Shown: in pieces, positions 1-64,000 of the stretch
Layout of the letters: each line of letters begins with the position of its first letter
How positions within the stretch are numbered: position 1 is the stretch's first letter
Source of the DNA: an uncultured Clostridia bacterium
GTDB taxonomy: Bacteria; Bacillota; Clostridia; Christensenellales; UBA1242
NCBI GenBank assembly: GCA_944381155.1
Contig: CALWKA010000003.1
Span: 3,530 to 67,529, forward strand
Length of the DNA stretch: 64,000 bases
Direction: 5' to 3'
Translations under genes and position numbers: made by a program
Notes under the pieces: generated by a model
What the model was told of the DNA's origin: nothing
Database searches by the model: none
Seen by the model: only the letters and a program-made list of their open reading frames with translations

Positions 1-91
1 AGAAAACATTTCAATATGCTTTGAAAAATTTTATTCAACAAAGATAAAATATTTGAAAATTCATAAAATATCAATTTAGCAATCAAATAAG

Positions 92-120
92 TTGCAATTT
101 TTTTCAATATTTTGTAGTAT
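92..120 (+). promoter_or_regulatory. candidate sigma-A promoter for frr
   Basis: TTGCAA (92-97), 17-nt spacer, TAGTAT (115-120); a GGAGA Shine-Dalgarno precedes ATG 139. Confidence 0.3.
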
Positions 121-138
121 AAACTTATAGGAGAAATT

Positions 139-705
139 ATGAACGAAAATGTTGAAATGGCGAAAATGGAATTTGAAGAAAATTTGAACAAGCAATTTAA
201 TAGATTAATCGACGAATATATGATGATTAGAGTGGGCAGAGCGAATCCGAAGTTGATAGAAAATATCAAAGTAGATTATTACGGGACGCGTACTCCAATC
301 ATCCAGACCAGCAACATCACAGTGCAAGACGCGCGTATGCTCGTGATATCACCTTGGGACGCTAGCACAATCAAAGCGATCAAAACAGGAATTGAGTCTG
401 CAAATTTGGGAGTGTCCGTTAGCGATGACGGCAAGATAATTCGTATAGGATTCCCTATTCTCACCGAAGAGAGAAGGAAAGAGTTTTCAAAGGACGCAAA
501 AAAACTTTTGGAAGAATGCAAGATTGCTATGCGAAATGCTAGACGAGATTGTTTGGATGTTTTCAAAGAGATGAAAAAGAATTCGACCATTAGCGAGGAT
601 GAATATAATACGCTTGAAAAGGAAGTGCAAAAATCATTAGATTCATTCACTGAAAAAGCGGATAAGAGTTGTGAAAAGAAAATTGCAGAGATAATGGAAG
701 TGTAG
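139..705 (+). CDS. frr: ribosome recycling factor
   Basis: 188-aa ORF with SD; RRF-typical sequence over the full length (RANPKLIENIKVDYYG, LTEERRKE); lies upstream of uppS-cdsA as in other Firmicutes. Confidence 0.95.
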   Translation: MNENVEMAKMEFEENLNKQFNRLIDEYMMIRVGRANPKLIENIKVDYYGTRTPIIQTSNITVQDARMLVISPWDASTIKAIKTGIESANLGVSVSDDGKIIRIGFPILTEERRKEFSKDAKKLLEECKIAMRNARRDCLDVFKEMKKNSTISEDEYNTLEKEVQKSLDSFTEKADKSCEKKIAEIMEV

Positions 706-706
706 A

Positions 707-1426
707 ATGAATTTTGAAAAATTAAAAAATGATCCAAGATTACCACAGCACATTGCATTTATCATTGACGGCAATGGCAGGTGGGCAAAACACAGGGGAT
801 TGCCTAGGAGTTTGGGGCACAAAGCCGGCTTTGACAATTTGAAGAAACACACGGAATATGTAGAGCAATTGGGCATAAAAAATTTGTCTTTATATTGTTT
901 TAGCAAAGAAAATTGGAACAGACCAAAGGATGAAGTTGAATATCTGATGACGCTGTTTGATCAAATGTTAGACGAGTACAAACGCGATTATTTAAACAAG
1001 GATGTGCGCATCATTATTTCTGGCGATATGGAAGATGAAAGATTGCCTGAAAGTGTGAGAAAAAAAGCAAAAGAGTTGATGGAATTGACAAAAGACAAAA
1101 CGGGATTTATAATCAATCCGTGCATAAATTATGGCGGAAGGCAGGAGATAGTCAAGGCGGTCAACGAATTGCTACAAGAAGGCAAAAAGCAAGTGGATGC
1201 AACCGAATTTGAAAAGCATTTGTATACAAAAGATTTGCTCCCGTTAGATTTTATTATACGAACTTCTGGCGAATTGCGGACCAGCAATTTTTTGCCTTGG
1301 CAGTCCACTTATAGCGAGTGGTATTTTCCAAAAACGCTTTGGCCAAGTTTTAGCAAAAAAGATTTGGTGCGCGCGCTGATCGCCTATATGAAACGCAATC
1401 GACGATTCGGGGCAATAAAAGGATAG
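707..1426 (+). CDS. uppS: undecaprenyl diphosphate synthase
   Basis: HIAFIIDGNGRWA and IRTSGE.R.SNFL motifs; 239 aa; conserved position. Confidence 0.95.
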   Translation: MNFEKLKNDPRLPQHIAFIIDGNGRWAKHRGLPRSLGHKAGFDNLKKHTEYVEQLGIKNLSLYCFSKENWNRPKDEVEYLMTLFDQMLDEYKRDYLNKDVRIIISGDMEDERLPESVRKKAKELMELTKDKTGFIINPCINYGGRQEIVKAVNELLQEGKKQVDATEFEKHLYTKDLLPLDFIIRTSGELRTSNFLPWQSTYSEWYFPKTLWPSFSKKDLVRALIAYMKRNRRFGAIKG

Positions 1427-1441
1427 AATAAAAGGATAGAG

Positions 1442-2341
1442 ATGAAACAAAGATCAATTACAAGTTTTTTTATAGTTTTGGTGGTGGCACTTGCAGTCGC
1501 TAGCAAGTTTTTGCCATACGACATTGGAGATTATATCTTTGATTTGTTTATATTATGTGTGACAGTGGTTGCGTCATTTGAAATGAGTCATTTGATGGAA
1601 AATTGCAATAAAAAAGTGAATAAATATTTATCTTCAATGTATGCGATTTTCAACTATATTATTTTGATATGTTGTTTCAAATTGCTTGAATTTTATTATA
1701 TCATATTGATCCAATTAGCAGGATTGATAGTATATTTTATTTTGATTTTGATCACCGAATCTATCAAAAACAATGCTAGGACTTTCAAAGAAAATGTGTT
1801 GGTCAGTTTGAATAGCATTTTAGTGTGCTTTTATCCTGGATTCTTGTTTTGTTTATTCTTGAATATTAATCATATTGATTTTTATGCGGGAGTAGAGTAT
1901 TTTTCAATTGCATTTATCTTGCTCGTATTTGCTATCACAATGCTTTCAGATACTTTTGCATATCTTGTGGGTAGAACTTTCAAAGGTCCAAAACTAGCGC
2001 CATCAATCAGCCCGAATAAAACGATTAGCGGGGCAATAGGTGGTCTTTTAGGCGGGATCGCGGGCAGTATGTTAGTTTATGCTTTGCTCTATAATGTTGA
2101 TTCAATGAGCGCAATTCTCACGATGTACAATCTCACTTGGTGGCATTTCTTGCTAATTGGACTAATTGGCTCGTTGGTTAGTCAAATTGGCGATCTGGTG
2201 GAAAGCAAAATTAAACGCGTTGCAAACATAAAAGATAGTGGAAATATATTGCCCGGGCACGGCGGTATGCTAGATAGAATTGATGCAATGATTTTTTGTG
2301 TCACATTACTATATATCGTGTCCTTCATTATAATCATTTAA
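1442..2341 (+). CDS. cdsA: phosphatidate cytidylyltransferase
   Basis: polytopic membrane ORF with the CdsA signature SDTFAYLVGRTFKG...ISPNKT.SG and a C-terminal GHGG.LDR.D. Confidence 0.9.
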   Translation: MKQRSITSFFIVLVVALAVASKFLPYDIGDYIFDLFILCVTVVASFEMSHLMENCNKKVNKYLSSMYAIFNYIILICCFKLLEFYYIILIQLAGLIVYFILILITESIKNNARTFKENVLVSLNSILVCFYPGFLFCLFLNINHIDFYAGVEYFSIAFILLVFAITMLSDTFAYLVGRTFKGPKLAPSISPNKTISGAIGGLLGGIAGSMLVYALLYNVDSMSAILTMYNLTWWHFLLIGLIGSLVSQIGDLVESKIKRVANIKDSGNILPGHGGMLDRIDAMIFCVTLLYIVSFIIII

Positions 2342-2633
2342 AATTGAATACAAATAGTGCAAAATTTGCATTAATTTTTCTAAAACTTCGTGCTAAATAA
2401 TACATATTATTAGAAATATATTTAGGGAATATTGACTTAATAAATTTTAGTGATGAATTAATTTTTTTAAATTTATTTATAGTTCATAATTTTTAATTTT
2501 TTGATATTTTAGGTAAAAATGTTTTAAATTTGCGAAAATTGTAAAATTTGATAAATTCAAACATTTTCTAATTATTTTTCTTGCATTTTCTCGTTATAAT
2601 TATTATAATTTTTTAGTATAAATAAAGGAGAGT

Positions 2634-3809
2634 ATGTCTAATTTACTTAGTGTAGCATCCGTATTTACATATATTGGCTATATCATTTTAGCCATTATTG
2701 TTTTGCTGTTTATGGTGCTAATTCACGAATTGGGACATTATACCGCGGGTAAAATATTAAAATTCAAAATTAATGAATTTAGCATTGGTTTTGGTCCAAA
2801 ATTGATACAAAAAACTAAAAAAAATGGTGAAAAAATTTCACTTCGCGCCCTGCCTTTAGGCGGATATTGTGCATTTGAAGGAGAGGGAGAAGAAGGGCAA
2901 ACTAATCCGCAAGCATTTAATAATCAAAAGCCGTGGAAGCGATTGATTGTGCTATTTTTCGGTGCTTTTTTCAATTTTTTGAGCGCTATAATATTTTCAT
3001 TTATATTGTTGATTTCATCAGGTTATGATTTAGTAGAAATTAAGAATTTGAACGAAAATTCTATAAATTACAACACATTTCAAACGGGCGATGTTATTTA
3101 TGGTATTGACGGGAAAGAGATTGATTTCGTTCACGACGAATATTTTAACAACCTGCTCACCGACTGCGTGACAGATCATTATTCAAAATATGACGGGAGC
3201 ATTGCGGATCTAGAAAATGAATACTCATTTTCAGACGAAGGGAAAACTTATTATTTTGATATGCAATCAATCAATTTTAATGTAAGGCGAGCAGGTGAAG
3301 ATATTGAAATCACGGGGTATATTAATGTCATATATGATGACAAAGGCGAATATGCCGGTTGGTCACTTTACAGCACAAATCAAGCAGATTCAAACGAATT
3401 TTCAATAGGCAATTATAAATATTCATTTTGGGAAAGTCTAGTAGAAGCGATACCTTTCACATGCAAATGGGCTTGGAAAATCCTTGTGATATTAGGTCAG
3501 TTGTTGACAGGGCAGCTATCCTTGACATCATTAGGCGGGCCAGTCACCACAATAAACACCATCGCTTCATACACTCAAACAGGTGGGTGGGCATATTTAG
3601 CAATATTATTGCCATTGATTGCTGTGAATTTGGCAGTGTTTAATCTGTTGCCAATACCTGCTTTGGACGGCTTCCAAATGATATTTGTAATTATTGAATG
3701 GATAAGGAAAAAGCCTTTAAAACAAACCGTGATCAACACTATAAATAATGTAGGATTGATAGTATTATTATGTTTTGTGGTGTTGGTGGACATATTGCAA
3801 TTTGTTTAA
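2634..3809 (+). CDS. rseP: RIP (site-2) zinc metalloprotease RseP/RasP
   Basis: HELGH in TM1, central PDZ-like region, NLLPIPALDG motif; AGGAG SD. Confidence 0.9.
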   Translation: MSNLLSVASVFTYIGYIILAIIVLLFMVLIHELGHYTAGKILKFKINEFSIGFGPKLIQKTKKNGEKISLRALPLGGYCAFEGEGEEGQTNPQAFNNQKPWKRLIVLFFGAFFNFLSAIIFSFILLISSGYDLVEIKNLNENSINYNTFQTGDVIYGIDGKEIDFVHDEYFNNLLTDCVTDHYSKYDGSIADLENEYSFSDEGKTYYFDMQSINFNVRRAGEDIEITGYINVIYDDKGEYAGWSLYSTNQADSNEFSIGNYKYSFWESLVEAIPFTCKWAWKILVILGQLLTGQLSLTSLGGPVTTINTIASYTQTGGWAYLAILLPLIAVNLAVFNLLPIPALDGFQMIFVIIEWIRKKPLKQTVINTINNVGLIVLLCFVVLVDILQFV

Positions 3810-3810
3810 A

Positions 3811-3848
3811 AGTCAGAATTGGTATAGTTGACAATTTTGACTTTTTTT
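3811..3848 (+). terminator. rho-independent terminator after rseP
   Basis: AGTCAGAATTG (3811-3821) pairs with CAATTTTGACT (3832-3842, one G-U), followed by a T7 run. Confidence 0.75.
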
Positions 3849-3856
3849 GATAAAAT
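3828..3856 (+). promoter_or_regulatory. sigma-A promoter nested in the rseP terminator, for the PolC-like gene (leaderless candidate)
   Basis: TTGACA (3828-3833), 17-nt spacer, TAAAAT (3851-3856); ATG 3865 lies 8 nt after the -10 and has no SD. Confidence 0.55.
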
Positions 3857-3864
3857 TCCTAATT

Positions 3865-5385
3865 ATGAATGATAGATTAGAAATTTTAGATAGATTATAT
3901 GACGGATTAAAATTCAAAGATGCCACATACACAGAAAAAAATAACACTTGTGTTATGAATTTTTTGTACAATCCAGATGTTTTCAAGCCGAATGAGCAAA
4001 ATCGCGCTGAACTTTTGAAAAAATTTAATGAGTTGATTGGAGATTATGTCAAATACGATATAAAATTCACGAATTGTTCGCTAGACAAGCGTAATATTGC
4101 AAACTATACATATTCGACTATTATGAATATTTTTCCTGCAATTTCAAAGAATTTTACCTATGACGATGTGTCTGTAAACATTGACAATATGAAAGTAAAT
4201 ATTTGTCTGAGATTGTCGCCATCAGCATACGAGTATGCAAAGAGTCTAAATAGAGAAATTTTGATTGCGGAAAAATTGAAAGAAAGTTTTTTGGCTGATT
4301 TTTCTGTTGAGTTTGAGAAAAAAGACGATGAAGTGGTGGTAGAAAATCGCATAGAGAGCAATATAGAATTTATGTCGTCAATTAAGGAAGCAGAAGAGAA
4401 GACGGTATATGAATTGTCGAATCAAGCAAACATTATCGGGACAAATGATTATACATTAGCCACAGATTTTACCAAGTTCAATTCTCCAGTAGAAAATGTT
4501 GCAATTTGCGGAGAAGTTAGTTCAGTTCAGCGCAAGACATACAAGCGAAATTATACTCGTAATGGAGAAACAAAAGAAATAGAACGCACTTTTTACAATT
4601 TTACTTTGCGCAATGAAAATAAATTTTTGTATTGTTCAATTTTTCCAAAGCAAACGGACGAAGCAAAGGGCGATTTGATAGAAGTTGGAATGAAAGTGTG
4701 TTGTTTCGGCTCATTCAGAGAATATAAGGGCAAGATGAATTTCACTGCAAATTCTATAGCAAGATGCGAATACAAACGAGAAGAGATAAAATCTCAATTC
4801 AAACATGTCAACGAAGAATATCATACCGTATTCCCTAAAAAATATATAGATTATGAGCAAGCAGATTTATTTTCTGAAGAAGAAAAGTCATTTGATGGAA
4901 GTTTTGTAGTATTCGATCTGGAAACCACAGGACTAGAACCCACAAAAGATGAAATAATAGAGATTGGCGCGTGTAAAATTTTGCAAGGTAAAATCGTAGA
5001 AACATTTTCTACATTTGTTAAACCCGCAAAAAGTATCCCGAAAGAAATCACAAATTTAACAGGTATTGATAATGGTATGGTGGAAAATGCGCCAACAATC
5101 AATTATGTATTGCCAGATTTTTATAAGTTTTGTTTTGGTTCTACAATGGTAGGGCACAATGTGTCATTTGATATTTCGTTTATATACAATATAGCAAAAA
5201 AATTGTCCTATAATTTTGACAATCCGCTAATGGATACACTTGAGATGGCGCGTGCAAAACTGCCCGGACTGAAAAATTATAAACTAGCAACTGTGGTAGA
5301 TAAATTAAATATTGTATTAGAAAACGCACATAGAGCAATCAATGATGCAACAGCAACGGCAAAAGTTTTTATAAAATTGTATTAA
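3865..5385 (+). CDS. PolC-type N-terminal domain + OB fold + DEDDh 3'-5' exonuclease; no PHP or polymerase core
   Basis: Exo motifs FVVFDLETTGL, HNVSFDISF and HRAINDATATA closely resemble the PolC proofreading domain (PLMDTLEMAR vs PolC PVIDTLELGR). An OB-like segment (VAICGEVSSV...KVCCFGSF) lies upstream. The ORF stops cleanly at the end of the exo domain. The ORF track starts at TTG 3847; ATG 3865 is preferred. Confidence 0.8.
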   Translation: MNDRLEILDRLYDGLKFKDATYTEKNNTCVMNFLYNPDVFKPNEQNRAELLKKFNELIGDYVKYDIKFTNCSLDKRNIANYTYSTIMNIFPAISKNFTYDDVSVNIDNMKVNICLRLSPSAYEYAKSLNREILIAEKLKESFLADFSVEFEKKDDEVVVENRIESNIEFMSSIKEAEEKTVYELSNQANIIGTNDYTLATDFTKFNSPVENVAICGEVSSVQRKTYKRNYTRNGETKEIERTFYNFTLRNENKFLYCSIFPKQTDEAKGDLIEVGMKVCCFGSFREYKGKMNFTANSIARCEYKREEIKSQFKHVNEEYHTVFPKKYIDYEQADLFSEEEKSFDGSFVVFDLETTGLEPTKDEIIEIGACKILQGKIVETFSTFVKPAKSIPKEITNLTGIDNGMVENAPTINYVLPDFYKFCFGSTMVGHNVSFDISFIYNIAKKLSYNFDNPLMDTLEMARAKLPGLKNYKLATVVDKLNIVLENAHRAINDATATAKVFIKLY

Positions 5386-5390
5386 AACTA

Positions 5391-5419
5391 TTGATTATTA
5401 AATTTTTATATGGTATAAT
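5391..5419 (+). promoter_or_regulatory. sigma-A promoter of the rimP-nusA-infB operon
   Basis: TTGATT (5391-5396), 17-nt spacer, TGgTATAAT extended -10 (TATAAT 5414-5419). Confidence 0.55.
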
Positions 5420-5433
5420 ATATATGACGACTA

Positions 5434-5454
5434 GGGAGTGGCATTGCCACTCCT
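5434..5454 (+). promoter_or_regulatory. GC-rich 5'-leader hairpin upstream of rimP (candidate rimP-leader/attenuator)
   Basis: GGAGTGGC-ATT-GCCACTCC (8-9 bp stem) between the promoter and the rimP SD, followed by the U-rich stretch TTAGTTTTAT. Confidence 0.4.
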
Positions 5455-5475
5455 AATTAGTTTTATAGGAGTAAT

Positions 5476-5928
5476 ATGAAAGTAGCAGATTTAGTTTATG
5501 AAAACATAAAGCCACTATTTCGGGATGATATAAGATTAGTGGAAGTAGAGTATGTAAAGCACAACGATGGTATGCACTTGGTCATTTACATTGACAAAGA
5601 TGGTGGAGTGAACATAGATGACTGTGTCAAAGTAAACGATCTTATCAATCAAACGATTGACGATTTGAATCCAACTGGCGATGCATCTTATGTGTTAGAT
5701 GTGTCATCTTATGGGTTAGATAGGCCATTAAAATACGATTGGCAGTTCAAAAAATATCAAAATCAAAAAGTCAATGTGAAACTTTATAGGAAGATTGACG
5801 GCAAAAAAGAGTTTGTGGCAACCCTATTAGGAAAGGATGAAAAAGGTTTTATTTTCAATATTGATGATGAAAATTTTACTATAAATACTGCTGATGTAGC
5901 ATATATTACACCATATATAGAATTTTAA
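5476..5928 (+). CDS. rimP: ribosome maturation factor RimP
   Basis: 150-aa ORF immediately upstream of nusA; RimP-like sequence (LVEVEY...LVIYID.DGGV..DDC, LDVSSYGLDRPL). Confidence 0.9.
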   Translation: MKVADLVYENIKPLFRDDIRLVEVEYVKHNDGMHLVIYIDKDGGVNIDDCVKVNDLINQTIDDLNPTGDASYVLDVSSYGLDRPLKYDWQFKKYQNQKVNVKLYRKIDGKKEFVATLLGKDEKGFIFNIDDENFTINTADVAYITPYIEF

Positions 5929-5941
5929 GGAGTAGACGAAA

Positions 5942-7069
5942 ATGATTAATAAAGATTTTTTTGAAGCATTAAGAGATTTGGAAGCGGAAAAAGGGATAAA
6001 GCAAGAAGTTTTCATTTCAGCATTAGAGCAAGCATTGACTGCAGCGTATAAAAAGAATAGCGGAGAGGCACGCAACGCACAAGTGAAATTGATTCCAGAA
6101 AAGAACACTATTAAAATTTATTCATATAGAACAGTAGTTGACAAAGTTGAAGATGAAGAAAAAGAGATCAGTTTAGTAGATGCACACCAAATTAAGCATT
6201 CGTACAAAGTTGGCGATTTAGTGATGCAGGAAGAAAGCACAAAAGAATTTAACCGCATAGCAGTTCAAACAGCCAAACAGGTCATTACTCAAAAGATCAA
6301 AGAGATTGAGAAACAATCTGTATATAAAGATATTGCAGAAAAAGAAGGAAAACTTATTGTAGCGAATGTAAAGCGAATTGATGGTGAAAATGTTTATCTT
6401 GAGATTGGTGGCACTACGCTTGAAGGATTGCTTACGAAACGCGATATGTTGCCTACAGATCATTTTAAACCAGGTGACAAAGTAAAGGTGTATGTTCGCC
6501 ACATTCATAATGACTTTAAGGGAACGGTAGTTCAGGTGACCAGGACGCACGCAAATTTTGTAAAATTGTTGCTCGAAATGGAAGTGCCAGAACTAACCAA
6601 TGGTGAAGTGACTATTGTAGGAATTGTGCGCGAGGCAGGATTGAGAACAAAAATCGCTGTAACCTCCAGCGTACCAAATCTAGACGCGGTGGGAGCGTGC
6701 ATAGGGAACAGAGGTAGTAGAATTAACCCGGTGATCAACGAATTGAACGGCGAAAAAATAGATATAATAAATTATAGTGAGAATCCAGCAGAATATATTG
6801 TATCAGCCTTGAGCCCAGCCGAAGTGAGCGAAATAACTGTGGATACTGCTGCAGGAGTGGCAAATGTTGTTGTGCCAGAAAATAAACTTTCACTAGCAAT
6901 AGGGAAAGGCGGGCACAATGTCCGTTTGGCAGCGAAACTTACGGGATATAAAATCGATGTCAAACCTACAACAATTGATTCATCTGCACATAAGTCAAAT
7001 GATGTAGTTAGCACTAATAGTGCAAACATTATTCTAGATGATGATTTCTTTGATGATATAGACGAATAA
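5942..7069 (+). CDS. nusA: transcription termination/antitermination factor NusA
   Basis: N-terminal domain, S1 and two KH domains recognisable (GACIGNRGSRI, LAIGKGGHNVRLA). Confidence 0.95.
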   Translation: MINKDFFEALRDLEAEKGIKQEVFISALEQALTAAYKKNSGEARNAQVKLIPEKNTIKIYSYRTVVDKVEDEEKEISLVDAHQIKHSYKVGDLVMQEESTKEFNRIAVQTAKQVITQKIKEIEKQSVYKDIAEKEGKLIVANVKRIDGENVYLEIGGTTLEGLLTKRDMLPTDHFKPGDKVKVYVRHIHNDFKGTVVQVTRTHANFVKLLLEMEVPELTNGEVTIVGIVREAGLRTKIAVTSSVPNLDAVGACIGNRGSRINPVINELNGEKIDIINYSENPAEYIVSALSPAEVSEITVDTAAGVANVVVPENKLSLAIGKGGHNVRLAAKLTGYKIDVKPTTIDSSAHKSNDVVSTNSANIILDDDFFDDIDE

Positions 7070-7079
7070 GAGGTCATCG

Positions 7080-7337
7080 ATGCATTTGAAACAATCTAGA
7101 AGATGTGTAGCGTGCAGACAGAGCAAGCTTCAAAACGAGATGATAAGACTTACCAAAATAAATAATCAAATTTTAATTGACGAAAAAAATAAATTGGGTG
7201 GTCGCGGAGCGTATGTTTGTAAAAATGATGATTGTATAAAACTAGCGATTAAGAAAAAATTGTTTAATCGTGCGTTCAAGATGAATGTAGACAATTCAAT
7301 CTATGATCAATTAGGGGTGTATGAACAAAATAATTAG
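7080..7337 (+). CDS. ylxR: YlxR/RnpM family RNA-binding protein (DUF448)
   Basis: RRC.ACR...K.E.IR and GRGAY.C motifs; conserved position after nusA. Confidence 0.85.
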   Translation: MHLKQSRRCVACRQSKLQNEMIRLTKINNQILIDEKNKLGGRGAYVCKNDDCIKLAIKKKLFNRAFKMNVDNSIYDQLGVYEQNN

Positions 7338-7620
7338 TTATATTGGATTTGCAATTAAAGCAAAAAAAGTAATTGTCGGGCAATCGCATTTAAAACGAAC
7401 GGACAAGAGACTTTTTCTAATATTAGTGTGTTCGTCCGCGAGTGAAAATTTGATCAATCTGGCTAAAAATTTAGCCCTAAAAAATGGATGTGATTTCATT
7501 ATAACAAAACAAAAATTAGATACTTTGACGAATATAAACGATGTTAAAATTATAGGAATCACGGATGAAAATTTAAGCAAAGCAATTATAGAAAATAAGG
7601 AGATAATTAATATTGGCTAA
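7321..7620 (+). CDS. ylxQ: L7Ae-family ribosomal-protein-like YlxQ
   Basis: 99-aa ORF between ylxR and infB; overlaps both neighbours; GFAIKAKKVIVG motif. Confidence 0.8.
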   Translation: MNKIISYIGFAIKAKKVIVGQSHLKRTDKRLFLILVCSSASENLINLAKNLALKNGCDFIITKQKLDTLTNINDVKIIGITDENLSKAIIENKEIINIG

Positions 7621-10150
7621 CGAAACAAAAAATCAAGAATTTAACAAATCAATTAAACAATTACAATCAATGGTCAAAGACAAGATGTTAATTAATCTTG
7701 CCGAAAAATATTTCAATCTCAAATCGGAGATGAACAATTTAGCGCGTGCTGTGAAAGAAAAGGAAACAAAATTATTGATAGAAGAAAGTCAACAGCAGGC
7801 AAAGAAAGAGCAAGAGCAAGTTAGTCAGATTCAGGAGAAAAAGCCTGAAATTGTTTCCGCGCCACAAAAGCCAGAAGTTGTAGTTGAACCTCAACAAACC
7901 AAACAAGAAAATAATCGAAACAAAAATCAAAATTTTTCAAAACAACAATCAAATCAAAACTCCAATTACAATAATTTCAACAATAGGAATAATTATAATA
8001 AGAATTATAATGCGAACAATTCAAACAACTTCAATAAAGATAGGCGTCCATTCAATAATAGACCGCAAAATCAAAATAATCAGAATAGACCATATAATTC
8101 AAATAGACCTAATCAAAATTATAAGCCAGGGCAAAGACCACCATTTAATAAGGACAATTTGAATAAGCGTCCATCTATAAATTATGCGCAACCAGTTATC
8201 ACAGCAAGTCCTGCGCGTAATTATAGCAACAAAAAGAAGGATAATGATAGAGGCGAAGAAAAGAGAGCATATTCAAAACGCGATTTAATCAAACGCGGTA
8301 TGCTTGATTTTGAGGATACGGAAGATAGGATGGTGAATAGAAAAATCCGTCCTAAAAAGAAAGAAGTGGTAGAAAAAGTGGTAGAAAAACCACACGGACC
8401 AGCGATCATAACCACAGACAATATAACTATAAAATTGTTGTCTGAAGCTAGCGGTAGGCCAGCTAGCGAAATCATCAAAAAGTTTATGCAACTAGGGATG
8501 ATGATGACAATCAATTCCACAGTAGATTTTCAAACGGCTGAATTAGTGATGTCAGATATGGGCGTAGAGCTAATTCAAAAATTGGATAAAACCAGCGAAG
8601 AGAAATTGCGCGATGTACAGAAAAACATTCGTTCGTATGACGAATCGACGGCAGTCACTCGTCCGCCAATTGTCACTGTTATGGGGCATGTGGATCACGG
8701 AAAAACTAGTTTGCTAGATTATATCAGAAAGACGAAAGTTACTTTAGGCGAAGCGGGCGGAATTACTCAAGCAATCGGCGCATACAGAGTGAATGTAAAC
8801 AATAGATATATTACATTTATTGATACTCCAGGTCACGAAGCATTTACAGCGATGCGTGCGCGCGGTGCGTCTGTGACGGATATTGCAATTTTGATTGTCG
8901 CTGCTGACGATGGAATTATGCCACAGACCATAGAGGCAATCAATCATATTAAATCAGCCAAGATTCCTATGATTGTTGCTATAAACAAGATGGATAAACC
9001 GCAAGCGGATCCAGACAGAGTGATGCAACAATTGGCAGAGCATAATGTATTGCCAGAAGCGTGGGGCGGAGATGCCATTATATGTAAGATTTCGGCGCAT
9101 ACGGGTGAAGGTATAGATAAATTGCTAGAAACAATTTTGCTTGTAGCCGATATGCAAGATTTAAAAGCAAATCCAAATGTGCCAGCGATTGGTACACTTT
9201 TGGAATCTCGTTTGGACAAAGGAAAAGGCGCTGTTGCATCATTGATTGTGCTTGATGGCTCGTTGCATATAGGAGATACTATTGTGTCTGGAACGAGCAT
9301 CTGTAAAGTCAAGGCTATGATAGATGAAAATAATAAGGCGGTAAAAGTGGCAGAACCATCAATGCCGGTTACCGTATTAGGATTCAATGAAGTGCCAACT
9401 GCGGGAGAGTCATTCACGGCAGTTGATGAAAAATTATCAAAGCAGATTGTAGAAGAAAGGAAAGCGAAGATAAAAGAAGATTTAATCAAACATAGTGGTG
9501 GCAGTACATTAGAAGATTTATTGCAGAAGACTAGCGAAAAAGATGTCAAAATTTTGAATATAATTTTGAAAACAGATGTGCACGGTTCGCTAGAAGCTAT
9601 AAAATCATCCATTATGAAATTGGTCAATGATGAAGTCAAGATCAATATTCTTCATAGTGGAGTGGGCGCAGTGAGCGAAAGTGATCTCATACTGGCAAAC
9701 GCTTCAAACGCTATGGTGATTGCGTTTAATGTTGGTCAGGATAGCAAAGTGAAAACTTTAGCGGATAGAATGAAAATTAAAATCTATTCGTACAAAATAA
9801 TATACGAATTGTTGGATGAATTAGAGCGCGTCATTAAGGGTATGAAAGAGCCAAAATATGAAGAAGTTTATTTGGGGCGCGCAGATGTTATCGCGGTGTT
9901 CAAACTATCAAATGCGGGAATAATCGCAGGATGTATGGTCAGAGATGGCAAAATCGTTCGTGGAGAGCACGCGCGTATCTATCGTGGCGATAATCTATTG
10001 ATTGACACTGAAATAAAATCATTAAAAATTGTCAAAGATGATGTTAAGGAAGCAGGCAAAGATCGAGAGTGCGGTATCAAGACGGGTTATGACGATGTAG
10101 CAGTAGGAGATAGAATTGAGTGCTACACATTAAAAAGGATAGAAGAATGA
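7613..10150 (+). CDS. infB: translation initiation factor IF-2
   Basis: TTG start; G domain ([24 protein letters not shown]); Asn/Gln-rich low-complexity N-terminal region. Confidence 0.95.
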
Positions 10151-10524
10151 AAAATATCAGGATAGAACGAATTAATAGCGAGATACAAAAAATTGTGTCT
10201 CAAATAATAGATACCGAATTGCGAGATCCACAAATAGACGCTATAATTAGTGTAAATCAAGTGGATACTACACCAGATTTAGCGTATTCAAAAGTTTATA
10301 TATCATCTATCGGTAAAACTCCGAAAGAAGAAGTTGTCGCACGCCTTAAAGGTGCGGGTGGCTTTATTCGCGGTCAATTATCAAAAAGAATTAATTTGAG
10401 AATCACTCCGCGTTTGGAATTTATTCTTGACACTTCAGAAGAATATGCGAGCAAAATAGACAAGATTTTGAAAACTATAAAATATTCAACTTCACCAGAA
10501 GATTCGGAAGATAAAAATGATTAA
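10147..10524 (+). CDS. rbfA: ribosome-binding factor A
   Basis: ATG 10147 overlaps the infB TGA (ATGA); RIERINSEIQK...LRDP motif. The ORF track begins upstream at 10120. Confidence 0.9.
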   Translation: MKNIRIERINSEIQKIVSQIIDTELRDPQIDAIISVNQVDTTPDLAYSKVYISSIGKTPKEEVVARLKGAGGFIRGQLSKRINLRITPRLEFILDTSEEYASKIDKILKTIKYSTSPEDSEDKND

Positions 10525-11368
10525 AAAGGGCATTTTAGCAATCAATAAACCTAGAGATTGGACTAGTTTTGATGTGGTCAATAAAATTAAACATATTTTA
10601 AAGATTAAGCGAGTAGGGCATCTAGGCACGCTTGATCCATTGGCTACAGGCGTACTTTTGGTGACTATAGGAAAGGCAACTAAATTATTTGATTTTTGTC
10701 AAAACAAAGAAAAAACCTATTTGGCAAAATTCGAATTTGGCTATGAAACTGATAGTTTGGATAGCGCTGGCAAAGTTGTGGTTAAGACGGACAAAATTCC
10801 AACCGAAAATGAAATAAGGAATGTTATTGGTAGTTTTCTTGGCAAAATCGCGCAAGTTCCACCAAAATATAGCGCAAAAAGCATAAATGGTAAACGCGCA
10901 TACGAACTTGCTAGGAACAACATTGATTTTGAATTGCCTTCAAAAATTGTATCAATATTTGAAATTAAAATTTTAGATTATACGAAAAACATTTTGACTT
11001 TATCCATAAAATGTGGAAGTGGGACATATATTCGTTCAATTTGTAGAGATTTGGCACACAAACTAAATTCTTATGCCACAATGATTGATCTGACTCGCAC
11101 AAAAGTGGGAGAAATTGGGCTAGAAGATTGTGTCGATATCCAAAAATTAAACGAAGACAACATTTCAGATTTTGTGAAAAAAATTGATGATTTAATTTTT
11201 CTTCCATATATAAATATAGATCAAAATCAAGTTTTTAGATTGCTAAACGGGCAGACTATTAAGATTGATTTGCAAAACGGCTTATATAAACTAAATGATA
11301 GTGATGATACAATTGCAATTATATCTGTATCAGATGGTATGGCTAAAATGTCATTATTTTTAGATTAA
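10517..11368 (+). CDS. truB: tRNA pseudouridine(55) synthase
   Basis: GHLGTLDPLATGVL catalytic motif; follows rbfA. Confidence 0.92.
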   Translation: MIKKGILAINKPRDWTSFDVVNKIKHILKIKRVGHLGTLDPLATGVLLVTIGKATKLFDFCQNKEKTYLAKFEFGYETDSLDSAGKVVVKTDKIPTENEIRNVIGSFLGKIAQVPPKYSAKSINGKRAYELARNNIDFELPSKIVSIFEIKILDYTKNILTLSIKCGSGTYIRSICRDLAHKLNSYATMIDLTRTKVGEIGLEDCVDIQKLNEDNISDFVKKIDDLIFLPYINIDQNQVFRLLNGQTIKIDLQNGLYKLNDSDDTIAIISVSDGMAKMSLFLD

Positions 11369-11451
11369 TTTATTTTTATTGCCGTTTAACTATTGTCAAA
11401 AAGATAAAATTATGATATACTATATTAAATTAGTTTAAGGAGAAAACGATT

Positions 11452-12030
11452 ATGATTTTAGCAGGAGATATTAGAAAAGGAGTTATATTTGATGATGGTT
11501 CGTCTACTGACCCAAAGAAACCAAGTTTATTTTTGGTGGTAGAATTTCAGCATGTTAAACCGGGTAAAGGCGCTGCATTTGTGCGCACTACACTAAAAAA
11601 TGTCATTACAGGCAAAGTCGTGGAACGCACATTCAATCCATCAGAAAAAATTAATGATATATCAATAGAGCGCAAAGAGATGATGTATCTATATAACGAA
11701 GGCGGATTGTATTATTTTATGGACAACGAAACTTATGACCAAATTCCGTTCAATTACGACACTGTGAAAGATGCTTTGAATTTTGTGGTTGAAAACACTA
11801 ATTGCAATGTTCAATTTTATAATGGACAACCAATTAATGTTGAACCGCCAATGTTCGTGGAATTAACTATAACGAAGACTGAACCAGGAGTGAGAGGAGA
11901 TACGGTTAAAACAGGTGGCAAACCTGCAACTCTTGAAACGGGATATGTCATTCAAGTGCCACTATTTGTAAACGAAGGAGATCGCGTGCGCGTTGATACT
12001 CGCACTGGCGAATATATGGAAAGATTATAA
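11452..12030 (+). CDS. efp: elongation factor P
   Basis: 192 aa; EF-P signature [20 protein letters not shown]; AGGAG SD. Confidence 0.93.
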
Positions 12031-12087
12031 TATTTTGTCATTTTTATTTAGGCTAAAATTAATGTAAAAATAAATATAAAGTCGAAA

Positions 12088-12118
12088 AATCAGTACTATT
12101 GTGGTATTGATTTTTTTT
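12088..12118 (+). terminator. rho-independent terminator after efp
   Basis: AATCAGTAC (12088-12096) pairs with GTATTGATT (12104-12112), then a T8 run; it lies inside the ORF-track 5' extension of spoIIIAA. Confidence 0.7.
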
Positions 12119-12154
12119 GCGTATTTTTTTAGTTTTCAACTAATAGTTTTAAGT

Positions 12155-13063
12155 ATGTTGAAAGAGTATTTGGATAGAGATATTTATAATCTGATTATAA
12201 AAAGTTTCAGTTTTTCGGATATAACTGAAATTCGTATGCGTGCAAACGAAAACTTGATTATCGTAGTAAAGAACAAAAAGTATTATCTAAAAGATGACAA
12301 TGGCGAATTTGTAAAAACTAATAGGACCATTATTGAAAATTTTGTGCGTAGAGCGAGTGAAAATTCTATATATGCCTTTAATGACAATATTGTAAACGGC
12401 TTTATCACGCTTGCAAAGGGAATACGAGTGGGCTTGTGTGGCAATATTGTTACGGATGGAAATAGAATTGTCACGGTGAAAGATTTTCAATCGCTAAATA
12501 TTCGTATTCCGCACTTGATCAGAAATTGTAGTTTGCCAGCATTTGATTATTTGGTGACTGATGAAATAAAAAATACATTGATAATATCTCCGCCGGGCAG
12601 TGGGAAAACGACATTCATTCGAGATTTTATCTATCAATTGTATGCACATAACATATCAAAAAATATACTGATAGCAGATGAAAGAAATGAAATTTGTTCA
12701 GTGGTGAATGGCGAACCAAACATAGATTTGGGTGGTTTTTGCGATATTTACACAAATTGTACAAAAAAATTTGCTTTCAAAAATGGCATACGCAGTATGT
12801 GCCCAGATGTGATAGTTACGGATGAAATTGATTTGGAAAAAGATTTGGACTCAATCATCGAAGCGATTAATTGTGGAGTAAATGTAATTGCCACAATACA
12901 CGCAAAGGATATCAATCAATTAAAGAAAAAACGAAATTTTGATAAAATTTTGGATGAAAAATTTTTTTCTAGATTTGTAGTTCTTTCAAATGATGAGGGT
13001 CCAGGAACACTTGCAAATATTTATGATGAAAAATTGAATTGTATATATTGTAGGTGCGTATGA
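12155..13063 (+). CDS. spoIIIAA: stage III sporulation protein AA (ATPase)
   Basis: Walker A SPPGSGKTT and Walker B VIVTDEI; first gene of an eight-gene spoIIIA-like operon. ATG 12155 was chosen because the upstream extension contains the efp terminator. Confidence 0.88.
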   Translation: MLKEYLDRDIYNLIIKSFSFSDITEIRMRANENLIIVVKNKKYYLKDDNGEFVKTNRTIIENFVRRASENSIYAFNDNIVNGFITLAKGIRVGLCGNIVTDGNRIVTVKDFQSLNIRIPHLIRNCSLPAFDYLVTDEIKNTLIISPPGSGKTTFIRDFIYQLYAHNISKNILIADERNEICSVVNGEPNIDLGGFCDIYTNCTKKFAFKNGIRSMCPDVIVTDEIDLEKDLDSIIEAINCGVNVIATIHAKDINQLKKKRNFDKILDEKFFSRFVVLSNDEGPGTLANIYDEKLNCIYCRCV

Positions 13064-13536
13064 TCAAATGGATATTAATTGTTGTGCTAATAGTCGTGAT
13101 TATGTTGATTGCATATTCTGTGAGTGAGCAAATCAAGGATAAATATGATTTTTTTAATAATTTAAAACAATTTTTGAATCAATTTAAAATAAATGTGGCT
13201 TTCAGACAAGAAAAAATTAATGAATTTTTGCAAAAAAATAATTCAAAAAAACAATTTAAAATATTTATAGAAGAGTACTCAAAATTTTTAAAGACAGGCG
13301 AACTTTGTTTACAAAGAATTAAGGTGCTAGAAGACGATGACAAACAAATTTTGCAAGATATAGTCAAAAATATTGGCAAATACGATGCCAAAAACGAAAT
13401 CAATCAAATGGAATCATTTTTATTAATCATTGATGAAAAATTGTCGGTAGCAAATGAAAATAAAAATAAATTGTGTCCTATGATTATTAAATTATCACTT
13501 CTCTTTGCGATTGGACTTGCAATTTTATTAATTTAG
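13060..13536 (+). CDS. spoIIIAB: stage III sporulation protein AB
   Basis: Operon position; about 160 aa with N- and C-terminal TM helices; ATG 13060 overlaps the spoIIIAA TGA (GTG 13054 is an alternative start). Confidence 0.8.
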   Translation: MIKWILIVVLIVVIMLIAYSVSEQIKDKYDFFNNLKQFLNQFKINVAFRQEKINEFLQKNNSKKQFKIFIEEYSKFLKTGELCLQRIKVLEDDDKQILQDIVKNIGKYDAKNEINQMESFLLIIDEKLSVANENKNKLCPMIIKLSLLFAIGLAILLI

Positions 13537-13544
13537 GAGGAATT

Positions 13545-13733
13545 ATGGAAATAATTTTCAAATTGGCAGGCATAGGCTTGATCACTTCTATTGTTAACCA
13601 AATATTGAAATATTGCGGGAAAGAAGAAATTGCTTCTATCACCACTCTCGCAGGTTTAATAATTTGTTTGCTTATGGTGATTGATTTGGTGCGCGATTTG
13701 TTTACGACTGTGCAGTCATTATTTGTTTTTTAG
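13545..13733 (+). CDS. spoIIIAC: stage III sporulation protein AC
   Basis: 62-aa two-TM protein; AGGAGG SD; operon position. Confidence 0.85.
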   Translation: MEIIFKLAGIGLITSIVNQILKYCGKEEIASITTLAGLIICLLMVIDLVRDLFTTVQSLFVF

Positions 13734-13740
13734 GTAAGAT

Positions 13741-14127
13741 ATGACAGAATTATTGAAGATATTGGCAGTAGCATTAATCACGGTTTTTGCCTCTATTTTA
13801 GTCAAGCAAACTCGCCCAGAAATTGCAATGATTATCTCTATTGCCGGTAGCATTTTAATAATTTTAATGATTGTCGACAGCTTGAGTTCTGTCCTATCTT
13901 CTTTCTATGGAATATTTCAAACGACGGGCGTAGATACAACATTATTAACTCCTTTGTTCAAAATCATTGCCATTGGCTATATAACAGAATTTGGAGCAAA
14001 TATCTGTATGGATGCAGGGGCAAGCAGTGTGGCAGACAAGGTGCTATTTGCAGGTAAACTTGTGATTCTGCTCGTGGCACTTCCAATAGTAACAACTGTA
14101 ATAGATATGGTGGTATCATTGTTATGA
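13741..14127 (+). CDS. spoIIIAD: stage III sporulation protein AD
   Basis: 128-aa polytopic membrane protein; operon position. Confidence 0.85.
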   Translation: MTELLKILAVALITVFASILVKQTRPEIAMIISIAGSILIILMIVDSLSSVLSSFYGIFQTTGVDTTLLTPLFKIIAIGYITEFGANICMDAGASSVADKVLFAGKLVILLVALPIVTTVIDMVVSLL

Positions 14128-15338
14128 AATTAAAAAATACGCGATTAAACAAAATTACAATTATATGTATGATATTGCTAATATCATTATTTTCTATATT
14201 TACTCCTATGACAACATTTTGCGTTGACAATACAACGATTGAAATCAGTGAAGATCTAAATGATTCAATAATAGAAGAATTGAACGAAATTGATTTTTCT
14301 GCACTCAATGGGGTAATACAAGAATTTCAAGATAACAACACGAATATTTTTTCAATCGATAACATCAAAAGCAAAGTTTATTCAATCATTTCGGGCGAAA
14401 ATGCAGTAACCTATTCATCCTTTTTTGCGAGCATTTTTTCAATCTTTGTAGAACTGATTGTGAAGTATTTGCCTATGCTTTCATTAATTGTTGCAATAGG
14501 TGTGATAAGTAATTTATTGAATGGAATAAAGAGCAAATTCAACGAAAAGTCAACTAGCGGATTGATTCATTTCGTGTGTTTTCTTGCGGAGGTGGTGCTA
14601 ATGGTAGGAATGGTCAGTTCTATTAGTAAGATAAGTATTTCATCAGTCAATTCTATGGTGTCACAAATGAATGCTATTTTTCCAATTCTTTTAACTTTGA
14701 TGATAGGAATTGGCGCAACTGCAAGTGCGGGCGTATTTCAACCAATCGTGGCAATAATTTCAACTTATGTCGCAGATTTTTTTACATATCTGATACTGCC
14801 ATTATTTATGGTGAGTTTTGTGTTTGGCATTATTAATAATCTTTCTGATAATATCAAATTGGATAAATTCAATTCGTTTATTTCTAGTCTATTCAAATGG
14901 TGCGTCGGTTTGGTGTTTACATTATTTTTTGCAGTGTTCACTATTCAGGGCATATCTGCAGGGAGTTTCGATAGTCTCAGTATAAGGACAACAAAATATA
15001 CTATCAGGAGTTATATCCCTATTATGGGCGGATATTTATCAGACGGAATGGATTTAATTTTGTCTAGTACTATCCTTATCAAAAATGCGGTTGGCTTGGT
15101 GGGAGTGCTTATGATAATTAGTTCAATCATATCACCATTATTAGAAATAGTGGTGTTCAGTTTGTTGCTAAAACTGGTGAGTGCCATTTTGCAACCAATG
15201 GGAAACAACAAAACTTCTAATTTCCTTATGTCTACATCCAAGTCTATAACTATGCTTTCATCTTGTATTATAGCTATAGGATTTATGTATTTAATATCGG
15301 TAGGGTTAGTGATGACTATCTCAAATGTGGTGATGTGA
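14124..15338 (+). CDS. spoIIIAE: stage III sporulation protein AE
   Basis: 404-aa ORF with signal/TM, extracellular region and multi-TM domain; ATGA overlap with AD. Confidence 0.85.
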   Translation: MKLKNTRLNKITIICMILLISLFSIFTPMTTFCVDNTTIEISEDLNDSIIEELNEIDFSALNGVIQEFQDNNTNIFSIDNIKSKVYSIISGENAVTYSSFFASIFSIFVELIVKYLPMLSLIVAIGVISNLLNGIKSKFNEKSTSGLIHFVCFLAEVVLMVGMVSSISKISISSVNSMVSQMNAIFPILLTLMIGIGATASAGVFQPIVAIISTYVADFFTYLILPLFMVSFVFGIINNLSDNIKLDKFNSFISSLFKWCVGLVFTLFFAVFTIQGISAGSFDSLSIRTTKYTIRSYIPIMGGYLSDGMDLILSSTILIKNAVGLVGVLMIISSIISPLLEIVVFSLLLKLVSAILQPMGNNKTSNFLMSTSKSITMLSSCIIAIGFMYLISVGLVMTISNVVM

Positions 15339-15811
15339 TGGCAGGGTATATATTGAGTATATTAGGCATAGTGGTGGCGGGCGTATTCATAGATATAATA
15401 ATTCCAAGCGGAACGATCAGTAAATATATAAAGAGCATATATGCAATATTTGTGTTGGCAGTGATCGTCACGCCAATAATCAAATTGTTCAACGACAATC
15501 GTGGTTTTGATCTTCAATATCAAGAGTATGAAATAAATCAAAATCTGATCAATTATATTCAAACTAATAAAATAGAAGCAATGGAAAACAATATCTTATT
15601 AGACTTGGAAGATGAAGGTTTATCAAATATCGACATTATTATTAATTATTCTATAGATAACAACGAATTGTCCATAAATTCTTGTACAATAAATTTAGAA
15701 AATTTAGTCATTAGTTCGGACAAACAGCATATAAATAAATATGAAATCATTAAACAAATTGTTCGAGAAAATACAAATTTGACTGATGAGGAGATGATAT
15801 TCTATGAGTGA
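15338..15811 (+). CDS. spoIIIAF: stage III sporulation protein AF
   Basis: ATG 15338 abuts the spoIIIAE stop; two N-terminal TM helices. The ORF track starts earlier, at 15263. Confidence 0.78.
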   Translation: MAGYILSILGIVVAGVFIDIIIPSGTISKYIKSIYAIFVLAVIVTPIIKLFNDNRGFDLQYQEYEINQNLINYIQTNKIEAMENNILLDLEDEGLSNIDIIINYSIDNNELSINSCTINLENLVISSDKQHINKYEIIKQIVRENTNLTDEEMIFYE

Positions 15812-16253
15812 TAATGAGAAAAAATCTGGGTTCAAATGGTTTGAAAAGTTGAAGAAAATCAAACATATTGAAATCTATATAGCAATCATATTCATCGTAG
15901 TATTGTTGCTCATATATATGTCAAACTTTGGCAGTTCAAAATCAGACAATAATGATTTAAGTTCGGACAACTTGAGTGTATCAGCCTATATAGACAAGCT
16001 AGAATCAAATCTTGAAGAGACGCTATCAAATATTGGAGGTGTGTCAGATGTGAAAGTTATGATTACATTGAATATGAGCGATGCATTGGTGACGGACTCA
16101 AACATTAATTTAAACAAATTTCCCGAGATAAAGGGCGTGATTGTCACAGCAAAAGGGGTTGGCGACACGGCGACAAAATTAAAAGTACTACACGCAATCG
16201 AAGCGGTGATCGATGTAACTAATGGAAATATTGAAATTTTATCAAGTGAATAG
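15804..16253 (+). CDS. spoIIIAG: stage III sporulation protein AG
   Basis: 149 aa; N-terminal TM plus a YscJ/FliF-like C-terminal region (VKVMITL...GVIVTAKG); operon position. Confidence 0.82.
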   Translation: MSDNEKKSGFKWFEKLKKIKHIEIYIAIIFIVVLLLIYMSNFGSSKSDNNDLSSDNLSVSAYIDKLESNLEETLSNIGGVSDVKVMITLNMSDALVTDSNINLNKFPEIKGVIVTAKGVGDTATKLKVLHAIEAVIDVTNGNIEILSSE

Positions 16254-16261
16254 GAGGATTT

Positions 16262-16747
16262 ATGAAAACATTATCAAAAAAGAAAAAAATTATTATTATA
16301 TCAGTGATGGTGGCATTGTTGTTAATAACGGGATATGTAAATGTGGCATTAAACAGCACAGTATCGGATGGTATGAGCACAACTACAGGCACAAGTTCAG
16401 AGAGTTTTTATGTTTCATATAGAACCGAGCGTGAGGCAACACGAACTCAAGAAATTCAATTTTATGATTCAATAATTGCGAGCACATCGAGTAGCGAAGA
16501 AGCAAAGCAAGAGGCTGAAGAAAACAAACTTGCTTTAATTGCACAAATGGAAAAAGAACTAGTCACCGAGGGTATAATTAGGGGAAAGGGATTTGCAGAT
16601 GCGATAGTGACTTCTAGCAGTTCGAATGTAAATGTATTTGTAAAGAGTGCAGAATTGTCGCGAGATGAAGTGGCTCAAATCACTTCAGTAGTACGCGAAC
16701 AACTAGGCGTAGAAATAGATAAAATCATTATTATACCGTCAGAATAA
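16262..16747 (+). CDS. spoIIIAH: stage III sporulation protein AH
   Basis: 161 aa; N-terminal TM; C-terminal region like SpoIIIAH (VNVFV...L); last gene of the operon. Confidence 0.8.
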   Translation: MKTLSKKKKIIIISVMVALLLITGYVNVALNSTVSDGMSTTTGTSSESFYVSYRTEREATRTQEIQFYDSIIASTSSSEEAKQEAEENKLALIAQMEKELVTEGIIRGKGFADAIVTSSSSNVNVFVKSAELSRDEVAQITSVVREQLGVEIDKIIIIPSE

Positions 16748-16796
16748 TTGCTAAAAATATTTCTATGTGATATAATATACACAAGAGGGTAATCTT

Positions 16797-17153
16797 ATGG
16801 CACAAATTAAAAAAGTTAATGATGCAGATACATATATCAACAAAAATATGGTAGTTTCAATCGTCAGTCTAGCCACAAAAGAGATTTCAGGAGTCATAGA
16901 TGTATATCAACCTACCAAACTTTCTATCAAGCGATTATTCAATCGAAATGTAGGCAAAGGTGTGCGTATCAAATATACAAAATTGGGCATTTTGATAGAC
17001 ATTTATGTTACCGTTGATACGGGATGCGAAGTAAACGATGTGGTATACAAAATTCAGCAGAATGTGAAAAATAGTATTACATCGCTCTTGCCAATAAAAA
17101 TAAAAGCAATAAATGTTCATATTATGGACGCAGAAAAAAAAGATTCTCTCTAA
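16797..17153 (+). CDS. Asp23/Gls24 family envelope stress protein
   Basis: 118 aa; Asp23-like sequence (IVSLATKEI.GV...V..D); sits before nusB like B. subtilis yqhY. Confidence 0.8.
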   Translation: MAQIKKVNDADTYINKNMVVSIVSLATKEISGVIDVYQPTKLSIKRLFNRNVGKGVRIKYTKLGILIDIYVTVDTGCEVNDVVYKIQQNVKNSITSLLPIKIKAINVHIMDAEKKDSL

Positions 17154-17187
17154 TAGAGAGAGTTTTTGCATTTGGGAGTTTTGACTT

Positions 17188-17559
17188 ATGAAAAGAACAG
17201 AGATGAGAGAACTTGCATTCAAGACAATATATTCAAAATTTTTTAATCCTTCTAATGAAGAGATTTTTGCAAACGCAGATCAAACAGGCTTGGAGTTTAC
17301 AAGCAAGATTTTGCATAATTTTGCGTCTCATTATCAGGAAATCAATGATTTTTTGTCTTCAAAATTGAAAGGATATACTATTGATAGAATCAACAAAATA
17401 GATTTAGCTATTCTAATTTTGGCAGTGATAGAATTGAAATATGTCAAAGAAAATCCAAAAGAAGTCATAATCAATGAAGCGGTCGAATTGGCAAAAAAAT
17501 ATTCTACAGACAAAAGTCCTAAATTTATAAATGGAATATTGGCAGATATTGTAAAATAA
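17188..17559 (+). CDS. nusB: transcription antitermination factor NusB
   Basis: 123 aa; NusB-like (R.LAFK.IY, INEAVELAKKY....KFINGIL). Confidence 0.88.
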   Translation: MKRTEMRELAFKTIYSKFFNPSNEEIFANADQTGLEFTSKILHNFASHYQEINDFLSSKLKGYTIDRINKIDLAILILAVIELKYVKENPKEVIINEAVELAKKYSTDKSPKFINGILADIVK

Positions 17560-17604
17560 AATGCATCAATATAGTTGCTAAATTCAAAATGAATGTAATG
17601 AAAT

Positions 17605-18777
17605 ATGAAAGTATATACAGTTTCGCAAATTAATAAAATCATAAAAAATTTAATCGACAACGAAGTTATTTTGGAAGACATTTTGATAACTGGTGAATTG
17701 TCTTCTTTTTCAATTAGTAGGAATATAGCGTATTTTACTTTAAAAGATAACGATAATCTATTGAATTGCATTCAGTTTCAAGCGCATTCTGAATTTCAGA
17801 TAGGGGATAGCGTGCAATGTCGTGGAAATGTAAAATATTATCCCAAAGGTGGTAAATTGACTTTTACTGCTTTGTCAATAGAAAAGTGCGGGCAGGGCGA
17901 ATTGTATCAGCAATTTTTGAAGATGAAACAAAAATTGCAGGATGAAGGACTATTTGACGAAAGTCATAAAATCCCTATTCCTAAATTTATTAATTCAGTT
18001 GGAGTCGTCACTTCAAAAACTGGCGCGGTATTGCAAGATATTAAAAATATAGCATTTAGGAGAAATCCAAATCTAAAAATTTATGTTTATGATGCACAAG
18101 TTCAGGGCAATTTGGCAGTTAGGCAGGTGATAGAAGGAATAACATATTTTGACAATTATTCGGATGTAGATGCAATAATCGTCGCGCGCGGTGGGGGAAG
18201 CATAGAAGATTTGATGCCGTTTAATGATGAAGAATTGGCACGAATTGCCTACATTTGCAATAAACCGATAATCAGTGCAGTAGGTCACGAAACTGATTTT
18301 ACAATTTTAGATTTTGTTTCAGATTTGCGAGCGCCAACTCCTAGTGCCGCAGCAGAGTTGGTGACATTTGACAATTCAGAGATGATTCGATATATAAAAG
18401 ATTTGCAATCAAATTTATTTTCAATATTAAACAACAAAATAATTGAACTTGATACGAGTATACAATATAATATTTTGGATATTGAGCACAAACTTAATGA
18501 AAGCGTGAATGAAGAAATTTTGTATATTTCTGACAAATTGCAAAACATAGAACGAATATTGGATAAAAATGTAGACACCACAATATATAGGGTAAATATT
18601 TTATTAAATACACTAGATAAATTAAACCCTACACGATTATTGCGATCAGGTTATGCGCATATCACGAAAGACGGTCAGCTGATAAATTCATTAAATGTGA
18701 AAGTGGGTGACGAATTAAATATACAAACTAATGATATGAAACTTAAGGCTTCAGTTACGAAAAAGGAGAAATTATGA
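17605..18777 (+). CDS. xseA: exodeoxyribonuclease VII large subunit
   Basis: N-terminal OB fold, conserved VGVVTS..GA...D and ARGGGS.EDL motifs. Confidence 0.92.
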   Translation: MKVYTVSQINKIIKNLIDNEVILEDILITGELSSFSISRNIAYFTLKDNDNLLNCIQFQAHSEFQIGDSVQCRGNVKYYPKGGKLTFTALSIEKCGQGELYQQFLKMKQKLQDEGLFDESHKIPIPKFINSVGVVTSKTGAVLQDIKNIAFRRNPNLKIYVYDAQVQGNLAVRQVIEGITYFDNYSDVDAIIVARGGGSIEDLMPFNDEELARIAYICNKPIISAVGHETDFTILDFVSDLRAPTPSAAAELVTFDNSEMIRYIKDLQSNLFSILNNKIIELDTSIQYNILDIEHKLNESVNEEILYISDKLQNIERILDKNVDTTIYRVNILLNTLDKLNPTRLLRSGYAHITKDGQLINSLNVKVGDELNIQTNDMKLKASVTKKEKL

Positions 18778-18971
18778 TTGAACAAAATATTAAAAGATTG
18801 GAAGAAATTGCAAAGAAATTGGAAGATGGAACGAATCTTGACGAAAGTTTAAAATTGTATGAAGAAGGATGTAAATTGGCAAAAACTTGCTTAAAAGATT
18901 TGGAAAAAGCAAAAGGAAAGATTATAATGATTAAGAAAGAATTTGAGAAAAAAGGTGAGGATGATGAATAA
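18774..18971 (+). CDS. xseB: exodeoxyribonuclease VII small subunit
   Basis: 65 aa; LE.I...LE.G...L..SL..YE.G motif; ATGA overlap with xseA. Confidence 0.9.
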   Translation: MIEQNIKRLEEIAKKLEDGTNLDESLKLYEEGCKLAKTCLKDLEKAKGKIIMIKKEFEKKGEDDE

Positions 18972-20388
18972 ACAATTTGTAAATGATTTGGCAGATATCA
19001 AAACAAATTTTGCACAGTGGTATACAGATGTTATTTTGAAAACGGATATGGTTGATTATGGTCCTGTGAAAGGCACTATGGTTATCAAACCTTATGGTTA
19101 TGCAATATGGGAAAATATTCAACATTATTTGGATAAAGAATTCAAAAAGCGCGGAGTTCAAAATGCCTATTTCCCGCTTTTGATACCAGAAAGTTATCTG
19201 AAAAAAGAAGCTGAACATGTTGAAGGATTTGCTCCTGAAGTTGCAGTTGTGACATATGCGGGCGGAGAAGAATTGAGTGAAAAATTAATTATTCGCCCGA
19301 CTAGTGAAACTATTATTTGTGCGATGTACGCCAAATGGATAAAATCATATCGCGATCTTCCAATGAAAATGAATCAATGGTGTAATGTGATGAGATGGGA
19401 AAAAACTACTCGTCCATTTTTGCGCACTAGTGAATTTTTGTGGCAAGAAGGTCACACTGTACAAGCGACTAATGAAGACGCTGAAAAAGATGTTCAAGAA
19501 ATGTTAAAAGTGTATACTGATTGTTTAAGAAATCTTATGGCTATCCCTACGCTTACAGGCAAAAAGACTGAAAAAGAAAAATTTGCAGGAGCGGTGGCAA
19601 CATACGGTATGGAAGCGCTGATGAAAGACGGAAAATGTCTTCAAGCTGGCACGACGCATAATTTAGGGCAAAATTTTGCAAAAGCAAGTAATATTCGATT
19701 TTTGAATAAAAATGGTGAGTTGGAATATGGGTATTCGACAAGTTGGGGAGTCAGCACAAGATTAATAGGGGCATTAGTTATGGTGCACGGAGATGAGCGC
19801 GGACTTCGCCTTCCACCAAACATAGCACCAATTCAAGCGGTGATTGTGCCTATTGCTAATCATAAATCTGGCGTCAATGAAAAGTGCGAAGAAATATTCA
19901 AAAAATTAACAAAGGCAGAGATAAGAGTTAAATTAGACAATTCGGACAACACTCCTGGTTGGAAATTCAACGAATATGAGATGAAAGGAGTGCCTGTCCG
20001 TCTAGAGATTGGTCCAAGAGATATTGAAAATAATGTTTTGACAGCAGTTAGGCGAGACACTCACGAAAAAACACAATTGAATTTGGATAATATTGAGAAA
20101 GAGTTAAAAGATTTGTTGCAGGATATTCAGTCAAATATGCTAACGCAAGCTGAAGAAAATTTGAAATCATCAATTATTGAAACAGATGATTTTGATACGC
20201 TTGTCGATTCGATAAATAACGGCAAAGTTGCGTTGGCATATCATTGTGGAGATATTGCCTGCGAAGAAGAAATTCAACAAAATACCGCAATAAAGACACG
20301 GGTCATTGAAAGTTATGATAAAAATCATACCTGCGTTTATTGCAAAAAACCTAGCAAATATAGAGTCTATTTTGGAAAACAATATTAG
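18961..20388 (+). CDS. proS: proline--tRNA ligase (archaeal/eukaryote-like type)
   Basis: Class II motifs; no bacterial INS editing domain; C-terminal Zn-binding-like domain ending in Y. ATG 18961 follows a GGTGAGG SD and overlaps the xseB end. Confidence 0.9.
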   Translation: MMNKQFVNDLADIKTNFAQWYTDVILKTDMVDYGPVKGTMVIKPYGYAIWENIQHYLDKEFKKRGVQNAYFPLLIPESYLKKEAEHVEGFAPEVAVVTYAGGEELSEKLIIRPTSETIICAMYAKWIKSYRDLPMKMNQWCNVMRWEKTTRPFLRTSEFLWQEGHTVQATNEDAEKDVQEMLKVYTDCLRNLMAIPTLTGKKTEKEKFAGAVATYGMEALMKDGKCLQAGTTHNLGQNFAKASNIRFLNKNGELEYGYSTSWGVSTRLIGALVMVHGDERGLRLPPNIAPIQAVIVPIANHKSGVNEKCEEIFKKLTKAEIRVKLDNSDNTPGWKFNEYEMKGVPVRLEIGPRDIENNVLTAVRRDTHEKTQLNLDNIEKELKDLLQDIQSNMLTQAEENLKSSIIETDDFDTLVDSINNGKVALAYHCGDIACEEEIQQNTAIKTRVIESYDKNHTCVYCKKPSKYRVYFGKQY

Positions 20389-20506
20389 AATATTTAGATG
20401 ATTTTAAGACATATCATATAAATTTTAACTTTTTTTATATTTTTGAAATAATTAGATAGTTTTTAGCATATATAATAATAAAATAGAGTAAAAAATTGAA
20501 AATCTA

Positions 20507-20535
20507 TTGAATTATTGAATATTTTATGTTAAAAT
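20507..20535 (+). promoter_or_regulatory. sigma-A promoter (leaderless or very short leader) for the 20546 gene
   Basis: TTGAAT (20507-20512), 17-nt spacer, TGtTAAAAT (TAAAAT 20530-20535); the ATG lies 10 nt downstream with no SD. Confidence 0.5.
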
Positions 20536-20545
20536 ATGTTAGCTT

Positions 20546-21259
20546 ATGAAGAATTTGATACGGAAATTTAGAGAAATTCCAGAATCTAAAAAAATTATTG
20601 TATACGGCAAGTTGGCTTTTTTGAAAAACTTGTTTTACTTTTTATTCAAAATTATAGTCGGAATAGTTTTCAAATCGTGGTTCCTTATCGCGATTGCTAT
20701 ATATAGCTTATTTATCGGCTATGTTAAAGATAATTGTTCACGCGGACTTTTGAAAAATAAAGATAACAAAAAAGATATTCACTCGTATATTCGAGGTGGT
20801 GTAGTACTATCAGTTTCAAGTGTATTTTATATTATATATATGGTGTTCCAGATTTACTATCCGTCCAACTTCCAATATAATTTGATCATTGCAATTGCAA
20901 TCGCGGCATTCGCTACTTATAGTATTGCTATGTCAATCGTGGGCATAGTGCGGGTAAAAGGTAAATCTATGCTAATCAAAGAGTATAAATTCACAAATTT
21001 TGCTACCGCATTCAACAATATAGTGTTGACACAAATCGCACTATTATCTGTGGCTTCTGCTAGTGAAAATATAGCGATATATAATGGACTTATTGGCATT
21101 ATCGTTGGTATATTGATTTTAGGAATAGGGTTATATTTGACGATAGATGGGCTAATCAAAAGACACAAATATTATGAGATAGTGAAGCGCCAGCCTGATA
21201 TTTTAAAATATATAAAACCTGAAACGCGCGTGCAAAACAAAACGGACATATTATTTTAG
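20546..21259 (+). CDS. polytopic membrane protein, unknown function
   Basis: 237-aa ORF with about 6 hydrophobic helices, own promoter and terminator; no motif I recognise. Confidence 0.6.
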   Translation: MKNLIRKFREIPESKKIIVYGKLAFLKNLFYFLFKIIVGIVFKSWFLIAIAIYSLFIGYVKDNCSRGLLKNKDNKKDIHSYIRGGVVLSVSSVFYIIYMVFQIYYPSNFQYNLIIAIAIAAFATYSIAMSIVGIVRVKGKSMLIKEYKFTNFATAFNNIVLTQIALLSVASASENIAIYNGLIGIIVGILILGIGLYLTIDGLIKRHKYYEIVKRQPDILKYIKPETRVQNKTDILF

Positions 21260-21269
21260 TCCGTTTTTT
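21238..21269 (+). terminator. rho-independent terminator
   Basis: AACGGAC (21241-21247) pairs with GTCCGTT (21259-21265), then a T run; overlaps the stop codon at 21257-21259. Confidence 0.7.
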
Positions 21270-21509
21270 GTATAAAATTTTTTTATTTTATAATATAGTT
21301 TTTATTTCTAAAATTTTTATTTGATTAGAATATCAATAACAAAAAATTTAAGATAAGAAACAGTTTTATCTAATTTGCTAAAGCATATTATAATTATATT
21401 AAATTAGTTTGGCGTAAAATCGGTAGTAAAGTTAGGAAAATAATTTTTGCATATATAATTTTGATTATTGATATTAATAATAAAATTCTATTCACTTTTT
21501 GTTAAATAA

Positions 21510-21550
21510 TAAAAAACGCCCATTATATTATTCTGAATATAGTATGGCGT
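21510..21550 (-). terminator. terminator downstream of tRNA-Glu
   Basis: On the minus strand ACGCCAT...ATGGGCGT is followed by TTTTTT; large loop and one bulge. Confidence 0.45.
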
Positions 21551-21581
21551 ATGCGTATAATTCACAAGATATTGTATGTTT

Positions 21582-21656
21582 TGGTAGTCCTATGGGGAAT
21601 CGAACCCCAGTCTTAGCCGTGAGAGGGCCACGTCCTAACCTCTAGACTATAGGACC
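21582..21656 (-). tRNA. tRNA-Glu (anticodon CUC)
   Basis: Hand-folded cloverleaf of GGTCCTATAGTCTAGAGGTTAGGACGTGGCCCTCTCACGGCTAAGACTGGGGTTCGATTCCCCATAGGACTACCA. Anticodon loop CTCTCAC, GTTCGATTC T-loop, encoded CCA. Confidence 0.88.
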
Positions 21657-21667
21657 ATTACTTGTTT

Positions 21668-21696
21668 ATTTTATCATAAATAATTGATATTTTCAA
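21668..21696 (-). promoter_or_regulatory. sigma-A promoter of tRNA-Glu
   Basis: On the minus strand TTGAAA, 17-nt spacer, TAAAAT; ends 11 nt before the tRNA 5' end. Confidence 0.55.
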
Positions 21697-21726
21697 GTAT
21701 ATTTAGTTAATTTATTGAAAATTTTA

Positions 21727-21735
21727 TGTTATAAT
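21727..21735 (+). promoter_or_regulatory. extended -10 promoter for comEC (leaderless candidate)
   Basis: TGtTATAAT (TATAAT 21730-21735); ATG 21743 lies 7 nt downstream with no SD; weak -35 (TTAATT). Confidence 0.4.
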
Positions 21736-21742
21736 TTTTTTA

Positions 21743-23254
21743 ATGAAGTCGCGATGGTTTAATTATCGACCATTATGTATAGTTTTTGTTTTCCTATTGT
21801 TAGGATCTGTTTTTGTATTTTATTTATCAGATTATAGAATTTTATCAATCATAACTACAATAATTATTTTTGTGTTTTTACTTATTTTGACGATCATTAG
21901 AAAGAAGATAAAATATATTTTGATTCCATTGATTTCTTTTATTGTTGGTGCAATTTTATATTATAGTTCAGTTTCGTCATTTCAAAAAGAAATTGAAATT
22001 CCAAATTCAATTCAAGCTAGAATTTATAATGTCAATTCAATTGAAGATGGAAGAATTAAAGTATATGCTGACAGTTGCATATTCGACGGGGTGGAGATAA
22101 ATGAAAATTTGATAATCTATGTTTATGATAGTTCAAATTTATTTGAAAATATTGAAATTGGTAGCCTAATCAGCTTTTCGCCTAGCAACTTTTATCAAAC
22201 AGATTTATTTTATTATGGCACGCCTAATGCTAGTTATTATCTTAAAGGATTGAAGTATAGTGCAACTGCAAATGCTAGTGAAATAAACTACCTTGAAACA
22301 GACGAAACTTTTGCCGAAAAACTAAAACAATATGTGAAAGATAATTTGAGAGGAAGTTTGACGAATGAAAATGTTGAGATTGCGTATTCATCTTTGTTTG
22401 GTGAAATCGAACTTTTGTCGGATAGTCAATATAATGCATACAAATTGTCTGGCGTGGCGCACTTGCTAGCCGTGTCTGGAATGCATGTAGTAATTATAGT
22501 AGGAATTTTAAATAAAATATTAGATTTTTTGAGAATAAAAAATTGGCCACGAATCATAATAGTTTCAATTTTATTGTTATTTTATATGTATATATGCAAC
22601 TTTGCAGTATCAATCATTAGAGCCACAATAATGTCTATAGTAATGCTATTAGCACCTAAATTTTTCAGAGAATATGACACTTTATCTTCAATTGCGTTGT
22701 CTGGAATCATTATATATTTAATTAATCCATTGACCGCATTTGACCCTGGATTTTTGATGAGTTTTGCCTGTGTGATCGGAATTGCCACATTAAATAAACC
22801 GATTGCAAGCGCATTGAGTCATTGCAAAATGCCAAAATGGTTGATTGATAGCATATCAATCAGTGCATCAACAATGATATCCTTAATATTTATTATGGCA
22901 CACTTCTTCAATACTCTGAACGCTATATCATTAATAGCCAATTTGATTTTGATACCAATTTTCACTTTTGCTTTCATTGCAGTATTTATTGTTTCAATTA
23001 TTGGATTGATTTTGCCATTTATCACAATTATATTATATCCAATCAATTATGTGTTTGACTTTATCAATATTGTGGCAACAATTTTAGGGAATTTGCCAAT
23101 ATCCAATTTTTCCACTGTTTCATTTAGTTATATAGCAATTTTGTTGTATGCAATGTTATTGCTCATATTGAGTAGAGTTTGCGTAGCGAATCGAACGACA
23201 AAAGTAATATTATCTTTGCCAACAGTTGCATTGTTGGTGGTATGTTTGGTATAA
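21743..23254 (+). CDS. comEC: ComEC/Rec2 DNA internalisation channel, short form without the C-terminal metallo-beta-lactamase domain
   Basis: N-terminal OB/DUF4131-like region plus a competence domain (GVAHLLAVSGMHV); 503 aa versus about 770 aa in B. subtilis; followed by holA as in Bacillus. Confidence 0.85.
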   Translation: MKSRWFNYRPLCIVFVFLLLGSVFVFYLSDYRILSIITTIIIFVFLLILTIIRKKIKYILIPLISFIVGAILYYSSVSSFQKEIEIPNSIQARIYNVNSIEDGRIKVYADSCIFDGVEINENLIIYVYDSSNLFENIEIGSLISFSPSNFYQTDLFYYGTPNASYYLKGLKYSATANASEINYLETDETFAEKLKQYVKDNLRGSLTNENVEIAYSSLFGEIELLSDSQYNAYKLSGVAHLLAVSGMHVVIIVGILNKILDFLRIKNWPRIIIVSILLLFYMYICNFAVSIIRATIMSIVMLLAPKFFREYDTLSSIALSGIIIYLINPLTAFDPGFLMSFACVIGIATLNKPIASALSHCKMPKWLIDSISISASTMISLIFIMAHFFNTLNAISLIANLILIPIFTFAFIAVFIVSIIGLILPFITIILYPINYVFDFINIVATILGNLPISNFSTVSFSYIAILLYAMLLLILSRVCVANRTTKVILSLPTVALLVVCLV

Positions 23255-23255
23255 T
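23226..23255 (+). promoter_or_regulatory. sigma-A promoter for holA inside the comEC 3' end (leaderless candidate)
   Basis: TTGCAT (23226-23231), 18-nt spacer, TGgTATAAT (TATAAT 23250-23255); ATG 23262 lies 6 nt downstream with no SD. Confidence 0.5.
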
Positions 23256-23261
23256 ATATAT

Positions 23262-24182
23262 ATGAAATTTATAGAATTGAACAAAAGTTTGAAAACAAAA
23301 ATTGAAAGCGTCTACAAAATTGTAGGAGACGATGTATTTTTGATACGCCAAACGATTATAAACTTGAAAAAGCATTTAATAAAAGCGTTTGAAGAATTTA
23401 ATTTCGTCAAACTAGATGCAGAAAAGATGAAAACGGACGAGATTGAAGCAAATTTAATGACTCTTCCAATAAATAATGATTATAGATTAGTTGTGATAGT
23501 CAATCCAAACAATGAAATATGTAAATATATTAATAATTTTGATTTTTCTGATAGTTCGACTGTGGTGCTAGCCATTGGAGCGGATAAAATTACGGTAGGG
23601 CAGATAATCGACTGCTCAAAGTTGGATAGAAAAGATCTTAATAATTATATATTGAATTATCTTGCAAAATTGAATCTATCTATACACGAGCAGGCGTTAG
23701 ATTATTTAGTGGAAGCGTGCTCATCTGATACTGCAAAAATCAATAATGAATTAAACAAAATAGTTTCATATTCATTAGGTGAAAATATAAATGTAATAGA
23801 TTTAGATTTGGTCACTAATTTAATTTCATATACAAATGAATATGTAATTTATATGCTCACGAACGCGATAGACAATAAAGATTATACAAAATATCAGACA
23901 ATCATCAATCAAATGAATAAATCGCAATCAGCTTCCGAGATATTTTCATATTTAGGAAAATACTTTAGAAGGATGCAATATATTTCAATAGACAAAAAAG
24001 ATGATGAATTGACAAAGATATTGAACATCAAACCTTATGCAGTGAAAATGGCTAGACAATCAATATCAAAAAATGGAATAAAATACTATATTAATTTATA
24101 TCAAAAATATGTAAATTTAGATTACAAAATAAAGTCGGGAGAGATTAGCGCAAAGAATGCACTACAAGAATTGATATTTTAA
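23262..24182 (+). CDS. holA: DNA polymerase III delta subunit
   Basis: 306 aa; position between comEC and rpsT as in Bacillus; delta-like N-terminal region (Y...G.D.FL). Confidence 0.8.
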   Translation: MKFIELNKSLKTKIESVYKIVGDDVFLIRQTIINLKKHLIKAFEEFNFVKLDAEKMKTDEIEANLMTLPINNDYRLVVIVNPNNEICKYINNFDFSDSSTVVLAIGADKITVGQIIDCSKLDRKDLNNYILNYLAKLNLSIHEQALDYLVEACSSDTAKINNELNKIVSYSLGENINVIDLDLVTNLISYTNEYVIYMLTNAIDNKDYTKYQTIINQMNKSQSASEIFSYLGKYFRRMQYISIDKKDDELTKILNIKPYAVKMARQSISKNGIKYYINLYQKYVNLDYKIKSGEISAKNALQELIF

Positions 24183-24185
24183 TAT

Positions 24186-24214
24186 TTGCAAATTTTATTA
24201 ATAGTTGGTATAAT
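24186..24214 (+). promoter_or_regulatory. sigma-A promoter (leaderless candidate) for the YgjP-like gene
   Basis: TTGCAA (24186-24191), 17-nt spacer, TGgTATAAT (TATAAT 24209-24214); ATG 24222 lies 7 nt downstream with no SD. Confidence 0.55.
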
Positions 24215-24221
24215 AATAACT

Positions 24222-24893
24222 ATGTTTGTAAATACTTTACTCGAACCAAAAGAAATAATTTATTCAAAGCGCAGGACAATATCTTTAATTATCAATTCAA
24301 ATGGCGAACTCATAGTGCGCGCGCCTAAAAGTTGCCCAATGCAAAAAATCGAAAAATTTATTAATGAAAAATCAGATTGGATCATCAGAAAAAAAAGATA
24401 TTTTTCCGAACATAATTTTTATAAACCGATTGAATTTAAGGGTGAAGAACATATTTATTTGCTAGGAGAAAAATATAATATAGTTTTGTCAGATTCTGCA
24501 AGAGTGAAGGTCAATGGATATAAATTAGAACTGCCCAGACTCAACGCAAAGACCAGGTTATTACATTTTTTGTCGAGGACGGCGAAAAAATACATTTCAA
24601 AACGCGTGGACTATATAGCGAATCTTTTCAAGTTTGAATATAAAAGTATAACTATCACATCGGCGCATACTCGGTGGGGGTCGTGCAGTTTTAGCAATAA
24701 GTTGAATTTTACATACAAACTTATAATGTGTCCAAAAGAAGTGATAGATTATATAATTGTTCACGAGTTGTGCCACACAGTCGAAAAGAATCATAGCAAA
24801 AATTTTTGGAACAAGGTTAAAACAATTTTGCCTAACTATAAGACATACGAAAAATGGTTAAAAGATAATCGTGGAATAATTAATGTAATATAA
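24222..24893 (+). CDS. YgjP-like metal-dependent hydrolase (DUF45/M48 superfamily)
   Basis: WGSC...L.FTYKL and HELCH (HExxH) motifs typical of the DUF45 family. Confidence 0.75.
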   Translation: MFVNTLLEPKEIIYSKRRTISLIINSNGELIVRAPKSCPMQKIEKFINEKSDWIIRKKRYFSEHNFYKPIEFKGEEHIYLLGEKYNIVLSDSARVKVNGYKLELPRLNAKTRLLHFLSRTAKKYISKRVDYIANLFKFEYKSITITSAHTRWGSCSFSNKLNFTYKLIMCPKEVIDYIIVHELCHTVEKNHSKNFWNKVKTILPNYKTYEKWLKDNRGIINVI

Positions 24894-24940
24894 AAAATGC
24901 TAGTAAAATACTAGCAAATTTTTATGAAAACAAATATAGA

Positions 24941-25201
24941 TTATTTATTGCTAGAATATGAACTTAATCTAGCTTTTTTTCTATTAGCAGTTGCTTTTTG
25001 CAAAATTCCCTTTGAAACAGCAGAATCAATCAATGAAAAAGTTTCATTAAGCAATTTTGACGCATTTTCACTTTCGTTATTATCAACAGCAGTTTTATAT
25101 TTCTTTACATAAGTAGCAATCTTTGATTTATAAGATTTATTTTCTAATGTTTGTCTGTCAATAACTTCTATACGCTTTTTAGCTGATTTAATATTAGCCA
25201 T
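24941..25201 (-). CDS. rpsT: 30S ribosomal protein S20
   Basis: MANIKSAKKRIEV... N-terminus; GGAGG SD. The ORF-track extension to 25252 is discarded. Confidence 0.93.
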   Translation of the reverse strand: MANIKSAKKRIEVIDRQTLENKSYKSKIATYVKKYKTAVDNNESENASKLLNETFSLIDSAVSKGILQKATANRKKARLSSYSSNK

Positions 25202-25291
25202 ACAAACCTCCATTTCATTTGATAGTATAACAAATATTAGATAAAATTGCAAGTGCTTTCACAATATTTTTACAAAATCATAAATTATTAT

Positions 25292-25963
25292 ATGTTGAAA
25301 AAGTTGAAACCAACTATTGCTATACTAGATAGCGGGATAGGTGGTATTAGTATTTTGCAAAGTTTAATTGATAAATACAAGTCGGGTAATTACATATATT
25401 TTGCGGATAATTTATATATGCCGTATGGTAACAAGCTCAAAAAATTTTTGAAAAAACGCGTAGAAGCAATTATTCAAAAATTAATTGAAAAATACAATGC
25501 GGATATGGTGATAGTTGCTTGCAACACTGCTTCAAGTTTGATTGATGAAAATAAATATAAGAATGTTTTAACTATGAGATTCAATCCTAATATACATTGC
25601 TTTGCCACTAAACTTACGAAAAAGATGTTGGATAGAGATAATGTCATAGCAGATGCCACGCTAGCTACTCAAATAGAGAAAAATATATTTGATAAAAACA
25701 AATTGGATAGACTTATTAAATCGCATATTAATAAATATAAATTAAATGAATTAGACCGCTTTGTGTTAGGCTGTACGCATTACGAATTGGTGATAGATAT
25801 ATTCAAAAAATATTGTCCTAATACTGAAATTATTAAAAACAGCAATTATATTTTGAAATACATAAATTATTTTCCAAATACGACAGATTTGACAATTTTA
25901 TTTTTACAATCGAAAAATAGCGAAAGTTATCTGAACAAATTAAATAAATTAATAAGGAGATAG
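25292..25963 (+). CDS. murI: glutamate racemase
   Basis: DSGIGGISIL, ACNTAS and GCTHY catalytic-Cys motifs; short (223 aa). Confidence 0.8.
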   Translation: MLKKLKPTIAILDSGIGGISILQSLIDKYKSGNYIYFADNLYMPYGNKLKKFLKKRVEAIIQKLIEKYNADMVIVACNTASSLIDENKYKNVLTMRFNPNIHCFATKLTKKMLDRDNVIADATLATQIEKNIFDKNKLDRLIKSHINKYKLNELDRFVLGCTHYELVIDIFKKYCPNTEIIKNSNYILKYINYFPNTTDLTILFLQSKNSESYLNKLNKLIRR

Positions 25964-25965
25964 TT

Positions 25966-27648
25966 ATGTGTGGTATATATGGATACATTGGGAAAAATGA
26001 TGCGTATCAAGAAGTTTTGTGCGGGCTGACCTGCCTTCAATACAGAGGATATGATTCGTGTGGAATAGCATATTTTGATGATGGATTCAAAATTAATAAG
26101 GCAATAGGTACGCTTGATAATTTACCACAATGTAGTGAAGTAGTATCAAACATTGCTTTTGGTCATACGCGCTGGGCAACTAATGGGGAAGTGAATATCA
26201 ACAATACTCATCCGCATATTTCTTTTGATAAAGAGTTTGTGCTAGTGCATAATGGTATAATAAAAAATGCGGATACAATAAAACGCGAATTAATAGATAA
26301 GGGAATACCATTTTATTCAGATACGGATACGGAAGTAATTGCAAATCTTTTGTCAACATTAACTGGCAGAATAGAAAAACGGATAGAAAGATTGTATAAA
26401 TTGTTGGAAGGTAGTTTTTCATTGATTATAGGGCACAAGAGCGGTAAAATATATTTGATTAAAAGATTTAGCCCTTTAAACATATTGAAATCGGATGACG
26501 GAATATACATTTCTAGCGATGTTTCAAGTTTAAAAGACGGACTTTTGTACACATTGAAAGATAACGACATTATTATGATAGAAAAAAACGAAATTATAGC
26601 CCTTTCAAACACTAAAATCAATTTTAAAATCCACGAAAACAAAATCAAAGAGTTTACGATGGGTAAATTCAAACATTATATGTTAAAAGAGATATTTGAT
26701 ACGCCAAAAGGTATTGAAAATACATATTATTATCTTGAAAAGCAAAATATACGCAAGATATTTAAACATTTCAGTGAATTTACACTATTAGGTTGCGGTA
26801 CTGCGTATCACTCTTGTTTGATAGGAGAAATATATTTATCTAAAATCGTTAGATACAAAGTGAATAGTTGTTTGGCTTCAAATTGTGAAATATCAAAAAA
26901 GATTAAAAGAAATCATTTGCATATTATAGTCAGTCAGAGTGGAGAAACAGCGGATTGCATAAAGGTGGCGGAACAAATAAAAAAACATAATGGGAAAATA
27001 CTTTTGATCACAAATGAGCCTTCGAGCACAATGGCGCGTATGGCAGATTATAAAATTATTACAAAAGCGGGGAAAGAACTCGCAGTGGCTAGTACAAAGA
27101 CATATTGCACTCAAGTTTTTGTATTTGCATACATTTCGCAACTTATTTTAAACAAGCGATTTAGATTGGATATTCAAAAGTTAAAAAATGATTTAGATAA
27201 GTATATTGCAAAAATTAAAGTTAATTCATTAGTAAATAAATTGAAAGATAAAGATAAATTGATTTTAATAGGCAAGGATATTGATTATGCACTATTGTTG
27301 GAAGCGAGTTTGAAAATAAGAGAGATAGACTATATCTATACAATACCAATGTATGCGGGAGAATTAAAGCACGGCACGCTATCTTTGATTGATAAAGATA
27401 GCATAGTACTATCGCTAAACACTTCGAATGACAAAACTAAATTAGATATTGTTAAAAACGAAATTAATTCAAGGGGTGGGGAAGTGGTAGCGGTTGACGA
27501 ATTGATTGATATGTCGAAGTTTAACCAATACTTCAAGCCGATATTTGCTATAATTCCATTTCAACTAATTAGTTATTATATTGCCCTGAAAAAAGGGTTA
27601 AATCCAGATATGCCTAGAAATTTAGCAAAAAGCGTGACAGTTGAATAG
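25966..27648 (+). CDS. glmS: glutamine--fructose-6-phosphate aminotransferase
   Basis: MCGI N-terminal nucleophile, two SIS domains, C-terminal KSVTVE; SD AAGGAG. There is no room for a glmS ribozyme (3-nt gap after murI). Confidence 0.92.
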   Translation: MCGIYGYIGKNDAYQEVLCGLTCLQYRGYDSCGIAYFDDGFKINKAIGTLDNLPQCSEVVSNIAFGHTRWATNGEVNINNTHPHISFDKEFVLVHNGIIKNADTIKRELIDKGIPFYSDTDTEVIANLLSTLTGRIEKRIERLYKLLEGSFSLIIGHKSGKIYLIKRFSPLNILKSDDGIYISSDVSSLKDGLLYTLKDNDIIMIEKNEIIALSNTKINFKIHENKIKEFTMGKFKHYMLKEIFDTPKGIENTYYYLEKQNIRKIFKHFSEFTLLGCGTAYHSCLIGEIYLSKIVRYKVNSCLASNCEISKKIKRNHLHIIVSQSGETADCIKVAEQIKKHNGKILLITNEPSSTMARMADYKIITKAGKELAVASTKTYCTQVFVFAYISQLILNKRFRLDIQKLKNDLDKYIAKIKVNSLVNKLKDKDKLILIGKDIDYALLLEASLKIREIDYIYTIPMYAGELKHGTLSLIDKDSIVLSLNTSNDKTKLDIVKNEINSRGGEVVAVDELIDMSKFNQYFKPIFAIIPFQLISYYIALKKGLNPDMPRNLAKSVTVE

Positions 27649-27723
27649 TAAAGCATTTATGTATAGTTTAAAATTAATTTTATTTTAGATTGCAAAATTT
27701 AGTATATAATAAAAGTTTTAGTT

Positions 27724-30000
27724 TTAAGTCTTGAATGCAGATTTTACATACCATTTGCGTTTGTTTTGTGAAATTTCATTGTTCAATAAATTCATTAAAT
27801 AGTCTTTGGGTTTAATTTTTATTTCTTCTGACTTTTTCCCGCTTTCATCAACTATATAATATGTTATTTCCTTAAATTTGAAAATATTATTATCAATGAA
27901 GGTTATTTTGCCCGATTGCTCGTATATTGTCTTTAATAAATTAGTTTCATTATCTATCTTTTTGTAGAGTTTATATTCTTTATTTTTTCGCGCACTAAAT
28001 GAAATCGTAGCACCTGTCTTGTCTAGTTCAATTGTCAAATCGAAATCGTCGTTTGTATCAATTTCAATAGGTTTATTATCTATTTTAAAATAGTCATACG
28101 CTATGTACCTATCAAAATTTGAAGTAGGGGAGACTATTCTATGATTTTCTTTTGCTTCCAATAAATCATACGGCAAATATTCAACATTGCTAGGTTTGGC
28201 AAAGTCTGCTGGCTTATCTTTTGAATATAATTGTTTCAATATATTTTTATTAATTTCAGTAGGTTCTACCGAACTATACATATCGTCAGGTAAATAGTTA
28301 TTTTTTAAGTCTGCTATCCAAGTCAACAGCGTATGTTCACTAGTATATGAAATGTTGTATAAGTCAGTATTTTTTTCACCATTAAAAGCAGTACCTGTCT
28401 TACTCGCTACAGGCAAATTTAGCGAATTTAGTCGTTTTGATGTGCCATTTGTCGCACTATCTTTTAAAATATTATTGATTATGAAACAATCGCCTTCATC
28501 AAATAATCTTTCCGAATATTCGCTATGCTCATAAATAATATTTCCATTTTTATCTAATATTTTATCAACAAATGATAGCCCGTGATATTCCCCCAAATTT
28601 GCAAGCGTAATATATGCTGATAGCAAATCTGAAAGTTTCACTCCATTTTTCATACTGCCCAATGCTAGATTTAGATTAAGGTCAGATTTATCTAATAAAA
28701 TTCCGAAATTTTCCAAACACTCCTTAGACTTATTTAATCCTAGATATTCCAACGCTTTTACACTAGGCACATTTAACGAATGAGATAGAGCAAATCTTGT
28801 GGTAACATATCCGTGAAATGTTTTGTCTGCGTTCTTTGGAGAAAATCCGTTATAGTCAATTTCTTCATCTAATATGTAGCTTGCAGGTGTCAATATATTG
28901 TGTATTATACAAGGAAGATACACTGATAATGGTTTTAAGGTGGACGCAGGTTGACGCCTAATATTGTGTAAATTATAATTACTATTTGCATAATATGACA
29001 GCACTTTTCCGCAATTATCTACCACTATCGACAAACTGTCTAGATTAGTATTTGTTTTTTCTTCACTCGCATTTATTTGAGAGTTGTTTATTTTAATCAC
29101 TTCTTTTTGTAGATCGTCATCTTTGAATGTGACTATTTGATATTCTTTGTTAATTAATTCTCTTTCGCTGATATTTAATAGTTTGCAAGCTTGAAATATT
29201 GCCTCTTCTTCATATGAATGATCAAGCTCATTATATGATGATAATTCGATAGGAGAAGATAAAATTTCATCATATTCATCTTTACTAATACTTCCTGCTT
29301 GATACATTGTTTTTGCCACAAAATTTTTTCGTTCAAGAGAGTTTTTATAATTCAATTTAGGGGAATATCTCAAAGGTGATTTTATTATTCCCGCTAAACA
29401 GCACGCTTCATTAATCGTCAGATCTTTTGCCGATTTATTAAAATAAACTTTGCTAGCATTTTCGATGCCATAAGCATTTGAGCCAAAATATATAGTGTTG
29501 AGATACATCTCTAATATTTCATCTTTACTAAATTCTTTTTCCATTTTAATAGACAAAACTATTTCTTGAATCTTCCTTGAATATGTCTTTTCATTGGTCA
29601 ATAGTGCATTTTTTATCAGTTGTTGACTGATTGTAGACGCCCCCTGTGATTTACTTTGGTTCATTAAATTCACCAATCCCGCTTTTATTATTCGTTTTAA
29701 GTCATAGCCATTGTGTGAATAAAATCTTTTGTCTTCAATGTCGATAAAAGCATCTTTTACATATTCGGGCAAACTTTCAATTTCTACTATTGATCGATTG
29801 GTGTTGTATAAAGTGTTGTCTATTCCTGACGATGAATAAACTTTGACGCCATTATTCAAATTGGTTAATTTGTTTATATCTAAATCATATTTATTGTAAA
29901 TTATTGAGGCAAAAATTACTAATATGAGGAATGATAGACATATTATAATCGCTATAATTAACAATGCTTTCATATTCTTCTTATGCTTTATTTTTTGCAT
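27724..30000 (-). CDS. bifunctional class A penicillin-binding protein (glycosyltransferase/transpeptidase)
   Basis: GT51 motifs EDKRFYSHNGYD and RKIQE; transpeptidase STLKP, SLN and KTGT. The start is uncertain (ATG 30000, ATG 29973 or TTG 30024). Confidence 0.9.
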   Translation of the reverse strand: MQKIKHKKNMKALLIIAIIICLSFLILVIFASIIYNKYDLDINKLTNLNNGVKVYSSSGIDNTLYNTNRSIVEIESLPEYVKDAFIDIEDKRFYSHNGYDLKRIIKAGLVNLMNQSKSQGASTISQQLIKNALLTNEKTYSRKIQEIVLSIKMEKEFSKDEILEMYLNTIYFGSNAYGIENASKVYFNKSAKDLTINEACCLAGIIKSPLRYSPKLNYKNSLERKNFVAKTMYQAGSISKDEYDEILSSPIELSSYNELDHSYEEEAIFQACKLLNISERELINKEYQIVTFKDDDLQKEVIKINNSQINASEEKTNTNLDSLSIVVDNCGKVLSYYANSNYNLHNIRRQPASTLKPLSVYLPCIIHNILTPASYILDEEIDYNGFSPKNADKTFHGYVTTRFALSHSLNVPSVKALEYLGLNKSKECLENFGILLDKSDLNLNLALGSMKNGVKLSDLLSAYITLANLGEYHGLSFVDKILDKNGNIIYEHSEYSERLFDEGDCFIINNILKDSATNGTSKRLNSLNLPVASKTGTAFNGEKNTDLYNISYTSEHTLLTWIADLKNNYLPDDMYSSVEPTEINKNILKQLYSKDKPADFAKPSNVEYLPYDLLEAKENHRIVSPTSNFDRYIAYDYFKIDNKPIEIDTNDDFDLTIELDKTGATISFSARKNKEYKLYKKIDNETNLLKTIYEQSGKITFIDNNIFKFKEITYYIVDESGKKSEEIKIKPKDYLMNLLNNEISQNKRKWYVKSAFKT

Positions 30001-30052
30001 CAACTTATTATTTGCAAAATACAAAAATTAATAAGTATTTTGTAAATTTTAG

Positions 30053-30081
30053 TTGAAAAATCCTTTATATTATATTATAAT
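30053..30081 (+). promoter_or_regulatory. sigma-A promoter for miaB (leaderless or very short leader)
   Basis: TTGAAA (30053-30058), 17-nt spacer, TATAAT (30076-30081); ATG 30092 lies 10 nt downstream with no SD. Confidence 0.55.
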
Positions 30082-30091
30082 ATTATTTATT

Positions 30092-31417
30092 ATGAATAGT
30101 TATCAAGGAAAGACTTTTAATGTAGTAACTTATGGTTGTCAGATGAATGTACACGAATCAGAAAAAATTCGTGGTGTTTTATCGCGCCTAGGGATGAGTG
30201 AGATTGAAGATATTGAATCGGCAGATGTGGTAGTTTTCAACACTTGCTGTATTCGTGAAGGGGCAGAAGATAGAGCATATAATAATGTGATGGCGCTTCG
30301 TCCAATAAAAGAAAAAAATCCGAACAAAATTATTATTCTTTGCGGATGTATGCCTCAACAAAAAAATGGCAAATACAATTTGAAAGAGAAATTGCCTTTT
30401 GTAGATATTATTATTGGCACGCATAATGTAAATCAGTTGGATCAATATCTATTGAAATATGCTATGTCTAAAAAACATATTTATGATATAATTGAAAAAC
30501 CTATTGGTAGTATGGATAATGACAATTGTATACGCGACGATAAAATCAATGCTTATGTGAACATAATATATGGTTGCAACAAATTTTGCACATATTGTAT
30601 CGTTCCTTATGTTCGCGGCAGAGAGATGAGCAGGACTCCGCAAGACATTTATAGGGAAGTCAAGGACATTGTACAAAATCAGGGCTACAAATATGTCACT
30701 TTGCTTGGACAAAATGTCAATTCTTATGGAAAAGATTTGAAAGATAAAATGTCATTTAGCGAATTGCTGACATATCTTTGCCAAATTGAAGGAGATTTTA
30801 AGATTAAATTTATGACTTCTCATCCTATGGATTTAGGAGATGACTTAATTAAGGTTATGAAGCAGGAGGACAAGATTGCAAAAGCATTACATCTTCCCGT
30901 TCAATCTGGCAGTTCAAAGATATTAGCGAAAATGAATAGACACTATGATATCAAGCACTATATGTCAATTATCAAAAAATTAAGACGAGCTATGCCAAAC
31001 ATTGCTTTATCTACTGATATAATTGTAGGCTTTCCTGGAGAGATAGAAAAAGACTTCAATTTAACTTTGAAATTATTAAAGAAAGTAAAATACGATCAAG
31101 TTTTTGCCTTTATGTATTCAAAAAGGTCGGGCACTCCAGCTGCATCATTTGAAGATCAAATAGACGAAAAGGAAAAGAATGTTAGATTGAATAAATTATT
31201 GAGATTGCAAAAATTGATTCAAAAGGATCAAATAAAAAAATATTTCAACAAAACTTATGATTGTTTGATACGACATATTAATGGTGTAGCTGTTGGGATC
31301 ACAGACGGCGGAAAAGAAATTTATATTCCTAATTACAAATATGTAAATCAAAATTATTTCGCAAAAGTAAAAATAGAAGGTATCCGCAATCATAAGTTGT
31401 CAGGAGAAATCAAATGA
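30092..31417 (+). CDS. miaB: tRNA (i6A37) methylthiotransferase MiaB
   Basis: UPF0004 domain (YGCQMN), radical-SAM CNKFCTYC motif, C-terminal TRAM domain. Confidence 0.9.
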   Translation: MNSYQGKTFNVVTYGCQMNVHESEKIRGVLSRLGMSEIEDIESADVVVFNTCCIREGAEDRAYNNVMALRPIKEKNPNKIIILCGCMPQQKNGKYNLKEKLPFVDIIIGTHNVNQLDQYLLKYAMSKKHIYDIIEKPIGSMDNDNCIRDDKINAYVNIIYGCNKFCTYCIVPYVRGREMSRTPQDIYREVKDIVQNQGYKYVTLLGQNVNSYGKDLKDKMSFSELLTYLCQIEGDFKIKFMTSHPMDLGDDLIKVMKQEDKIAKALHLPVQSGSSKILAKMNRHYDIKHYMSIIKKLRRAMPNIALSTDIIVGFPGEIEKDFNLTLKLLKKVKYDQVFAFMYSKRSGTPAASFEDQIDEKEKNVRLNKLLRLQKLIQKDQIKKYFNKTYDCLIRHINGVAVGITDGGKEIYIPNYKYVNQNYFAKVKIEGIRNHKLSGEIK

Positions 31418-33978
31418 GTGAACGAAAGATAAACAAACAAGATAAACTATCACCTATGATGGTTCAATATTTAGCGACGAAAGAGCAATACAAAGATTGC
31501 ATATTGTTTTATCGTTTGGGTGATTTTTATGAAATGTTTTATGACGATGCGGTGCTTGCTAGCAAAGAATTGGATTTGACCTTGACAGGCAAAGATTGTG
31601 GCACTAGCGAGCGTGCTCCAATGTGCGGAATACCATATCATGCGTACGAATCTTATGCTCAAAAATTGATAGAAAAAGGGTACAAAGTTGCCATTTGTGA
31701 ACAGATGGAAGAACCTGGTAAAAAATTGGTGAGAAGGGATGTCGTTAGAATTATCACGCCGGGCACTGTGATTGATTCATCGATGCTAAACGAGAGTATA
31801 AATTCCTATATAATGTGTATATACAAAGATAAAAACACAATATCTTATGTTTATAGTGATATTAGTACGGGAGAATTGAATGTTGGCGAATATACAGGTA
31901 AAAATTTCAAAAATTACATTAATGATCAAATAATTCGCGTTATGCCGTCAGAAATTATATGCAATAGTGAGATGAAAGATATTTCAAACGATTTGCCGTG
32001 TGTGCAATCAAATGACAAATTCAAGTTCAATTTATATTATGACTGGGCTTTCAACTATTCAAATTGTCAAACGGCAGTTTTGAAACAATATAATATTGAA
32101 TCTATTAAAGGATATGATTTTGATTCTAAATATTGCATAATAGCTGTAGGTGCACTGCTACAATATTTTTTGGAAACTCAAAAGCGAGAGCTTAAACATT
32201 TGAAAATGCCTAAACTAATTCGTGATGAGCAATTTATGTATATTGATACCAACACTAGAAGAAATCTTGAAATAGAAACTACTATGAGAGAAAATTCTAG
32301 ATATGGTAGTTTGCTTTGGGTGATTGATAGCACTTGTACTAGTGGTGGTTCACGAATGTTACGAAATTGGTTAAGGCAACCACTTCAAGATAAAGATAAA
32401 ATAAACAGGCGTTTAAACGCGGTGGAAGCATTATTTTCAGATGCTTTGATGCGCGCAGATTTGAAGAATACATTATCAAAAGTTCAAGACATTGAAAGGC
32501 TTGTGGGGAAAATCTCTTATGGCAATTTCACCCCTAAAGATTGTATTGCACTAGCTACATCTCTATCTCAAACCCCTGATTTAAAAAAGATTTTGATGCG
32601 ATCAAATGATCAAAATATTAAAATTTTAGCATCCAAATTGGTTGATACATCTGAAATTTCAAATTTGATATTCAATACAATATCAGATACTCCGCCAGCC
32701 ATTATGAAAGATGGTGGATATATAAAATCGGGCTTTAATGAATCGCTTGACAGATTGCGAAACTTAAAAAGTAATGCAGAAGACTATATTCTCAAATTGC
32801 AAGCACGAGAAAGAGAAGCTACAGGAATCAAAAATTTAAAAATTGGTTACAACAAAGTTTTTGGTTATTACATTGAAGTTAGCAAAATGTATAATGATTT
32901 AGTTCCATTTAACTATATTAGGAAGCAAACCATTTCAAACAATGAAAGATATATCACAGAAGAATTGAAAAAATTTGAAGAAGAAGTATTGACCAGTCAC
33001 GAAGAAGCTTTGAAATTGGAAGAAAAAATATTTTCAAATCTTAAAGCACAATTATTGCAGAACACAGATGTGATGCAAGATATTGCTATAGCAATTTCTA
33101 CGATTGATTGTTTATATTCGTTGAGTGTAGTAGCGGTGGAAAATGATTATACCAAGCCTAATATCACAGACGGAAAACAGATTAATATAGTGGAAGGTAG
33201 GCATCCAGTGGTAGAAAAGATGATCAAAGGATCAGATTTTATACCAAATGATTGTAGATTGAATGATACCGATCAACGCACAATCATTTTGACAGGTCCT
33301 AATATGGCAGGTAAATCTACATATATGCGTCAAGTGGCATTAATTACATATCTATCGCACATTGGCAGTTTTGTGCCAGCAAAGAGCGCGGATATTTGTA
33401 TTGTTGATAGAATTTTCACTCGTATTGGTGCTAGCGACGATTTGGCAGTTGGACAATCAACCTTTATGGTAGAGATGATTGAAGTTGCAAACATTTTAAA
33501 TTTTTGTACAAATAATAGTTTGATTATATTAGACGAAGTGGGTAGGGGAACATCTACATTTGATGGATTATCTATTGCTTGGGCAGTGGTGGAATATTTA
33601 TCAAAAAAATTGAAAGCTAAAACATTATTTGCCACCCATTATCACGAATTGATGCAACTCGAAGGGTTATATGACGGAGTTAAAAACTTTTGTATTTCAA
33701 TCAAAGAAATAGGCGGGAAATTGGTATTTTTGCGCAAAATTATGCGTGGCAGTGCTACCAAAAGCTACGGAATTGAAGTGGCAAGTTTGGCAGGATTGCC
33801 TGACGAAATAATTAATAGGGCAAAAGAGTTGATGAAAGAATTTGAAAGCGAAAAAATGGATAACAATGCTCAAGTCGAGAGTGAGATTATAGATACTTTG
33901 CGTGAAATCGATATCAATAAATTATCTCCAATGGTTGCCTTTGACACACTTGCTCATCTAATTGATTTGGTTAAATAA
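31414..33978 (+). CDS. mutS: DNA mismatch repair protein MutS
   Basis: TPMM.QY, Walker A GPNMAGKST, DE.GRGTST, TH.HEL motifs; ATGA overlap with miaB. Confidence 0.96.
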   Translation: MSERKINKQDKLSPMMVQYLATKEQYKDCILFYRLGDFYEMFYDDAVLASKELDLTLTGKDCGTSERAPMCGIPYHAYESYAQKLIEKGYKVAICEQMEEPGKKLVRRDVVRIITPGTVIDSSMLNESINSYIMCIYKDKNTISYVYSDISTGELNVGEYTGKNFKNYINDQIIRVMPSEIICNSEMKDISNDLPCVQSNDKFKFNLYYDWAFNYSNCQTAVLKQYNIESIKGYDFDSKYCIIAVGALLQYFLETQKRELKHLKMPKLIRDEQFMYIDTNTRRNLEIETTMRENSRYGSLLWVIDSTCTSGGSRMLRNWLRQPLQDKDKINRRLNAVEALFSDALMRADLKNTLSKVQDIERLVGKISYGNFTPKDCIALATSLSQTPDLKKILMRSNDQNIKILASKLVDTSEISNLIFNTISDTPPAIMKDGGYIKSGFNESLDRLRNLKSNAEDYILKLQAREREATGIKNLKIGYNKVFGYYIEVSKMYNDLVPFNYIRKQTISNNERYITEELKKFEEEVLTSHEEALKLEEKIFSNLKAQLLQNTDVMQDIAIAISTIDCLYSLSVVAVENDYTKPNITDGKQINIVEGRHPVVEKMIKGSDFIPNDCRLNDTDQRTIILTGPNMAGKSTYMRQVALITYLSHIGSFVPAKSADICIVDRIFTRIGASDDLAVGQSTFMVEMIEVANILNFCTNNSLIILDEVGRGTSTFDGLSIAWAVVEYLSKKLKAKTLFATHYHELMQLEGLYDGVKNFCISIKEIGGKLVFLRKIMRGSATKSYGIEVASLAGLPDEIINRAKELMKEFESEKMDNNAQVESEIIDTLREIDINKLSPMVAFDTLAHLIDLVK

Positions 33979-33993
33979 TTCTAGGAGGATTGA

Positions 33994-35946
33994 ATGGCTA
34001 TTAACATACTTGATACTTTGGTGATTAATAGAATTTCTGCGGGAGAAGTGGTAGAGAGTCCGTTTTCTATTGTAAAAGAGCTGATTGACAATGCTATTGA
34101 TGCTGGTGCTAGCAAAATCAACATTGAGATAAAACAAGGCGGAATTGATTCCATTATTGTGAAAGACAATGGAAAAGGAATAGAATTTGAAGATATTAAA
34201 AAAGCCTTTTTGCCACACGCTACGAGCAAAATAAAAGATGTTGATGACCTTGACTCCATTTCAACATTAGGATTTAGGGGAGAGGCACTTGCAAGCATAT
34301 CAAATGTGAGCAAAACAAATATGGTGACTAAAACAGAGTCTTCAGATTGCGCATATTCAATAGAAGTTAATGGTGGGGTGTTTAGCGAGATTAATCCAAC
34401 TAGTAGCGATGTCGGCACAAAAATTGAAGTAAACGATTTGTTCTTCAATACGCCAGCAAGAAGAAAATTTTTGAAGAAACCGAAGCAAGAAGAAAATCTT
34501 ATCACCAATATAATTTCAAGATACATTCTAGCGCATCCTAATATATCTTTTAAATATATAGCAGACAACAAAATCATATATCAAACGGTTGGGAAAACTT
34601 TATTAGACGCAATATATTGTGTATATGGCGAAGAAACTACACAAAACATTATGCCAGTGGATAAAACTATAGGAAATCTTAAACTGACAGGATTTGTTTC
34701 AAAAGTTGGATATAGCAAACCAAATACTACCTATCAAACGCTTATGGTTAATTCAAGATATGTCGTGGATGAAATTGTATCAAAAGCTACATATATGGCG
34801 TATGAAGAATATTTGATGACCAGACAATTTCCTTTTTATGTTTTGAATTTAACTATGCCTGCAGTCGATGTAGATGTAAATGTCCATCCAAGCAAAATAA
34901 ATGTAAAATTTGCTTATCCGTCTAAAATTTATGATTTAGTTTATACCGCTATTCGTTCGTCAATTTATCAGTTTTTAAATCCAAACAAAAACACACCTAT
35001 CAATGCGGAAGATATTGAAAAGCCAACAGAAAATTTGATTAAAACAGATCTGAATTCGTTAAAAGAAATCACTGTAGAAGTTAATAGAAAGAGCTCAAAC
35101 AATTCGGGATTTCTCGAACTTAAACAGACGACATATAATCCGCTTACAATATTTGATATTAAAAATGACGATGTTGCAAGAAATAACTTGCCGCAAGAAA
35201 CTAATACAAAATCAGGTCAAGAAAATCAAAATATTCCAATTCGGCCTGAACAAAATCTAAACAATGTTAATTCAAATCAACCTATAACAAAAAATACGAA
35301 ATATAAAAATGAATCAATTCAAACGAATTTAGAAAAACAAACGACTGACGATTATAAAAATGTAGATGATTTTCTAGATTACAAAATAGTAGGTGAATTG
35401 TTTAATGAGTTCCTTATTTTAGAAAGACAAGACAAAATGTTGCTAGTAGATTTTCACGCTGGGCATGAGCGCTTGAATTATGACAAATTTACTAAAATGG
35501 TGAATAGCAGAAATCTAGTGATACAAGATTTGTTGATTCCATACACTCAAGAATTAAGTCAAATTGAAATTGATTTTATTATGCAATTAAAACCCGAATT
35601 GGAGGCTTTGGGCTTTGATATTGATACATTTTCAGATAGAAAAATCATTATCAATTCAGTTCCTATGCAATTAAAAGATATAAATTTGAAAAATTTTGTA
35701 GACGATTTGGTACGCGATATGAAAAATTTGAAACCAAATATGAACAATGAAATTCGTCATTATTTAATGCAAAAAGCGTGCAAAAGTAGTGTAAAATCTG
35801 GTATGAAATTGTCCGAAATGGAAATAAAAGAATTGTTGCGCGATTTAGACATAAATAATCCTGTTTTATTGTGCCCACACGGAAGACCTGTCGTAACGGT
35901 TATCACGCGTGCCCAAATTGAAAAATGGTTTAAGAGAATTGTGTAG
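33994..35946 (+). CDS. mutL: DNA mismatch repair protein MutL
   Basis: GHKL ATPase N-terminus (INRISAGEVVESP...KELIDNAIDAG); C-terminal dimerisation/endonuclease region. Confidence 0.95.
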   Translation: MAINILDTLVINRISAGEVVESPFSIVKELIDNAIDAGASKINIEIKQGGIDSIIVKDNGKGIEFEDIKKAFLPHATSKIKDVDDLDSISTLGFRGEALASISNVSKTNMVTKTESSDCAYSIEVNGGVFSEINPTSSDVGTKIEVNDLFFNTPARRKFLKKPKQEENLITNIISRYILAHPNISFKYIADNKIIYQTVGKTLLDAIYCVYGEETTQNIMPVDKTIGNLKLTGFVSKVGYSKPNTTYQTLMVNSRYVVDEIVSKATYMAYEEYLMTRQFPFYVLNLTMPAVDVDVNVHPSKINVKFAYPSKIYDLVYTAIRSSIYQFLNPNKNTPINAEDIEKPTENLIKTDLNSLKEITVEVNRKSSNNSGFLELKQTTYNPLTIFDIKNDDVARNNLPQETNTKSGQENQNIPIRPEQNLNNVNSNQPITKNTKYKNESIQTNLEKQTTDDYKNVDDFLDYKIVGELFNEFLILERQDKMLLVDFHAGHERLNYDKFTKMVNSRNLVIQDLLIPYTQELSQIEIDFIMQLKPELEALGFDIDTFSDRKIIINSVPMQLKDINLKNFVDDLVRDMKNLKPNMNNEIRHYLMQKACKSSVKSGMKLSEMEIKELLRDLDINNPVLLCPHGRPVVTVITRAQIEKWFKRIV

Positions 35947-35947
35947 T

Positions 35948-36853
35948 ATGAAAAAAATAATTATAATTACAGGCTTAACTGCGAGCGGGAAAAGTGAATT
36001 AGCTATCGCCACTGCAAAAAAATATAATGGTGCAATTATATCCGCAGATAGTGTGCAAATATATAAAGGATTAGATATTGGTAGTGCAAAAGAGAGCATT
36101 GATATTAGAAAACAAATTCCGCATTATCTAATTGATATAAAAAATTTTGACGAAGATTATAATGTAGGACAGTTTATCACTGACTGCGAGCAGGCGATTA
36201 AAGATATTATAGCCAAGGGCAAACTACCGATAATTGTTGGTGGCACAGGGCTGTATGTAAAAGCTCTGATAAATGGTTATAACTTGGGAGAAAAAAAATC
36301 TGATCCAAAATTTAGAGATAAATATGAAAATTTAGCAAAAGAATTTGGGAATGATTATGTATGGAACGAATTATACAAATTGAATCCAGAAAAAGCAAAA
36401 TCGGTCCATCCAAACAATTTAAAGCGCGTAATTAGATATTTAGAATTGGATATGTTTAGTAAAATTCAATCAGATAAAACACATATTACGAAAAGCATAC
36501 TGAACAATTTTGATGTTTTGAAGTTGGCGATTATTGACGAAAGAGATATTATATATGATAAAATTAATAAAAGAGTGGATAAAATGATTGAATTGGGACT
36601 CGAAGAAGAAGTCAAAAATTTAATCAAAAGTGGGGCAACGCGCAATATGCATTCGACAAATTCAATAGGGTATAAAGAATGGTTTGACTATTTTGATGGC
36701 AAACAAAGTTATGACGACACTATCAAATTGATTAAACAACATAGCAGAAATTATTGTAAAAGACAGCTCACATTTTTAAAGACTATTGACAATTTAGTTT
36801 TTTGTAAAAAAACTGAAGCAGAAGAAAAAATTAAGGAGTTTATGAATGATTAA
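35948..36853 (+). CDS. miaA: tRNA dimethylallyltransferase
   Basis: P-loop GLTASGKS, SADS.QIYKG.DIGSAK; follows mutL. Confidence 0.93.
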   Translation: MKKIIIITGLTASGKSELAIATAKKYNGAIISADSVQIYKGLDIGSAKESIDIRKQIPHYLIDIKNFDEDYNVGQFITDCEQAIKDIIAKGKLPIIVGGTGLYVKALINGYNLGEKKSDPKFRDKYENLAKEFGNDYVWNELYKLNPEKAKSVHPNNLKRVIRYLELDMFSKIQSDKTHITKSILNNFDVLKLAIIDERDIIYDKINKRVDKMIELGLEEEVKNLIKSGATRNMHSTNSIGYKEWFDYFDGKQSYDDTIKLIKQHSRNYCKRQLTFLKTIDNLVFCKKTEAEEKIKEFMND

Positions 36854-38087
36854 CATAGATCAAAATATTTTATCAGTTATTAATGAATGCGAAAATGAAT
36901 GCAAAAAACAATTTGAAGAGATTGAGAGAATAGAATTTTTAAATCAACTAAAAGTTCTTAATGCTTTTAATAAAAATCATATCCAATCATATCATTTCAT
37001 CGGTAGCAGTGGCTATGGTCATAATGATATAGGCAAGGAAAAAATTTCAGCAATTTTTGCCGATGTTTTTCATACGGAATCAGCTTTTGTTAGCCCATTG
37101 ATTAGTTGTGGCACAGAGGCGATTAGTCAAACATTGTTTGGATTGTTGCGTCCAAATGATAGTATGTTGTGCATTTCAGGCACTCCGTATGATACGCTAA
37201 AACAAGTGATATACGGAGTAGAAGGGAAGAATGTAGGCTCTTTGAAAGATTATAATATAAACTATTATGAAGTTGATTTAATCAATGGAGAATTTGATTC
37301 TGCAAAAATAAAGAATGCGATAAAGTCTATCAATCCTAAAATCGTATACATTCAAAGATCTAGAGGATATTCGCTACGAAATGCGCTCAATATTGATCAA
37401 ATTAAAAATATAATTTCGGACATTAAAACATATTCAAATGTGGACATTGTAGTAGATAATTGCTATGGCGAATTTACAGAAGAATTGGAACCTACAGATG
37501 TTGGGGCGGATATTGTGGTTGGCTCGCTCTTGAAAAATATGGGTGGGGGAATAGCTCCAACAGGCGGTTATATTGCTGGGAAAAAAGATTTGATTGAGTT
37601 GATATCATACAAGTTGACAAGTCCCGCTTTAGGAATTGACACAGGATCGTATGAACCAGGATATAAATTGTTCTTCGAAGGCGTATTTATGTCGCCTCAT
37701 ATCGTTGCTGAAGCTAAAAAATTGGTAGTTTTAGCAAGTAAAGTATTGTCAAAATATGGTTTTAAAACTACTCCAAAATTTGATGATAAATTGTCAGATA
37801 TCGTTTGTTGTATTCATTTTAATGACAAAGATAAATTAATTAAATTTACTCGTGCAATACAAGCGTCAAGTGCCATAGATAGTGATTCAGTTTTAGAGGC
37901 AGGGGAGATGGACGGATATGAAGATTTAATCATTATGGCAAGTGGCAGTTTCAATCAGGGCAGTAGTATAGAGTTGAGTTGTGATGGTCCTATGCGTGAG
38001 CCATATGCTGGTTATTTGCAAGGGTGCTTAAGTTATCAGCACGGCAAAATTGGATTGATGAATGCAATGAAAGCAATTTTGAAATAA
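36846..38087 (+). CDS. methionine gamma-lyase family / aluminium-resistance (YnbB-like) PLP protein
   Basis: 413 aa; IQRSRGYS and GS.LKN.GGG.AP.GGYI motifs, typical of the YnbB family found after miaA(-hfq) in Firmicutes. Confidence 0.75.
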   Translation: MINIDQNILSVINECENECKKQFEEIERIEFLNQLKVLNAFNKNHIQSYHFIGSSGYGHNDIGKEKISAIFADVFHTESAFVSPLISCGTEAISQTLFGLLRPNDSMLCISGTPYDTLKQVIYGVEGKNVGSLKDYNINYYEVDLINGEFDSAKIKNAIKSINPKIVYIQRSRGYSLRNALNIDQIKNIISDIKTYSNVDIVVDNCYGEFTEELEPTDVGADIVVGSLLKNMGGGIAPTGGYIAGKKDLIELISYKLTSPALGIDTGSYEPGYKLFFEGVFMSPHIVAEAKKLVVLASKVLSKYGFKTTPKFDDKLSDIVCCIHFNDKDKLIKFTRAIQASSAIDSDSVLEAGEMDGYEDLIIMASGSFNQGSSIELSCDGPMREPYAGYLQGCLSYQHGKIGLMNAMKAILK

Positions 38088-38120
38088 CTAAATTTAAAAA
38101 GATTATTTCATTTATATTTC

Positions 38121-38149
38121 TTGTCTGAATTTTATATTTGTGTTATAAT
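38121..38149 (+). promoter_or_regulatory. sigma-A promoter (leaderless candidate) for the 38157 gene
   Basis: TTGTCT (38121-38126), 17-nt spacer, TGtTATAAT (TATAAT 38144-38149); ATG 38157 lies 7 nt downstream with no SD. Confidence 0.5.
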
Positions 38150-38156
38150 ATATAAT

Positions 38157-38732
38157 ATGGAAAAAGTAAAGGATTTAATTTTGTATCAAATTGTTAAGTC
38201 TAGAAAATTTTCAATAGGTGATAAAATTATTTTTGATAAAAATACCATTACCGGGCAGTATAAAAAGGTCTTTCAAACAAAATATCAAATCGACAATTTA
38301 AGACTCGCAGATATCTTTTATTATTTTAAGAAAAATCGTGGAATAATTAAAAATCACGCAGAGAGTTTAGCATACATATGTGATAATTATGATTTGCTTG
38401 TAAGGGAATTAGCATTAGAAAATGTCAGAAAAAATTTTTATCCTGATTTACCATCAAGATTGCATTGTATGTATTTATCCTTATATAAGCAAACGGCTGT
38501 TGATAATTATGAAAAAAGTAGAGAGAATCATTTGCAAGTGATAGCGGTTAAATTAAACGGAAAAATTTTTAAAAGTGGTGATTTCGTACTAGGCAGAGAC
38601 GGCGGTAGTTTTGAAGATTATATTGCCAAAGCACATAATTATTGGACTCAAACTGATGTAACTGATGAGAATGTTACTGAAATTTTATTTGAAGGCGAAG
38701 CTGAAGTTGTTGAAATAATCAAAGAAAGATAA
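38157..38732 (+). CDS. hypothetical soluble protein (191 aa)
   Basis: Clean ORF with its own promoter; no motif I can assign. Confidence 0.6.
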   Translation: MEKVKDLILYQIVKSRKFSIGDKIIFDKNTITGQYKKVFQTKYQIDNLRLADIFYYFKKNRGIIKNHAESLAYICDNYDLLVRELALENVRKNFYPDLPSRLHCMYLSLYKQTAVDNYEKSRENHLQVIAVKLNGKIFKSGDFVLGRDGGSFEDYIAKAHNYWTQTDVTDENVTEILFEGEAEVVEIIKER

Positions 38733-38962
38733 ATTTATTTTTTCTTATGTAAATATTTTGTGTTTGTTTGTTTTCATAAGTTTACTCTAGATAGTACTAT
38801 ACGATTTTTTACATAACATTTTATAAAAAGCATTAATATGATAATTCATATTAGTTTTTTTTATTAATAAAACATCAAGTGATGAGAACATAAATAGGGC
38901 AGGAAAAGGAAAAACTAGCAAAATATTTATAAATATATAATAGAGTTAACTAAAAATTGAAT

Positions 38963-39175
38963 TGTGGATTGATGTGGAGTAATGTAAAAATTTATATCCA
39001 TATCTTTTCGCAAAACTCTTCTTTTGCGAAAAGATATGTGAAAACTTGGTAAAATTCTTGTGGAAATCATATAATTTATCCACCGATACGATTTTATAAT
39101 CGTTTGTTTGACATATTATGACAAACTATATGTTTAGTTGTCCACATATAGTTGCGTTTGTTTCTAATATACACA
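38963..39175. promoter_or_regulatory. cluster of DnaA-box-like 9-mers
   Basis: Boxes compared with TTATNCACA. Minus-oriented: 38963-38971 (CAATCCACA), 38973-38981 (TACTCCACA), 39059-39067 (ATTTCCACA). Plus-oriented: 39076-39084 TTATCCACC, 39138-39146 TTGTCCACA, 39167-39175 ATATACACA. Confidence 0.4.
38999..39038. repeat. perfect 17-6-17 palindrome (candidate tyrosine-recombinase core / dif-like site)
   Basis: CATATCTTTTCGCAAAA (38999-39015), CTCTTC spacer, TTTTGCGAAAAGATATG (39022-39038). The arms match the 21-bp inverted repeats at 39557 and 41986 in 14 of 16 nt. Confidence 0.9.
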
Positions 39176-39227
39176 ATTGCTTCATTTTAATAATTAATTA
39201 TAAAAATATATACTTCATTATGCCAAC

Positions 39228-39249
39228 AAGATATCATTAAGATATCATT
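39228..39249 (+). repeat. perfect 11-bp tandem duplication
   Basis: AAGATATCATT x2, each unit containing GATATC. Confidence 0.9.
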
Positions 39250-39520
39250 TTAAAATTGATTAATTTAATTCTAATTCAAAAACTACTGACATTTTTTTGA
39301 TTGTAGATGACCAATTACCCATCTTTTAAAAATTGAATTCGTCTCAGCGCATTCTAGCAAATCATTAATTAATTCTTCTTACCTATTTGCTTTTATAAAA
39401 AATTAGTGTTTATTAATAACGATTAATTTTATTTTATTAAAACAATTTATAGAATAATTTGTTTATTGATTATATTTTGCATTTGATATGATTATATCAA
39501 ATATAATGTCTAATATGGTT

Positions 39521-39551
39521 ATTATATGTCATTTTTGTTTGAAATTGTCAA
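39521..39551 (-). promoter_or_regulatory. orphan sigma-A-like promoter firing leftward into the ORF-free island
   Basis: On the minus strand TTGACA (39551-39546), 19-nt spacer, TATAAT (39526-39521); no ORF of 60 aa or more lies downstream. Confidence 0.3.
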
Positions 39552-39556
39552 AATTT

Positions 39557-39577
39557 ATATCTTTGCGTAAAAAACTA
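39557..39577 (+). repeat. left 21-bp inverted repeat (IR-L)
   Basis: ATATCTTTGCGTAAAAAACTA; its exact reverse complement is at 41986-42006. Confidence 0.95.
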
Positions 39578-39604
39578 TTTTTGGTTTGAAAACTTAATTT
39601 TTCA

Positions 39605-39635
39605 TAAAAAATAATTCCCAATTTTGAGAATTATT
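39605..39635 (-). terminator. rho-independent terminator of the 181-aa membrane protein gene
   Basis: AATAATTC (39610-39617) pairs with GAATTATT (39628-39635); on the minus strand it is followed by TTTTTT. Confidence 0.65.
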
Positions 39636-39671
39636 AAAAATTATAATTGATTTTTTATAATAAATTTTAAT

Positions 39672-40217
39672 TTACAATTCTAGCGTATCATCTTCAGTAT
39701 TTTTCGATTCTTTAGCCCTATATTCTTTCCTTTCTTTTTTGGAAAATTCTGAAAATGGTTCAACAATTTTTTTAGTTTTAGCATTTGGATTATTATAGTT
39801 TAATATTACTTCTTCCAAAGAATTTTTATTATCAAAAGAAAATCCATATTTTGTCAATTTTTTGTGCTCTTTGATAATTGTTTTTATTCTTTCTATTCCC
39901 CCACTCTTTTTGAATTCTTTGTACGCATTATGTGAAATTCCATATTTATTCAATGTTTGAGATAATCTATTTTCACCCATAATAGACAATGCAAATTGAG
40001 CAATCAATACTGGAAGACAAAACAAAAGTGCGACAAATGGATGACTAAAAATTGTTAAAATAGAAAATCCGCCGACAATAATTGCCAATGGAATATATTT
40101 TACCAAAGAAATGAATTTTTCGCGAGAAATAATATCTTTGTACATATTATAATCATTTTCATCTATCTCTTTGACATTTGTTTTATTGTATAGTGCATCA
40201 TATATATTTTTATCCAT
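39672..40217 (-). CDS. hypothetical two-TM membrane protein (181 aa)
   Basis: AAAGGA SD, own promoter and terminator; two adjacent hydrophobic helices and a Lys-rich C-terminal tail; no recognisable family. Confidence 0.6.
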   Translation of the reverse strand: MDKNIYDALYNKTNVKEIDENDYNMYKDIISREKFISLVKYIPLAIIVGGFSILTIFSHPFVALLFCLPVLIAQFALSIMGENRLSQTLNKYGISHNAYKEFKKSGGIERIKTIIKEHKKLTKYGFSFDNKNSLEEVILNYNNPNAKTKKIVEPFSEFSKKERKEYRAKESKNTEDDTLEL

Positions 40218-40243
40218 ATAACAATCCTTTGTTTATGAGTTTA

Positions 40244-40272
40244 AGTTTATCACGGAAAGTTTATATTGTCAA
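40244..40272 (-). promoter_or_regulatory. sigma-A promoter of the 181-aa gene
   Basis: On the minus strand TTGACA (40272-40267), 17-nt spacer, TAAACT (40249-40244). Confidence 0.5.
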
Positions 40273-40278
40273 TACGCA

Positions 40279-40312
40279 TAAAAAAATTAGGTCATAATGT
40301 CTATGACCTAAT
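40279..40312 (-). terminator. rho-independent terminator of serS
   Basis: 10-bp stem ATTAGGTCAT/ATGACCTAAT (40286-40295 and 40303-40312), followed by T7 on the minus strand. Confidence 0.8.
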
Positions 40313-40374
40313 CAAAAACAAAATGCTAAATTTTCATTAAATAATGCAATTTTTTTATTATAATCATCATATTA

Positions 40375-41661
40375 TTATTTTTTTGGTTTAATGACCTTTG
40401 TACCACCCATATATTGCCACAATACTTTAGGAATCGTGACTGAACCATCTTTTTGAAGGTGATTTTCAACGAATGCAATTAACATTCTAGGTGGTGCTAC
40501 AACGGTATTGTTTAGAGTATGAGCAAATTTATTGCCTTTATCTGTTTTATATCTAATGCCCAATCTTCTAGCCTGTGCATCTGTTAGATTGCTACAAGAA
40601 CAAACTTCAAAATACCTTTTTTGTCTAGGACTCCAGGCTTCGACATCAAGACTTCGATATTTCAAATCTGCCAAGTCGCCCGAACAACACACGAGTGTCC
40701 TTACCGGGATTTCCATAGACACAAACAATTCTACTGAATAATTCCACATTTTATTGTACCAATCTTCGCTTTCTTCAGGTTTGCAAATTACAATCATTTC
40801 TTGTTTTTCAAACTGATGAATACGATAAATTCCGCGTTCTTCCAAGCCGTGAGCGCCCTTTTCCTTTCTAAAACAAGGACTATACGATGTTAAAGTTATA
40901 GGCAATTTTTCTTCAGGTATGATAGTATTCATAAAACGACCAATCATTGAATGTTCACTAGTACCAATTAGATATAAATCTTCACCTTCAATCTTGTACA
41001 TCATATTGTCCATTTCTTCAAAACTCATCACACCTTTTACTACATCGCTACGAATCATATAAGGTGGAATTACATAAGTAAAACCTTTATTTATCATAAA
41101 ATCGCGCGCGTAAGCAAGAATTGCGCTGTGAAGTCTGGCAATATCTCCTGTGAGATAATAGAAACCTTGTCCAGAAGTTCTTCTCGCACTATCTATGTCC
41201 AACCCGTTTAAATTTTCAAGGATATCAGTGTGATAAGGAATTTCAAAATCAGGCACTTTTGGTTCCAAAAATGTTTTACCTTGCACATTAAATCTATCAT
41301 CTTCTCCTATAGGAACATCATCTGCAATAATATTTGGTATGCTCATCATAGCTTGTTTAATTTTGCTGTCAAGGTCAGCGACTTCTTTTTCAATAACATC
41401 AATACGCTCATTATTTTCAACAACTTGCGCTTTAATTTTATTAGCTTCATCAATTTGCTTTGATTTCATTAATGCGCCAATTTGTTGCGACAAAACATTG
41501 CGTTTAGCACGCAATTCGTCGCCTTCTTGTTTTAAGACGCGGACTTCAGAATCCATTTTAAGCACATCATCAACTAAATGAAGTTTGTGATTTTGGAATT
41601 TCTTTTTTATGTTTTGCTTTACTAAATCTGGGTTTGTTCTAATCAAATTAATATCAATCAT
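40375..41661 (-). CDS. serS: serine--tRNA ligase
   Basis: N-terminal coiled-coil arm, class II motifs (FRKE, GTSEH, R.L.AF.EN.Q..DG); ATG 41661 follows a GGAGAA SD. The ORF track starts 33 nt upstream. Confidence 0.95.
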   Translation of the reverse strand: MIDINLIRTNPDLVKQNIKKKFQNHKLHLVDDVLKMDSEVRVLKQEGDELRAKRNVLSQQIGALMKSKQIDEANKIKAQVVENNERIDVIEKEVADLDSKIKQAMMSIPNIIADDVPIGEDDRFNVQGKTFLEPKVPDFEIPYHTDILENLNGLDIDSARRTSGQGFYYLTGDIARLHSAILAYARDFMINKGFTYVIPPYMIRSDVVKGVMSFEEMDNMMYKIEGEDLYLIGTSEHSMIGRFMNTIIPEEKLPITLTSYSPCFRKEKGAHGLEERGIYRIHQFEKQEMIVICKPEESEDWYNKMWNYSVELFVSMEIPVRTLVCCSGDLADLKYRSLDVEAWSPRQKRYFEVCSCSNLTDAQARRLGIRYKTDKGNKFAHTLNNTVVAPPRMLIAFVENHLQKDGSVTIPKVLWQYMGGTKVIKPKK

Positions 41662-41677
41662 AATTTCTCCTTTTAAA

Positions 41678-41910
41678 TAAAAAATATCACCCACAAAAAA
41701 TACAATTTAGAGGTGATATTTACCACTGTGCCACTCTATTTGAGCGCTAAACGCCCCACTCATTATTTGCAAATTGTGCTATGCAATCAGCCTCGCATTA
41801 CCGAGTGTCTCGGGGGTAGACGCATAAAATTTCAGTGATTTGCTTTCACCAACCGCAAACTCTCTCGCACCTAGATAATATGCTAGTCCCTATCATCGAC
41901 ATATTAAACT
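41678..41910 (-). promoter_or_regulatory. T-box riboswitch leader (Ser, UCU specifier) controlling serS
   Basis: On the minus strand: K-turn GA motifs, GAGAGAG bulge, GGTGAAAG distal loop, specifier GCG-UCU-A. The T-box sequence GAGTGGCACAGTGGTA overlaps the 5' arm of the terminator ATATCACC...GGTGATAT + T6. Confidence 0.85.
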
Positions 41911-41916
41911 AATTCA

Positions 41917-41945
41917 ATTTTAGAAAAATCATAATGATTTGTCAA
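41917..41945 (-). promoter_or_regulatory. sigma-A promoter of the serS T-box leader
   Basis: On the minus strand TTGACA (41945-41940), 17-nt spacer, TAAAAT (41922-41917). Confidence 0.6.
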
Positions 41946-41985
41946 CTTATTTTCATTAAAAATTATAAAATTATTCAAAAATCAT

Positions 41986-42006
41986 TAGTTTTTTACGCAA
42001 AGATAT
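41986..42006 (-). repeat. right 21-bp inverted repeat (IR-R)
   Basis: The plus strand reads TAGTTTTTTACGCAAAGATAT, the exact reverse complement of 39557-39577. Confidence 0.95.
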
Positions 42007-42014
42007 GATATAAT
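42006..42014 (+). promoter_or_regulatory. extended -10 promoter of the recombinase gene, abutting IR-R
   Basis: TGaTATAAT; the T of TG is the last base of IR-R. An AGAGGA SD and ATG 42034 follow. Confidence 0.45.
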
Positions 42015-42033
42015 AAAATTATAAAGAGGAATT

Positions 42034-43080
42034 ATGTCAAATAATTATTATCTTGATAGAAACAGAAAAAATATGCGTAAATTGAATGAGTTATTGACCG
42101 AACTACCGCCATTTTGTAGTACATTTTTCATCGCAATTCAAGACACCACTACCCCACTTACGCGATTGAATTATGCAAGTGATTTGAAAACATTTTTTAA
42201 CTATTTAGTGACATACGAAACGATATGTTTTAATAAAAAGATAATAGATATTACAACTAATGTTATTGACAAAATTGATTCGTATCTAATTGAACGATAT
42301 ATGGCGTATTTGTCTTATTATGACAAAGATAATGGCGAAGTTATCACAAATGGTGAGCGTGGGAAATTGCGCAAATTGTCTAGCCTTAGAGCATTTTTCA
42401 AATATTTATTCAACAAAGATATGATCAAAGCCAATGTTGTTTCAAAAGTTTCTTCTCCTAAATTACACGAAAAACCAATCATTCGTTTAGAGCCACAAGA
42501 GACAGCTGAATTGCTCTACTCTTGTGATACATTGTCTGGATTTTCGAACCATCAGCAAAAATACAATGAAAAATTCAGAATTCGAGATAACGCGATTTTA
42601 TCTCTGTTTTTGACAACAGGTATTCGTGTTAGTGAATGTGTGGGATTAAATGTAGATGATATAAATTTTAATCTCAACTCTTTCCGTGTTACGCGAAAAG
42701 GTGGAAATCAAGTTATTTTATATTTTGGTGAAGAAACAGCGGATATTTTGAAAGAATATTTGCACTATCGTGAAAGTTTAAATATACCAAAAGAAGAACG
42801 CGCACTTTTCATTTCTAGTCAGGGCAAGCGTTTAGGCGTGCGTGCAATTGAATATTTAGTAAAAAAGTATGCTAAAGTTGCAACGCCGTTGAAAAACATT
42901 ACCCCACATAAATTGCGTTCAACATACGGCACAAATCTGTATAATCAAACAAAAGACATATATATTGTGGCAGAAGTATTAGGTCATAAAGATGTGAATA
43001 CCACCAAAAAACACTATGCAGCAATCAGTGAAGATATCAGGAAATCTGTTGCAGGCAAAGTAAAATTGAAACAAGATTAA
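42034..43080 (+). CDS. tyrosine site-specific recombinase, XerS-like (Xer/phage-integrase superfamily)
   Basis: Catalytic set present: GIRVSE (R), VTRKGGN (K), HKLRST (HxxR), LGHKDVNTTKKHY (H, Y). At 348 aa, its size and the VTRKGG / TPHKLR blocks resemble streptococcal XerS as I remember it. Confidence 0.8.
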   Translation: MSNNYYLDRNRKNMRKLNELLTELPPFCSTFFIAIQDTTTPLTRLNYASDLKTFFNYLVTYETICFNKKIIDITTNVIDKIDSYLIERYMAYLSYYDKDNGEVITNGERGKLRKLSSLRAFFKYLFNKDMIKANVVSKVSSPKLHEKPIIRLEPQETAELLYSCDTLSGFSNHQQKYNEKFRIRDNAILSLFLTTGIRVSECVGLNVDDINFNLNSFRVTRKGGNQVILYFGEETADILKEYLHYRESLNIPKEERALFISSQGKRLGVRAIEYLVKKYAKVATPLKNITPHKLRSTYGTNLYNQTKDIYIVAEVLGHKDVNTTKKHYAAISEDIRKSVAGKVKLKQD

Positions 43081-43108
43081 ATACACTTTATATTGTGTAT
43101 TTATTTTA
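43079..43108 (+). terminator. rho-independent terminator after the recombinase gene
   Basis: AAATACAC (43079-43086) pairs with GTGTATTT (43095-43102), then a T-rich tail; overlaps the stop codon. Confidence 0.6.
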
Positions 43109-43272
43109 TATAATTACACTATATTTAGATATCTAAAAAATAGTATTATATTATTAATCAGTTAACAATAAGATATATGAAGTTAAATTTATTCAATGGT
43201 AAAATAATTAAAAATAATAGTTAAATAGTATTTTAATTTATAATTATAAAAAAATAAAAATTATAAAAATAT

Positions 43273-43297
43273 CGAACAAATGTTTGACAAATGTTTA
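43273..43297 (+). promoter_or_regulatory. LexA (Cheo) boxes overlapping the lexA promoter
   Basis: CGAACAAATGTTTG (43273-43286) matches CGAAC-N4-GTTYG; a second degenerate copy TGACAAATGTTT follows at 43285-43296. Confidence 0.75.
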
Positions 43298-43313
43298 AAA
43301 ATTTTGTTATACT
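43284..43313 (+). promoter_or_regulatory. sigma-A promoter of lexA
   Basis: TTGACA (43284-43289), 18-nt spacer, TGtTATACT (TATACT 43308-43313). Confidence 0.6.
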
Positions 43314-43331
43314 ATGTTAGGAGTTGAATAA

Positions 43332-43919
43332 ATGGACAAAACATTAGAAACTTACAACTTTATTGTTTCATATTTAGAAGATAAAAAATACCCCCCTACC
43401 ATTAGAGAAATTTGTGATAGACTAAATTTAGATTCTACATCAAGCGTGGTTTATCATTTGAAAAAATTAGAAAAAATGGGTAAAATAACCCGCTCTGTGA
43501 ACAAAAATCGCGCCATAGAATTAGTTGATAAGTCTGCAAATAACAATATATCATTGCCTGTAGTTGGACTCATCGCCGCTGGTCAACCAATTTTAGCTGA
43601 AGAAACTTTGATGGACAAAGTCATTGTGTCTGAAAATTTATTTTCTGGCACAAATATGTTTGTATTGAAAGTTAAAGGCGATAGTATGATAAATATAGGC
43701 ATATATAATGATGATTTGGTCGTGATATCAAAACAGTCAGTCGCAAACAATGGCGAAATTGTCGCTTGTTTAATAGATAATGAAGCAACGGTTAAAAGGT
43801 ATTATAAAGAAAATGGTTATTTTCGTTTACAGCCCGAAAACTCGTTTATGCGCCCTATCATTACTGATCACATTGATATTCTAGGGAAAGTGGTAGGATT
43901 AATTAGAAATAAATTTTAA
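43332..43919 (+). CDS. lexA: LexA repressor
   Basis: wHTH N-terminus (PPTIREI), AAG cleavage site (LIAAGQP), S24 peptidase Ser/Lys (VKGDSM ... VKRY). Confidence 0.93.
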   Translation: MDKTLETYNFIVSYLEDKKYPPTIREICDRLNLDSTSSVVYHLKKLEKMGKITRSVNKNRAIELVDKSANNNISLPVVGLIAAGQPILAEETLMDKVIVSENLFSGTNMFVLKVKGDSMINIGIYNDDLVVISKQSVANNGEIVACLIDNEATVKRYYKENGYFRLQPENSFMRPIITDHIDILGKVVGLIRNKF

Positions 43920-43922
43920 AAG

Positions 43923-43951
43923 ATTTATGCTAGATTTGGCATAAATTTTTT
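43923..43951 (+). terminator. rho-independent terminator after lexA
   Basis: ATTTATGC (43923-43930) pairs with GCATAAAT (43939-43946), then a T run. Confidence 0.7.
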
Positions 43952-43958
43952 ATTTCTA

Positions 43959-43987
43959 TTGACTAAATTGGCTTTTTACTATATAAT
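43959..43987 (+). promoter_or_regulatory. sigma-A promoter of the PadR-ABC operon
   Basis: TTGACT (43959-43964), 17-nt spacer, TATAAT (43982-43987); an AAGGGG SD precedes ATG 44010. Confidence 0.6.
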
Positions 43988-44009
43988 TAATATATTATTA
44001 AGGGGTATT

Positions 44010-45344
44010 ATGAGAACCGCAGATTTAATTCCATTAATTTTATTAGAATTAAATGAGTGTGACAAATATGGTTTTGAGTTGACTAAATCTATTGAAACAA
44101 AATCTAAAGGAAAAATCATAATTAAACAGCCCACTCTTTACACAATTTTGAAAAAGTTAGAGAAATCTAAATTTATTTCTTCGTATTGGCAAGATAGCGA
44201 TATTGGAGGCAAGCGCCATTATTATAGGATCACAGAAAATGGCAAAATGCAAGTCGCTACACTTCCCGATTATGAGAAATTGATTGAGAATATAGTTTTT
44301 GACGCCTCTGGAGATCAATTGTCATTCAAAGACGATTTTGAGGGTGACCAAAATTTTTCAACTGCAGAATCGGATGTTGATCAGCAGGCAAATAAAACTG
44401 ATGTTTCTAATGCAAATAATTATTCTTCTGTTTCAATTATGGATAGTATTATTGATGAACCATCTTCTTCAAATGATAAAATTAAGATAGAAGATACTGC
44501 CTCGCCTACCCTAAAAGAATCGATTATACCATCAAGTGAAGTCTTTGATGGAAATCATATTGACAATGCTACAGAAATGGAAATTAATCAATTGAATACG
44601 CAAGTTTTAAAAAATGATAAAATTAATGTAGAAGAAAAATTTGCAGAAAATAAAGATGTTTTAGAGTTTACCAAAAAGGAATCTACGATAATATCTGATG
44701 AATATAAAAAACAATTTACTGCAAACGCATCAAATGAAAGTACTAGAAATTCTACAAACATCACCAATCAAAATGAATCGTCAACTGCCACTCCTGTGTC
44801 ACTAGATTTTGACAATGACAATACATATATAAGCAATGAGCCATACAAAAAAATTAAATATGTTGATTTTGTAGACTTTAAAACGAATGCAAATTATATT
44901 TATGCAAAAAATACTGCTAGGAATATGAAAAACAGAGTATTTGCTTCTACCCTATATCTATTGGTGATGATCATCATTTCATCCGTTGTAGTTTCGTTTC
45001 AATCTAACACAAGACCGATTTATTATGTATCATTTTTAATCGCATTATTTATACTAATATTTTATCCTTCGATTTATGCTTGTTTTTATGATAGATTTAG
45101 GATGCATCTTCAAAACAATAAGTACGATCCCGATTTGAAAAAACAATTATATATATCTCTTGCAATTGAATTTTTGATTATTGTTGTGTGCGTAATCGTC
45201 AATGTGAATATTGGGAACAATACATTAGATAGTATGTTTAACATAAACAATTTTGCTAATCTCTATGCTCCAATATTATTATCTACTGTAATGTTTGCTG
45301 ATATTATATTTGCATATTTGTTTATCAAAAAATCTAAAAAATAG
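44010..45344 (+). CDS. PadR-family winged-helix regulator fused to a low-complexity linker and a four-TM C-terminal domain
   Basis: N-terminus LILLEL.E.DKYGFEL...I......I.QPTLYTILKKLE...I..YW......G.RHYY.IT..G is PadR-like. Residues about 110-330 are Asn/Ser/Asp/Glu-rich, followed by four hydrophobic helices. Confidence 0.75.
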   Translation: MRTADLIPLILLELNECDKYGFELTKSIETKSKGKIIIKQPTLYTILKKLEKSKFISSYWQDSDIGGKRHYYRITENGKMQVATLPDYEKLIENIVFDASGDQLSFKDDFEGDQNFSTAESDVDQQANKTDVSNANNYSSVSIMDSIIDEPSSSNDKIKIEDTASPTLKESIIPSSEVFDGNHIDNATEMEINQLNTQVLKNDKINVEEKFAENKDVLEFTKKESTIISDEYKKQFTANASNESTRNSTNITNQNESSTATPVSLDFDNDNTYISNEPYKKIKYVDFVDFKTNANYIYAKNTARNMKNRVFASTLYLLVMIIISSVVVSFQSNTRPIYYVSFLIALFILIFYPSIYACFYDRFRMHLQNNKYDPDLKKQLYISLAIEFLIIVVCVIVNVNIGNNTLDSMFNINNFANLYAPILLSTVMFADIIFAYLFIKKSKK

Positions 45345-45352
45345 GAGTTTTA

Positions 45353-46285
45353 ATGATACCTGTATTGAGTGTGAATAATTTGACCAAAATTTATGGGATA
45401 AAAAAGGTTGTAAACAATGTATCCTTCTCTCTTTTCCCTGGTCAAATTTTTGGATTCGTTGGACCAAATGGTGCTGGTAAATCTACTACAATACGAATGA
45501 TCACCGGACTCACTCCGATCACTAAAGGTAACATAAGAATATGCGGTTATAGTATCGAACGAAGTTTTGAACGCGCTATTTCAAATGTTGGCGCTGTGGT
45601 AGAAATTCCTCAACTATACCCTTACTTGTCAGGATTAAAAAATCTTAAATTGTTTGCGAGTTTTTATGGGAAATCTGCCACAAAAAGGATTCCAGAGATT
45701 GTAAAACTTGTCGGTATGGAAAACAGAATAAAAGACAAATTATCCACTTATTCATTGGGTATGAAACAAAGATTGGGAATTGCTCAAGCACTTTTAAACA
45801 AGCCTAAATTGCTGATTTTGGATGAACCCACTAACGGACTTGATCCTAATGGTATCGTTGAGATGCGAAACATTCTTAAAGCTTTGGCAGAAAAAGAAAA
45901 AATTGCGATTATTATATCGAGTCACAATCTTGCAGAATTAGAGCATACATGCGATGTCATTGGTTTGATAAACAATGGCAGAATTATTGAATATAAAACA
46001 ATGAAAGAAATCAGTAGCATAGTTGAATCAAGACAGCGAATACAATTCATTTGCAACTACCCTAATTATGCTGCGCTAATTTTGAAGCAAAAATATAATA
46101 TAACTTCAAAAGTCGTTGGAAATTCTGTGATATTACCATTAAAAGAAGCGAATATCGCAGTAGTGGTATCTTATTTGACATATAAAAAAGTTAAGATATA
46201 TGGCTTGAAAAAAATTCAAAAATCGCTGGAAGAATTATATTTTGAATTGCTGAATAGTGAGCGTCCGTCCACAAGTATAGTTTAG
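45353..46285 (+). CDS. ABC transporter ATP-binding protein (ABC-2/DrrA-like with a C-terminal extension)
   Basis: Walker A GPNGAGKST, signature LSLGMKQRL, Walker B LLILDEPT, H-loop SSH. Confidence 0.9.
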   Translation: MIPVLSVNNLTKIYGIKKVVNNVSFSLFPGQIFGFVGPNGAGKSTTIRMITGLTPITKGNIRICGYSIERSFERAISNVGAVVEIPQLYPYLSGLKNLKLFASFYGKSATKRIPEIVKLVGMENRIKDKLSTYSLGMKQRLGIAQALLNKPKLLILDEPTNGLDPNGIVEMRNILKALAEKEKIAIIISSHNLAELEHTCDVIGLINNGRIIEYKTMKEISSIVESRQRIQFICNYPNYAALILKQKYNITSKVVGNSVILPLKEANIAVVVSYLTYKKVKIYGLKKIQKSLEELYFELLNSERPSTSIV

Positions 46286-46292
46286 GAGAGTT

Positions 46293-48044
46293 ATGTTTAA
46301 AGTTGTTTCTGCAGAGATGAAAAAAATGGTGTCCAAGCCAGGCATATATGTACTGGCTATTTTGCTTGCACTAATTTTAGTACTCGGCGTTTTTATATAT
46401 AAACCGACTGTATATCAAGACACTTCGCAAAATATACAAGGCGAAACTGTGTTGGATATCTACAATCAATTTGATGGTGGTTCAAATGCGGGGATAAAAT
46501 ATTCAGTGGATGACAATATCGTAAAAGCATCTATACCTGTAACATTATACAGAATTAATGGCAGTTCATACAAAGATTATATAAATGAATTATATAGTAA
46601 ATTTGAAACAAACTTTTCTGCTTTTAGAAATTGCGCATACGATTCATCTAGTTCAAACACTATCAATACAAATAGAACCAATTTATTGCAAAGTTTAACC
46701 GATCTGAACTATGCAATAAACACAGGCATAAACAATGCACAAAATGGTGCCTACACCATCCTAACCACCAATTCGAATTTTGACACTTTTGAAGAATATT
46801 ACGACTATGTTTATGACAATTTTGATGTTTCAGTGAACGAATCGAATAGGACAATCATTGCAGAGATGTGCAAAGAATACGAAGATAATTTCAAAGAAAA
46901 ATTTGTTGGATCAATAAATAATTTCAAATACCCTACCATTAGTGACGATTTTATCAAAGACTATTCGTCAAATGCTGAAGGTACGAAGTATTTTATTATA
47001 AATTCCAGAATGCAGGATATACTTGCAGATATATATGAGTTGAGAGATTCGGCTCAATCTGATTCGGATACAAATCAAAGCATCAGTTCAAAAGATGAGA
47101 TGACAAGGCTTATCAATCTATATGTCAACACGGCAAGCACCTTTATCAATCTGGTAAATTATGAATTGTTGTCAAATGCCTTTTCGGTAGTCAACACAAA
47201 CGATCAGCTAGATCTTATGTATCTAAATAATCAATCAGAATACAATTCTAATTCATTATTAATAAGATATACATACCTATTTGAAAATGAAAAAACAGAA
47301 AATGATTTTGCTCACCCACTTACCATAGGAGTCACATCAAATCACGAAATTAATGCTTATGACTATGCATATTTTATATTAAAGTTATTTTCGTTTATTA
47401 TAATAGTTTATGCAGTGATGACCGCTTGCCATTCAATTGCAGGAGAGATAAAAGAAGGTTCAATGAGATATCTCGCAATTCGTCCTGTGGGCAGAACAAA
47501 ACTATTTTTCGGAAAACTACTAGCCGTTTTAATGATGTCAATTATTATGATTGTATTCTCTGCAATTGTTGCTTTGTGTGTGGGCGGGACAGTTTACGGA
47601 TTTGATTCATTGACTATTCTCACAATATTCAATGGTTCTACAGCTATCACTATGCATCCTATTGTAATGTTGTTGATTTATCTAGTAAGCCTGTTCTTTG
47701 AATTGGCTGTATATGCATCAATCGCGATGTTATTATCTTGTCTATTCAAATCAGATCTTTTCGCTGTGACAATTATGTTGGTGCTTTATCTATTGAATAC
47801 ATTACTGCCTGTATTTGCGGGTGGTATAAATAGTTGGCTGGCATACTACCCTTTCTCACACATATCTATATATTCACTCTTTGGAAGTTCAAATTATGCA
47901 TTGTCAGACAATTTCTTAAATATTTTATTGGGAGCAAAAGTTTATGCCGGCACGAATATTGGACTAACGGTATGTGTTATATTGCTGTTTATAATAATTG
48001 CTAATGTTATTGGTTCAATAATATTCAAGAAAAAAGAGTTATAA
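46293..48044 (+). CDS. ABC-2 type permease with a large extracytoplasmic domain
   Basis: TM1, then about 330 aa of hydrophilic Asn/Ser/Tyr-rich domain, then 5 C-terminal TM helices; translationally adjacent to the ATPase. Confidence 0.7.
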   Translation: MFKVVSAEMKKMVSKPGIYVLAILLALILVLGVFIYKPTVYQDTSQNIQGETVLDIYNQFDGGSNAGIKYSVDDNIVKASIPVTLYRINGSSYKDYINELYSKFETNFSAFRNCAYDSSSSNTINTNRTNLLQSLTDLNYAINTGINNAQNGAYTILTTNSNFDTFEEYYDYVYDNFDVSVNESNRTIIAEMCKEYEDNFKEKFVGSINNFKYPTISDDFIKDYSSNAEGTKYFIINSRMQDILADIYELRDSAQSDSDTNQSISSKDEMTRLINLYVNTASTFINLVNYELLSNAFSVVNTNDQLDLMYLNNQSEYNSNSLLIRYTYLFENEKTENDFAHPLTIGVTSNHEINAYDYAYFILKLFSFIIIVYAVMTACHSIAGEIKEGSMRYLAIRPVGRTKLFFGKLLAVLMMSIIMIVFSAIVALCVGGTVYGFDSLTILTIFNGSTAITMHPIVMLLIYLVSLFFELAVYASIAMLLSCLFKSDLFAVTIMLVLYLLNTLLPVFAGGINSWLAYYPFSHISIYSLFGSSNYALSDNFLNILLGAKVYAGTNIGLTVCVILLFIIIANVIGSIIFKKKEL

Positions 48045-48098
48045 CATATTAAAAAAATATTTATTAGTATTAATCAAAATTAATTAAGAGTTGACAAG

Positions 48099-48147
48099 AA
48101 AAATAGGTATGATATATTTGATACATCTCACCTCATACCTATTTTTT
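48099..48147. terminator. bidirectional terminator at the plus/minus strand switch
   Basis: ATAGGTATGA (48103-48112) pairs with TCATACCTAT (48133-48142); A-run upstream and T-run downstream; 20-nt loop; overlaps the rnhA stop. Confidence 0.55.
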
Positions 48148-48582
48148 CATTTTTGATATTTCACCAGTAGCCATTTCGTCACATCTATTGTTATAAATAT
48201 TGTCTGCGTGACCTTTCACTTTTATCCAATTGATTTTATGCATATTGTTTAATTCAATTAGTTGTTGCCACAACTCTAAATTTTGTATTTGTTTTTTATT
48301 GCTATTTCTAAATCCGTTTAATTGCCATTTTGTAATCCAATTTTCTTGAAACGCATTTATCAAATATGCACTATCGCTATACAAGTCAACTTCACACGGC
48401 TCTTTCAATAAATCTAGGGCTTTGATAGCGGCAGTTAACTCCATTTGATTGTTCGTAGTGTTTTCTTGATATCCGCTAATCTCTTTTTTTACATCTTTAT
48501 AAAATAAAATAGCACCCCAGCCTCCATCGCCAGGATTACCACTGCACGCACCATCTGTATAAATAGTTACTTTTTTCATCAT
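48139..48582 (-). CDS. rnhA: ribonuclease HI
   Basis: IYTDGAC.GNPG.GGWG, TNN.MEL.A, SDS.Y and KVKGHA...N..D DEDD motifs. ATG 48582 or 48579. The longer ORF-track version runs into tRNA-Trp. Confidence 0.9.
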   Translation of the reverse strand: MMKKVTIYTDGACSGNPGDGGWGAILFYKDVKKEISGYQENTTNNQMELTAAIKALDLLKEPCEVDLYSDSAYLINAFQENWITKWQLNGFRNSNKKQIQNLELWQQLIELNNMHKINWIKVKGHADNIYNNRCDEMATGEISKMKK

Positions 48583-48586
48583 TTTA

Positions 48587-48615
48587 ATTATAAAAAAACA
48601 ATCCTTATTTGTCAA
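48587..48615 (-). promoter_or_regulatory. sigma-A promoter of rnhA nested in the tRNA-Trp terminator (leaderless candidate)
   Basis: On the minus strand TTGACA (48615-48610, in the hairpin loop), 17-nt spacer, TATAAT (48592-48587). The ATGs lie 4 and 7 nt downstream with no SD. Confidence 0.5.
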
Positions 48616-48625
48616 ATAAATAAGG
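48592..48625 (-). terminator. terminator downstream of tRNA-Trp
   Basis: On the minus strand CCTTATTT (48625-48618) pairs with AAATAAGG (48610-48603), then ATTG + T7. Confidence 0.45.
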
Positions 48626-48721
48626 ATATAATAAATTCTAATATGGATTCCAATCGCTTTAAAATGTAAAATTAAATTTATAACATATTTTAAATCACAC
48701 TTTTGAAAGCAATTTGTAGTA

Positions 48722-48796
48722 TGGCAGGGGAGACGCGATTCGAACACGCAACCGACGGTTTTGGAGACCGCTACTCTACCATTGAGCCACTCCCCT
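48722..48796 (-). tRNA. tRNA-Trp (anticodon CCA)
   Basis: Hand-folded cloverleaf of AGGGGAGTGGCTCAATGGTAGAGTAGCGGTCTCCAAAACCGTCGGTTGCGTGTTCGAATCGCGTCTCCCCTGCCA. Anticodon loop CTCCAAA, encoded CCA. Confidence 0.9.
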
Positions 48797-48967
48797 ATAC
48801 AAATTTAGTATACTACACAGTAAAATTATTGTCAAGAAAAGATAACATTTTAATTAAATTTTTGTATCAAAAATGATTTTAATTAATATTTTAATAGAAA
48901 TTAATTGTTTAATATAATATTAATAATGTTAAAAATTTTATATTGAATATTAGATAAAAATATTTAT

Positions 48968-48996
48968 AAAAAAATACTGCTTGATTGCAAGCAATA
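48968..48996 (-). terminator. terminator downstream of rny (hairpin flanked by A and T runs)
   Basis: TGCTTG-ATTG-CAAGCA (48978-48993), extended by 3 more pairs; A7 on the plus strand gives a T-run on the minus strand. Confidence 0.5.
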
Positions 48997-49010
48997 TTTT
49001 TTCAATATTA

Positions 49011-50618
49011 TTATTTAGCAGTGTCTGTGAATCGAGATTCACGAATAACATTTACTTTTATATGTCCAGGATATTCAAGTTTTGCTTCAATAGTTTTTGC
49101 AATATCGTGTGCTAAAACTTGAGCCTCGTCATCGCTGATTTGTTCAGGTTTTACCATAACACGAATTTCTCGACCAGCTTGGATTGCATAAGTTTTTTCA
49201 ACACCAGAAAATGAATTTGCAATAGCTTCAAGATCTTGTAAACGCTTAATATAATTTTCGATTGATTCTCTTCTTGCCCCTGGTCTAGCACTTGAGATAG
49301 CATCAGCAGCTTGTACCAAAACAGCTTCAAGAGTCTTTGGTTCGACATCGTTGTGATGCGCTTCTATACAATGGATAACCGCTTCACTTTCTTTATACTT
49401 TCTAGCAAGTTCCACTCCAATACTTACATGTGTGCCTTCTACTTCGTGATCAACCGCTTTGCCTATGTCGTGAAGTAATCCGGCTCTCCTTGCCACTTTT
49501 TCATTTGCCCCCACTTCGGCAGCTAACATTCCAGCGATATAGGATACTTCAAGTGAATGATTCAAAACATTTTGACCATAACTTGTACGATATTTTAAAC
49601 GACCTAAAACTTTTACAATTTCAGGATGAATATTGTGGATATCTGCATCAAAACAAGCATTCTCTCCCGCTTCTTTGATCGTTTCTTCAACATCTTTTTG
49701 GGCTTTTTGAACTAATTCTTCAATTCTAGCAGGATGGATTCTGCCGTCTAAAATTAATTTTTCCAATGCTATTCTGGCGACTTCGCGTCTTACAGGATCA
49801 AATCCAGATAATGTAATGGCTTCAGGGGTGTCATCAACTATAAAATCAATTCCCGTTGCTGACTCTAAAGCGCGTATATTCCTGCCTTCCCTACCTATAA
49901 TTCTACCTTTCATTTCTTCGTTTGGCAAAGTGACAGTGCTTGTCGTAACTTCGCTAGTATGATCAGCTGCACATTTTTGAATTGCTAATGTTATAATATT
50001 TCTAGCTTTTTTGTCAGCTTCATCACGCGCTTTGTCTTCAATTTCTTTTGCAAGTTTCACAGCGTCTATTTTTGCTTCTTCAGTATATCTGTCAATGATC
50101 ACTTGTTTTGCTTCATCTTTAGTCATCTGACTTACTTTCTCAAGCTCTTTGATAATATTTTCTTGCATTTCATCAAGTGCATTTTCCTTGCTTGCCAAAG
50201 CTTCAATTTGATTATGCACGCGCTCTTTTGACTGCTCCAATTCTTCTGTTTTTTTATCTAGAGCATTTTCTCGTTTTGATAGCAATTCTTCACGCGCATA
50301 TAATCGTTCTTCGTTTCGCTTGGCTTCTTCTCTACGCTCTTTATTTTCTTGTTCAAAAGTTGATTTCAAGATACCAATTTCTTTATTTGCCTGTTCTACT
50401 TGCTCTTTTTTAATTTTTTCTGCTTGAGCATAAGCATCTTCTAGTATTTTATCTGCATTTTTTTTAGCCGATTTAGATTTTTTATTCATAACTACGGCAT
50501 AAATACCGAAGCCAACACCAATTCCGATACCTATACCGACCAAAAATAAAACTATGGATAAAATGGTTGCTAAACTATTACTTATGCTACATAGCAAACT
50601 AAAATTTACTATGTTCAT
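49011..50618 (-). CDS. rny: ribonuclease Y
   Basis: N-terminal TM, long coiled coil, KH domain ([12 protein letters not shown]), HD domain (LLHDIGKA). Confidence 0.95.
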
Positions 50619-50655
50619 TTTAACCTACCTTTCATATCGCATTAGCGACAATATA

Positions 50656-50685
50656 ATTGTACTACATTTTATATAGAAAAGTCAA
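50656..50685 (-). promoter_or_regulatory. sigma-A promoter of rny
   Basis: On the minus strand TTGACT (50685-50680), 18-nt spacer, TACAAT (50661-50656). Confidence 0.5.
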
Positions 50686-50836
50686 GTTAAAAGCAAAATT
50701 AAAAAAGTTAATTTATTTTACAATTTTTATCATAATTACTTTACAACCAAACTAATTTGTTTCTAAAAATTTATGTTTCAAATTGTTGTGTATATATTGC
50801 AAAAAATACACTATATTTTGTATATGTTAAAAATTA

Positions 50837-51991
50837 TTAATCTAAATCTATCACTTCCATATTTTGAATAATTATATTAATTAAATTTTCAATATCCACC
50901 TTTTTCTCTTCTTTTTCTGCTTCTTCAATTTTTGGTTTGATTGCTGGATTTCGTGGCAAAAATACGGTACAGCAATCTTCGTATGGCAAAATACTAGTAT
51001 CGTAAGTGTCAATTTCTTTTGCAATTTTAATTATCTCATCTTTATTAAAACTTATCAAAGGGCGCAAAACTGGATATTTTGCGACAGCATTTGTGCTCGT
51101 CAAACTTTCTATTGTTTGGCTAGCAACTTGCCCCAAACTTTCACCTGTTATAATAGTTTTATAGTTATATTTTTCACATATTATGTTTGCAATTCTAATC
51201 ATTGATCGCCTCAATAAATTAATTGCATATTCCGTCTTGCAATTGATGTGAAATTCTTCTTGCAATTTCGTCATACTACAAATATACATAAACCGCGCAC
51301 CGATGTACGGCTTTATTTTCTTTGCTAATGTAATTACTTTTTCTTTTGCTTGTGGGCTGGTATAAGGAAAACTATCAAAATGTAAAATGTCCTGTCTTAA
51401 TCCCCTTTTTGCAATAGAAAAACCAGCTACCGGGCTATCTATTCCCCCACTTAATAATAACAAACCATTCCGTTTTTCATCCAGAGGCAAACCTGAATAT
51501 GCGTAGATTATATCATAGAAAACAAAAGTATATCCATTTTCTCGAATATCAATGTGAATGGTGACTTTAGGATTATGTATATCAACTTTTGCTTGGCTGT
51601 TATTTTTTAAAACAATTTCACCTAAATTTGCTTCAAATTCATTTGATTTTATAGGGAATGATTTATCCGCACGATTGACATCGCATTTGAAAGTAGTATC
51701 AATTTTGAGAGTGGAAATATAATCGCAAATCTGTTTTATATCATTTTGCATTTCGACAGCTTTTGATATTGAATGTATGCCAAACACGCATTTTAATTTT
51801 GATATGATTTCATCTTCATTTTCATAATCTCGCACAATAAATCGATTTTGAATGGATTCAATCTTACAGATACTATCTTTCAGTGCTGTTTTAATATTAT
51901 TGAGCAACAATTTGATAAAATATTTTTTATTGCCACCTTTTAGATGAATTTCATTAAATCGTATTAATATTACATTATTCAATTCGTTCAT
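50837..51991 (-). CDS. thiI: tRNA 4-thiouridine(8) synthase ThiI
   Basis: N-terminal ferredoxin-like and THUMP regions, PP-loop LLLSGGIDSPVA; ATGA overlap with the upstream desulfurase. Confidence 0.9.
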   Translation of the reverse strand: MNELNNVILIRFNEIHLKGGNKKYFIKLLLNNIKTALKDSICKIESIQNRFIVRDYENEDEIISKLKCVFGIHSISKAVEMQNDIKQICDYISTLKIDTTFKCDVNRADKSFPIKSNEFEANLGEIVLKNNSQAKVDIHNPKVTIHIDIRENGYTFVFYDIIYAYSGLPLDEKRNGLLLLSGGIDSPVAGFSIAKRGLRQDILHFDSFPYTSPQAKEKVITLAKKIKPYIGARFMYICSMTKLQEEFHINCKTEYAINLLRRSMIRIANIICEKYNYKTIITGESLGQVASQTIESLTSTNAVAKYPVLRPLISFNKDEIIKIAKEIDTYDTSILPYEDCCTVFLPRNPAIKPKIEEAEKEEKKVDIENLINIIIQNMEVIDLD

Positions 51992-53094
51992 TTGTTTAAC
52001 CTCTTGTTTAATTCAATTACCGTGTCATTAAGCGCTTTTGCCATTTCAACGCAATTATCAATAGTGATATCCGAACCAAAACTGATTCTAATAGCTCCAG
52101 ACAAATATTCTTTTTCGACAATATTTGATAAGACTCTGTTTTGCCCCGCTTTGCTATTGCACGCAGAACCTGTCCCGATCAAATATCCTTTTGACTCCAT
52201 AATGTGCTCTATCGTTTCTCCGCGTAAATTTTTGAAGCAAATTGATATTATATTATCAACACAGTCGTCTTTTGAAACTAGATAATAGTCAATGTTGAGA
52301 TTATCTAAAATTGCTTTTTTATGGAGATTAAAATCAATTTTTTTCAGGTTCTCCATAGCTGTTTTGAATGCTGAAATGGCGGGAGTGTTTTCTGTACCAG
52401 AGCGTAAATTCATTTCTTGTCCGCCACCTAAAATAAATGGCTTAAACTTATTTGAATTTGAAATGAATAGTCCGCCTATTCCTTTTGGTCCGTTGATTTT
52501 ATGCGCGGATATTGTATAGAAGTCTACCCCTAGCTTTGATAGATCTATATCAATTTTTCCTACTGCCTGCACCCCATCAGAATGCACTAATATATTTGGA
52601 TTGATCATTTTTGCGCGTTTTGAAATATCCTCTATGTCATTGATGGCTCCCGTTTCATTACTGATATGAATGATCGAAATGAATGCAGTGTCTTGATCGA
52701 TTAAATCAAATAACTTATCAACATCTATTCCGCCATTTTTTTGCAATGGAACAAATACAATATTGTAACCATTTTCTTTATACTTTTTTGCAGTTTCAAA
52801 TATTGAGCTGTGTTCCCCGCCACCTATTATATATTTTTTATCCTTTCTAGTAATAACAGAATTTAAAACGGAATTATTGCTTTCACTAGCTGAGCCTGTA
52901 AAGATGAAAGTTGATTTTGCTTTGGCATTAAACTTTTTCAAAAAATATTCTCTACTATCTTCCAATTCTTTTTTTACCCTTACAGAGGGATAGTATAAAG
53001 AACTAGGATTAAAAAATTCTTCACTTGACTTAATATAACTTTCAAGTGACTCTTTGCTTATTTTTGTCGTTGAAGCATTATCAAAATACAACAT
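51988..53094 (-). CDS. cysteine desulfurase (NifS/IscS class V aminotransferase; NifZ-like partner of ThiI)
   Basis: PLP-Lys motif SAHKI.GPKG, active-site SGSAC. ATG 53094 is preferred over TTG 53112. Confidence 0.88.
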   Translation of the reverse strand: MLYFDNASTTKISKESLESYIKSSEEFFNPSSLYYPSVRVKKELEDSREYFLKKFNAKAKSTFIFTGSASESNNSVLNSVITRKDKKYIIGGGEHSSIFETAKKYKENGYNIVFVPLQKNGGIDVDKLFDLIDQDTAFISIIHISNETGAINDIEDISKRAKMINPNILVHSDGVQAVGKIDIDLSKLGVDFYTISAHKINGPKGIGGLFISNSNKFKPFILGGGQEMNLRSGTENTPAISAFKTAMENLKKIDFNLHKKAILDNLNIDYYLVSKDDCVDNIISICFKNLRGETIEHIMESKGYLIGTGSACNSKAGQNRVLSNIVEKEYLSGAIRISFGSDITIDNCVEMAKALNDTVIELNKRLNK

Positions 53095-53100
53095 AAATGT

Positions 53101-53129
53101 ATTATAACACAATTTTGATAATTGTACAA
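53101..53129 (-). promoter_or_regulatory. sigma-A promoter of the desulfurase-thiI operon (leaderless candidate)
   Basis: On the minus strand TTGTAC (53129-53124), 17-nt spacer, TGtTATAAT (TATAAT 53106-53101); ATG 53094 lies 6 nt downstream with no SD. Confidence 0.5.
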
Positions 53130-53142
53130 TATATTAAAAGAT

Positions 53143-53793
53143 TTAAGGAACAAGATTTAATGTTTTTCCTAAAATTGATCCATTCAGATATACTTCAGGA
53201 ACTTTCCCCACAATAATACTTTCGGCTAACAATACTTGATTTGATGTATGTATATCATACGATTTAATAGGAAGTACTATGTTCACATGCACATTAACAT
53301 ATAAATATAATGTGTGTTTAGTCATATTGATGCCCACCGATTCAAATAAACTTTCAAAATTACTACTTACCGCACCTATTGGAGTCAATTTCAAATTAAT
53401 GCTAGGACCTCTGCCTATTAAAAAAGGTATACCTGAAAATGTACCCAATTTTATATCCAAGCCATTTTTCCCTAATGTTTGCATTTCAATTTGTGCTTGC
53501 TCAACAATTTCACGAGATATACTATTTATTTCAAATTGGTTAGCGGTAAATGATGTGATTTCACCGCTGGCAGTATAACTAATATCTATCAACGAATCAT
53601 ATTTTAATGATTGATTAATAACATTACTCACCGCTCTATTTACCGCTTCTTCGGTTATTGCACGCGTTTGAGCATAAGTATAACTTTTCACAACAGGACT
53701 AATGACAAAAAAATAATAAATTAGAAACAATATTAAAAAGATAACGAATGTTAGTTTTAGTATCAACATTTTTTTGCTATACGATCTTTTCAT
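53143..53793 (-). CDS. yunB: sporulation protein YunB
   Basis: N-terminal TM; YunB-like blocks (A.....A.NRAV..VI, GINMTKH.LY, AESIIVGKVPEVY). Confidence 0.7.
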   Translation of the reverse strand: MKRSYSKKMLILKLTFVIFLILFLIYYFFVISPVVKSYTYAQTRAITEEAVNRAVSNVINQSLKYDSLIDISYTASGEITSFTANQFEINSISREIVEQAQIEMQTLGKNGLDIKLGTFSGIPFLIGRGPSINLKLTPIGAVSSNFESLFESVGINMTKHTLYLYVNVHVNIVLPIKSYDIHTSNQVLLAESIIVGKVPEVYLNGSILGKTLNLVP

Positions 53794-53932
53794 ATTATAA
53801 TTTATTATTGTATTATTTAATTATATTGATTTCGACTAAATAATCTATAAATAGCAACAAATAGCAACTTCTGTGTTATGATTTATTTAATTCTATATCA
53901 ACTTGTGATTATTATATTTTCGTTTATATATT

Positions 53933-53962
53933 ATTGTATTGATTGTTATTGTATTGATTGTT
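53933..53962 (+). repeat. perfect 15-bp tandem duplication
   Basis: ATTGTATTGATTGTT x2 in the yunB-spoVAE intergenic region. Confidence 0.9.
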
Positions 53963-54126
53963 TGCTTATACTTTGAAAAAAATTGAGATATAAATATTTT
54001 AATTTTCTAACTAAAAGTATCAATTATCGTTTTGTATTTATATATTGAATATAACTTTTTTATCTAAATGGTATTAATAAAATTAATCAACTATTACAAG
54101 CCGAATATTTTAATTCAATTTAATTG

Positions 54127-54504
54127 TCAGTGCCCACCGCGTTTTGATTTGCTACTAAATATGAGCGCAAATATAAACGATGCAAAAATTGCCATAGCAA
54201 TTCCGCCCGCAGAAGCTGTCAATCCCCCTGTAAATATACCGATTATACCTTCTTCTTTCGCTGCCATAATTGCACCGCGCGCAAGATTAGCTCCGAAACC
54301 TATTATTGGAACAGTCGCACCCGCTTTTGCAAATTCTTTGAATGGAGCATATATATTGAAAACTTCTAATATCATACCGATGATTAAAAACAAAACTAAA
54401 ATTCTGGCAGTTGTTATTTTTGTTCTAATTACCAAAATTTGTGCTAAAAAGCAGATAAATCCGCCTACCAAAAAAGATATTACATAGTCCCATATTGATA
54501 TCAT
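54127..54504 (-). CDS. spoVAE: stage V sporulation protein AE (SpoVAEB-type)
   Basis: 125-aa polytopic protein; GATVPI.GFG and GG.TA..GG motifs; follows spoVAD. Confidence 0.85.
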   Translation of the reverse strand: MISIWDYVISFLVGGFICFLAQILVIRTKITTARILVLFLIIGMILEVFNIYAPFKEFAKAGATVPIIGFGANLARGAIMAAKEEGIIGIFTGGLTASAGGIAMAIFASFIFALIFSSKSKRGGH

Positions 54505-54584
54505 ATTTTATTCCTTTTAAATTTGTAGTTATGAATTAAATTAATTAATTTCAGTCAATTGTTAAAAAAAATCACATTTTATCG

Positions 54585-55697
54585 CTATTTTTCAATCTTG
54601 GAAGATTTAGTAGTTTTGTGTTTGTTTGATTTTATTTTATTTGATTTGTTTAGTTTTGATTTTACTTTTTTAGAATTATTGTTTGAATTGGCATTTGATT
54701 TGTTTGAATCGACATACACTAATTCTACTGCGTGAGCTATGCTAGGGATGGTATCTCCTTGTTGCGAAGTGGTAGTGCTCATCAGTGCACCTGTAGACAC
54801 TAATAAGACGCGTTTAAAGTCACCTTTTTTCATCTTGTATAAAACATACGAATTCAAAACGCTAGCACTACATCCTGCGCCACTTCCACCCATAAACACG
54901 CGTTCAGTTTTGTCGTATATCATACATCCGCAATCTGAATAATTTTGACCTAATATTATATTTTCGTGTTCCATTAGATCAATCAATACTTCGCTACCTA
55001 ATTTCCCGAGATCGCCAGTCAAAATGATATCATAATCTGAAACTTTTAAATCCATATTTTCAAGATGAGCTTTTATCGTGGACGATGCAGCGGGCGCCAT
55101 AGCGCAACCCATATTATTCACATCTGAAATACCATAATCTATAACTTTTCCAAAAGTGACAGCATTGATGCGAATTTTACTCGGTATATTTGATATGATA
55201 CTAGCACCGCCACCAGTAATGGTCCATTGTGCAGTTGGCGGGCGTTGATTGCCAAGTTCTAGTGGAAACCTATATTGACGCTCTGCACTGCTAAAATGTG
55301 TGCAAGTTGAGGCAACTATATTTTTTGCTATCTTATTGTCTACAAATATACCACCAATTGCTAAAGATTCTGCCATAGTAGCGCAAGCGGAATACAATCC
55401 TATGAAAGGCAAATTAAGTTCGCGTGCAGCAAATGACGAACTAACGATCTGATTAAGCAAATCTCCACCAATGAAAAAATCAATATCGGTCATTTTTAAT
55501 CCCGCTTTATCAACTGCATTGATAATTAAATCTAATAGCAGTTTGCGCTCCGCTTTTTCAAATGTTTTTTCTTTCAAAGTATCATCCTGAATGATATAAT
55601 CAAAATAATCTTTTAATGGACCTTTTCCTTCTAATGGTCCCACCATACTAAATCCTTCAAGGATATAAACATTGTTTTTAAATTTATAAGTTTGCAT
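54585..55697 (-). CDS. spoVAD: stage V sporulation protein AD, with a Lys/Asn/Ser-rich C-terminal tail
   Basis: Thiolase-fold SpoVAD sequence (GGDLLNQ, YSACATM); about 35 extra C-terminal residues of KSN repeats. Confidence 0.88.
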   Translation of the reverse strand: MQTYKFKNNVYILEGFSMVGPLEGKGPLKDYFDYIIQDDTLKEKTFEKAERKLLLDLIINAVDKAGLKMTDIDFFIGGDLLNQIVSSSFAARELNLPFIGLYSACATMAESLAIGGIFVDNKIAKNIVASTCTHFSSAERQYRFPLELGNQRPPTAQWTITGGGASIISNIPSKIRINAVTFGKVIDYGISDVNNMGCAMAPAASSTIKAHLENMDLKVSDYDIILTGDLGKLGSEVLIDLMEHENIILGQNYSDCGCMIYDKTERVFMGGSGAGCSASVLNSYVLYKMKKGDFKRVLLVSTGALMSTTTSQQGDTIPSIAHAVELVYVDSNKSNANSNNNSKKVKSKLNKSNKIKSNKHKTTKSSKIEK

Positions 55698-55713
55698 AAA
55701 TTCTCCACTATAA

Positions 55714-56160
55714 TCAAATAAAATAACCGATGAAACCGCAAATTATTGATCCCACCACGCCACACACGATAACAGGTCCAGCGATGGTGAACATTTTCAC
55801 ACAAATGCCATATATTATTCCTTCTTTTTTAAACTCTATGGCAGGACTAGATATTGAATTTGAAAATCCTGTGATTGGTATCACAGAGCCTGCACCACCC
55901 CAAGCGCCAATCACATCATAAACTCCGATTCCTGTCAAAAGGCAAGTGATAAATATAATGGTCATTAACATACAAGTGCTAACTTCGCTTTCACTAAGGC
56001 TTGGGAAGAAATAAGTGTATAGATCAAAGAATCCTTGACCTATGGCACAAATCGTCCCACCCAATATGAAGGCTTTAATCAATGATGGCCACGCGCGAGT
56101 TTTAGGCACTTTTGATTCAACATAGATGTTGTAATTTACATTTCTTTTTTCTTTATCCAT
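55714..56160 (-). CDS. spoVAC: stage V sporulation protein AC
   Basis: 148-aa four-TM protein; SpoVAC-like (AF..GG.IC..GQ, IPITGF.N). Confidence 0.88.
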   Translation of the reverse strand: MDKEKRNVNYNIYVESKVPKTRAWPSLIKAFILGGTICAIGQGFFDLYTYFFPSLSESEVSTCMLMTIIFITCLLTGIGVYDVIGAWGGAGSVIPITGFSNSISSPAIEFKKEGIIYGICVKMFTIAGPVIVCGVVGSIICGFIGYFI

Positions 56161-56296
56161 AATTTTCTCCTAACAAATTATTAACGAAAAAATTAAAATA
56201 TAAACATTAATAAATATATAAAAATTGAAAAAATTTTTAAAAAATTCAAATAATTACCTTAAATTTATACATACTAACGATAGTAAAGGAGAAATT

Positions 56297-58243
56297 ATGA
56301 AAAAAATTGTACCTATATTATCAATATTAAGTGCTGGAATAATGTTGACAGGATGTGCCAACACACCTGCCAAACTTGATTCAAATGATCTAATGAAAAC
56401 AGTAAATAATTTTCAAACATCAGTAGATAATTATACAAAAAATGATATTGGATCACTCACAAAGATTGCGTTAGACAAATACGAATTGACAGTATCTACT
56501 CCTATCAATGCAACATTAGTAAATTCAAACAATACCAATAAGTCGTCAACAGAACAAACAACTGACAAAAGTATAAACGGAATTAATTTAGATAAAACGA
56601 AAAATACACTTGAAAATAATTCAAACAATATAGTAAATAATAATGATGGTCAGCGCAAAAATAATGACGAAATTATAGCGAATGATTCAATTAACAAAAT
56701 GGCAATTGAAAACAATCAAAGCAATTCAAATGTCAATAAGGACGAAAAGAAAAATGATATAACCATCACTCCTATTCAAAATAATGAAAGCGTGCCAACA
56801 AAAACCTTGCAGAATATGAGTGAAGATAGACAAATAACAAAACAAAGGATAACCGATAGTTTAAATGCAAAAACAACTGATAATGATAATAGCATTAATC
56901 AAATGAATGTACAAGCAGAAAATGATGCTGATACTGTGGATGATGCAGATACTGACATTTCAAATTCAACCGATTCAAATTTAGCTGAAAACAATGATAA
57001 TGAAGAAGAAATTTCAAATGAAAATACAGCGGAAAATAATGATTCTTTTTCCACTCTTTATTCCCTTTCTAGCGATATAGAAGATTCGTGTGACGAATTT
57101 TGCGAATTAAAAGAAGAAATTGTTGACGCCATAATTGAAACACAAAATTTGATATCAAAAGTGCAATCAAAAGAGATAGAATTGACCGCGGAGCAAAAAA
57201 TCTTTTTGTCCGAACAGTCTGAACAATTGAAAAATTTGGGACGCAGACTATCAGCTATCACACGCGAATTAACTTTAAGTTTGTCCGATTTATCTAATTT
57301 TGCTCAAAATAATGACAACAATATGGATAGTTTATCATTAAAATATTTAATAGTTTTAGACAACCTTGTCAACGGAAATGAATTGTTAGAAAATGGACTT
57401 CAATCACTAAATATGATAAATAGTTTGTTTAACATTAATCGCAACATTGAGCCAAACAACAAAGGTAGAATTTTATATGGATTTAGGCGAAACAATGAGC
57501 AACCTATTATAAAAGATTATTTGATAAATGAAGATGGAAAATTGGTTGAAAACAATAGTTCAAACTCAAATTCTAATGACGAAAACAATCTAAATAGCAA
57601 CGAAGAAAGCAATTCCACTACTTTATCAAATCAAAACAATTCAGATACACAAACAAGTGAAACTCGCCAAACTACAAATATAGCAAACACAAACGAAACT
57701 TCGAACAATCAGACAACAAAAAGTTTAAAATCTAACAATATTGATAGCTACAACAATAGGCGTTTCAATTCTAATATAGACTCGTATGCAAATAATAATA
57801 GAAAAAATATAGACACATTTTTCAACACGGCACTACTAGACAATGAATTTATGTATGGCGCAGGCGGTTATCCGTATGCAAACAATATGTACAACAACCC
57901 TTATGGGATGTATAATTATAATCAAAACAATATTTTAAATCAAGATCAGCAAAATATAAATAATAAAGACAATACTACTAATAGTGTGACTAATGAAAAT
58001 AATACACCTGATAATGTGCAAGATGAAAATCAGCAAAATAATAATAAATCTAATAAATTGAAAAAAAATATTGACACATATAAAAATTCTGATGGGTCAA
58101 ATATGAAATCAAAATTCAAAAAATTCAAGCAATCTGTGTCAAATTTCTTCAATAAATTTTCAATACCGAAACATAAAGGTCAATATGAAAATCCTATATA
58201 TAAATACAACAATATAGACTCGAATGTTGATGAAACTAAATAG
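56297..58243 (+). CDS. Asn/Asp/Ser-rich lipoprotein, unknown function
   Basis: AAAGGAG SD; signal peptide plus lipobox LTGC; long low-complexity flanks around a helical core (residues about 270-400). The 3' end overlaps the sigF 3' end by 8 nt. Confidence 0.7.
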   Translation: MKKIVPILSILSAGIMLTGCANTPAKLDSNDLMKTVNNFQTSVDNYTKNDIGSLTKIALDKYELTVSTPINATLVNSNNTNKSSTEQTTDKSINGINLDKTKNTLENNSNNIVNNNDGQRKNNDEIIANDSINKMAIENNQSNSNVNKDEKKNDITITPIQNNESVPTKTLQNMSEDRQITKQRITDSLNAKTTDNDNSINQMNVQAENDADTVDDADTDISNSTDSNLAENNDNEEEISNENTAENNDSFSTLYSLSSDIEDSCDEFCELKEEIVDAIIETQNLISKVQSKEIELTAEQKIFLSEQSEQLKNLGRRLSAITRELTLSLSDLSNFAQNNDNNMDSLSLKYLIVLDNLVNGNELLENGLQSLNMINSLFNINRNIEPNNKGRILYGFRRNNEQPIIKDYLINEDGKLVENNSSNSNSNDENNLNSNEESNSTTLSNQNNSDTQTSETRQTTNIANTNETSNNQTTKSLKSNNIDSYNNRRFNSNIDSYANNNRKNIDTFFNTALLDNEFMYGAGGYPYANNMYNNPYGMYNYNQNNILNQDQQNINNKDNTTNSVTNENNTPDNVQDENQQNNNKSNKLKKNIDTYKNSDGSNMKSKFKKFKQSVSNFFNKFSIPKHKGQYENPIYKYNNIDSNVDETK

Positions 58244-58961
58244 TTTTGATATTGTCTTTCATCTCTTTTAAAACTTTATTTTCAATTCGACTAACTTGGA
58301 CTTGGCTCACGCCAAGTTCTTTTGCTATCTCACTCTGTGTTTTATCTAAATAATACCGCATTATTATCACTTGCTTTTCTCTACTAGATAAATTTTTAAT
58401 CATATCGCGAAGTGTAAGTTTATCTAGAAAAGCATCAACATTAAAATTATCACAAAGTTTATCTAAAATCGTGGTTGAATCATCATCTTCATTGTATTTT
58501 TCGTTTAATGAAAGCGGGGACGAGTTCGCTTCCATAGTAAATACTATTTCATTTATATCCATATTAAATTCTTGTTTAAGCTGTTCCAAACTTGGATTTT
58601 CGCCAGTTTTTTTATGATAATCATATATATAATTTTTGATTAACATTGCAGTATGCTTAATGCTCCTTGACACTTTTACACTTCCGTCATCTCGAAGAAA
58701 TCTCTTTATCTCACCCGCTATCATTGGCACGGCATAAGTGGTAAATTTTACATTGAAATTCGGATCGTAATTGTTGATTGCCTTTACAAATCCTAGTGCG
58801 CCTAATTGATATAGGTCATCATATTCTATTCCTTTATTTAGGTACCTTTTCACAACACTTTTGATCAATGGAGAATTGAGAGTTATCAATTTTTCTTTTG
58901 CTAAATCATTTCCGTTTTTTGCTTGATTCAACAAGTCAAAAGTTTGTTCATTAGTTAGCAT
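58236..58961 (-). CDS. sigF: sporulation sigma factor SigF
   Basis: Sigma-70 regions 2-4 (YDDLYQLGALGFVKAI, GVSQVQVSRIE); follows spoIIAB. Confidence 0.92.
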   Translation of the reverse strand: MLTNEQTFDLLNQAKNGNDLAKEKLITLNSPLIKSVVKRYLNKGIEYDDLYQLGALGFVKAINNYDPNFNVKFTTYAVPMIAGEIKRFLRDDGSVKVSRSIKHTAMLIKNYIYDYHKKTGENPSLEQLKQEFNMDINEIVFTMEANSSPLSLNEKYNEDDDSTTILDKLCDNFNVDAFLDKLTLRDMIKNLSSREKQVIIMRYYLDKTQSEIAKELGVSQVQVSRIENKVLKEMKDNIKTI

Positions 58962-58962
58962 T

Positions 58963-59400
58963 TTAAATCCCCACTACATTTTTTTCAATCTCTTTTTCCA
59001 TATTTACAGTTAGTCCAACCTTGTTGTTTTTCACTTCTAATTTGTCCATAAAACTTTCCATCACGGTGAAGCCCATTCCGCTTCTCTCTTGGTTCGGTTT
59101 GCTAGTATAAAAAGGAGTGAGTGCGCGTTCAATATCTTGAATCCCTATTCCGTTATCACTGATACTAATTAAGACTTTGTTATTAATCGTCACAATTTTC
59201 ATATTTACATAACCTGTTTTTTCTGGGTACGCGTGCACGATAACATTTGTAATTGCCTCATTGACTGCCGTTTTTATGTCTTCCAATTCGCTAATACTTG
59301 GGTTTAGTGGCAAAATGAAACTAGCCACAACATTTCTTGCAAATGATTCATTTTCTGCTATTGCTTTAAATTTTATTTCCATACAATTTTTCATTTTCAT
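58963..59400 (-). CDS. spoIIAB: anti-sigma F factor / serine kinase SpoIIAB
   Basis: GHKL kinase motifs (NEAITNVIVHAY, DNGIGI, RSGMGF). Confidence 0.92.
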   Translation of the reverse strand: MKMKNCMEIKFKAIAENESFARNVVASFILPLNPSISELEDIKTAVNEAITNVIVHAYPEKTGYVNMKIVTINNKVLISISDNGIGIQDIERALTPFYTSKPNQERSGMGFTVMESFMDKLEVKNNKVGLTVNMEKEIEKNVVGI

Positions 59401-59409
59401 TCCTTCCTT

Positions 59410-59721
59410 TTATATTATTTTGGGCATTATGTCATACAAGCCCGACATTTTAAAAATTCTTTCTGCATTTCTGCTGGGATTAGTGATAAATATAGGTTTG
59501 TTGCATTCTCTCATCTTTTTGTATCTTCCTATCAATACGCCCACCCCTGTGCTATCCATAAAGGTCAATTCGGATAAATCCATTACGATTTGGACAAATC
59601 CTTTTTGCGTATCAAGTAAAGTATCTAGATTTTTTCGTACAGTACTTGCGGTATATTCATCAAGTTCGCCTGAAAGTAAAATATAAAGTGTTTTATTAAC
59701 TATTCTAGATTTTATTTGCAT
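59410..59721 (-). CDS. spoIIAA: anti-sigma F factor antagonist SpoIIAA (STAS)
   Basis: 103-aa STAS domain with the phosphorylatable Ser in the FMDSTGVG context. Confidence 0.9.
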   Translation of the reverse strand: MQIKSRIVNKTLYILLSGELDEYTASTVRKNLDTLLDTQKGFVQIVMDLSELTFMDSTGVGVLIGRYKKMRECNKPIFITNPSRNAERIFKMSGLYDIMPKII

Positions 59722-59833
59722 AATACTCTCCTTATTAGCATTTTATCAAAACTAGAATTGAAAAAAATAATAACTATTGTTGAATTGAAATAGTATTTTG
59801 TTGAAGATTGTTGAGTTTGAATCTGTTTTTTAC

Positions 59834-59863
59834 GAAAAAAAACTAGCAGATAAATGTGCTAGT
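59834..59863 (-). terminator. terminator of the zinc-ribbon protein gene
   Basis: On the minus strand ACTAGCA...TGCTAGT (59863-59842) is followed by T8. Confidence 0.6.
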
Positions 59864-60040
59864 CCTGTCAAATTAAAAATGAGTTTGCTTGAATTAAATT
59901 GATTTTATTTTGAAATATTGCTATTTATGATTTTTGAAAAGATATAAACAAATTTTCTGCCTTTATCAGTAAGTTTTAATCATCAAAAACCTTTAAAAAT
60001 AAATTTATAATCAATTTTTTATCCTGAATATATTAATATT

Positions 60041-61078
60041 TTATTTAGAAAAATACATATACAATAGAATGCCACCAACGATCAGCAGACAAACAAATAA
60101 GATTGTTAAGAATACTCTCACTTTGTCTTTAGGCAATTTTCCAAGTTTTCCTGTTTGCCCGTTCATAATCACTTTGTATCTTTTGTTTTTCGCTTCAGAT
60201 GTTATCAAATATATTGGCAGTAAGCAATAATTATATCTGCGGTCAATATAATCGGTATTTAAAGTGAGTCGTTCAATTTTCGTACAACCGTGTTTATTCA
60301 AAAGTTGCTTTTTAATGTCCTCTTTAATAATCGTCTCCGCAGTGGCTACGCACGAATTAAACATTTTGTCTTTATACTCTAGCATATATCCGTACATAAA
60401 ATCTTCCTTGAATTCGACTGCAGAGCCATATTCAAATGGCATAACAGAATAAAGTTCTTCTTGCTCAATATTCGAATTTGCTTCCACAGTGATATTTTTA
60501 TACGCTTTATCAAATATTCCGCTCACATCTTTATAATAAGTTTTAGTCCTAACCTTGCCATCTCGTGTCCTATAACTAGCAGTATAACTAAACACACCGC
60601 TATATGTGGATGCGGTAGAAATATCAAACACAAAAGCGTTGGCATATATTCCAGAGACATTGTTTTCATCAATTTTTTTAAATACCTTTTTGTTTGCATA
60701 AAATTTTTTATTTAGCGTGTTTTTAAATTTTTTCAAAGCGTCAGCTTTCCCGAAAGTAAAAGGCAAAATTGAATCTATATACAATAGATTTTTTGACTTT
60801 GATTTTACGATTGTAGTGTTTCCGCAATATGGACAAACTGTTTGCATTTGAAATTTTGTGAGCATAACATTTGCACCGCACGATTTGCATTTGAAACTAC
60901 GCAAAGAGTTAGCCAATTCATCGGTTGACTGATCCATAGTATGTTCATCAAATGTTTTTTTGTTGAAACTATAATTATATTGCACTGGAAAAACCGAGCC
61001 ACAGCTCGAACAAACATTCCCCTTATCTTTTGGACTAAAATGCAACTGTCCACCACAATTTTCACAATTCTTTAACAT
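60041..61078 (-). CDS. double zinc-ribbon protein with a C-terminal TM anchor, unknown function
   Basis: CxxC-N14-CxxC (CENCGG...CSSCG) and CKSCG...CPYCG; C-terminal hydrophobic helix. Confidence 0.65.
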   Translation of the reverse strand: MLKNCENCGGQLHFSPKDKGNVCSSCGSVFPVQYNYSFNKKTFDEHTMDQSTDELANSLRSFKCKSCGANVMLTKFQMQTVCPYCGNTTIVKSKSKNLLYIDSILPFTFGKADALKKFKNTLNKKFYANKKVFKKIDENNVSGIYANAFVFDISTASTYSGVFSYTASYRTRDGKVRTKTYYKDVSGIFDKAYKNITVEANSNIEQEELYSVMPFEYGSAVEFKEDFMYGYMLEYKDKMFNSCVATAETIIKEDIKKQLLNKHGCTKIERLTLNTDYIDRRYNYCLLPIYLITSEAKNKRYKVIMNGQTGKLGKLPKDKVRVFLTILFVCLLIVGGILLYMYFSK

Positions 61079-61084
61079 AAATCA

Positions 61085-61113
61085 ATAATAACAGATAAAA
61101 AAATTAATATCAA
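61085..61113 (-). promoter_or_regulatory. sigma-A promoter (leaderless candidate) of the zinc-ribbon gene
   Basis: On the minus strand TTGATA (61113-61108), 17-nt spacer, TATTAT (61090-61085); ATG 61078 lies 6 nt downstream with no SD. Confidence 0.4.
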
Positions 61114-61134
61114 TTATTTTTTGATGTTTTTTAA

Positions 61135-61200
61135 TTAAAATACCAATTTTTGTAATTTATAAATTTTTAATTATTAAATTATTTTAAAATACCAATTTTT
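61135..61200 (+). repeat. 17-bp direct repeat pair in an extremely AT-rich spacer
   Basis: TTAAAATACCAATTTTT at 61135-61151 and 61184-61200. Confidence 0.85.
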
Positions 61201-61389
61201 TTTAATATTTTAATAAAATTTTAATAAAAAATTAAATTTTTTATTTTTTTTATAAGTTTTTTATATTTTTTAATTTTTTAATAATGTCTTTATAAATAAA
61301 AATAAAAAAAATTAGGATATTGTGAATATTAAAATCAATATTTTTAATCTTCATTCTAATCTCTAATTCTTTTAAAATAATCAAAATGA

Positions 61390-62772
61390 TTAAAATTCGC
61401 AATTGTTTGGAGTGCGTGGGAATAATATGACATCGCGTATATTTGTGATTCCTGTCACATACATCAATATGCGTTCGAATCCAAGTCCAAATCCGCTATG
61501 TTGAACTGATCCAAATTTTCGCAAATTCATATACCACCAATAATCTTCTTCTTTAAGATTCTTTTCTTTCATTATAGCTTTCAATTTGTTGTAATCAGTT
61601 TCTCTTTCGCTTCCGCCCGTCACTTCGCCAATGCCTGGGAACAAAAGATCACAACCGCGAACCGTTTTGTTGTCATCATTGATTTTCATATAAAATGCCT
61701 TGATATCTTTTGGATAATCGGTGACAAAAACTGGGCGTTTGAAAATCACTTCAGATAGATATCTTTCGTGTTCAGTCTGAATATCTGCTCCCCATTCAAC
61801 ATGATATGCAAAATTTTTGTTATTCTTCTTTAAAATTTCAATTGCTTCAGTATAGGTAATATGGGCGAACTCATTTTCGATGACATTATTTAATCTATTG
61901 AATAAATCTTTGTCTACAAAATTATTGAAGAAAGCCATTTCGTCCGGACATTTTTTCATAATGCCTGATATGATATATTTCATCATTTCTTCTTCCAATT
62001 CCATCAAGCCATTCAAATCCATAAATGATATTTCAGGTTCGAGATGCCAAAATTCGTTTAAGTGCCTATTCGTATTGCTGTTTTCTGCTCTAAAAGTCGG
62101 ACCAAAAGTATAAATTTTTCCAAACGCAGCCGCGCAAGCTTCACCTTCCAATTGCCCTGTAGGAGTCAAGTAAGTCTTTTTGCCAAACAATTCGTCTTTT
62201 GGTTCAAACTTCTTCGTTTCGTCGTAAATATCTTGCGTTGTCACTCTAAACAATTCGCTTCCGCCCTCGCAATCTGATGAAGTGATGATTGGAGTGTGGA
62301 CATATACAAAACCTTTTTTGTTGAAAAATTCGTGCAACAGAAAGGACAATTCACTTCTCACTCTAAATACTGCGTTGAATAAATTTGTTCTAGGGCGTAG
62401 ATATGCAATTTCACGCAAAAATTCCAAAGAATGTTTCTTCTTTTGAAGCGGATATTCACTATCCGTGGCGCTAATTATAGTTATTTCAATCGCTTTCATT
62501 TCAAATGGTTGTTTATTTTCGGGTGTCAATACAATTTTTCCCTTACAGATAATAGCTGAACCTGTGTTTAATTTTTCAACTATGTCATAGTTTGGCAAAT
62601 CTTCTTTTGTGAAAACAACTTGCAATCCTTTGAAAGAAGTGCCGTCATTAACATCCAAAAAACCAAAATTTCCATTTCCTCTACAACTTTTCACCCAGCC
62701 CGCAATAATTATTTCTTTATCTTTAAATTCGGATATATCTTTATGCAAAGTTAAAATATCTGTTTTTTTCAT
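61390..62772 (-). CDS. asnS: asparagine--tRNA ligase
   Basis: N-terminal OB fold, class IIb motifs (FRAE.S.T.RHL.EF, GGSERE, GFGLGFER), 460 aa; GGAGAA SD. Confidence 0.92.
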   Translation of the reverse strand: MKKTDILTLHKDISEFKDKEIIIAGWVKSCRGNGNFGFLDVNDGTSFKGLQVVFTKEDLPNYDIVEKLNTGSAIICKGKIVLTPENKQPFEMKAIEITIISATDSEYPLQKKKHSLEFLREIAYLRPRTNLFNAVFRVRSELSFLLHEFFNKKGFVYVHTPIITSSDCEGGSELFRVTTQDIYDETKKFEPKDELFGKKTYLTPTGQLEGEACAAAFGKIYTFGPTFRAENSNTNRHLNEFWHLEPEISFMDLNGLMELEEEMMKYIISGIMKKCPDEMAFFNNFVDKDLFNRLNNVIENEFAHITYTEAIEILKKNNKNFAYHVEWGADIQTEHERYLSEVIFKRPVFVTDYPKDIKAFYMKINDDNKTVRGCDLLFPGIGEVTGGSERETDYNKLKAIMKEKNLKEEDYWWYMNLRKFGSVQHSGFGLGFERILMYVTGITNIRDVILFPRTPNNCEF

Positions 62773-62913
62773 ATTAATTTCTCCTAAATTGGTAAAATTT
62801 TTAAGTTTTATGAATTAAATCATAATTTTTTATTGTTATTATAACTATTGTATAAAATTAATAATAAATTTTTTAAAAATAATGATGTCTATTTTAATCA
62901 AAATCTTTTTTAA

Positions 62914-63999
62914 TTATGGAGTCAATCTATCTGGACCGCGGAATAAGAACATAGTATCTTTAATTGTAGGGATATTTAGCAACAACATTATCAATCTATC
63001 TACCCCTATTGCGAATCCGCCGTGCGGTGGTATGCCATATTTGAAAAATTCCAAATAAAATTTTACATCATCGCCTAGTCCTTTTTCTTCTGCATTTTTC
63101 TTGATTTCTTCATATCTATGTTCGCGTTGAGCGCCTGATGTAATCTCAATTCCTTTCCATATCAAATCATAGCCCTGCAAAATTCCATTTCTTCGCATAT
63201 GATAGAAGGCGCGTTTGTCTGGTGGATAATCTGTGACGACTAAAAATTCGTGATTGAATTTATCTTTTGCTAACCTTTCGCACAATCTTTCAGCTTCAGT
63301 AGTCAAATCTGTCTTTTCCTCTTCTGGCACAGTGAAATCGTATCGTTTTTCTAATTCATCATATATATCTTTCAGCTTCATTTGAGGGAACGGCAAACTA
63401 GGAACAACAACTTCTACTCCGAAAATCTCCTTTATCTTTTCGCCATATCTTTCTTTCACCTTTTTCAAACCATAAGCAATCATTTCTGCTTCCAAATTCA
63501 CCACATCGTGAAAAGAATTTATATAAGAAAATTCAACATCAAAACTTGTGAATTCAGTGGCGTGCTTTTTAGTATGAGATTTTTCAGCTCTAAAGCAAGG
63601 CGCAATTTCAAACACTCTTTCAAATCCACTAGCCATTGCCATCTGTTTATAAAATTGTGGACTTTGTGCTAAATATGCCTTTCGATTGAAATATTTTACT
63701 TCAAACACTTCTGATCCGCTTTCGCTAGCCGATGCAATAAATTTAGGAGTATGAATCTCTATGAAATCATTATTCAGCAAGTATTCTCTCATTGCGGATA
63801 ATAAGGTTGTTTCAACTTGAAACATTAATTGATTTTTTTCTTGTCTTAAATCTATCCAACGATAGTCTAGGCGCTGATCTATCGAGCTATCTTCGCTGAT
63901 AGGCAATGCTTCTGCTTTTGAAGTGATCTCTACCGAGTCAGGAATGACTTCCATTCCGCCGAGTTTTACATATTCATTTTTCACTGCCACACCTGTCAC
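62914..63999 (-). CDS. aspS: aspartate--tRNA ligase, archaeal/type-2 form (partial; the 5' end lies beyond the window)
   Basis: Class IIb motifs (FRAE.S.T.KH..EF, SGAQREH, GGFAIGVDR); C-terminus ...GPDRLTP. The ORF is open to the window edge. Confidence 0.85.
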   Translation of the reverse strand: MTGVAVKNEYVKLGGMEVIPDSVEITSKAEALPISEDSSIDQRLDYRWIDLRQEKNQLMFQVETTLLSAMREYLLNNDFIEIHTPKFIASASESGSEVFEVKYFNRKAYLAQSPQFYKQMAMASGFERVFEIAPCFRAEKSHTKKHATEFTSFDVEFSYINSFHDVVNLEAEMIAYGLKKVKERYGEKIKEIFGVEVVVPSLPFPQMKLKDIYDELEKRYDFTVPEEEKTDLTTEAERLCERLAKDKFNHEFLVVTDYPPDKRAFYHMRRNGILQGYDLIWKGIEITSGAQREHRYEEIKKNAEEKGLGDDVKFYLEFFKYGIPPHGGFAIGVDRLIMLLLNIPTIKDTMFLFRGPDRLTP

Positions 64000-64000
64000 T

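Follow-up and report, generated by a model that had tools for sequence, protein, structure and literature searches.

A polymerase-less derivative of PolC occupies the polC position upstream of rimP and nusA in a clade of uncultured Clostridia

The polC slot of the analyzed DNA, a stretch of 64 kb that is referred to here as the window, is bordered upstream by rseP (2634..3809, + strand), encoding a site-2 protease of the Peptidase_M50 family (PF02163), and downstream by rimP and nusA (5476..7069, + strand). In 11 other clostridial genomes, rimP-nusA is immediately preceded by a full-length polC. In the window, the slot is occupied by an intact open reading frame on the + strand (3865..5385, stop included), which runs from an ATG at 3865 to a TAA at 5383-5385 and encodes a protein of 506 amino acids, named X in this paper. 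The genes frr-uppS-cdsA-rseP are located on its upstream side and rimP-nusA-ylxR-ylxQ-infB on its downstream side. This arrangement agrees with a sequence-only reading of the same DNA, in which a 506-aa protein had been placed in the polC slot between the rseP side and rimP-nusA, and the four peptide strings quoted there (FVVFDLETTGL, HNVSFD, PLMDTLEMAR and HRAINDATATA) are all found in the translation of X. An alternative TTG start at 3847 would give a protein of 512 aa, but the ATG at 3865 is favored because Met1 is kept in at least 90% of the X homologues.

A promoter-like site (TTGACA-17-TAAAAT with an extended -10 TG; 3828..3856, + strand; a consensus match only) ends 8 nt upstream of the ATG. 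As this codon is not preceded by a visible Shine-Dalgarno sequence either, the mRNA of X may be leaderless. The start of rimP at 5476 is 90 bp past the stop of X. The gene had been read as having its own promoter, and a second promoter-like site (TTGATT-17-TATAAT; 5391..5419, + strand) was indeed located upstream of it. A GC-rich hairpin with a T-rich tail (5434..5464, + strand), present between this site and rimP, could be the terminator of X, an attenuator in the rimP-nusA leader, or both.

X consists of a PolC-type N-terminal domain, an OB fold, a linker and a DEDDh exonuclease. Profile-profile comparison with hhalign aligned the whole of X to the PolC profile over 505 columns (E=1.9e-87), collinear with the first two fifths of PolC, and the sole stretch in which the alignment collapsed was the N-terminal PHP segment. 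A BLAST alignment of X residues 260-340 to that segment was rejected as a gapped, non-significant artefact. The N-terminal domain (aa 1-205; 3865..4479, + strand; boundaries approximate) is composed of two alpha/beta subdomains, as delimited by hhalign and AF2 secondary structure. Single-sequence searches of this region with Pfam and NCBIfam gave no match, and its likeness to PolC, suspected in the sequence-only reading, was recovered by Foldseek and by hhalign against the PolC N-terminal domain alone (97.5% probability, E=5e-12). Together with the OB fold, it matched the same region of 29 PolCs with 99.6% probability over 285 collinear columns (E=1.5e-24). The OB fold (aa 206-307; 4480..4785, + strand) is of the PolC type and contains an invariant F260. 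It was detected by Pfam as a weak tRNA_anti-codon match (aa 212-298, E=5.5e-5), a match found in 75 of 90 family members, and by hhalign against the PolC OB fold (98.5%, E=3.5e-15). The PHP segment of PolC is replaced by a linker of 38 aa (aa 308-345; 4786..4899, + strand), in which Y319 and P324 are nearly invariant. The remainder of the protein is the PolC-type DEDDh 3'-5' exonuclease (aa 346-506; 4900..5382, + strand), identified from Pfam, NCBIfam, the structure 2p1j and invariant columns. The Pfam RNase_T model (PF00929) covers aa 348-502 (E=4e-40), and Rv2179c-like Pfam models match weakly. The C-terminus of X coincides with the last helix of the exonuclease, with no residues beyond the domain. 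PHP, DNA_pol3_alpha (PF07733), the finger domain (PF17657) and HHH_6 (PF14579) were found by Pfam in none of the 90 family members, and the C-terminal beta-clamp motif of PolC (QLSLF) is absent from X. The HMM searches recovered the OB fold and the exonuclease and no PHP or polymerase core, as had been proposed from the sequence.

The predicted structure is consistent with this architecture. The AlphaFold (AF2) model of X has a pLDDT of 94.2, and its best Foldseek match was a full-length PolC (9qpc_A, E=1.3e-20, 382 columns). The exonuclease was also superimposed on the exonuclease domain of DinG (8zef) with an rmsd of 1.2 A.

The catalytic residues D351, E353, D436, H489 and D494 are invariant in 130 sequences of 27-65% identity. 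The mean identity of the exonuclease was 44% between X and PolC and 53% between PolCs, and this almost PolC-PolC level fits a retained proofreading role. The domain is much closer to 2p1j (E=1.4e-36) than to E. coli epsilon (2.4e-10). The best NCBIfam model was that of PolC (NF001688), to which only the exonuclease was aligned, with a score of 193 bits where the cut-off is 873; a second PolC model, TIGR01405, gave 165 bits against a cut-off of 1043. X passes the DnaQ-type domain model TIGR00573 (111 bits vs 71.5) and falls below the strict epsilon models TIGR01406 (88.7 vs 222.7 bits) and NF004316 (87.2 vs 196). NCBIfam models of Firmicutes PolC-like exonucleases align to the domain at 1e-45 to 1e-47, and none of the full-length cut-offs of the stand-alone or helicase-fused PolC-like exonuclease models was reached. 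The exonuclease is closely PolC-like, as had been claimed. A known annotated family unrelated to PolC had been considered as another explanation of X; no curated model fitting the whole protein was found in Pfam or NCBIfam, and PolC is the best match.

The linker contains the pentapeptide QADLF (aa 332-336; 4858..4872, + strand), a candidate beta-clamp-binding peptide of the form Q-x-[NDS]-[LFMI]-[FL], much like QADMF, the internal clamp motif of E. coli Pol III alpha. Q332 was present in all 130 sequences of alignment A1, and a Qxx[LFMI][FL] peptide was found in the OB-exonuclease linker of 126 of 129 close representatives, 22-25 residues N-terminal to the DxE motif. At the genome level it was found at 40 of 43 X loci, against one loose match in 35 PolCs. 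Based on this distribution, X plausibly associates via the linker peptide with the sliding clamp, and a clamp association had been raised in the sequence-only reading as one possibility. This does not extend evenly over the family: in the large L037 subclade (119 clusters), QxxLF gives way to a conserved V-K-S-V-F without the Q typical of clamp motifs, so the peptide may serve something other than clamp binding. In the AF2 model, most of the linker has a pLDDT of 93-95, and the least confident stretch, which includes QADLF, has a pLDDT of 82; the linker may therefore be docked onto a domain instead of being free.

Homologues of X number in the hundreds. They are 500-545 aa long, share 27-99% identity, occupy the same slot and derive from independent assemblies made with many assemblers from many samples; an identical X protein was even found on independent contigs. 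The gene order (rseP or ispG)-X-rimP-nusA-infB was observed in about 45 genome loci, with rseP upstream of X conserved in related loci. All carriers are uncultured Clostridia, Christensenellales among them, and homologue and genome searches found no cultured organism carrying X. Although their GC content ranges from 28 to 62%, the X-carrying genomes form one clade in the NusA+IF2 tree (200/200), which points to a single old origin of X. The survey of related genomes suggested by the sequence-only reading thus yielded a short form that is conserved within one uncultured clostridial clade.

Searches for the missing polymerase were made in the window and at related loci. In tblastn, 29 PolCs matched the window only at 4642-5379. 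Six-frame PolC searches of the window and 49 loci (867 kb) returned nothing except the exonuclease, and no PHP or polymerase remnant was found within 10 kb of X in the 49 loci. At 80 loci, all ORFs near X with a length of 700 aa or more were examined as candidate polymerases and rejected, being purL, IF2, MutS, LRR proteins, GH43, a CoA-enzyme activase and an EAL-GGDEF protein. A 1233-aa gene that precedes frr on a sister contig was likewise rejected, since it encodes a BspA-type LRR surface protein. Among the best 80 genome matches, none of the 35 PolC-type loci shared an assembly with an X locus. A protein-database search with the PolC core of L047 returned only close relatives of the L047 lineage, and look-ups of the genes at the two ends of the window yielded no further sequence. 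Two apparent links between PolC and the X clade were discarded: Ructibacterium, in which a full PolC is present, is a member of Monoglobaceae and not of Christensenellales, and L077 (purL-polC) is not a close relative of L019 and L026 (purL-ispG-X), as its purL is only 53% identical. The window itself carries holA, the gene for the delta subunit of Pol III. Of its 57 ORFs, 52 point in the inferred direction of replication, and no B. subtilis-type dif site was found at the skew switch. Such a strand bias is classically linked to PolC-type replisomes, and here it is weak evidence that a PolC polymerase is still present somewhere in the genome.

X descends from PolC, since its three domains are collinear with those of PolC and it lies in the polC position. 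The two proteins share the order of N-terminal domain, OB fold and DEDDh exonuclease and the slot upstream of rimP-nusA. They differ in that the exonuclease of X is not inserted into a PHP domain, which X lacks together with the palm, thumb, fingers, HhH module and C-terminal QLSLF, and in the linker motif, which PolCs do not have. On this basis, we propose, at roughly even odds, that X is a PolC-derived, clamp-tethered proofreading subunit acting in trans, like E. coli epsilon. From a PolC ancestor, the C-terminal clamp motif would have disappeared along with the PHP domain, the polymerase core and the HhH module, and the N-terminal domain, the OB fold and an intact DEDDh exonuclease would have been retained. 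In most lineages, a QxxLF-type peptide would have been added to the linker between the OB fold and the exonuclease. The peptide would tether X to the beta sliding clamp, the OB fold would keep it on DNA, and the exonuclease would excise wrongly inserted 3' nucleotides on behalf of a C-family polymerase whose gene lies elsewhere, most parsimoniously DnaE1. E. coli epsilon (DnaQ) is likewise a stand-alone DEDDh proofreading-type exonuclease, with a clamp-binding peptide that adjoins its exonuclease domain. Unlike X, epsilon lacks the N-terminal domain and the OB fold. Both the clamp motif and the alpha-binding tail of epsilon are C-terminal to the exonuclease, whereas the motif of X is N-terminal, and the exonuclease of X is of PolC lineage.

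It was reported that DnaE1 is present alone in some Clostridia, that some PolCs are without the exonuclease, and that clostridial DnaE1 has a conserved putative epsilon-binding surface (PMC3919608). In B. subtilis, the PolC exonuclease proofreads for DnaE in trans (cited in PMC12926913). The PHP proofreader is usually intact in clostridial DnaE1 (PMC3919608), which makes a separate exonuclease less obviously needed. A wider proposal, which we regard as tentative and rather doubtful, is that Christensenellales and relatives, an order-level, gut-abundant clade, may have lost the PolC polymerase altogether and may replicate with DnaE1 only, X being the clamp-bound proofreader.

Two other explanations of X, both unlikely, have to be weighed against in-trans proofreading. 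According to the first, PolC is split and X is an obligate half of it; the PHP-polymerase-HhH half, which may or may not have an N-terminal domain and OB fold too, would be encoded elsewhere and would form a non-covalent PolC-like replicase with X. The modules of X are exactly those outside the minimal conserved core PHP-Pol3-HhH, PolCs free of the exonuclease insertion are known in Clostridia and Negativicutes (PMC3919608), and the strand bias of the window fits a PolC-type replisome. However, gene fission should leave the halves adjacent in some lineages, and the lack of any PHP or polymerase sequence throughout the window and up to 10 kb from X at the 49 loci therefore counts against a split. 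A clamp-motif-like peptide of its own would also be less needed in a subunit bound to a polymerase that already carries a clamp motif, and the known exonuclease-less PolCs retain their own N-terminal domain and OB fold and so are not the complement of X. Of the sequence-only reading, descent from polC is borne out by collinearity and slot, and a real stand-alone gene by the homologues in independent assemblies; the term paralogue would imply a full-length polC elsewhere in the genome. No positive evidence was obtained for half of a split polC, although a second half may lie at a distance from X.

In the second, about as improbable as the split, a full-length PolC is encoded elsewhere and X is a truncated duplicate left in the old slot with a non-replicative role, possibly clamp-associated 3'-end trimming in repair or Okazaki-fragment processing. 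PolC was found to be nearly universal in Firmicutes in two surveys (PMC3919608, PMC12926913), the strand bias of the window is strong, and polC lies away from rimP-nusA in several other clostridial lineages, which indicates that polC is able to relocate. Nevertheless, this history needs both a duplication and the relocation of an intact copy, neither of which is needed for reduction in place. A redundant copy would be expected to drift, but the exonuclease of X is PolC-like with all catalytic residues intact, and the separation of X and PolC loci among the best 80 matches is weak evidence in the same direction.

It is very improbable that X is instead an RNA enzyme, that is, a 3'-5' exoribonuclease binding RNA through KH-like subdomains and the OB fold and acting with the neighboring rimP, nusA, infB, rbfA and truB. 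The PolC N-terminal domain is predicted to be made of KH-like subdomains (PMC3919608), and the weak Rv2179c-like matches, the '3'-5' exoribonuclease' label in some sources and the RNA-related gene cluster around X point the same way. But the label is automatic, the neighborhood was inherited from polC and is thus uninformative on function, the exonuclease is nearest to PolC proofreading domains, and the clamp-motif-like peptide suggests DNA. That X is a mis-assembled, frameshifted or decaying polC can practically be dismissed: it is supported only by the much smaller length of X compared with PolC, and it is contradicted by the identical protein on independent contigs, the hundreds of homologues of 500-545 aa from many assemblers and samples, the invariant active site, the high-confidence AF2 model and the absence of PolC remnants downstream in every frame, so that the reading of X as no truncation artefact holds and no assembly error restoring a long polC was seen.

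No description of the architecture of X was found in the literature, including the two polymerase surveys, and several known systems resemble it in part. The exonuclease-less PolCs of Negativicutes and some Clostridia, e.g., Acidaminococcus, are also rearrangements of PolC modules in PolC+DnaE1 lineages, but they are roughly the reverse of X: the exonuclease is missing from them, and the N-terminal domain, OB fold, PHP, Pol3 and HhH are all retained (PMC3919608). In Bacteroidetes, DnaE1 with an N-terminally fused exonuclease is another, independent join, via a linker, between a DnaQ-type proofreader and a C-family polymerase, although in that case the fusion partner is a working polymerase, which X lacks (PMC3919608). 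The Firmicutes PolC-like exonucleases (NF005289/PRK06807; DinG, 8zef) have closely related exonuclease domains, but neither has the PolC N-terminal domain and OB fold and neither lies in the polC slot. The non-canonical prokaryotic PolX exonucleases, which lack polymerase activity (PMC9226535), are likewise descendants of a polymerase family kept for a nuclease function; they belong to the unrelated X family, use a PHP nuclease and still contain the polymerase domain in an inactive form.

Three replicase sets are recognized, DnaE1-only, PolC+DnaE1 and PolC+DnaE3, and the working of the clostridial PolC+DnaE1 set is an acknowledged open question (PMC3919608). If replication by DnaE1 only with X is true, it would add a fourth configuration and would mean that the alpha-epsilon-beta arrangement of E. 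coli had been re-invented convergently from parts of PolC. X is a natural separation-of-function allele of PolC, indicating that the modules which it retains, among them the little-understood N-terminal domain, can be selected for in the absence of the polymerase, and it makes the idea of in-trans proofreading directly testable. Ibezapolstat-type antibiotics target PolC, and lineages with a polymerase-less 'PolC' would be intrinsically different targets. X is named 'PolC-type DNA polymerase III', '3'-5' exoribonuclease' or 'hypothetical protein' in databases, and with such inconsistent labels automated surveys can miscount PolC or overlook the X family.

The 506-aa protein in the polC slot, here called X, aligned as a whole with the first ~586 columns of the PolC profile (505 columns, E=1.9e-87) in a profile-profile comparison of 130 X-family members with 29 PolCs taken from genome loci. 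Its N-terminal-plus-OB region matched with 99.6% probability (E=1.5e-24, 285 collinear columns), and the N-terminal domain and the OB fold each matched alone (E=5e-12 and E=3.5e-15, respectively). The sole large difference within the aligned span is the N-terminal PHP segment of PolC, with its HxH metal-binding motif, which is replaced by a 38-residue linker in X. In single-sequence searches, the Pfam matches were RNase_T (aa 348-502, E=4e-40) and, below threshold, an OB fold (aa 212-298); PolC N-terminal models gave no match to the first 340 residues. The top NCBIfam model was PolC (193 bits vs a cut-off of 873, exonuclease part only), and the generic DnaQ domain model is the only curated model whose cut-off X reaches. 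Over 90 members, Pfam found RNase_T in all 90, OB in 75, and PHP, Pol3, fingers and HhH in none. Among the domains proposed in the sequence-only reading, the exonuclease was recovered directly and the OB fold below threshold, while the PolC-like N-terminal region, invisible to single-sequence models, emerged in the profile-profile and Foldseek comparisons; the proposed lack of PHP and polymerase core was borne out. An AlphaFold2 model built with the family alignment (mean pLDDT 94.2, pTM 0.73) predicts a pair of alpha/beta subdomains and an OB barrel, joined by a coil linker to the exonuclease. Its first Foldseek match in the PDB was full-length PolC (9qpc_A, E=1.3e-20, 382 columns), followed by the DinG exonuclease, DnaQ domains and the Thermotoga PolC exonuclease 2p1j.

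X is encoded at window 3865-5385 (+) by a single unbroken ORF that opens with ATG and closes with TAA (506 codons). A TTG 18 nt upstream offers an alternative start (512 aa); the ATG is the likely start because Met1 is kept in at least 90% of members in the family alignment. A promoter-like site on the + strand (3828-3856 region; TTGACA-17-TAAAAT with TG) stops 8 nt short of the ATG, positions 3828-3865 show no Shine-Dalgarno sequence, and the mRNA may, on this sequence, be translated leaderless. The gene is preceded by frr, uppS, cdsA and rseP and followed by rimP, nusA, ylxR, ylxQ, infB, rbfA, truB, efp and then spoIIIA genes. The rimP start lies 90 bp past the X stop; positions 5391-5475 contain a second promoter-like site (TTGATT-17-TATAAT) and, after it, just 5' of the rimP start codon, a GC-rich hairpin (9 bp) trailed by a T-rich stretch. 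This hairpin resembles a leader terminator/attenuator for rimP-nusA-infB and may serve as a terminator for X too. The sequence-only reading had described the ORF, its neighbours and its short form correctly as far as sequence goes, and had seen no room before rimP for a frameshifted polC remainder; six-frame tblastn with 29 full-length PolCs matched the window only at 4642-5379. The largest ORFs of the 64-kb window encode MutS (854 aa), IF2, a class A PBP, an unassigned 672-aa product and MutL, none of them a polymerase. The 672-aa ORF (56225-58243, +) has no Pfam match and runs against the orientation of the genes around it.

The identical protein is present on other contigs, and a 90%-clustered database contains at least 120 clusters with 66-99% identity to X (500-533 aa); another 120 or more were retrieved with the distant member L037 as query. 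In the 50%-identity database (1.84 billion representatives), ~130 of the best 150 matches were end-to-end (480-580 aa, 27-65% identity), and the first true PolC appeared only at ~184 bits, via its exonuclease. D351, E353, D436, H489 and D494 are invariant in the family alignment. Members are named '3'-5' exoribonuclease', 'exonuclease domain-containing protein', 'PolC-type DNA polymerase III', 'DNA polymerase III epsilon subunit family exonuclease' or 'hypothetical protein'; the family is abundant in gut metagenomes, nameless and inconsistently annotated. X departs from PolC in its model score and by the lack of PHP, Pol3, HhH and the C-terminal clamp motif, and resembles DnaQ at the domain level only. 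Its architecture is not described in the searched text of two comprehensive C-family polymerase surveys (PMC3919608, 2013; PMC12926913, 2026), which reports PolCs without exonuclease, an exonuclease fused to DnaE1 in Bacteroidetes, and many stand-alone DnaQ homologues lacking assignment. Two database proteins show other arrangements: P0270, the best-scoring full-length PolC against X (1631 aa), has two tandem RNase_T exonuclease domains inside PHP, and P0220 (1045 aa) has three, followed by GIY-YIG and UVR motifs.

When one genome per GTDB species was scanned, an X-type gene was found in ~45 of the best 80 loci, and all carriers among these were metagenome-assembled genomes (GC content 28 to 62%). 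They were labelled Clostridia or Clostridiales bacterium, 'uncultured Christensenella sp.', Christensenellaceae bacterium, Candidatus Scatosoma, Candidatus Neoclostridium and Candidatus Coproplasma, the last belonging to GTDB Christensenellales, family Borkfalkiaceae (PMC8035907). The gene order in X genomes is (rseP or ispG)-X-rimP-nusA-infB, and full-length polC occupies the same slot in 11 PolC-carrying genomes of other orders, which makes X the counterpart of polC by position. In neighbour-joining trees (own scripts), NusA+IF2 (826 columns) split 30 X genomes from 9 polC-in-slot genomes in 200/200 bootstraps. The exonuclease tree, a comparison already proposed from the sequence, set X apart from PolC in the best tree with weak support (77/200); mean exonuclease identity was 49% within X, 53% within PolC and 44% between them. 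We infer a single old origin, with vertical descent thereafter. One carrier, L012 (JBFXFT010000004.1), is labelled 'Spirochaetales bacterium' and has X with full clostridial synteny, its NusA and IF2 being ~55% identical to the window's; this bin is probably mislabelled or contaminated.

The interest of X rests mainly on which replicase these genomes use. No PHP or Pol3 sequence was found in the 64-kb window or across the 867 kb that surround X at 49 loci, where large genes were unrelated to replication; a database search with the PolC core matched only the query's relatives, and the assembly prefixes of X and PolC loci did not overlap among the best 80. We lean, at about even confidence, towards X being a polymerase-less PolC derivative that proofreads, as a subunit standing on its own, for a C-family polymerase whose gene lies elsewhere. 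Its OB fold and N-terminal domain would place it on DNA or replisome partners, the linker peptide would tie it to the clamp in most lineages, and the intact DEDDh site would strip 3' mismatches for that polymerase; X would act like epsilon without belonging to the epsilon family. Indirect points pull both ways; in its favour, reduction of polC in place needs neither duplication nor relocation.

That X is the obligate half of a split PolC seems unlikely, as the adjacent second half expected from simple fission was found neither in the window nor in the 49 loci. Similarly improbable is an extra paralogue with a repair role beside a normal PolC. Retention of a PolC polymerase would agree with gene orientation in the window, where 52 of 57 ORFs run with the inferred direction of replication; a strong bias of this kind is classically tied to PolC-type replisomes. 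PolC is also near-universal in Firmicutes according to the searched text of both surveys (PMC3919608, PMC12926913). Against it, the X exonuclease stayed PolC-like and some Clostridia are DnaE1-only (PMC3919608, searched text), which both fit in-place reduction. An RNA exonuclease is quite improbable, and an artefact, truncation having been dismissed already in the sequence-only reading, is practically negligible given the other contigs, the many clusters and the invariant catalytic residues.

The linker peptide bears on the proposed proofreading subunit. Q332 is invariant in the family alignment and is followed by x-[NDS]-[LFMI]-[FL] within an otherwise variable linker (QADLF in the window's X). 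Qxx[LFMIV][FLMIW] is found in 126/129 representatives, 22-25 residues ahead of the DxE motif, and at the aligned place in 40/43 genome-locus X proteins, vs one loose match in 35 PolC-type ORFs. As a pattern it is the same as the beta-clamp consensus QL[SD]LF (PMC3919608, searched text). The peptide is clearly under selection and is a candidate beta-clamp binder; it lies in the least confident linker part of the model (pLDDT 82). The L037 subclade (119 clusters) keeps V-K-S-V-F there, without the Q, either another binding peptide or a sign of a role other than clamp binding, and clamp binding may not hold across the whole family. In this large subclade (P0429-P0548; L020, L028, L037), V-K-[VI]-[KA]-S-V-F-[DE] is strictly kept where others have QxxLF.

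Elsewhere in the window, a ProRS-C_1 type prolyl-tRNA synthetase (18943-20388, +) lies 13 kb from X, not next to it in the way that proS of Bacillus adjoins polC. Positions 21743-24182 (+) hold comEC and then holA (Pol III delta subunit), so clamp-loader machinery of the holoenzyme is encoded in this genome. At ~39000-48100, GC skew turns from positive to negative and gene orientation from + to -, which looks like a replication terminus; a B. subtilis-type dif site was not found there within 3 mismatches. mutS-mutL lies at 31414-35946, 26 kb from X, and in 'Clostridiales bacterium Firm_09' (L021:12261-15104) mutS is ~1.2 kb downstream of X, replacing rimP-nusA. Giant BspA-type leucine-rich-repeat surface proteins adjoin the conserved cluster in three loci (L001:3-3704; L030:4964-8509; L058:10919-14467); on the sister contig of the window such a gene precedes frr and, in two other lineages, one lies directly 3' of X, between X and rimP.

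Follow-up and report, generated by a model that had tools for sequence, protein, structure and literature searches.

Introduction

Xer/dif systems are known in several forms, namely XerCD, XerS, XerH, XerA and XerL, and the XDS sites resemble half of dif. In streptococci and lactococci, the site of XerS is difSL, a sequence of 31 bp with unequal and imperfect arms around an 11-bp central region, which lies directly beside xerS (PMC5357621). The arms of difH, the site of XerH in Helicobacter and Campylobacter, are AGTTATGAAAA and AAAAGTTTGA, of 11 and 10 bp, and are also imperfect. The single-recombinase XerL/dif system of the Legionellales was recognised via a dif-mimic mobile element that integrates near the terminus (PMC9765430). 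At the XDS sites of B. subtilis, XerD unloads SMC complexes at the terminus, as the work is cited in a later article (Karaboja 2021, cited in PMC11894783).

Elements that exploit Xer recombinases (IMEX), such as enterobacterial gokushovirus prophages and CTX-phi, are ssDNA phages that lack an integrase; their dif mimic has one good arm and one degenerate arm, and they enter the host chromosome at dif (PMC7062461, PMC5357621). Gokushoviruses encode no integrase, and for integration at the E. coli dif XerC and XerD are needed, as are the two arms of the dif mimic on the phage (PMC7062461).

Here, a locus of Candidatus Onthoplasma (Christensenellales; genomes of about 0.8-0.9 Mb) is described in which a perfect palindrome lies upstream of the gene for a Xer-family recombinase. 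The window is the whole stretch of DNA that was analysed, 64 kb in length, and positions are numbered from its first letter.

Results

A perfect palindrome upstream of a recombinase gene

An earlier note on this DNA had claimed a perfect 17-6-17 palindrome at 38999-39038; when the letters were re-read the claim proved exact, and every detail of it that could be checked was correct. The palindrome, referred to here as P, reads CATATCTTTTCGCAAAA-CTCTTC-TTTTGCGAAAAGATATG in the letters of the window. It is placed between the 3' end of a plus-strand gene and about 630 bp of non-coding DNA, with no adjoining gene start, and the gene for the recombinase is found 3.0 kb away. The features of this region are the following:

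38999..39038, no strand: dif-like core site P, a perfect 17-6-17 inverted repeat (left arm 38999-39015; asymmetric central region CTCTTC 39016-39021; right arm 39022-39038)
39000-39015 (plus), 39022-39037 (minus), 39557-39572 (plus) and 41991-42006 (minus): copies of the 16-nt arm word ATATCTTTKCGYAAAA
39557..39577, plus: solitary half site ATATCTTTGCGTAAAAAACTA, in left-arm orientation, at the 3' end of the serS transcription unit
39672-40217, minus: gene for a 181-aa membrane protein, between the 21-bp inverted repeats
40375-41694, minus: serS (seryl-tRNA synthetase), between the 21-bp inverted repeats
41706-41905: T-box leader of serS
41986..42006, minus: solitary half site, the second 21-bp copy, in right-arm orientation, in the recombinase promoter
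42034..43080, plus: gene for a 348-aa Xer-family tyrosine recombinase, XerS-like

P is the sole perfect inverted repeat in the 64-kb window with arms of at least 12 nt and a 6-nt spacer, and the longest such arm in 40 dinucleotide-preserving shuffles was 8-11 nt. The core geometry of Xer/dif sites, two inverted arms around a central region of 6-8 bp, is present in P, in one copy within the window. The arm word ATATCTTTKCGYAAAA was matched four times with zero mismatches to the pattern, which is the number of copies counted in the earlier note, and with ≤2 mismatches 6 matches were obtained against 0.94 expected, a number reached in 0 of 100 shuffles. The agreement of the P arms with the 21-bp inverted repeats at 14 of 16 positions had also been stated correctly. 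The two additional matches with 2 mismatches (33724-33743) overlap each other and represent one palindrome within the coding region of mutS. A 28-bp dif of the B. subtilis type was not found in the window at ≤3 mismatches, in line with the statement that a canonical Firmicute dif is missing there.

The 348-aa protein matches Pfam Phage_integrase and is a member of the Xer clade with the full catalytic residues, its set being complete by motif position (R198, K222, H292, R295, H318 and Y328; RKHRHY). Its top NCBIfam match is XerS (NF003462), over model positions 4-356 of 360, with a score of 183.8 bits that misses the XerS equivalog cut-off of 267 bits, and the XerC, XerA and XerD models come close behind, these NCBIfam scores spanning 158-184 bits. 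Thus, the 'XerS-like protein' of the earlier note is supported by length and by the best family match, but not by a score that stays under the cut-off. The nearest solved structures are those of E. coli XerD (E = 6e-21), XerA and, more weakly, XerH (5jjv, E = 7e-9). The window holds one detectable tyrosine recombinase; in its 64 kb a second was not seen.

Conservation of the site in Candidatus Onthoplasma

Recombinases with 73-95% identity are encoded in 35 species-level genomes from Candidatus Onthoplasma and related uncultured Clostridia, and P was present in all 26 of the loci from these genomes that extend far enough to contain it. The palindrome is thus kept next to orthologous recombinases in the relatives, always upstream, at a distance of 2.3-4.1 kb from the gene and with a 6-bp asymmetric spacer in each of the 26 loci. 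Its arms are perfectly complementary over 12-17 nt in 24 of these loci and near-perfect in 25, the right arm being imperfect in locus L005. Three variants of the arm were found (TTTTCGCAAAA, TTTGCGCAAAA and TTTGCGTAAAA), each of them mirrored in the opposite arm. The spacers vary by species (CTCTTC, CACTTC, CCCTTC, GCCTTC, CAACAC and CAATAC), and none of them is self-complementary.

To the left of P lie mutS, mutL, miaA and a methionine-gamma-lyase-like gene (MGL), whereas the genes 3' of the recombinase gene are lexA and those for a PadR-like membrane protein and an ABC transporter, with RNase H, RNase Y and thiI further right of P. The order is constant in Onthoplasma: miaA, MGL, P, half site, serS, half site, recombinase, lexA, padR, abc, abc, rnhA. 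As this synteny is conserved among them, the Onthoplasma loci are non-independent witnesses of the position of P.

Palindromes in distant relatives and in metagenomes

The recombinase family comprises 757 cluster representatives at E≤1e-30 (50% identity clusters), and the best 150 of the 757, which show 35-79% identity within the matched stretches, are for the most part full-length (about 350 aa). In all of the 10 representatives tested, XerS was the top NCBIfam match, with 171-227 bits, all under the cut-off of 267. Four distant members from other uncultured Clostridia (including Candidatus Limihabitans stercoravium), with recombinases 54-58% identical, were inspected. They share a convergent neighbourhood of mutS, mutL, miaA, MGL, thiI, lexA, recA and ftsK, and an FtsK gene with a gamma domain is found near the homologous locus L235. 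A homologous palindrome of the TTCGCAAAA-N6-TTTTGCGAA type was present upstream of the recombinase in all four, 0.4-5.7 kb away:

Distant palindrome 1: ACTTCGCAAAA TACAGG TTTTGCGAAGT
Distant palindrome 2: TATTCGCAAAA GACAGG TTTTGCGAATA
Distant palindrome 3: TATTCGCAAAA CACAAG TTTTGCGAATA
Distant palindrome 4: TATTCGCAAAA TGCCGA TTTTACGAATA

The arm ATATCTATTCGCAAAA, which occurs in two of these four palindromes, has 1 mismatch in 16 positions with the arm of the window.

When metagenome contigs were scanned by DNA first, at least 120 loci with TTCGCAAAA-N6-TTTTGCGAA were obtained. Among the matches listed there are 115 distinct sites, in which the complementarity of the arms runs 5 positions further at 65-85%, against a background of about 30%, and the outer 5-mers of the sites among these matches are of 62 different kinds. 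Therefore, the arms co-evolve symmetrically, and have done so many times independently. A recombinase homologue is also encoded in 26 of the 120 loci listed, mostly short or incomplete, and often within 50-500 bp; where listed loci extend at least 2.5 kb to both sides, a homologue is nearby in 8 of 18, only about half. The P family is widespread in uncultured gut Clostridia and apparently represents an undescribed variant of single-recombinase Xer/dif, as neither the sequence of the site nor a single-recombinase system of Clostridia was found described in the literature searched, although such an absence is not proof. The 'new site' of the earlier note is not confined to one genome; P belongs to a large family.

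The symmetry of the arms could be explained in three ways. One protein may read both arms, so that a change in specificity selects the same change in both; the arms may be subject to template-switch correction of quasi-palindromes, which is a mutational mechanism; or they may adopt a hairpin or cruciform form. In a reading related to base pairing, P would form a hairpin in RNA or DNA that serves as a terminator, a processing site or a small RNA element, and the co-variation of its arms would reflect selection on pairing. The hairpin predicted for the DNA of P is indeed stable (-16.6 kcal/mol, z = -9.2), and the arms co-vary yet stay complementary while the sequence of the loop varies. However, the loop keeps a length of 6 even between very distant lineages, the stem is not followed by a T-run, the terminator scan makes no call at P and no Rfam family was matched even at E≤1. 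In addition, the arm motif is also kept as single copies that are unable to pair, and the prophage junctions described below map to the spacer. On the terminator and Rfam results, a terminator or a known RNA at P was rejected; P is unlikely to work through RNA or as a terminator, and the probability that it is such a hairpin element is considered minimal.

Position of P relative to the replication terminus

The genes of the window lie on the plus strand up to 38732, on the minus strand at 39672-41694, again on the plus strand at 42034-48044 and on the minus strand from 48139, and the switch in gene orientation around P that had been claimed is confirmed by these strands. The genes converge on a zone of 39-48 kb. 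The maximum of the cumulative GC skew of the window was located at 38984, 15 bp off P, and a second, slightly lower maximum near 48 kb. When single loci were considered, the maximum was ≤50 bp from P in 14 of 22, and in 4 of 22 it was found approximately at an alternative point 7-10 kb to the right of P, at the convergence of abc and rnhA. Because of this second and near-equal maximum, skew alone locates the terminus merely to about 10 kb.

The GC skew at third codon positions ranged from +0.07 to +0.24 (about +0.15) in the plus-strand genes to the left of P, dropped at 39 kb and was about 0 in the plus-strand genes at 42-48 kb, which fits their lying on the other replichore. When the 25 loci were pooled, the strand counts (plus:minus) of GGGNAGNG were 42:0 to the left of P and 4:59 to the right, and the strand flip at P persisted inside the plus-strand genes on its right side. 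All G-rich octamers are polar here and not GGGNAGNG alone; as the others behave in a similar way, the pattern denotes a compositional switch rather than a proven KOPS word. Followed in the window and in the loci, the skew and the polar words both converge on P, as they do at a terminus.

Solitary half sites and the recombinase promoter

The 21-bp inverted repeats are not partners in recombination but solitary half sites, with no conserved second arm or spacer. As the sequence past the arm is not conserved, the half sites are putative single binding sites and not full core sites. Their word ATCTTTGCGTAAAA is near-invariant across Onthoplasma, even where the arms of P differ, and the distal half site was located 313-1014 bp to the right of P in 25 of the 25 Onthoplasma loci measured. 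The promoter half site ends 2 nt before the TATAAT -10 box (42009-42014), with an extended TG at 42006-42007, the extended -10 of the recombinase gene being TGATATAAT (42006-42014). In nearly all loci, L025, L027 and L028 among them, the -10 box of the recombinase gene is directly adjoined by an arm-like motif. In L010, L011, L030 and L031 the canonical ATCTTTGCGTAAAA upstream of the recombinase has the opposite (plus) orientation, and a degenerate arm-like copy abuts the -10.

Most likely, the half sites are additionally bound by the same recombinase, and the one in the promoter is probably an autoregulatory operator of the recombinase gene. The distal half site at 39557 could mark the terminus in the manner of the XDS sites of B. 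subtilis. We also considered that an insertion of serS might have divided a second full site into the two half sites. This idea was rejected, since some species have a pair of half sites at the promoter plus the distal half site.

A tyrosine recombinase gene next to 21-bp repeats that are inverted and separated by 2.4 kb (39557 and 42006) is also the arrangement of a DNA-inversion switch, which would flip the serS segment with P as a third partner. Nevertheless, the strand of serS relative to the recombinase was the same in 34 of the 34 loci that contain serS, so that one orientation was found and not both, and the switch was rejected. The half sites lack the conserved second arm and spacer that such partners would need, serS is an essential housekeeping gene with a T-box leader of its own, and the canonical half site upstream of the recombinase is oppositely oriented in four species. 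An inversion system is, on this evidence, extremely improbable.

The presence of the arm motif between the -35 and the -10 of the recombinase promoter, and in either orientation upstream of that gene, bears as well on the nature of P, which might be merely a transcriptional operator, either for a dimeric regulator or for the recombinase as a pure repressor, without any recombination. Operators typically show perfect dyad symmetry, as P does. However, no gene starts beside P, the -10-like box on its left flank is without a conserved final T, and its constant 6-bp asymmetric spacer fits the core sites of tyrosine recombinases. An operator would also fail to explain two independent prophages inserted exactly at the border of the spacer, with arm and spacer duplicated, and such a role for P is thus quite unlikely.

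Microvirus prophages integrated at P

An extra copy of the left arm and spacer, followed by unrelated sequence, was found 5.3 kb to the left of P in locus L004 and 5.8 kb to the left in locus L034. In both cases the insert (5.3-5.8 kb) is a gokushovirus-like Microviridae prophage, with genes for capsid F (E = 4e-172), a Chlamydia-phage scaffold, ORF5, a pilot protein, a rolling-circle Rep and a cI-like repressor, and no integrase gene was found among the ORFs of either prophage. The attL is formed by host flank, left arm, spacer and a degenerate arm (ACATTCGAAAT or TAATATACAAT), and the attR by a phage-borne left flank, the phage left arm, the same spacer and the host right arm. In the alignment of both loci, identity at the prophage junction stops at the border between spacer and right arm, and P has served there as an integration target with the crossover in its central region.

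Each phage carries the arm variant and the spacer that are specific to its own host species. Both prophages also bear their own version of the left flank, near-identical to that of the host in L004 and diverged but with the motifs kept in L034, and this phage copy reaches about 45 bp beyond the arm, mimicking the conserved left flank. As the phage carries its own left flank, the attR is again a complete site after integration, and this copying points to a functional importance of the flank. The junctions are the signature of IMEX: the prophages have no integrase of their own, their attP mimics dif, and on one side of them lies dif, on the other a hybrid site that has one arm and the central region in common with it. 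When viral contigs were scanned by capsid, the scan yielded just L117 (IMG/VR), a prophage-plus-host fragment with a layout identical to that of L034, and no free phage genome with a P-type attP; when viral contigs were scanned with the 16-nt arm word, chance-like matches only were obtained.

These insertions allow P to be seen as merely the attachment site of microviruses, at which a phage function would carry out the integration, for example through nicking of the hairpin by the rolling-circle Rep, and which would have no part in dimer resolution of the host. The stable hairpin of P would suit this role, as HUH-type Rep proteins act on hairpins, and the attP of the prophages is located directly 3' of the rep gene. 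In contrast, P is kept prophage-free in 23 Onthoplasma loci (26 carry P, its left side was scanned in all but 3, and prophages were found only in L004 and L034), it also lies beside the recombinase in distant lineages, and the promoter of the host recombinase gene holds a further copy of the arm motif of P. Moreover, the phages copy the arm variant and the spacer of the host species, as Xer-exploiting elements do, and the integration of gokushoviruses is XerC/XerD-dependent by experiment (PMC7062461). We therefore consider it very unlikely that P is a phage attachment site and nothing else.

Conserved flanks with DnaA-box-like words

The conserved left flank copied by the phages, and the sequence to the right of P, contain the following elements:

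38963..38984, plus: left flank, with the DnaA-box-like TGTGGATTG at 38963-38971 and a second one, TGTGGAGTA, at 38973-38981
38976-38984: GGGNAGTG-like word GGAGTAATG of the left flank
39059..39084, no strand: right flank, with the inverted DnaA-box-like 9-mers TGTGGAAAT at 39059-39067 and TTATCCACC at 39076-39084
39138..39146, plus: DnaA-box-like 9-mer TTGTCCACA, offset +120

In Onthoplasma only, words like the DnaA box TTATCCACA are found at constant distances from the middle of P (-55, +41, +58 and +120), and the box at -55 holds in most species. The GGGNAGTG-like word is about 25 bp from the left arm, and in the right flank a constant 14 bp separates the GTGGA and TCCAC cores in an alignment of 25 loci. 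DnaA-box-like words were 28-fold denser at ≤160 bp from P than in the rest of the loci, whereas these flank boxes were absent at the palindromes of all four distant relatives. An origin of replication, an idea that came from the cluster of DnaA-box-like words, was ruled out because the skew goes from plus to minus, the genes converge and the G-rich polar words point towards P.

More speculatively, and with a low probability in our view, the dif core might be the centre of a nucleoprotein unit of about 190 bp, in which the DnaA-box-like words (-55, +41, +58 and +120) and the left KOPS-like word would be accessory sequences, bound by DnaA or by another factor, that control the timing or the direction of recombination, and microviruses would have to mimic the flank in order to spare the dif function of the host. 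Accessory control of this kind could be, for example, a topological filter or a coupling to replication termination. Phased flanks of DnaA-box-like words that are copied by phages point to an accessory control that is undescribed for chromosomal dif sites.

Discussion

Taken together, P is most likely the chromosomal dif-type recombination site of a single-recombinase Xer system. The core inference of the earlier note, a dif-like site for one Xer-type recombinase at the terminus, is largely supported by the conservation of the site, the distant palindromes, the skew, the polar words and the prophages. From its linkage to the site, we infer that the 348-aa recombinase acts on P, which it would bind and cut, and the biological role of P would be the resolution of chromosome dimers.

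In the mechanism that we propose, two monomers of the 348-aa recombinase would bind the two identical arms, each recognising about 14-17 bp with the core ATCTTTKCGYAAAA, and two P sites would synapse on a chromosome dimer. Cleavage and strand exchange would then take place at the borders of the asymmetric 6-bp central region, which would give the otherwise symmetric P its direction, and the dimer would thereby be resolved at the replication terminus. A translocase of the FtsK/SpoIIIE type, guided by the polar G-rich words, presumably controls the reaction at P.

If this is true, a widespread form of Xer/dif from uncultured gut Clostridia is added. The members of its 757 protein clusters (E≤1e-30) are currently annotated merely as 'tyrosine-type recombinase/integrase'. 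In metagenome-assembled genomes of these bacteria, P would make the replication terminus easy to locate by sequence. In addition, dif-targeted lysogeny by integrase-less microviruses would be extended from Proteobacteria and Bacteroidetes to Bacillota, and with it hosts are identified for gokushovirus-like phages of the gut.

Comparison with known systems

With regard to mobile elements, the prophages described here follow the same logic as the element that revealed XerL/dif, a likeness drawn from its description and with a system whose hosts belong to an unrelated phylum. They differ from the known IMEX in that the host system has one recombinase (in the window) and a palindromic dif, and in that the phage copy extends about 45 bp past the arm. 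The solitary half sites are laid out in a way similar to the XDS sites, although one of them is better explained as a promoter operator.

The system shares with XerH/difH a presumably single recombinase (about 355 aa in XerH), a site near the gene, a centre of about 6 bp and runs of A/T. In contrast, the relation in sequence is weak (E = 7e-9 for 5jjv against 6e-21 for XerD), and the hosts of XerH are Campylobacterota and not Clostridia. The perfect symmetry of the arms of P is unlike both difSL and difH, in which asymmetry orders the strand exchanges, and a perfectly symmetric dif raises the question of what sets this order when the arms are identical.

With XerS/difSL it has in common a presumably single recombinase of about 350 aa, a site linked to the gene and XerS as the top NCBIfam match over the whole model. 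The arm core is also alike, a T-run, CG and an A-run, TTTTGCGAAAA here and TTTCCGAAAA in the left repeat of difSL, a likeness that the earlier note had pointed out and that agrees with the repeat given in a review (PMC5357621). On the other hand, P has perfect and equal arms of 14-17 bp around a 6-bp spacer, and serS is placed between P and the gene in Onthoplasma, so that neither the 31 bp with unequal arms nor the 11-bp centre nor the adjacent gene of difSL is found. By the available tests, the P system is outside XerS/difSL and would work like the single-recombinase Xer/dif systems.

Polarity and flanking words of the palindrome

The word GGGNAGNG and other G-rich octamers showed a near-perfect polarity that switched strand at the palindrome, both window-wide and in L001-L035, the loci around recombinase homologues in Onthoplasma and related uncultured Clostridia. 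For GGGNAGNG, the strand counts were 42:0 to the left of the palindrome and 4:59 to its right. These octamers are candidate translocase-guiding words.

The palindrome was also surrounded by DnaA-box-like 9-mers, present in the window at:

38963-38984, DnaA-box-like 9-mers
39059-39084, DnaA-box-like 9-mers
39138-39146, DnaA-box-like 9-mer

Their offsets from the centre of the palindrome (-55, +41, +58 and +120) were fixed in Onthoplasma species, with a 28-fold local enrichment in the Onthoplasma loci. No such 9-mers were found around the palindromes of distant relatives.

Related sites and an apparent rearrangement

Additional half sites ATCTTTGCGTAAAA were detected in some rabbit-gut species:

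L018 7790-8526, extra half sites
L020 263-1112, extra half sites
L021 7909-7967, extra half sites
L022 3349-3377, extra half sites

In L018 and L020 they were paired, flanking the palindrome on each side in outward orientation. A single metagenome contig carried, 150 bp apart, a pair of 9-6-9 palindromes that belong to the same family, and a palindromic word was located in the window:

L258 4119-4142 and 4270-4293, 9-6-9 palindromes
33724-33743, TTTTGCGCAAAA, within the mutS coding region

The latter occupied the same position in related loci; it is similar to the arm core, but this looks like coding conservation.

In locus L016, MGL and miaA were found after rnhA in inverted orientation (8236-10900); therefore, the terminus block of ~9 kb from serS to rnhA appears inverted compared to other genomes, with one breakpoint apparently at or near the palindrome.

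Other features of the window

41706-41905, minus strand, T-box leader upstream of serS
12101-15338 and 53143-55697, sporulation genes SpoIIIAA, SpoIIIAE, YunB and SpoVAD

The T-box leader reached 78.8 bits, whereas the Rfam gathering score is 93, and it was therefore overlooked by the default scan. The sporulation genes occur in a lineage whose reported genome size is only ~0.8-0.9 Mb.

Elements at the palindrome

Gokushovirus-like Microviridae prophages were found inserted in the palindrome:

L004 524-5863, prophage
L034 1636-7466, prophage
L117 (IMG/VR contig), prophage with the layout of L034

These prophages measured 5.3-5.8 kb and encoded a cI-like repressor, and no integrase gene was present. 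The DnaA-box-like flank words were imitated in part by the prophages. Their position in the palindrome is evidence that Bacillota harbour temperate microviruses.

At the locus of a distant family member, a different element adjoined the left side of the palindrome (4250-4277):

L235 1-4250, element encoding a rolling-circle Rep alongside numerous ORFs 37-69 aa long

Its far end lies beyond the locus limits, and it may represent a second type of ssDNA element exploiting the palindrome.
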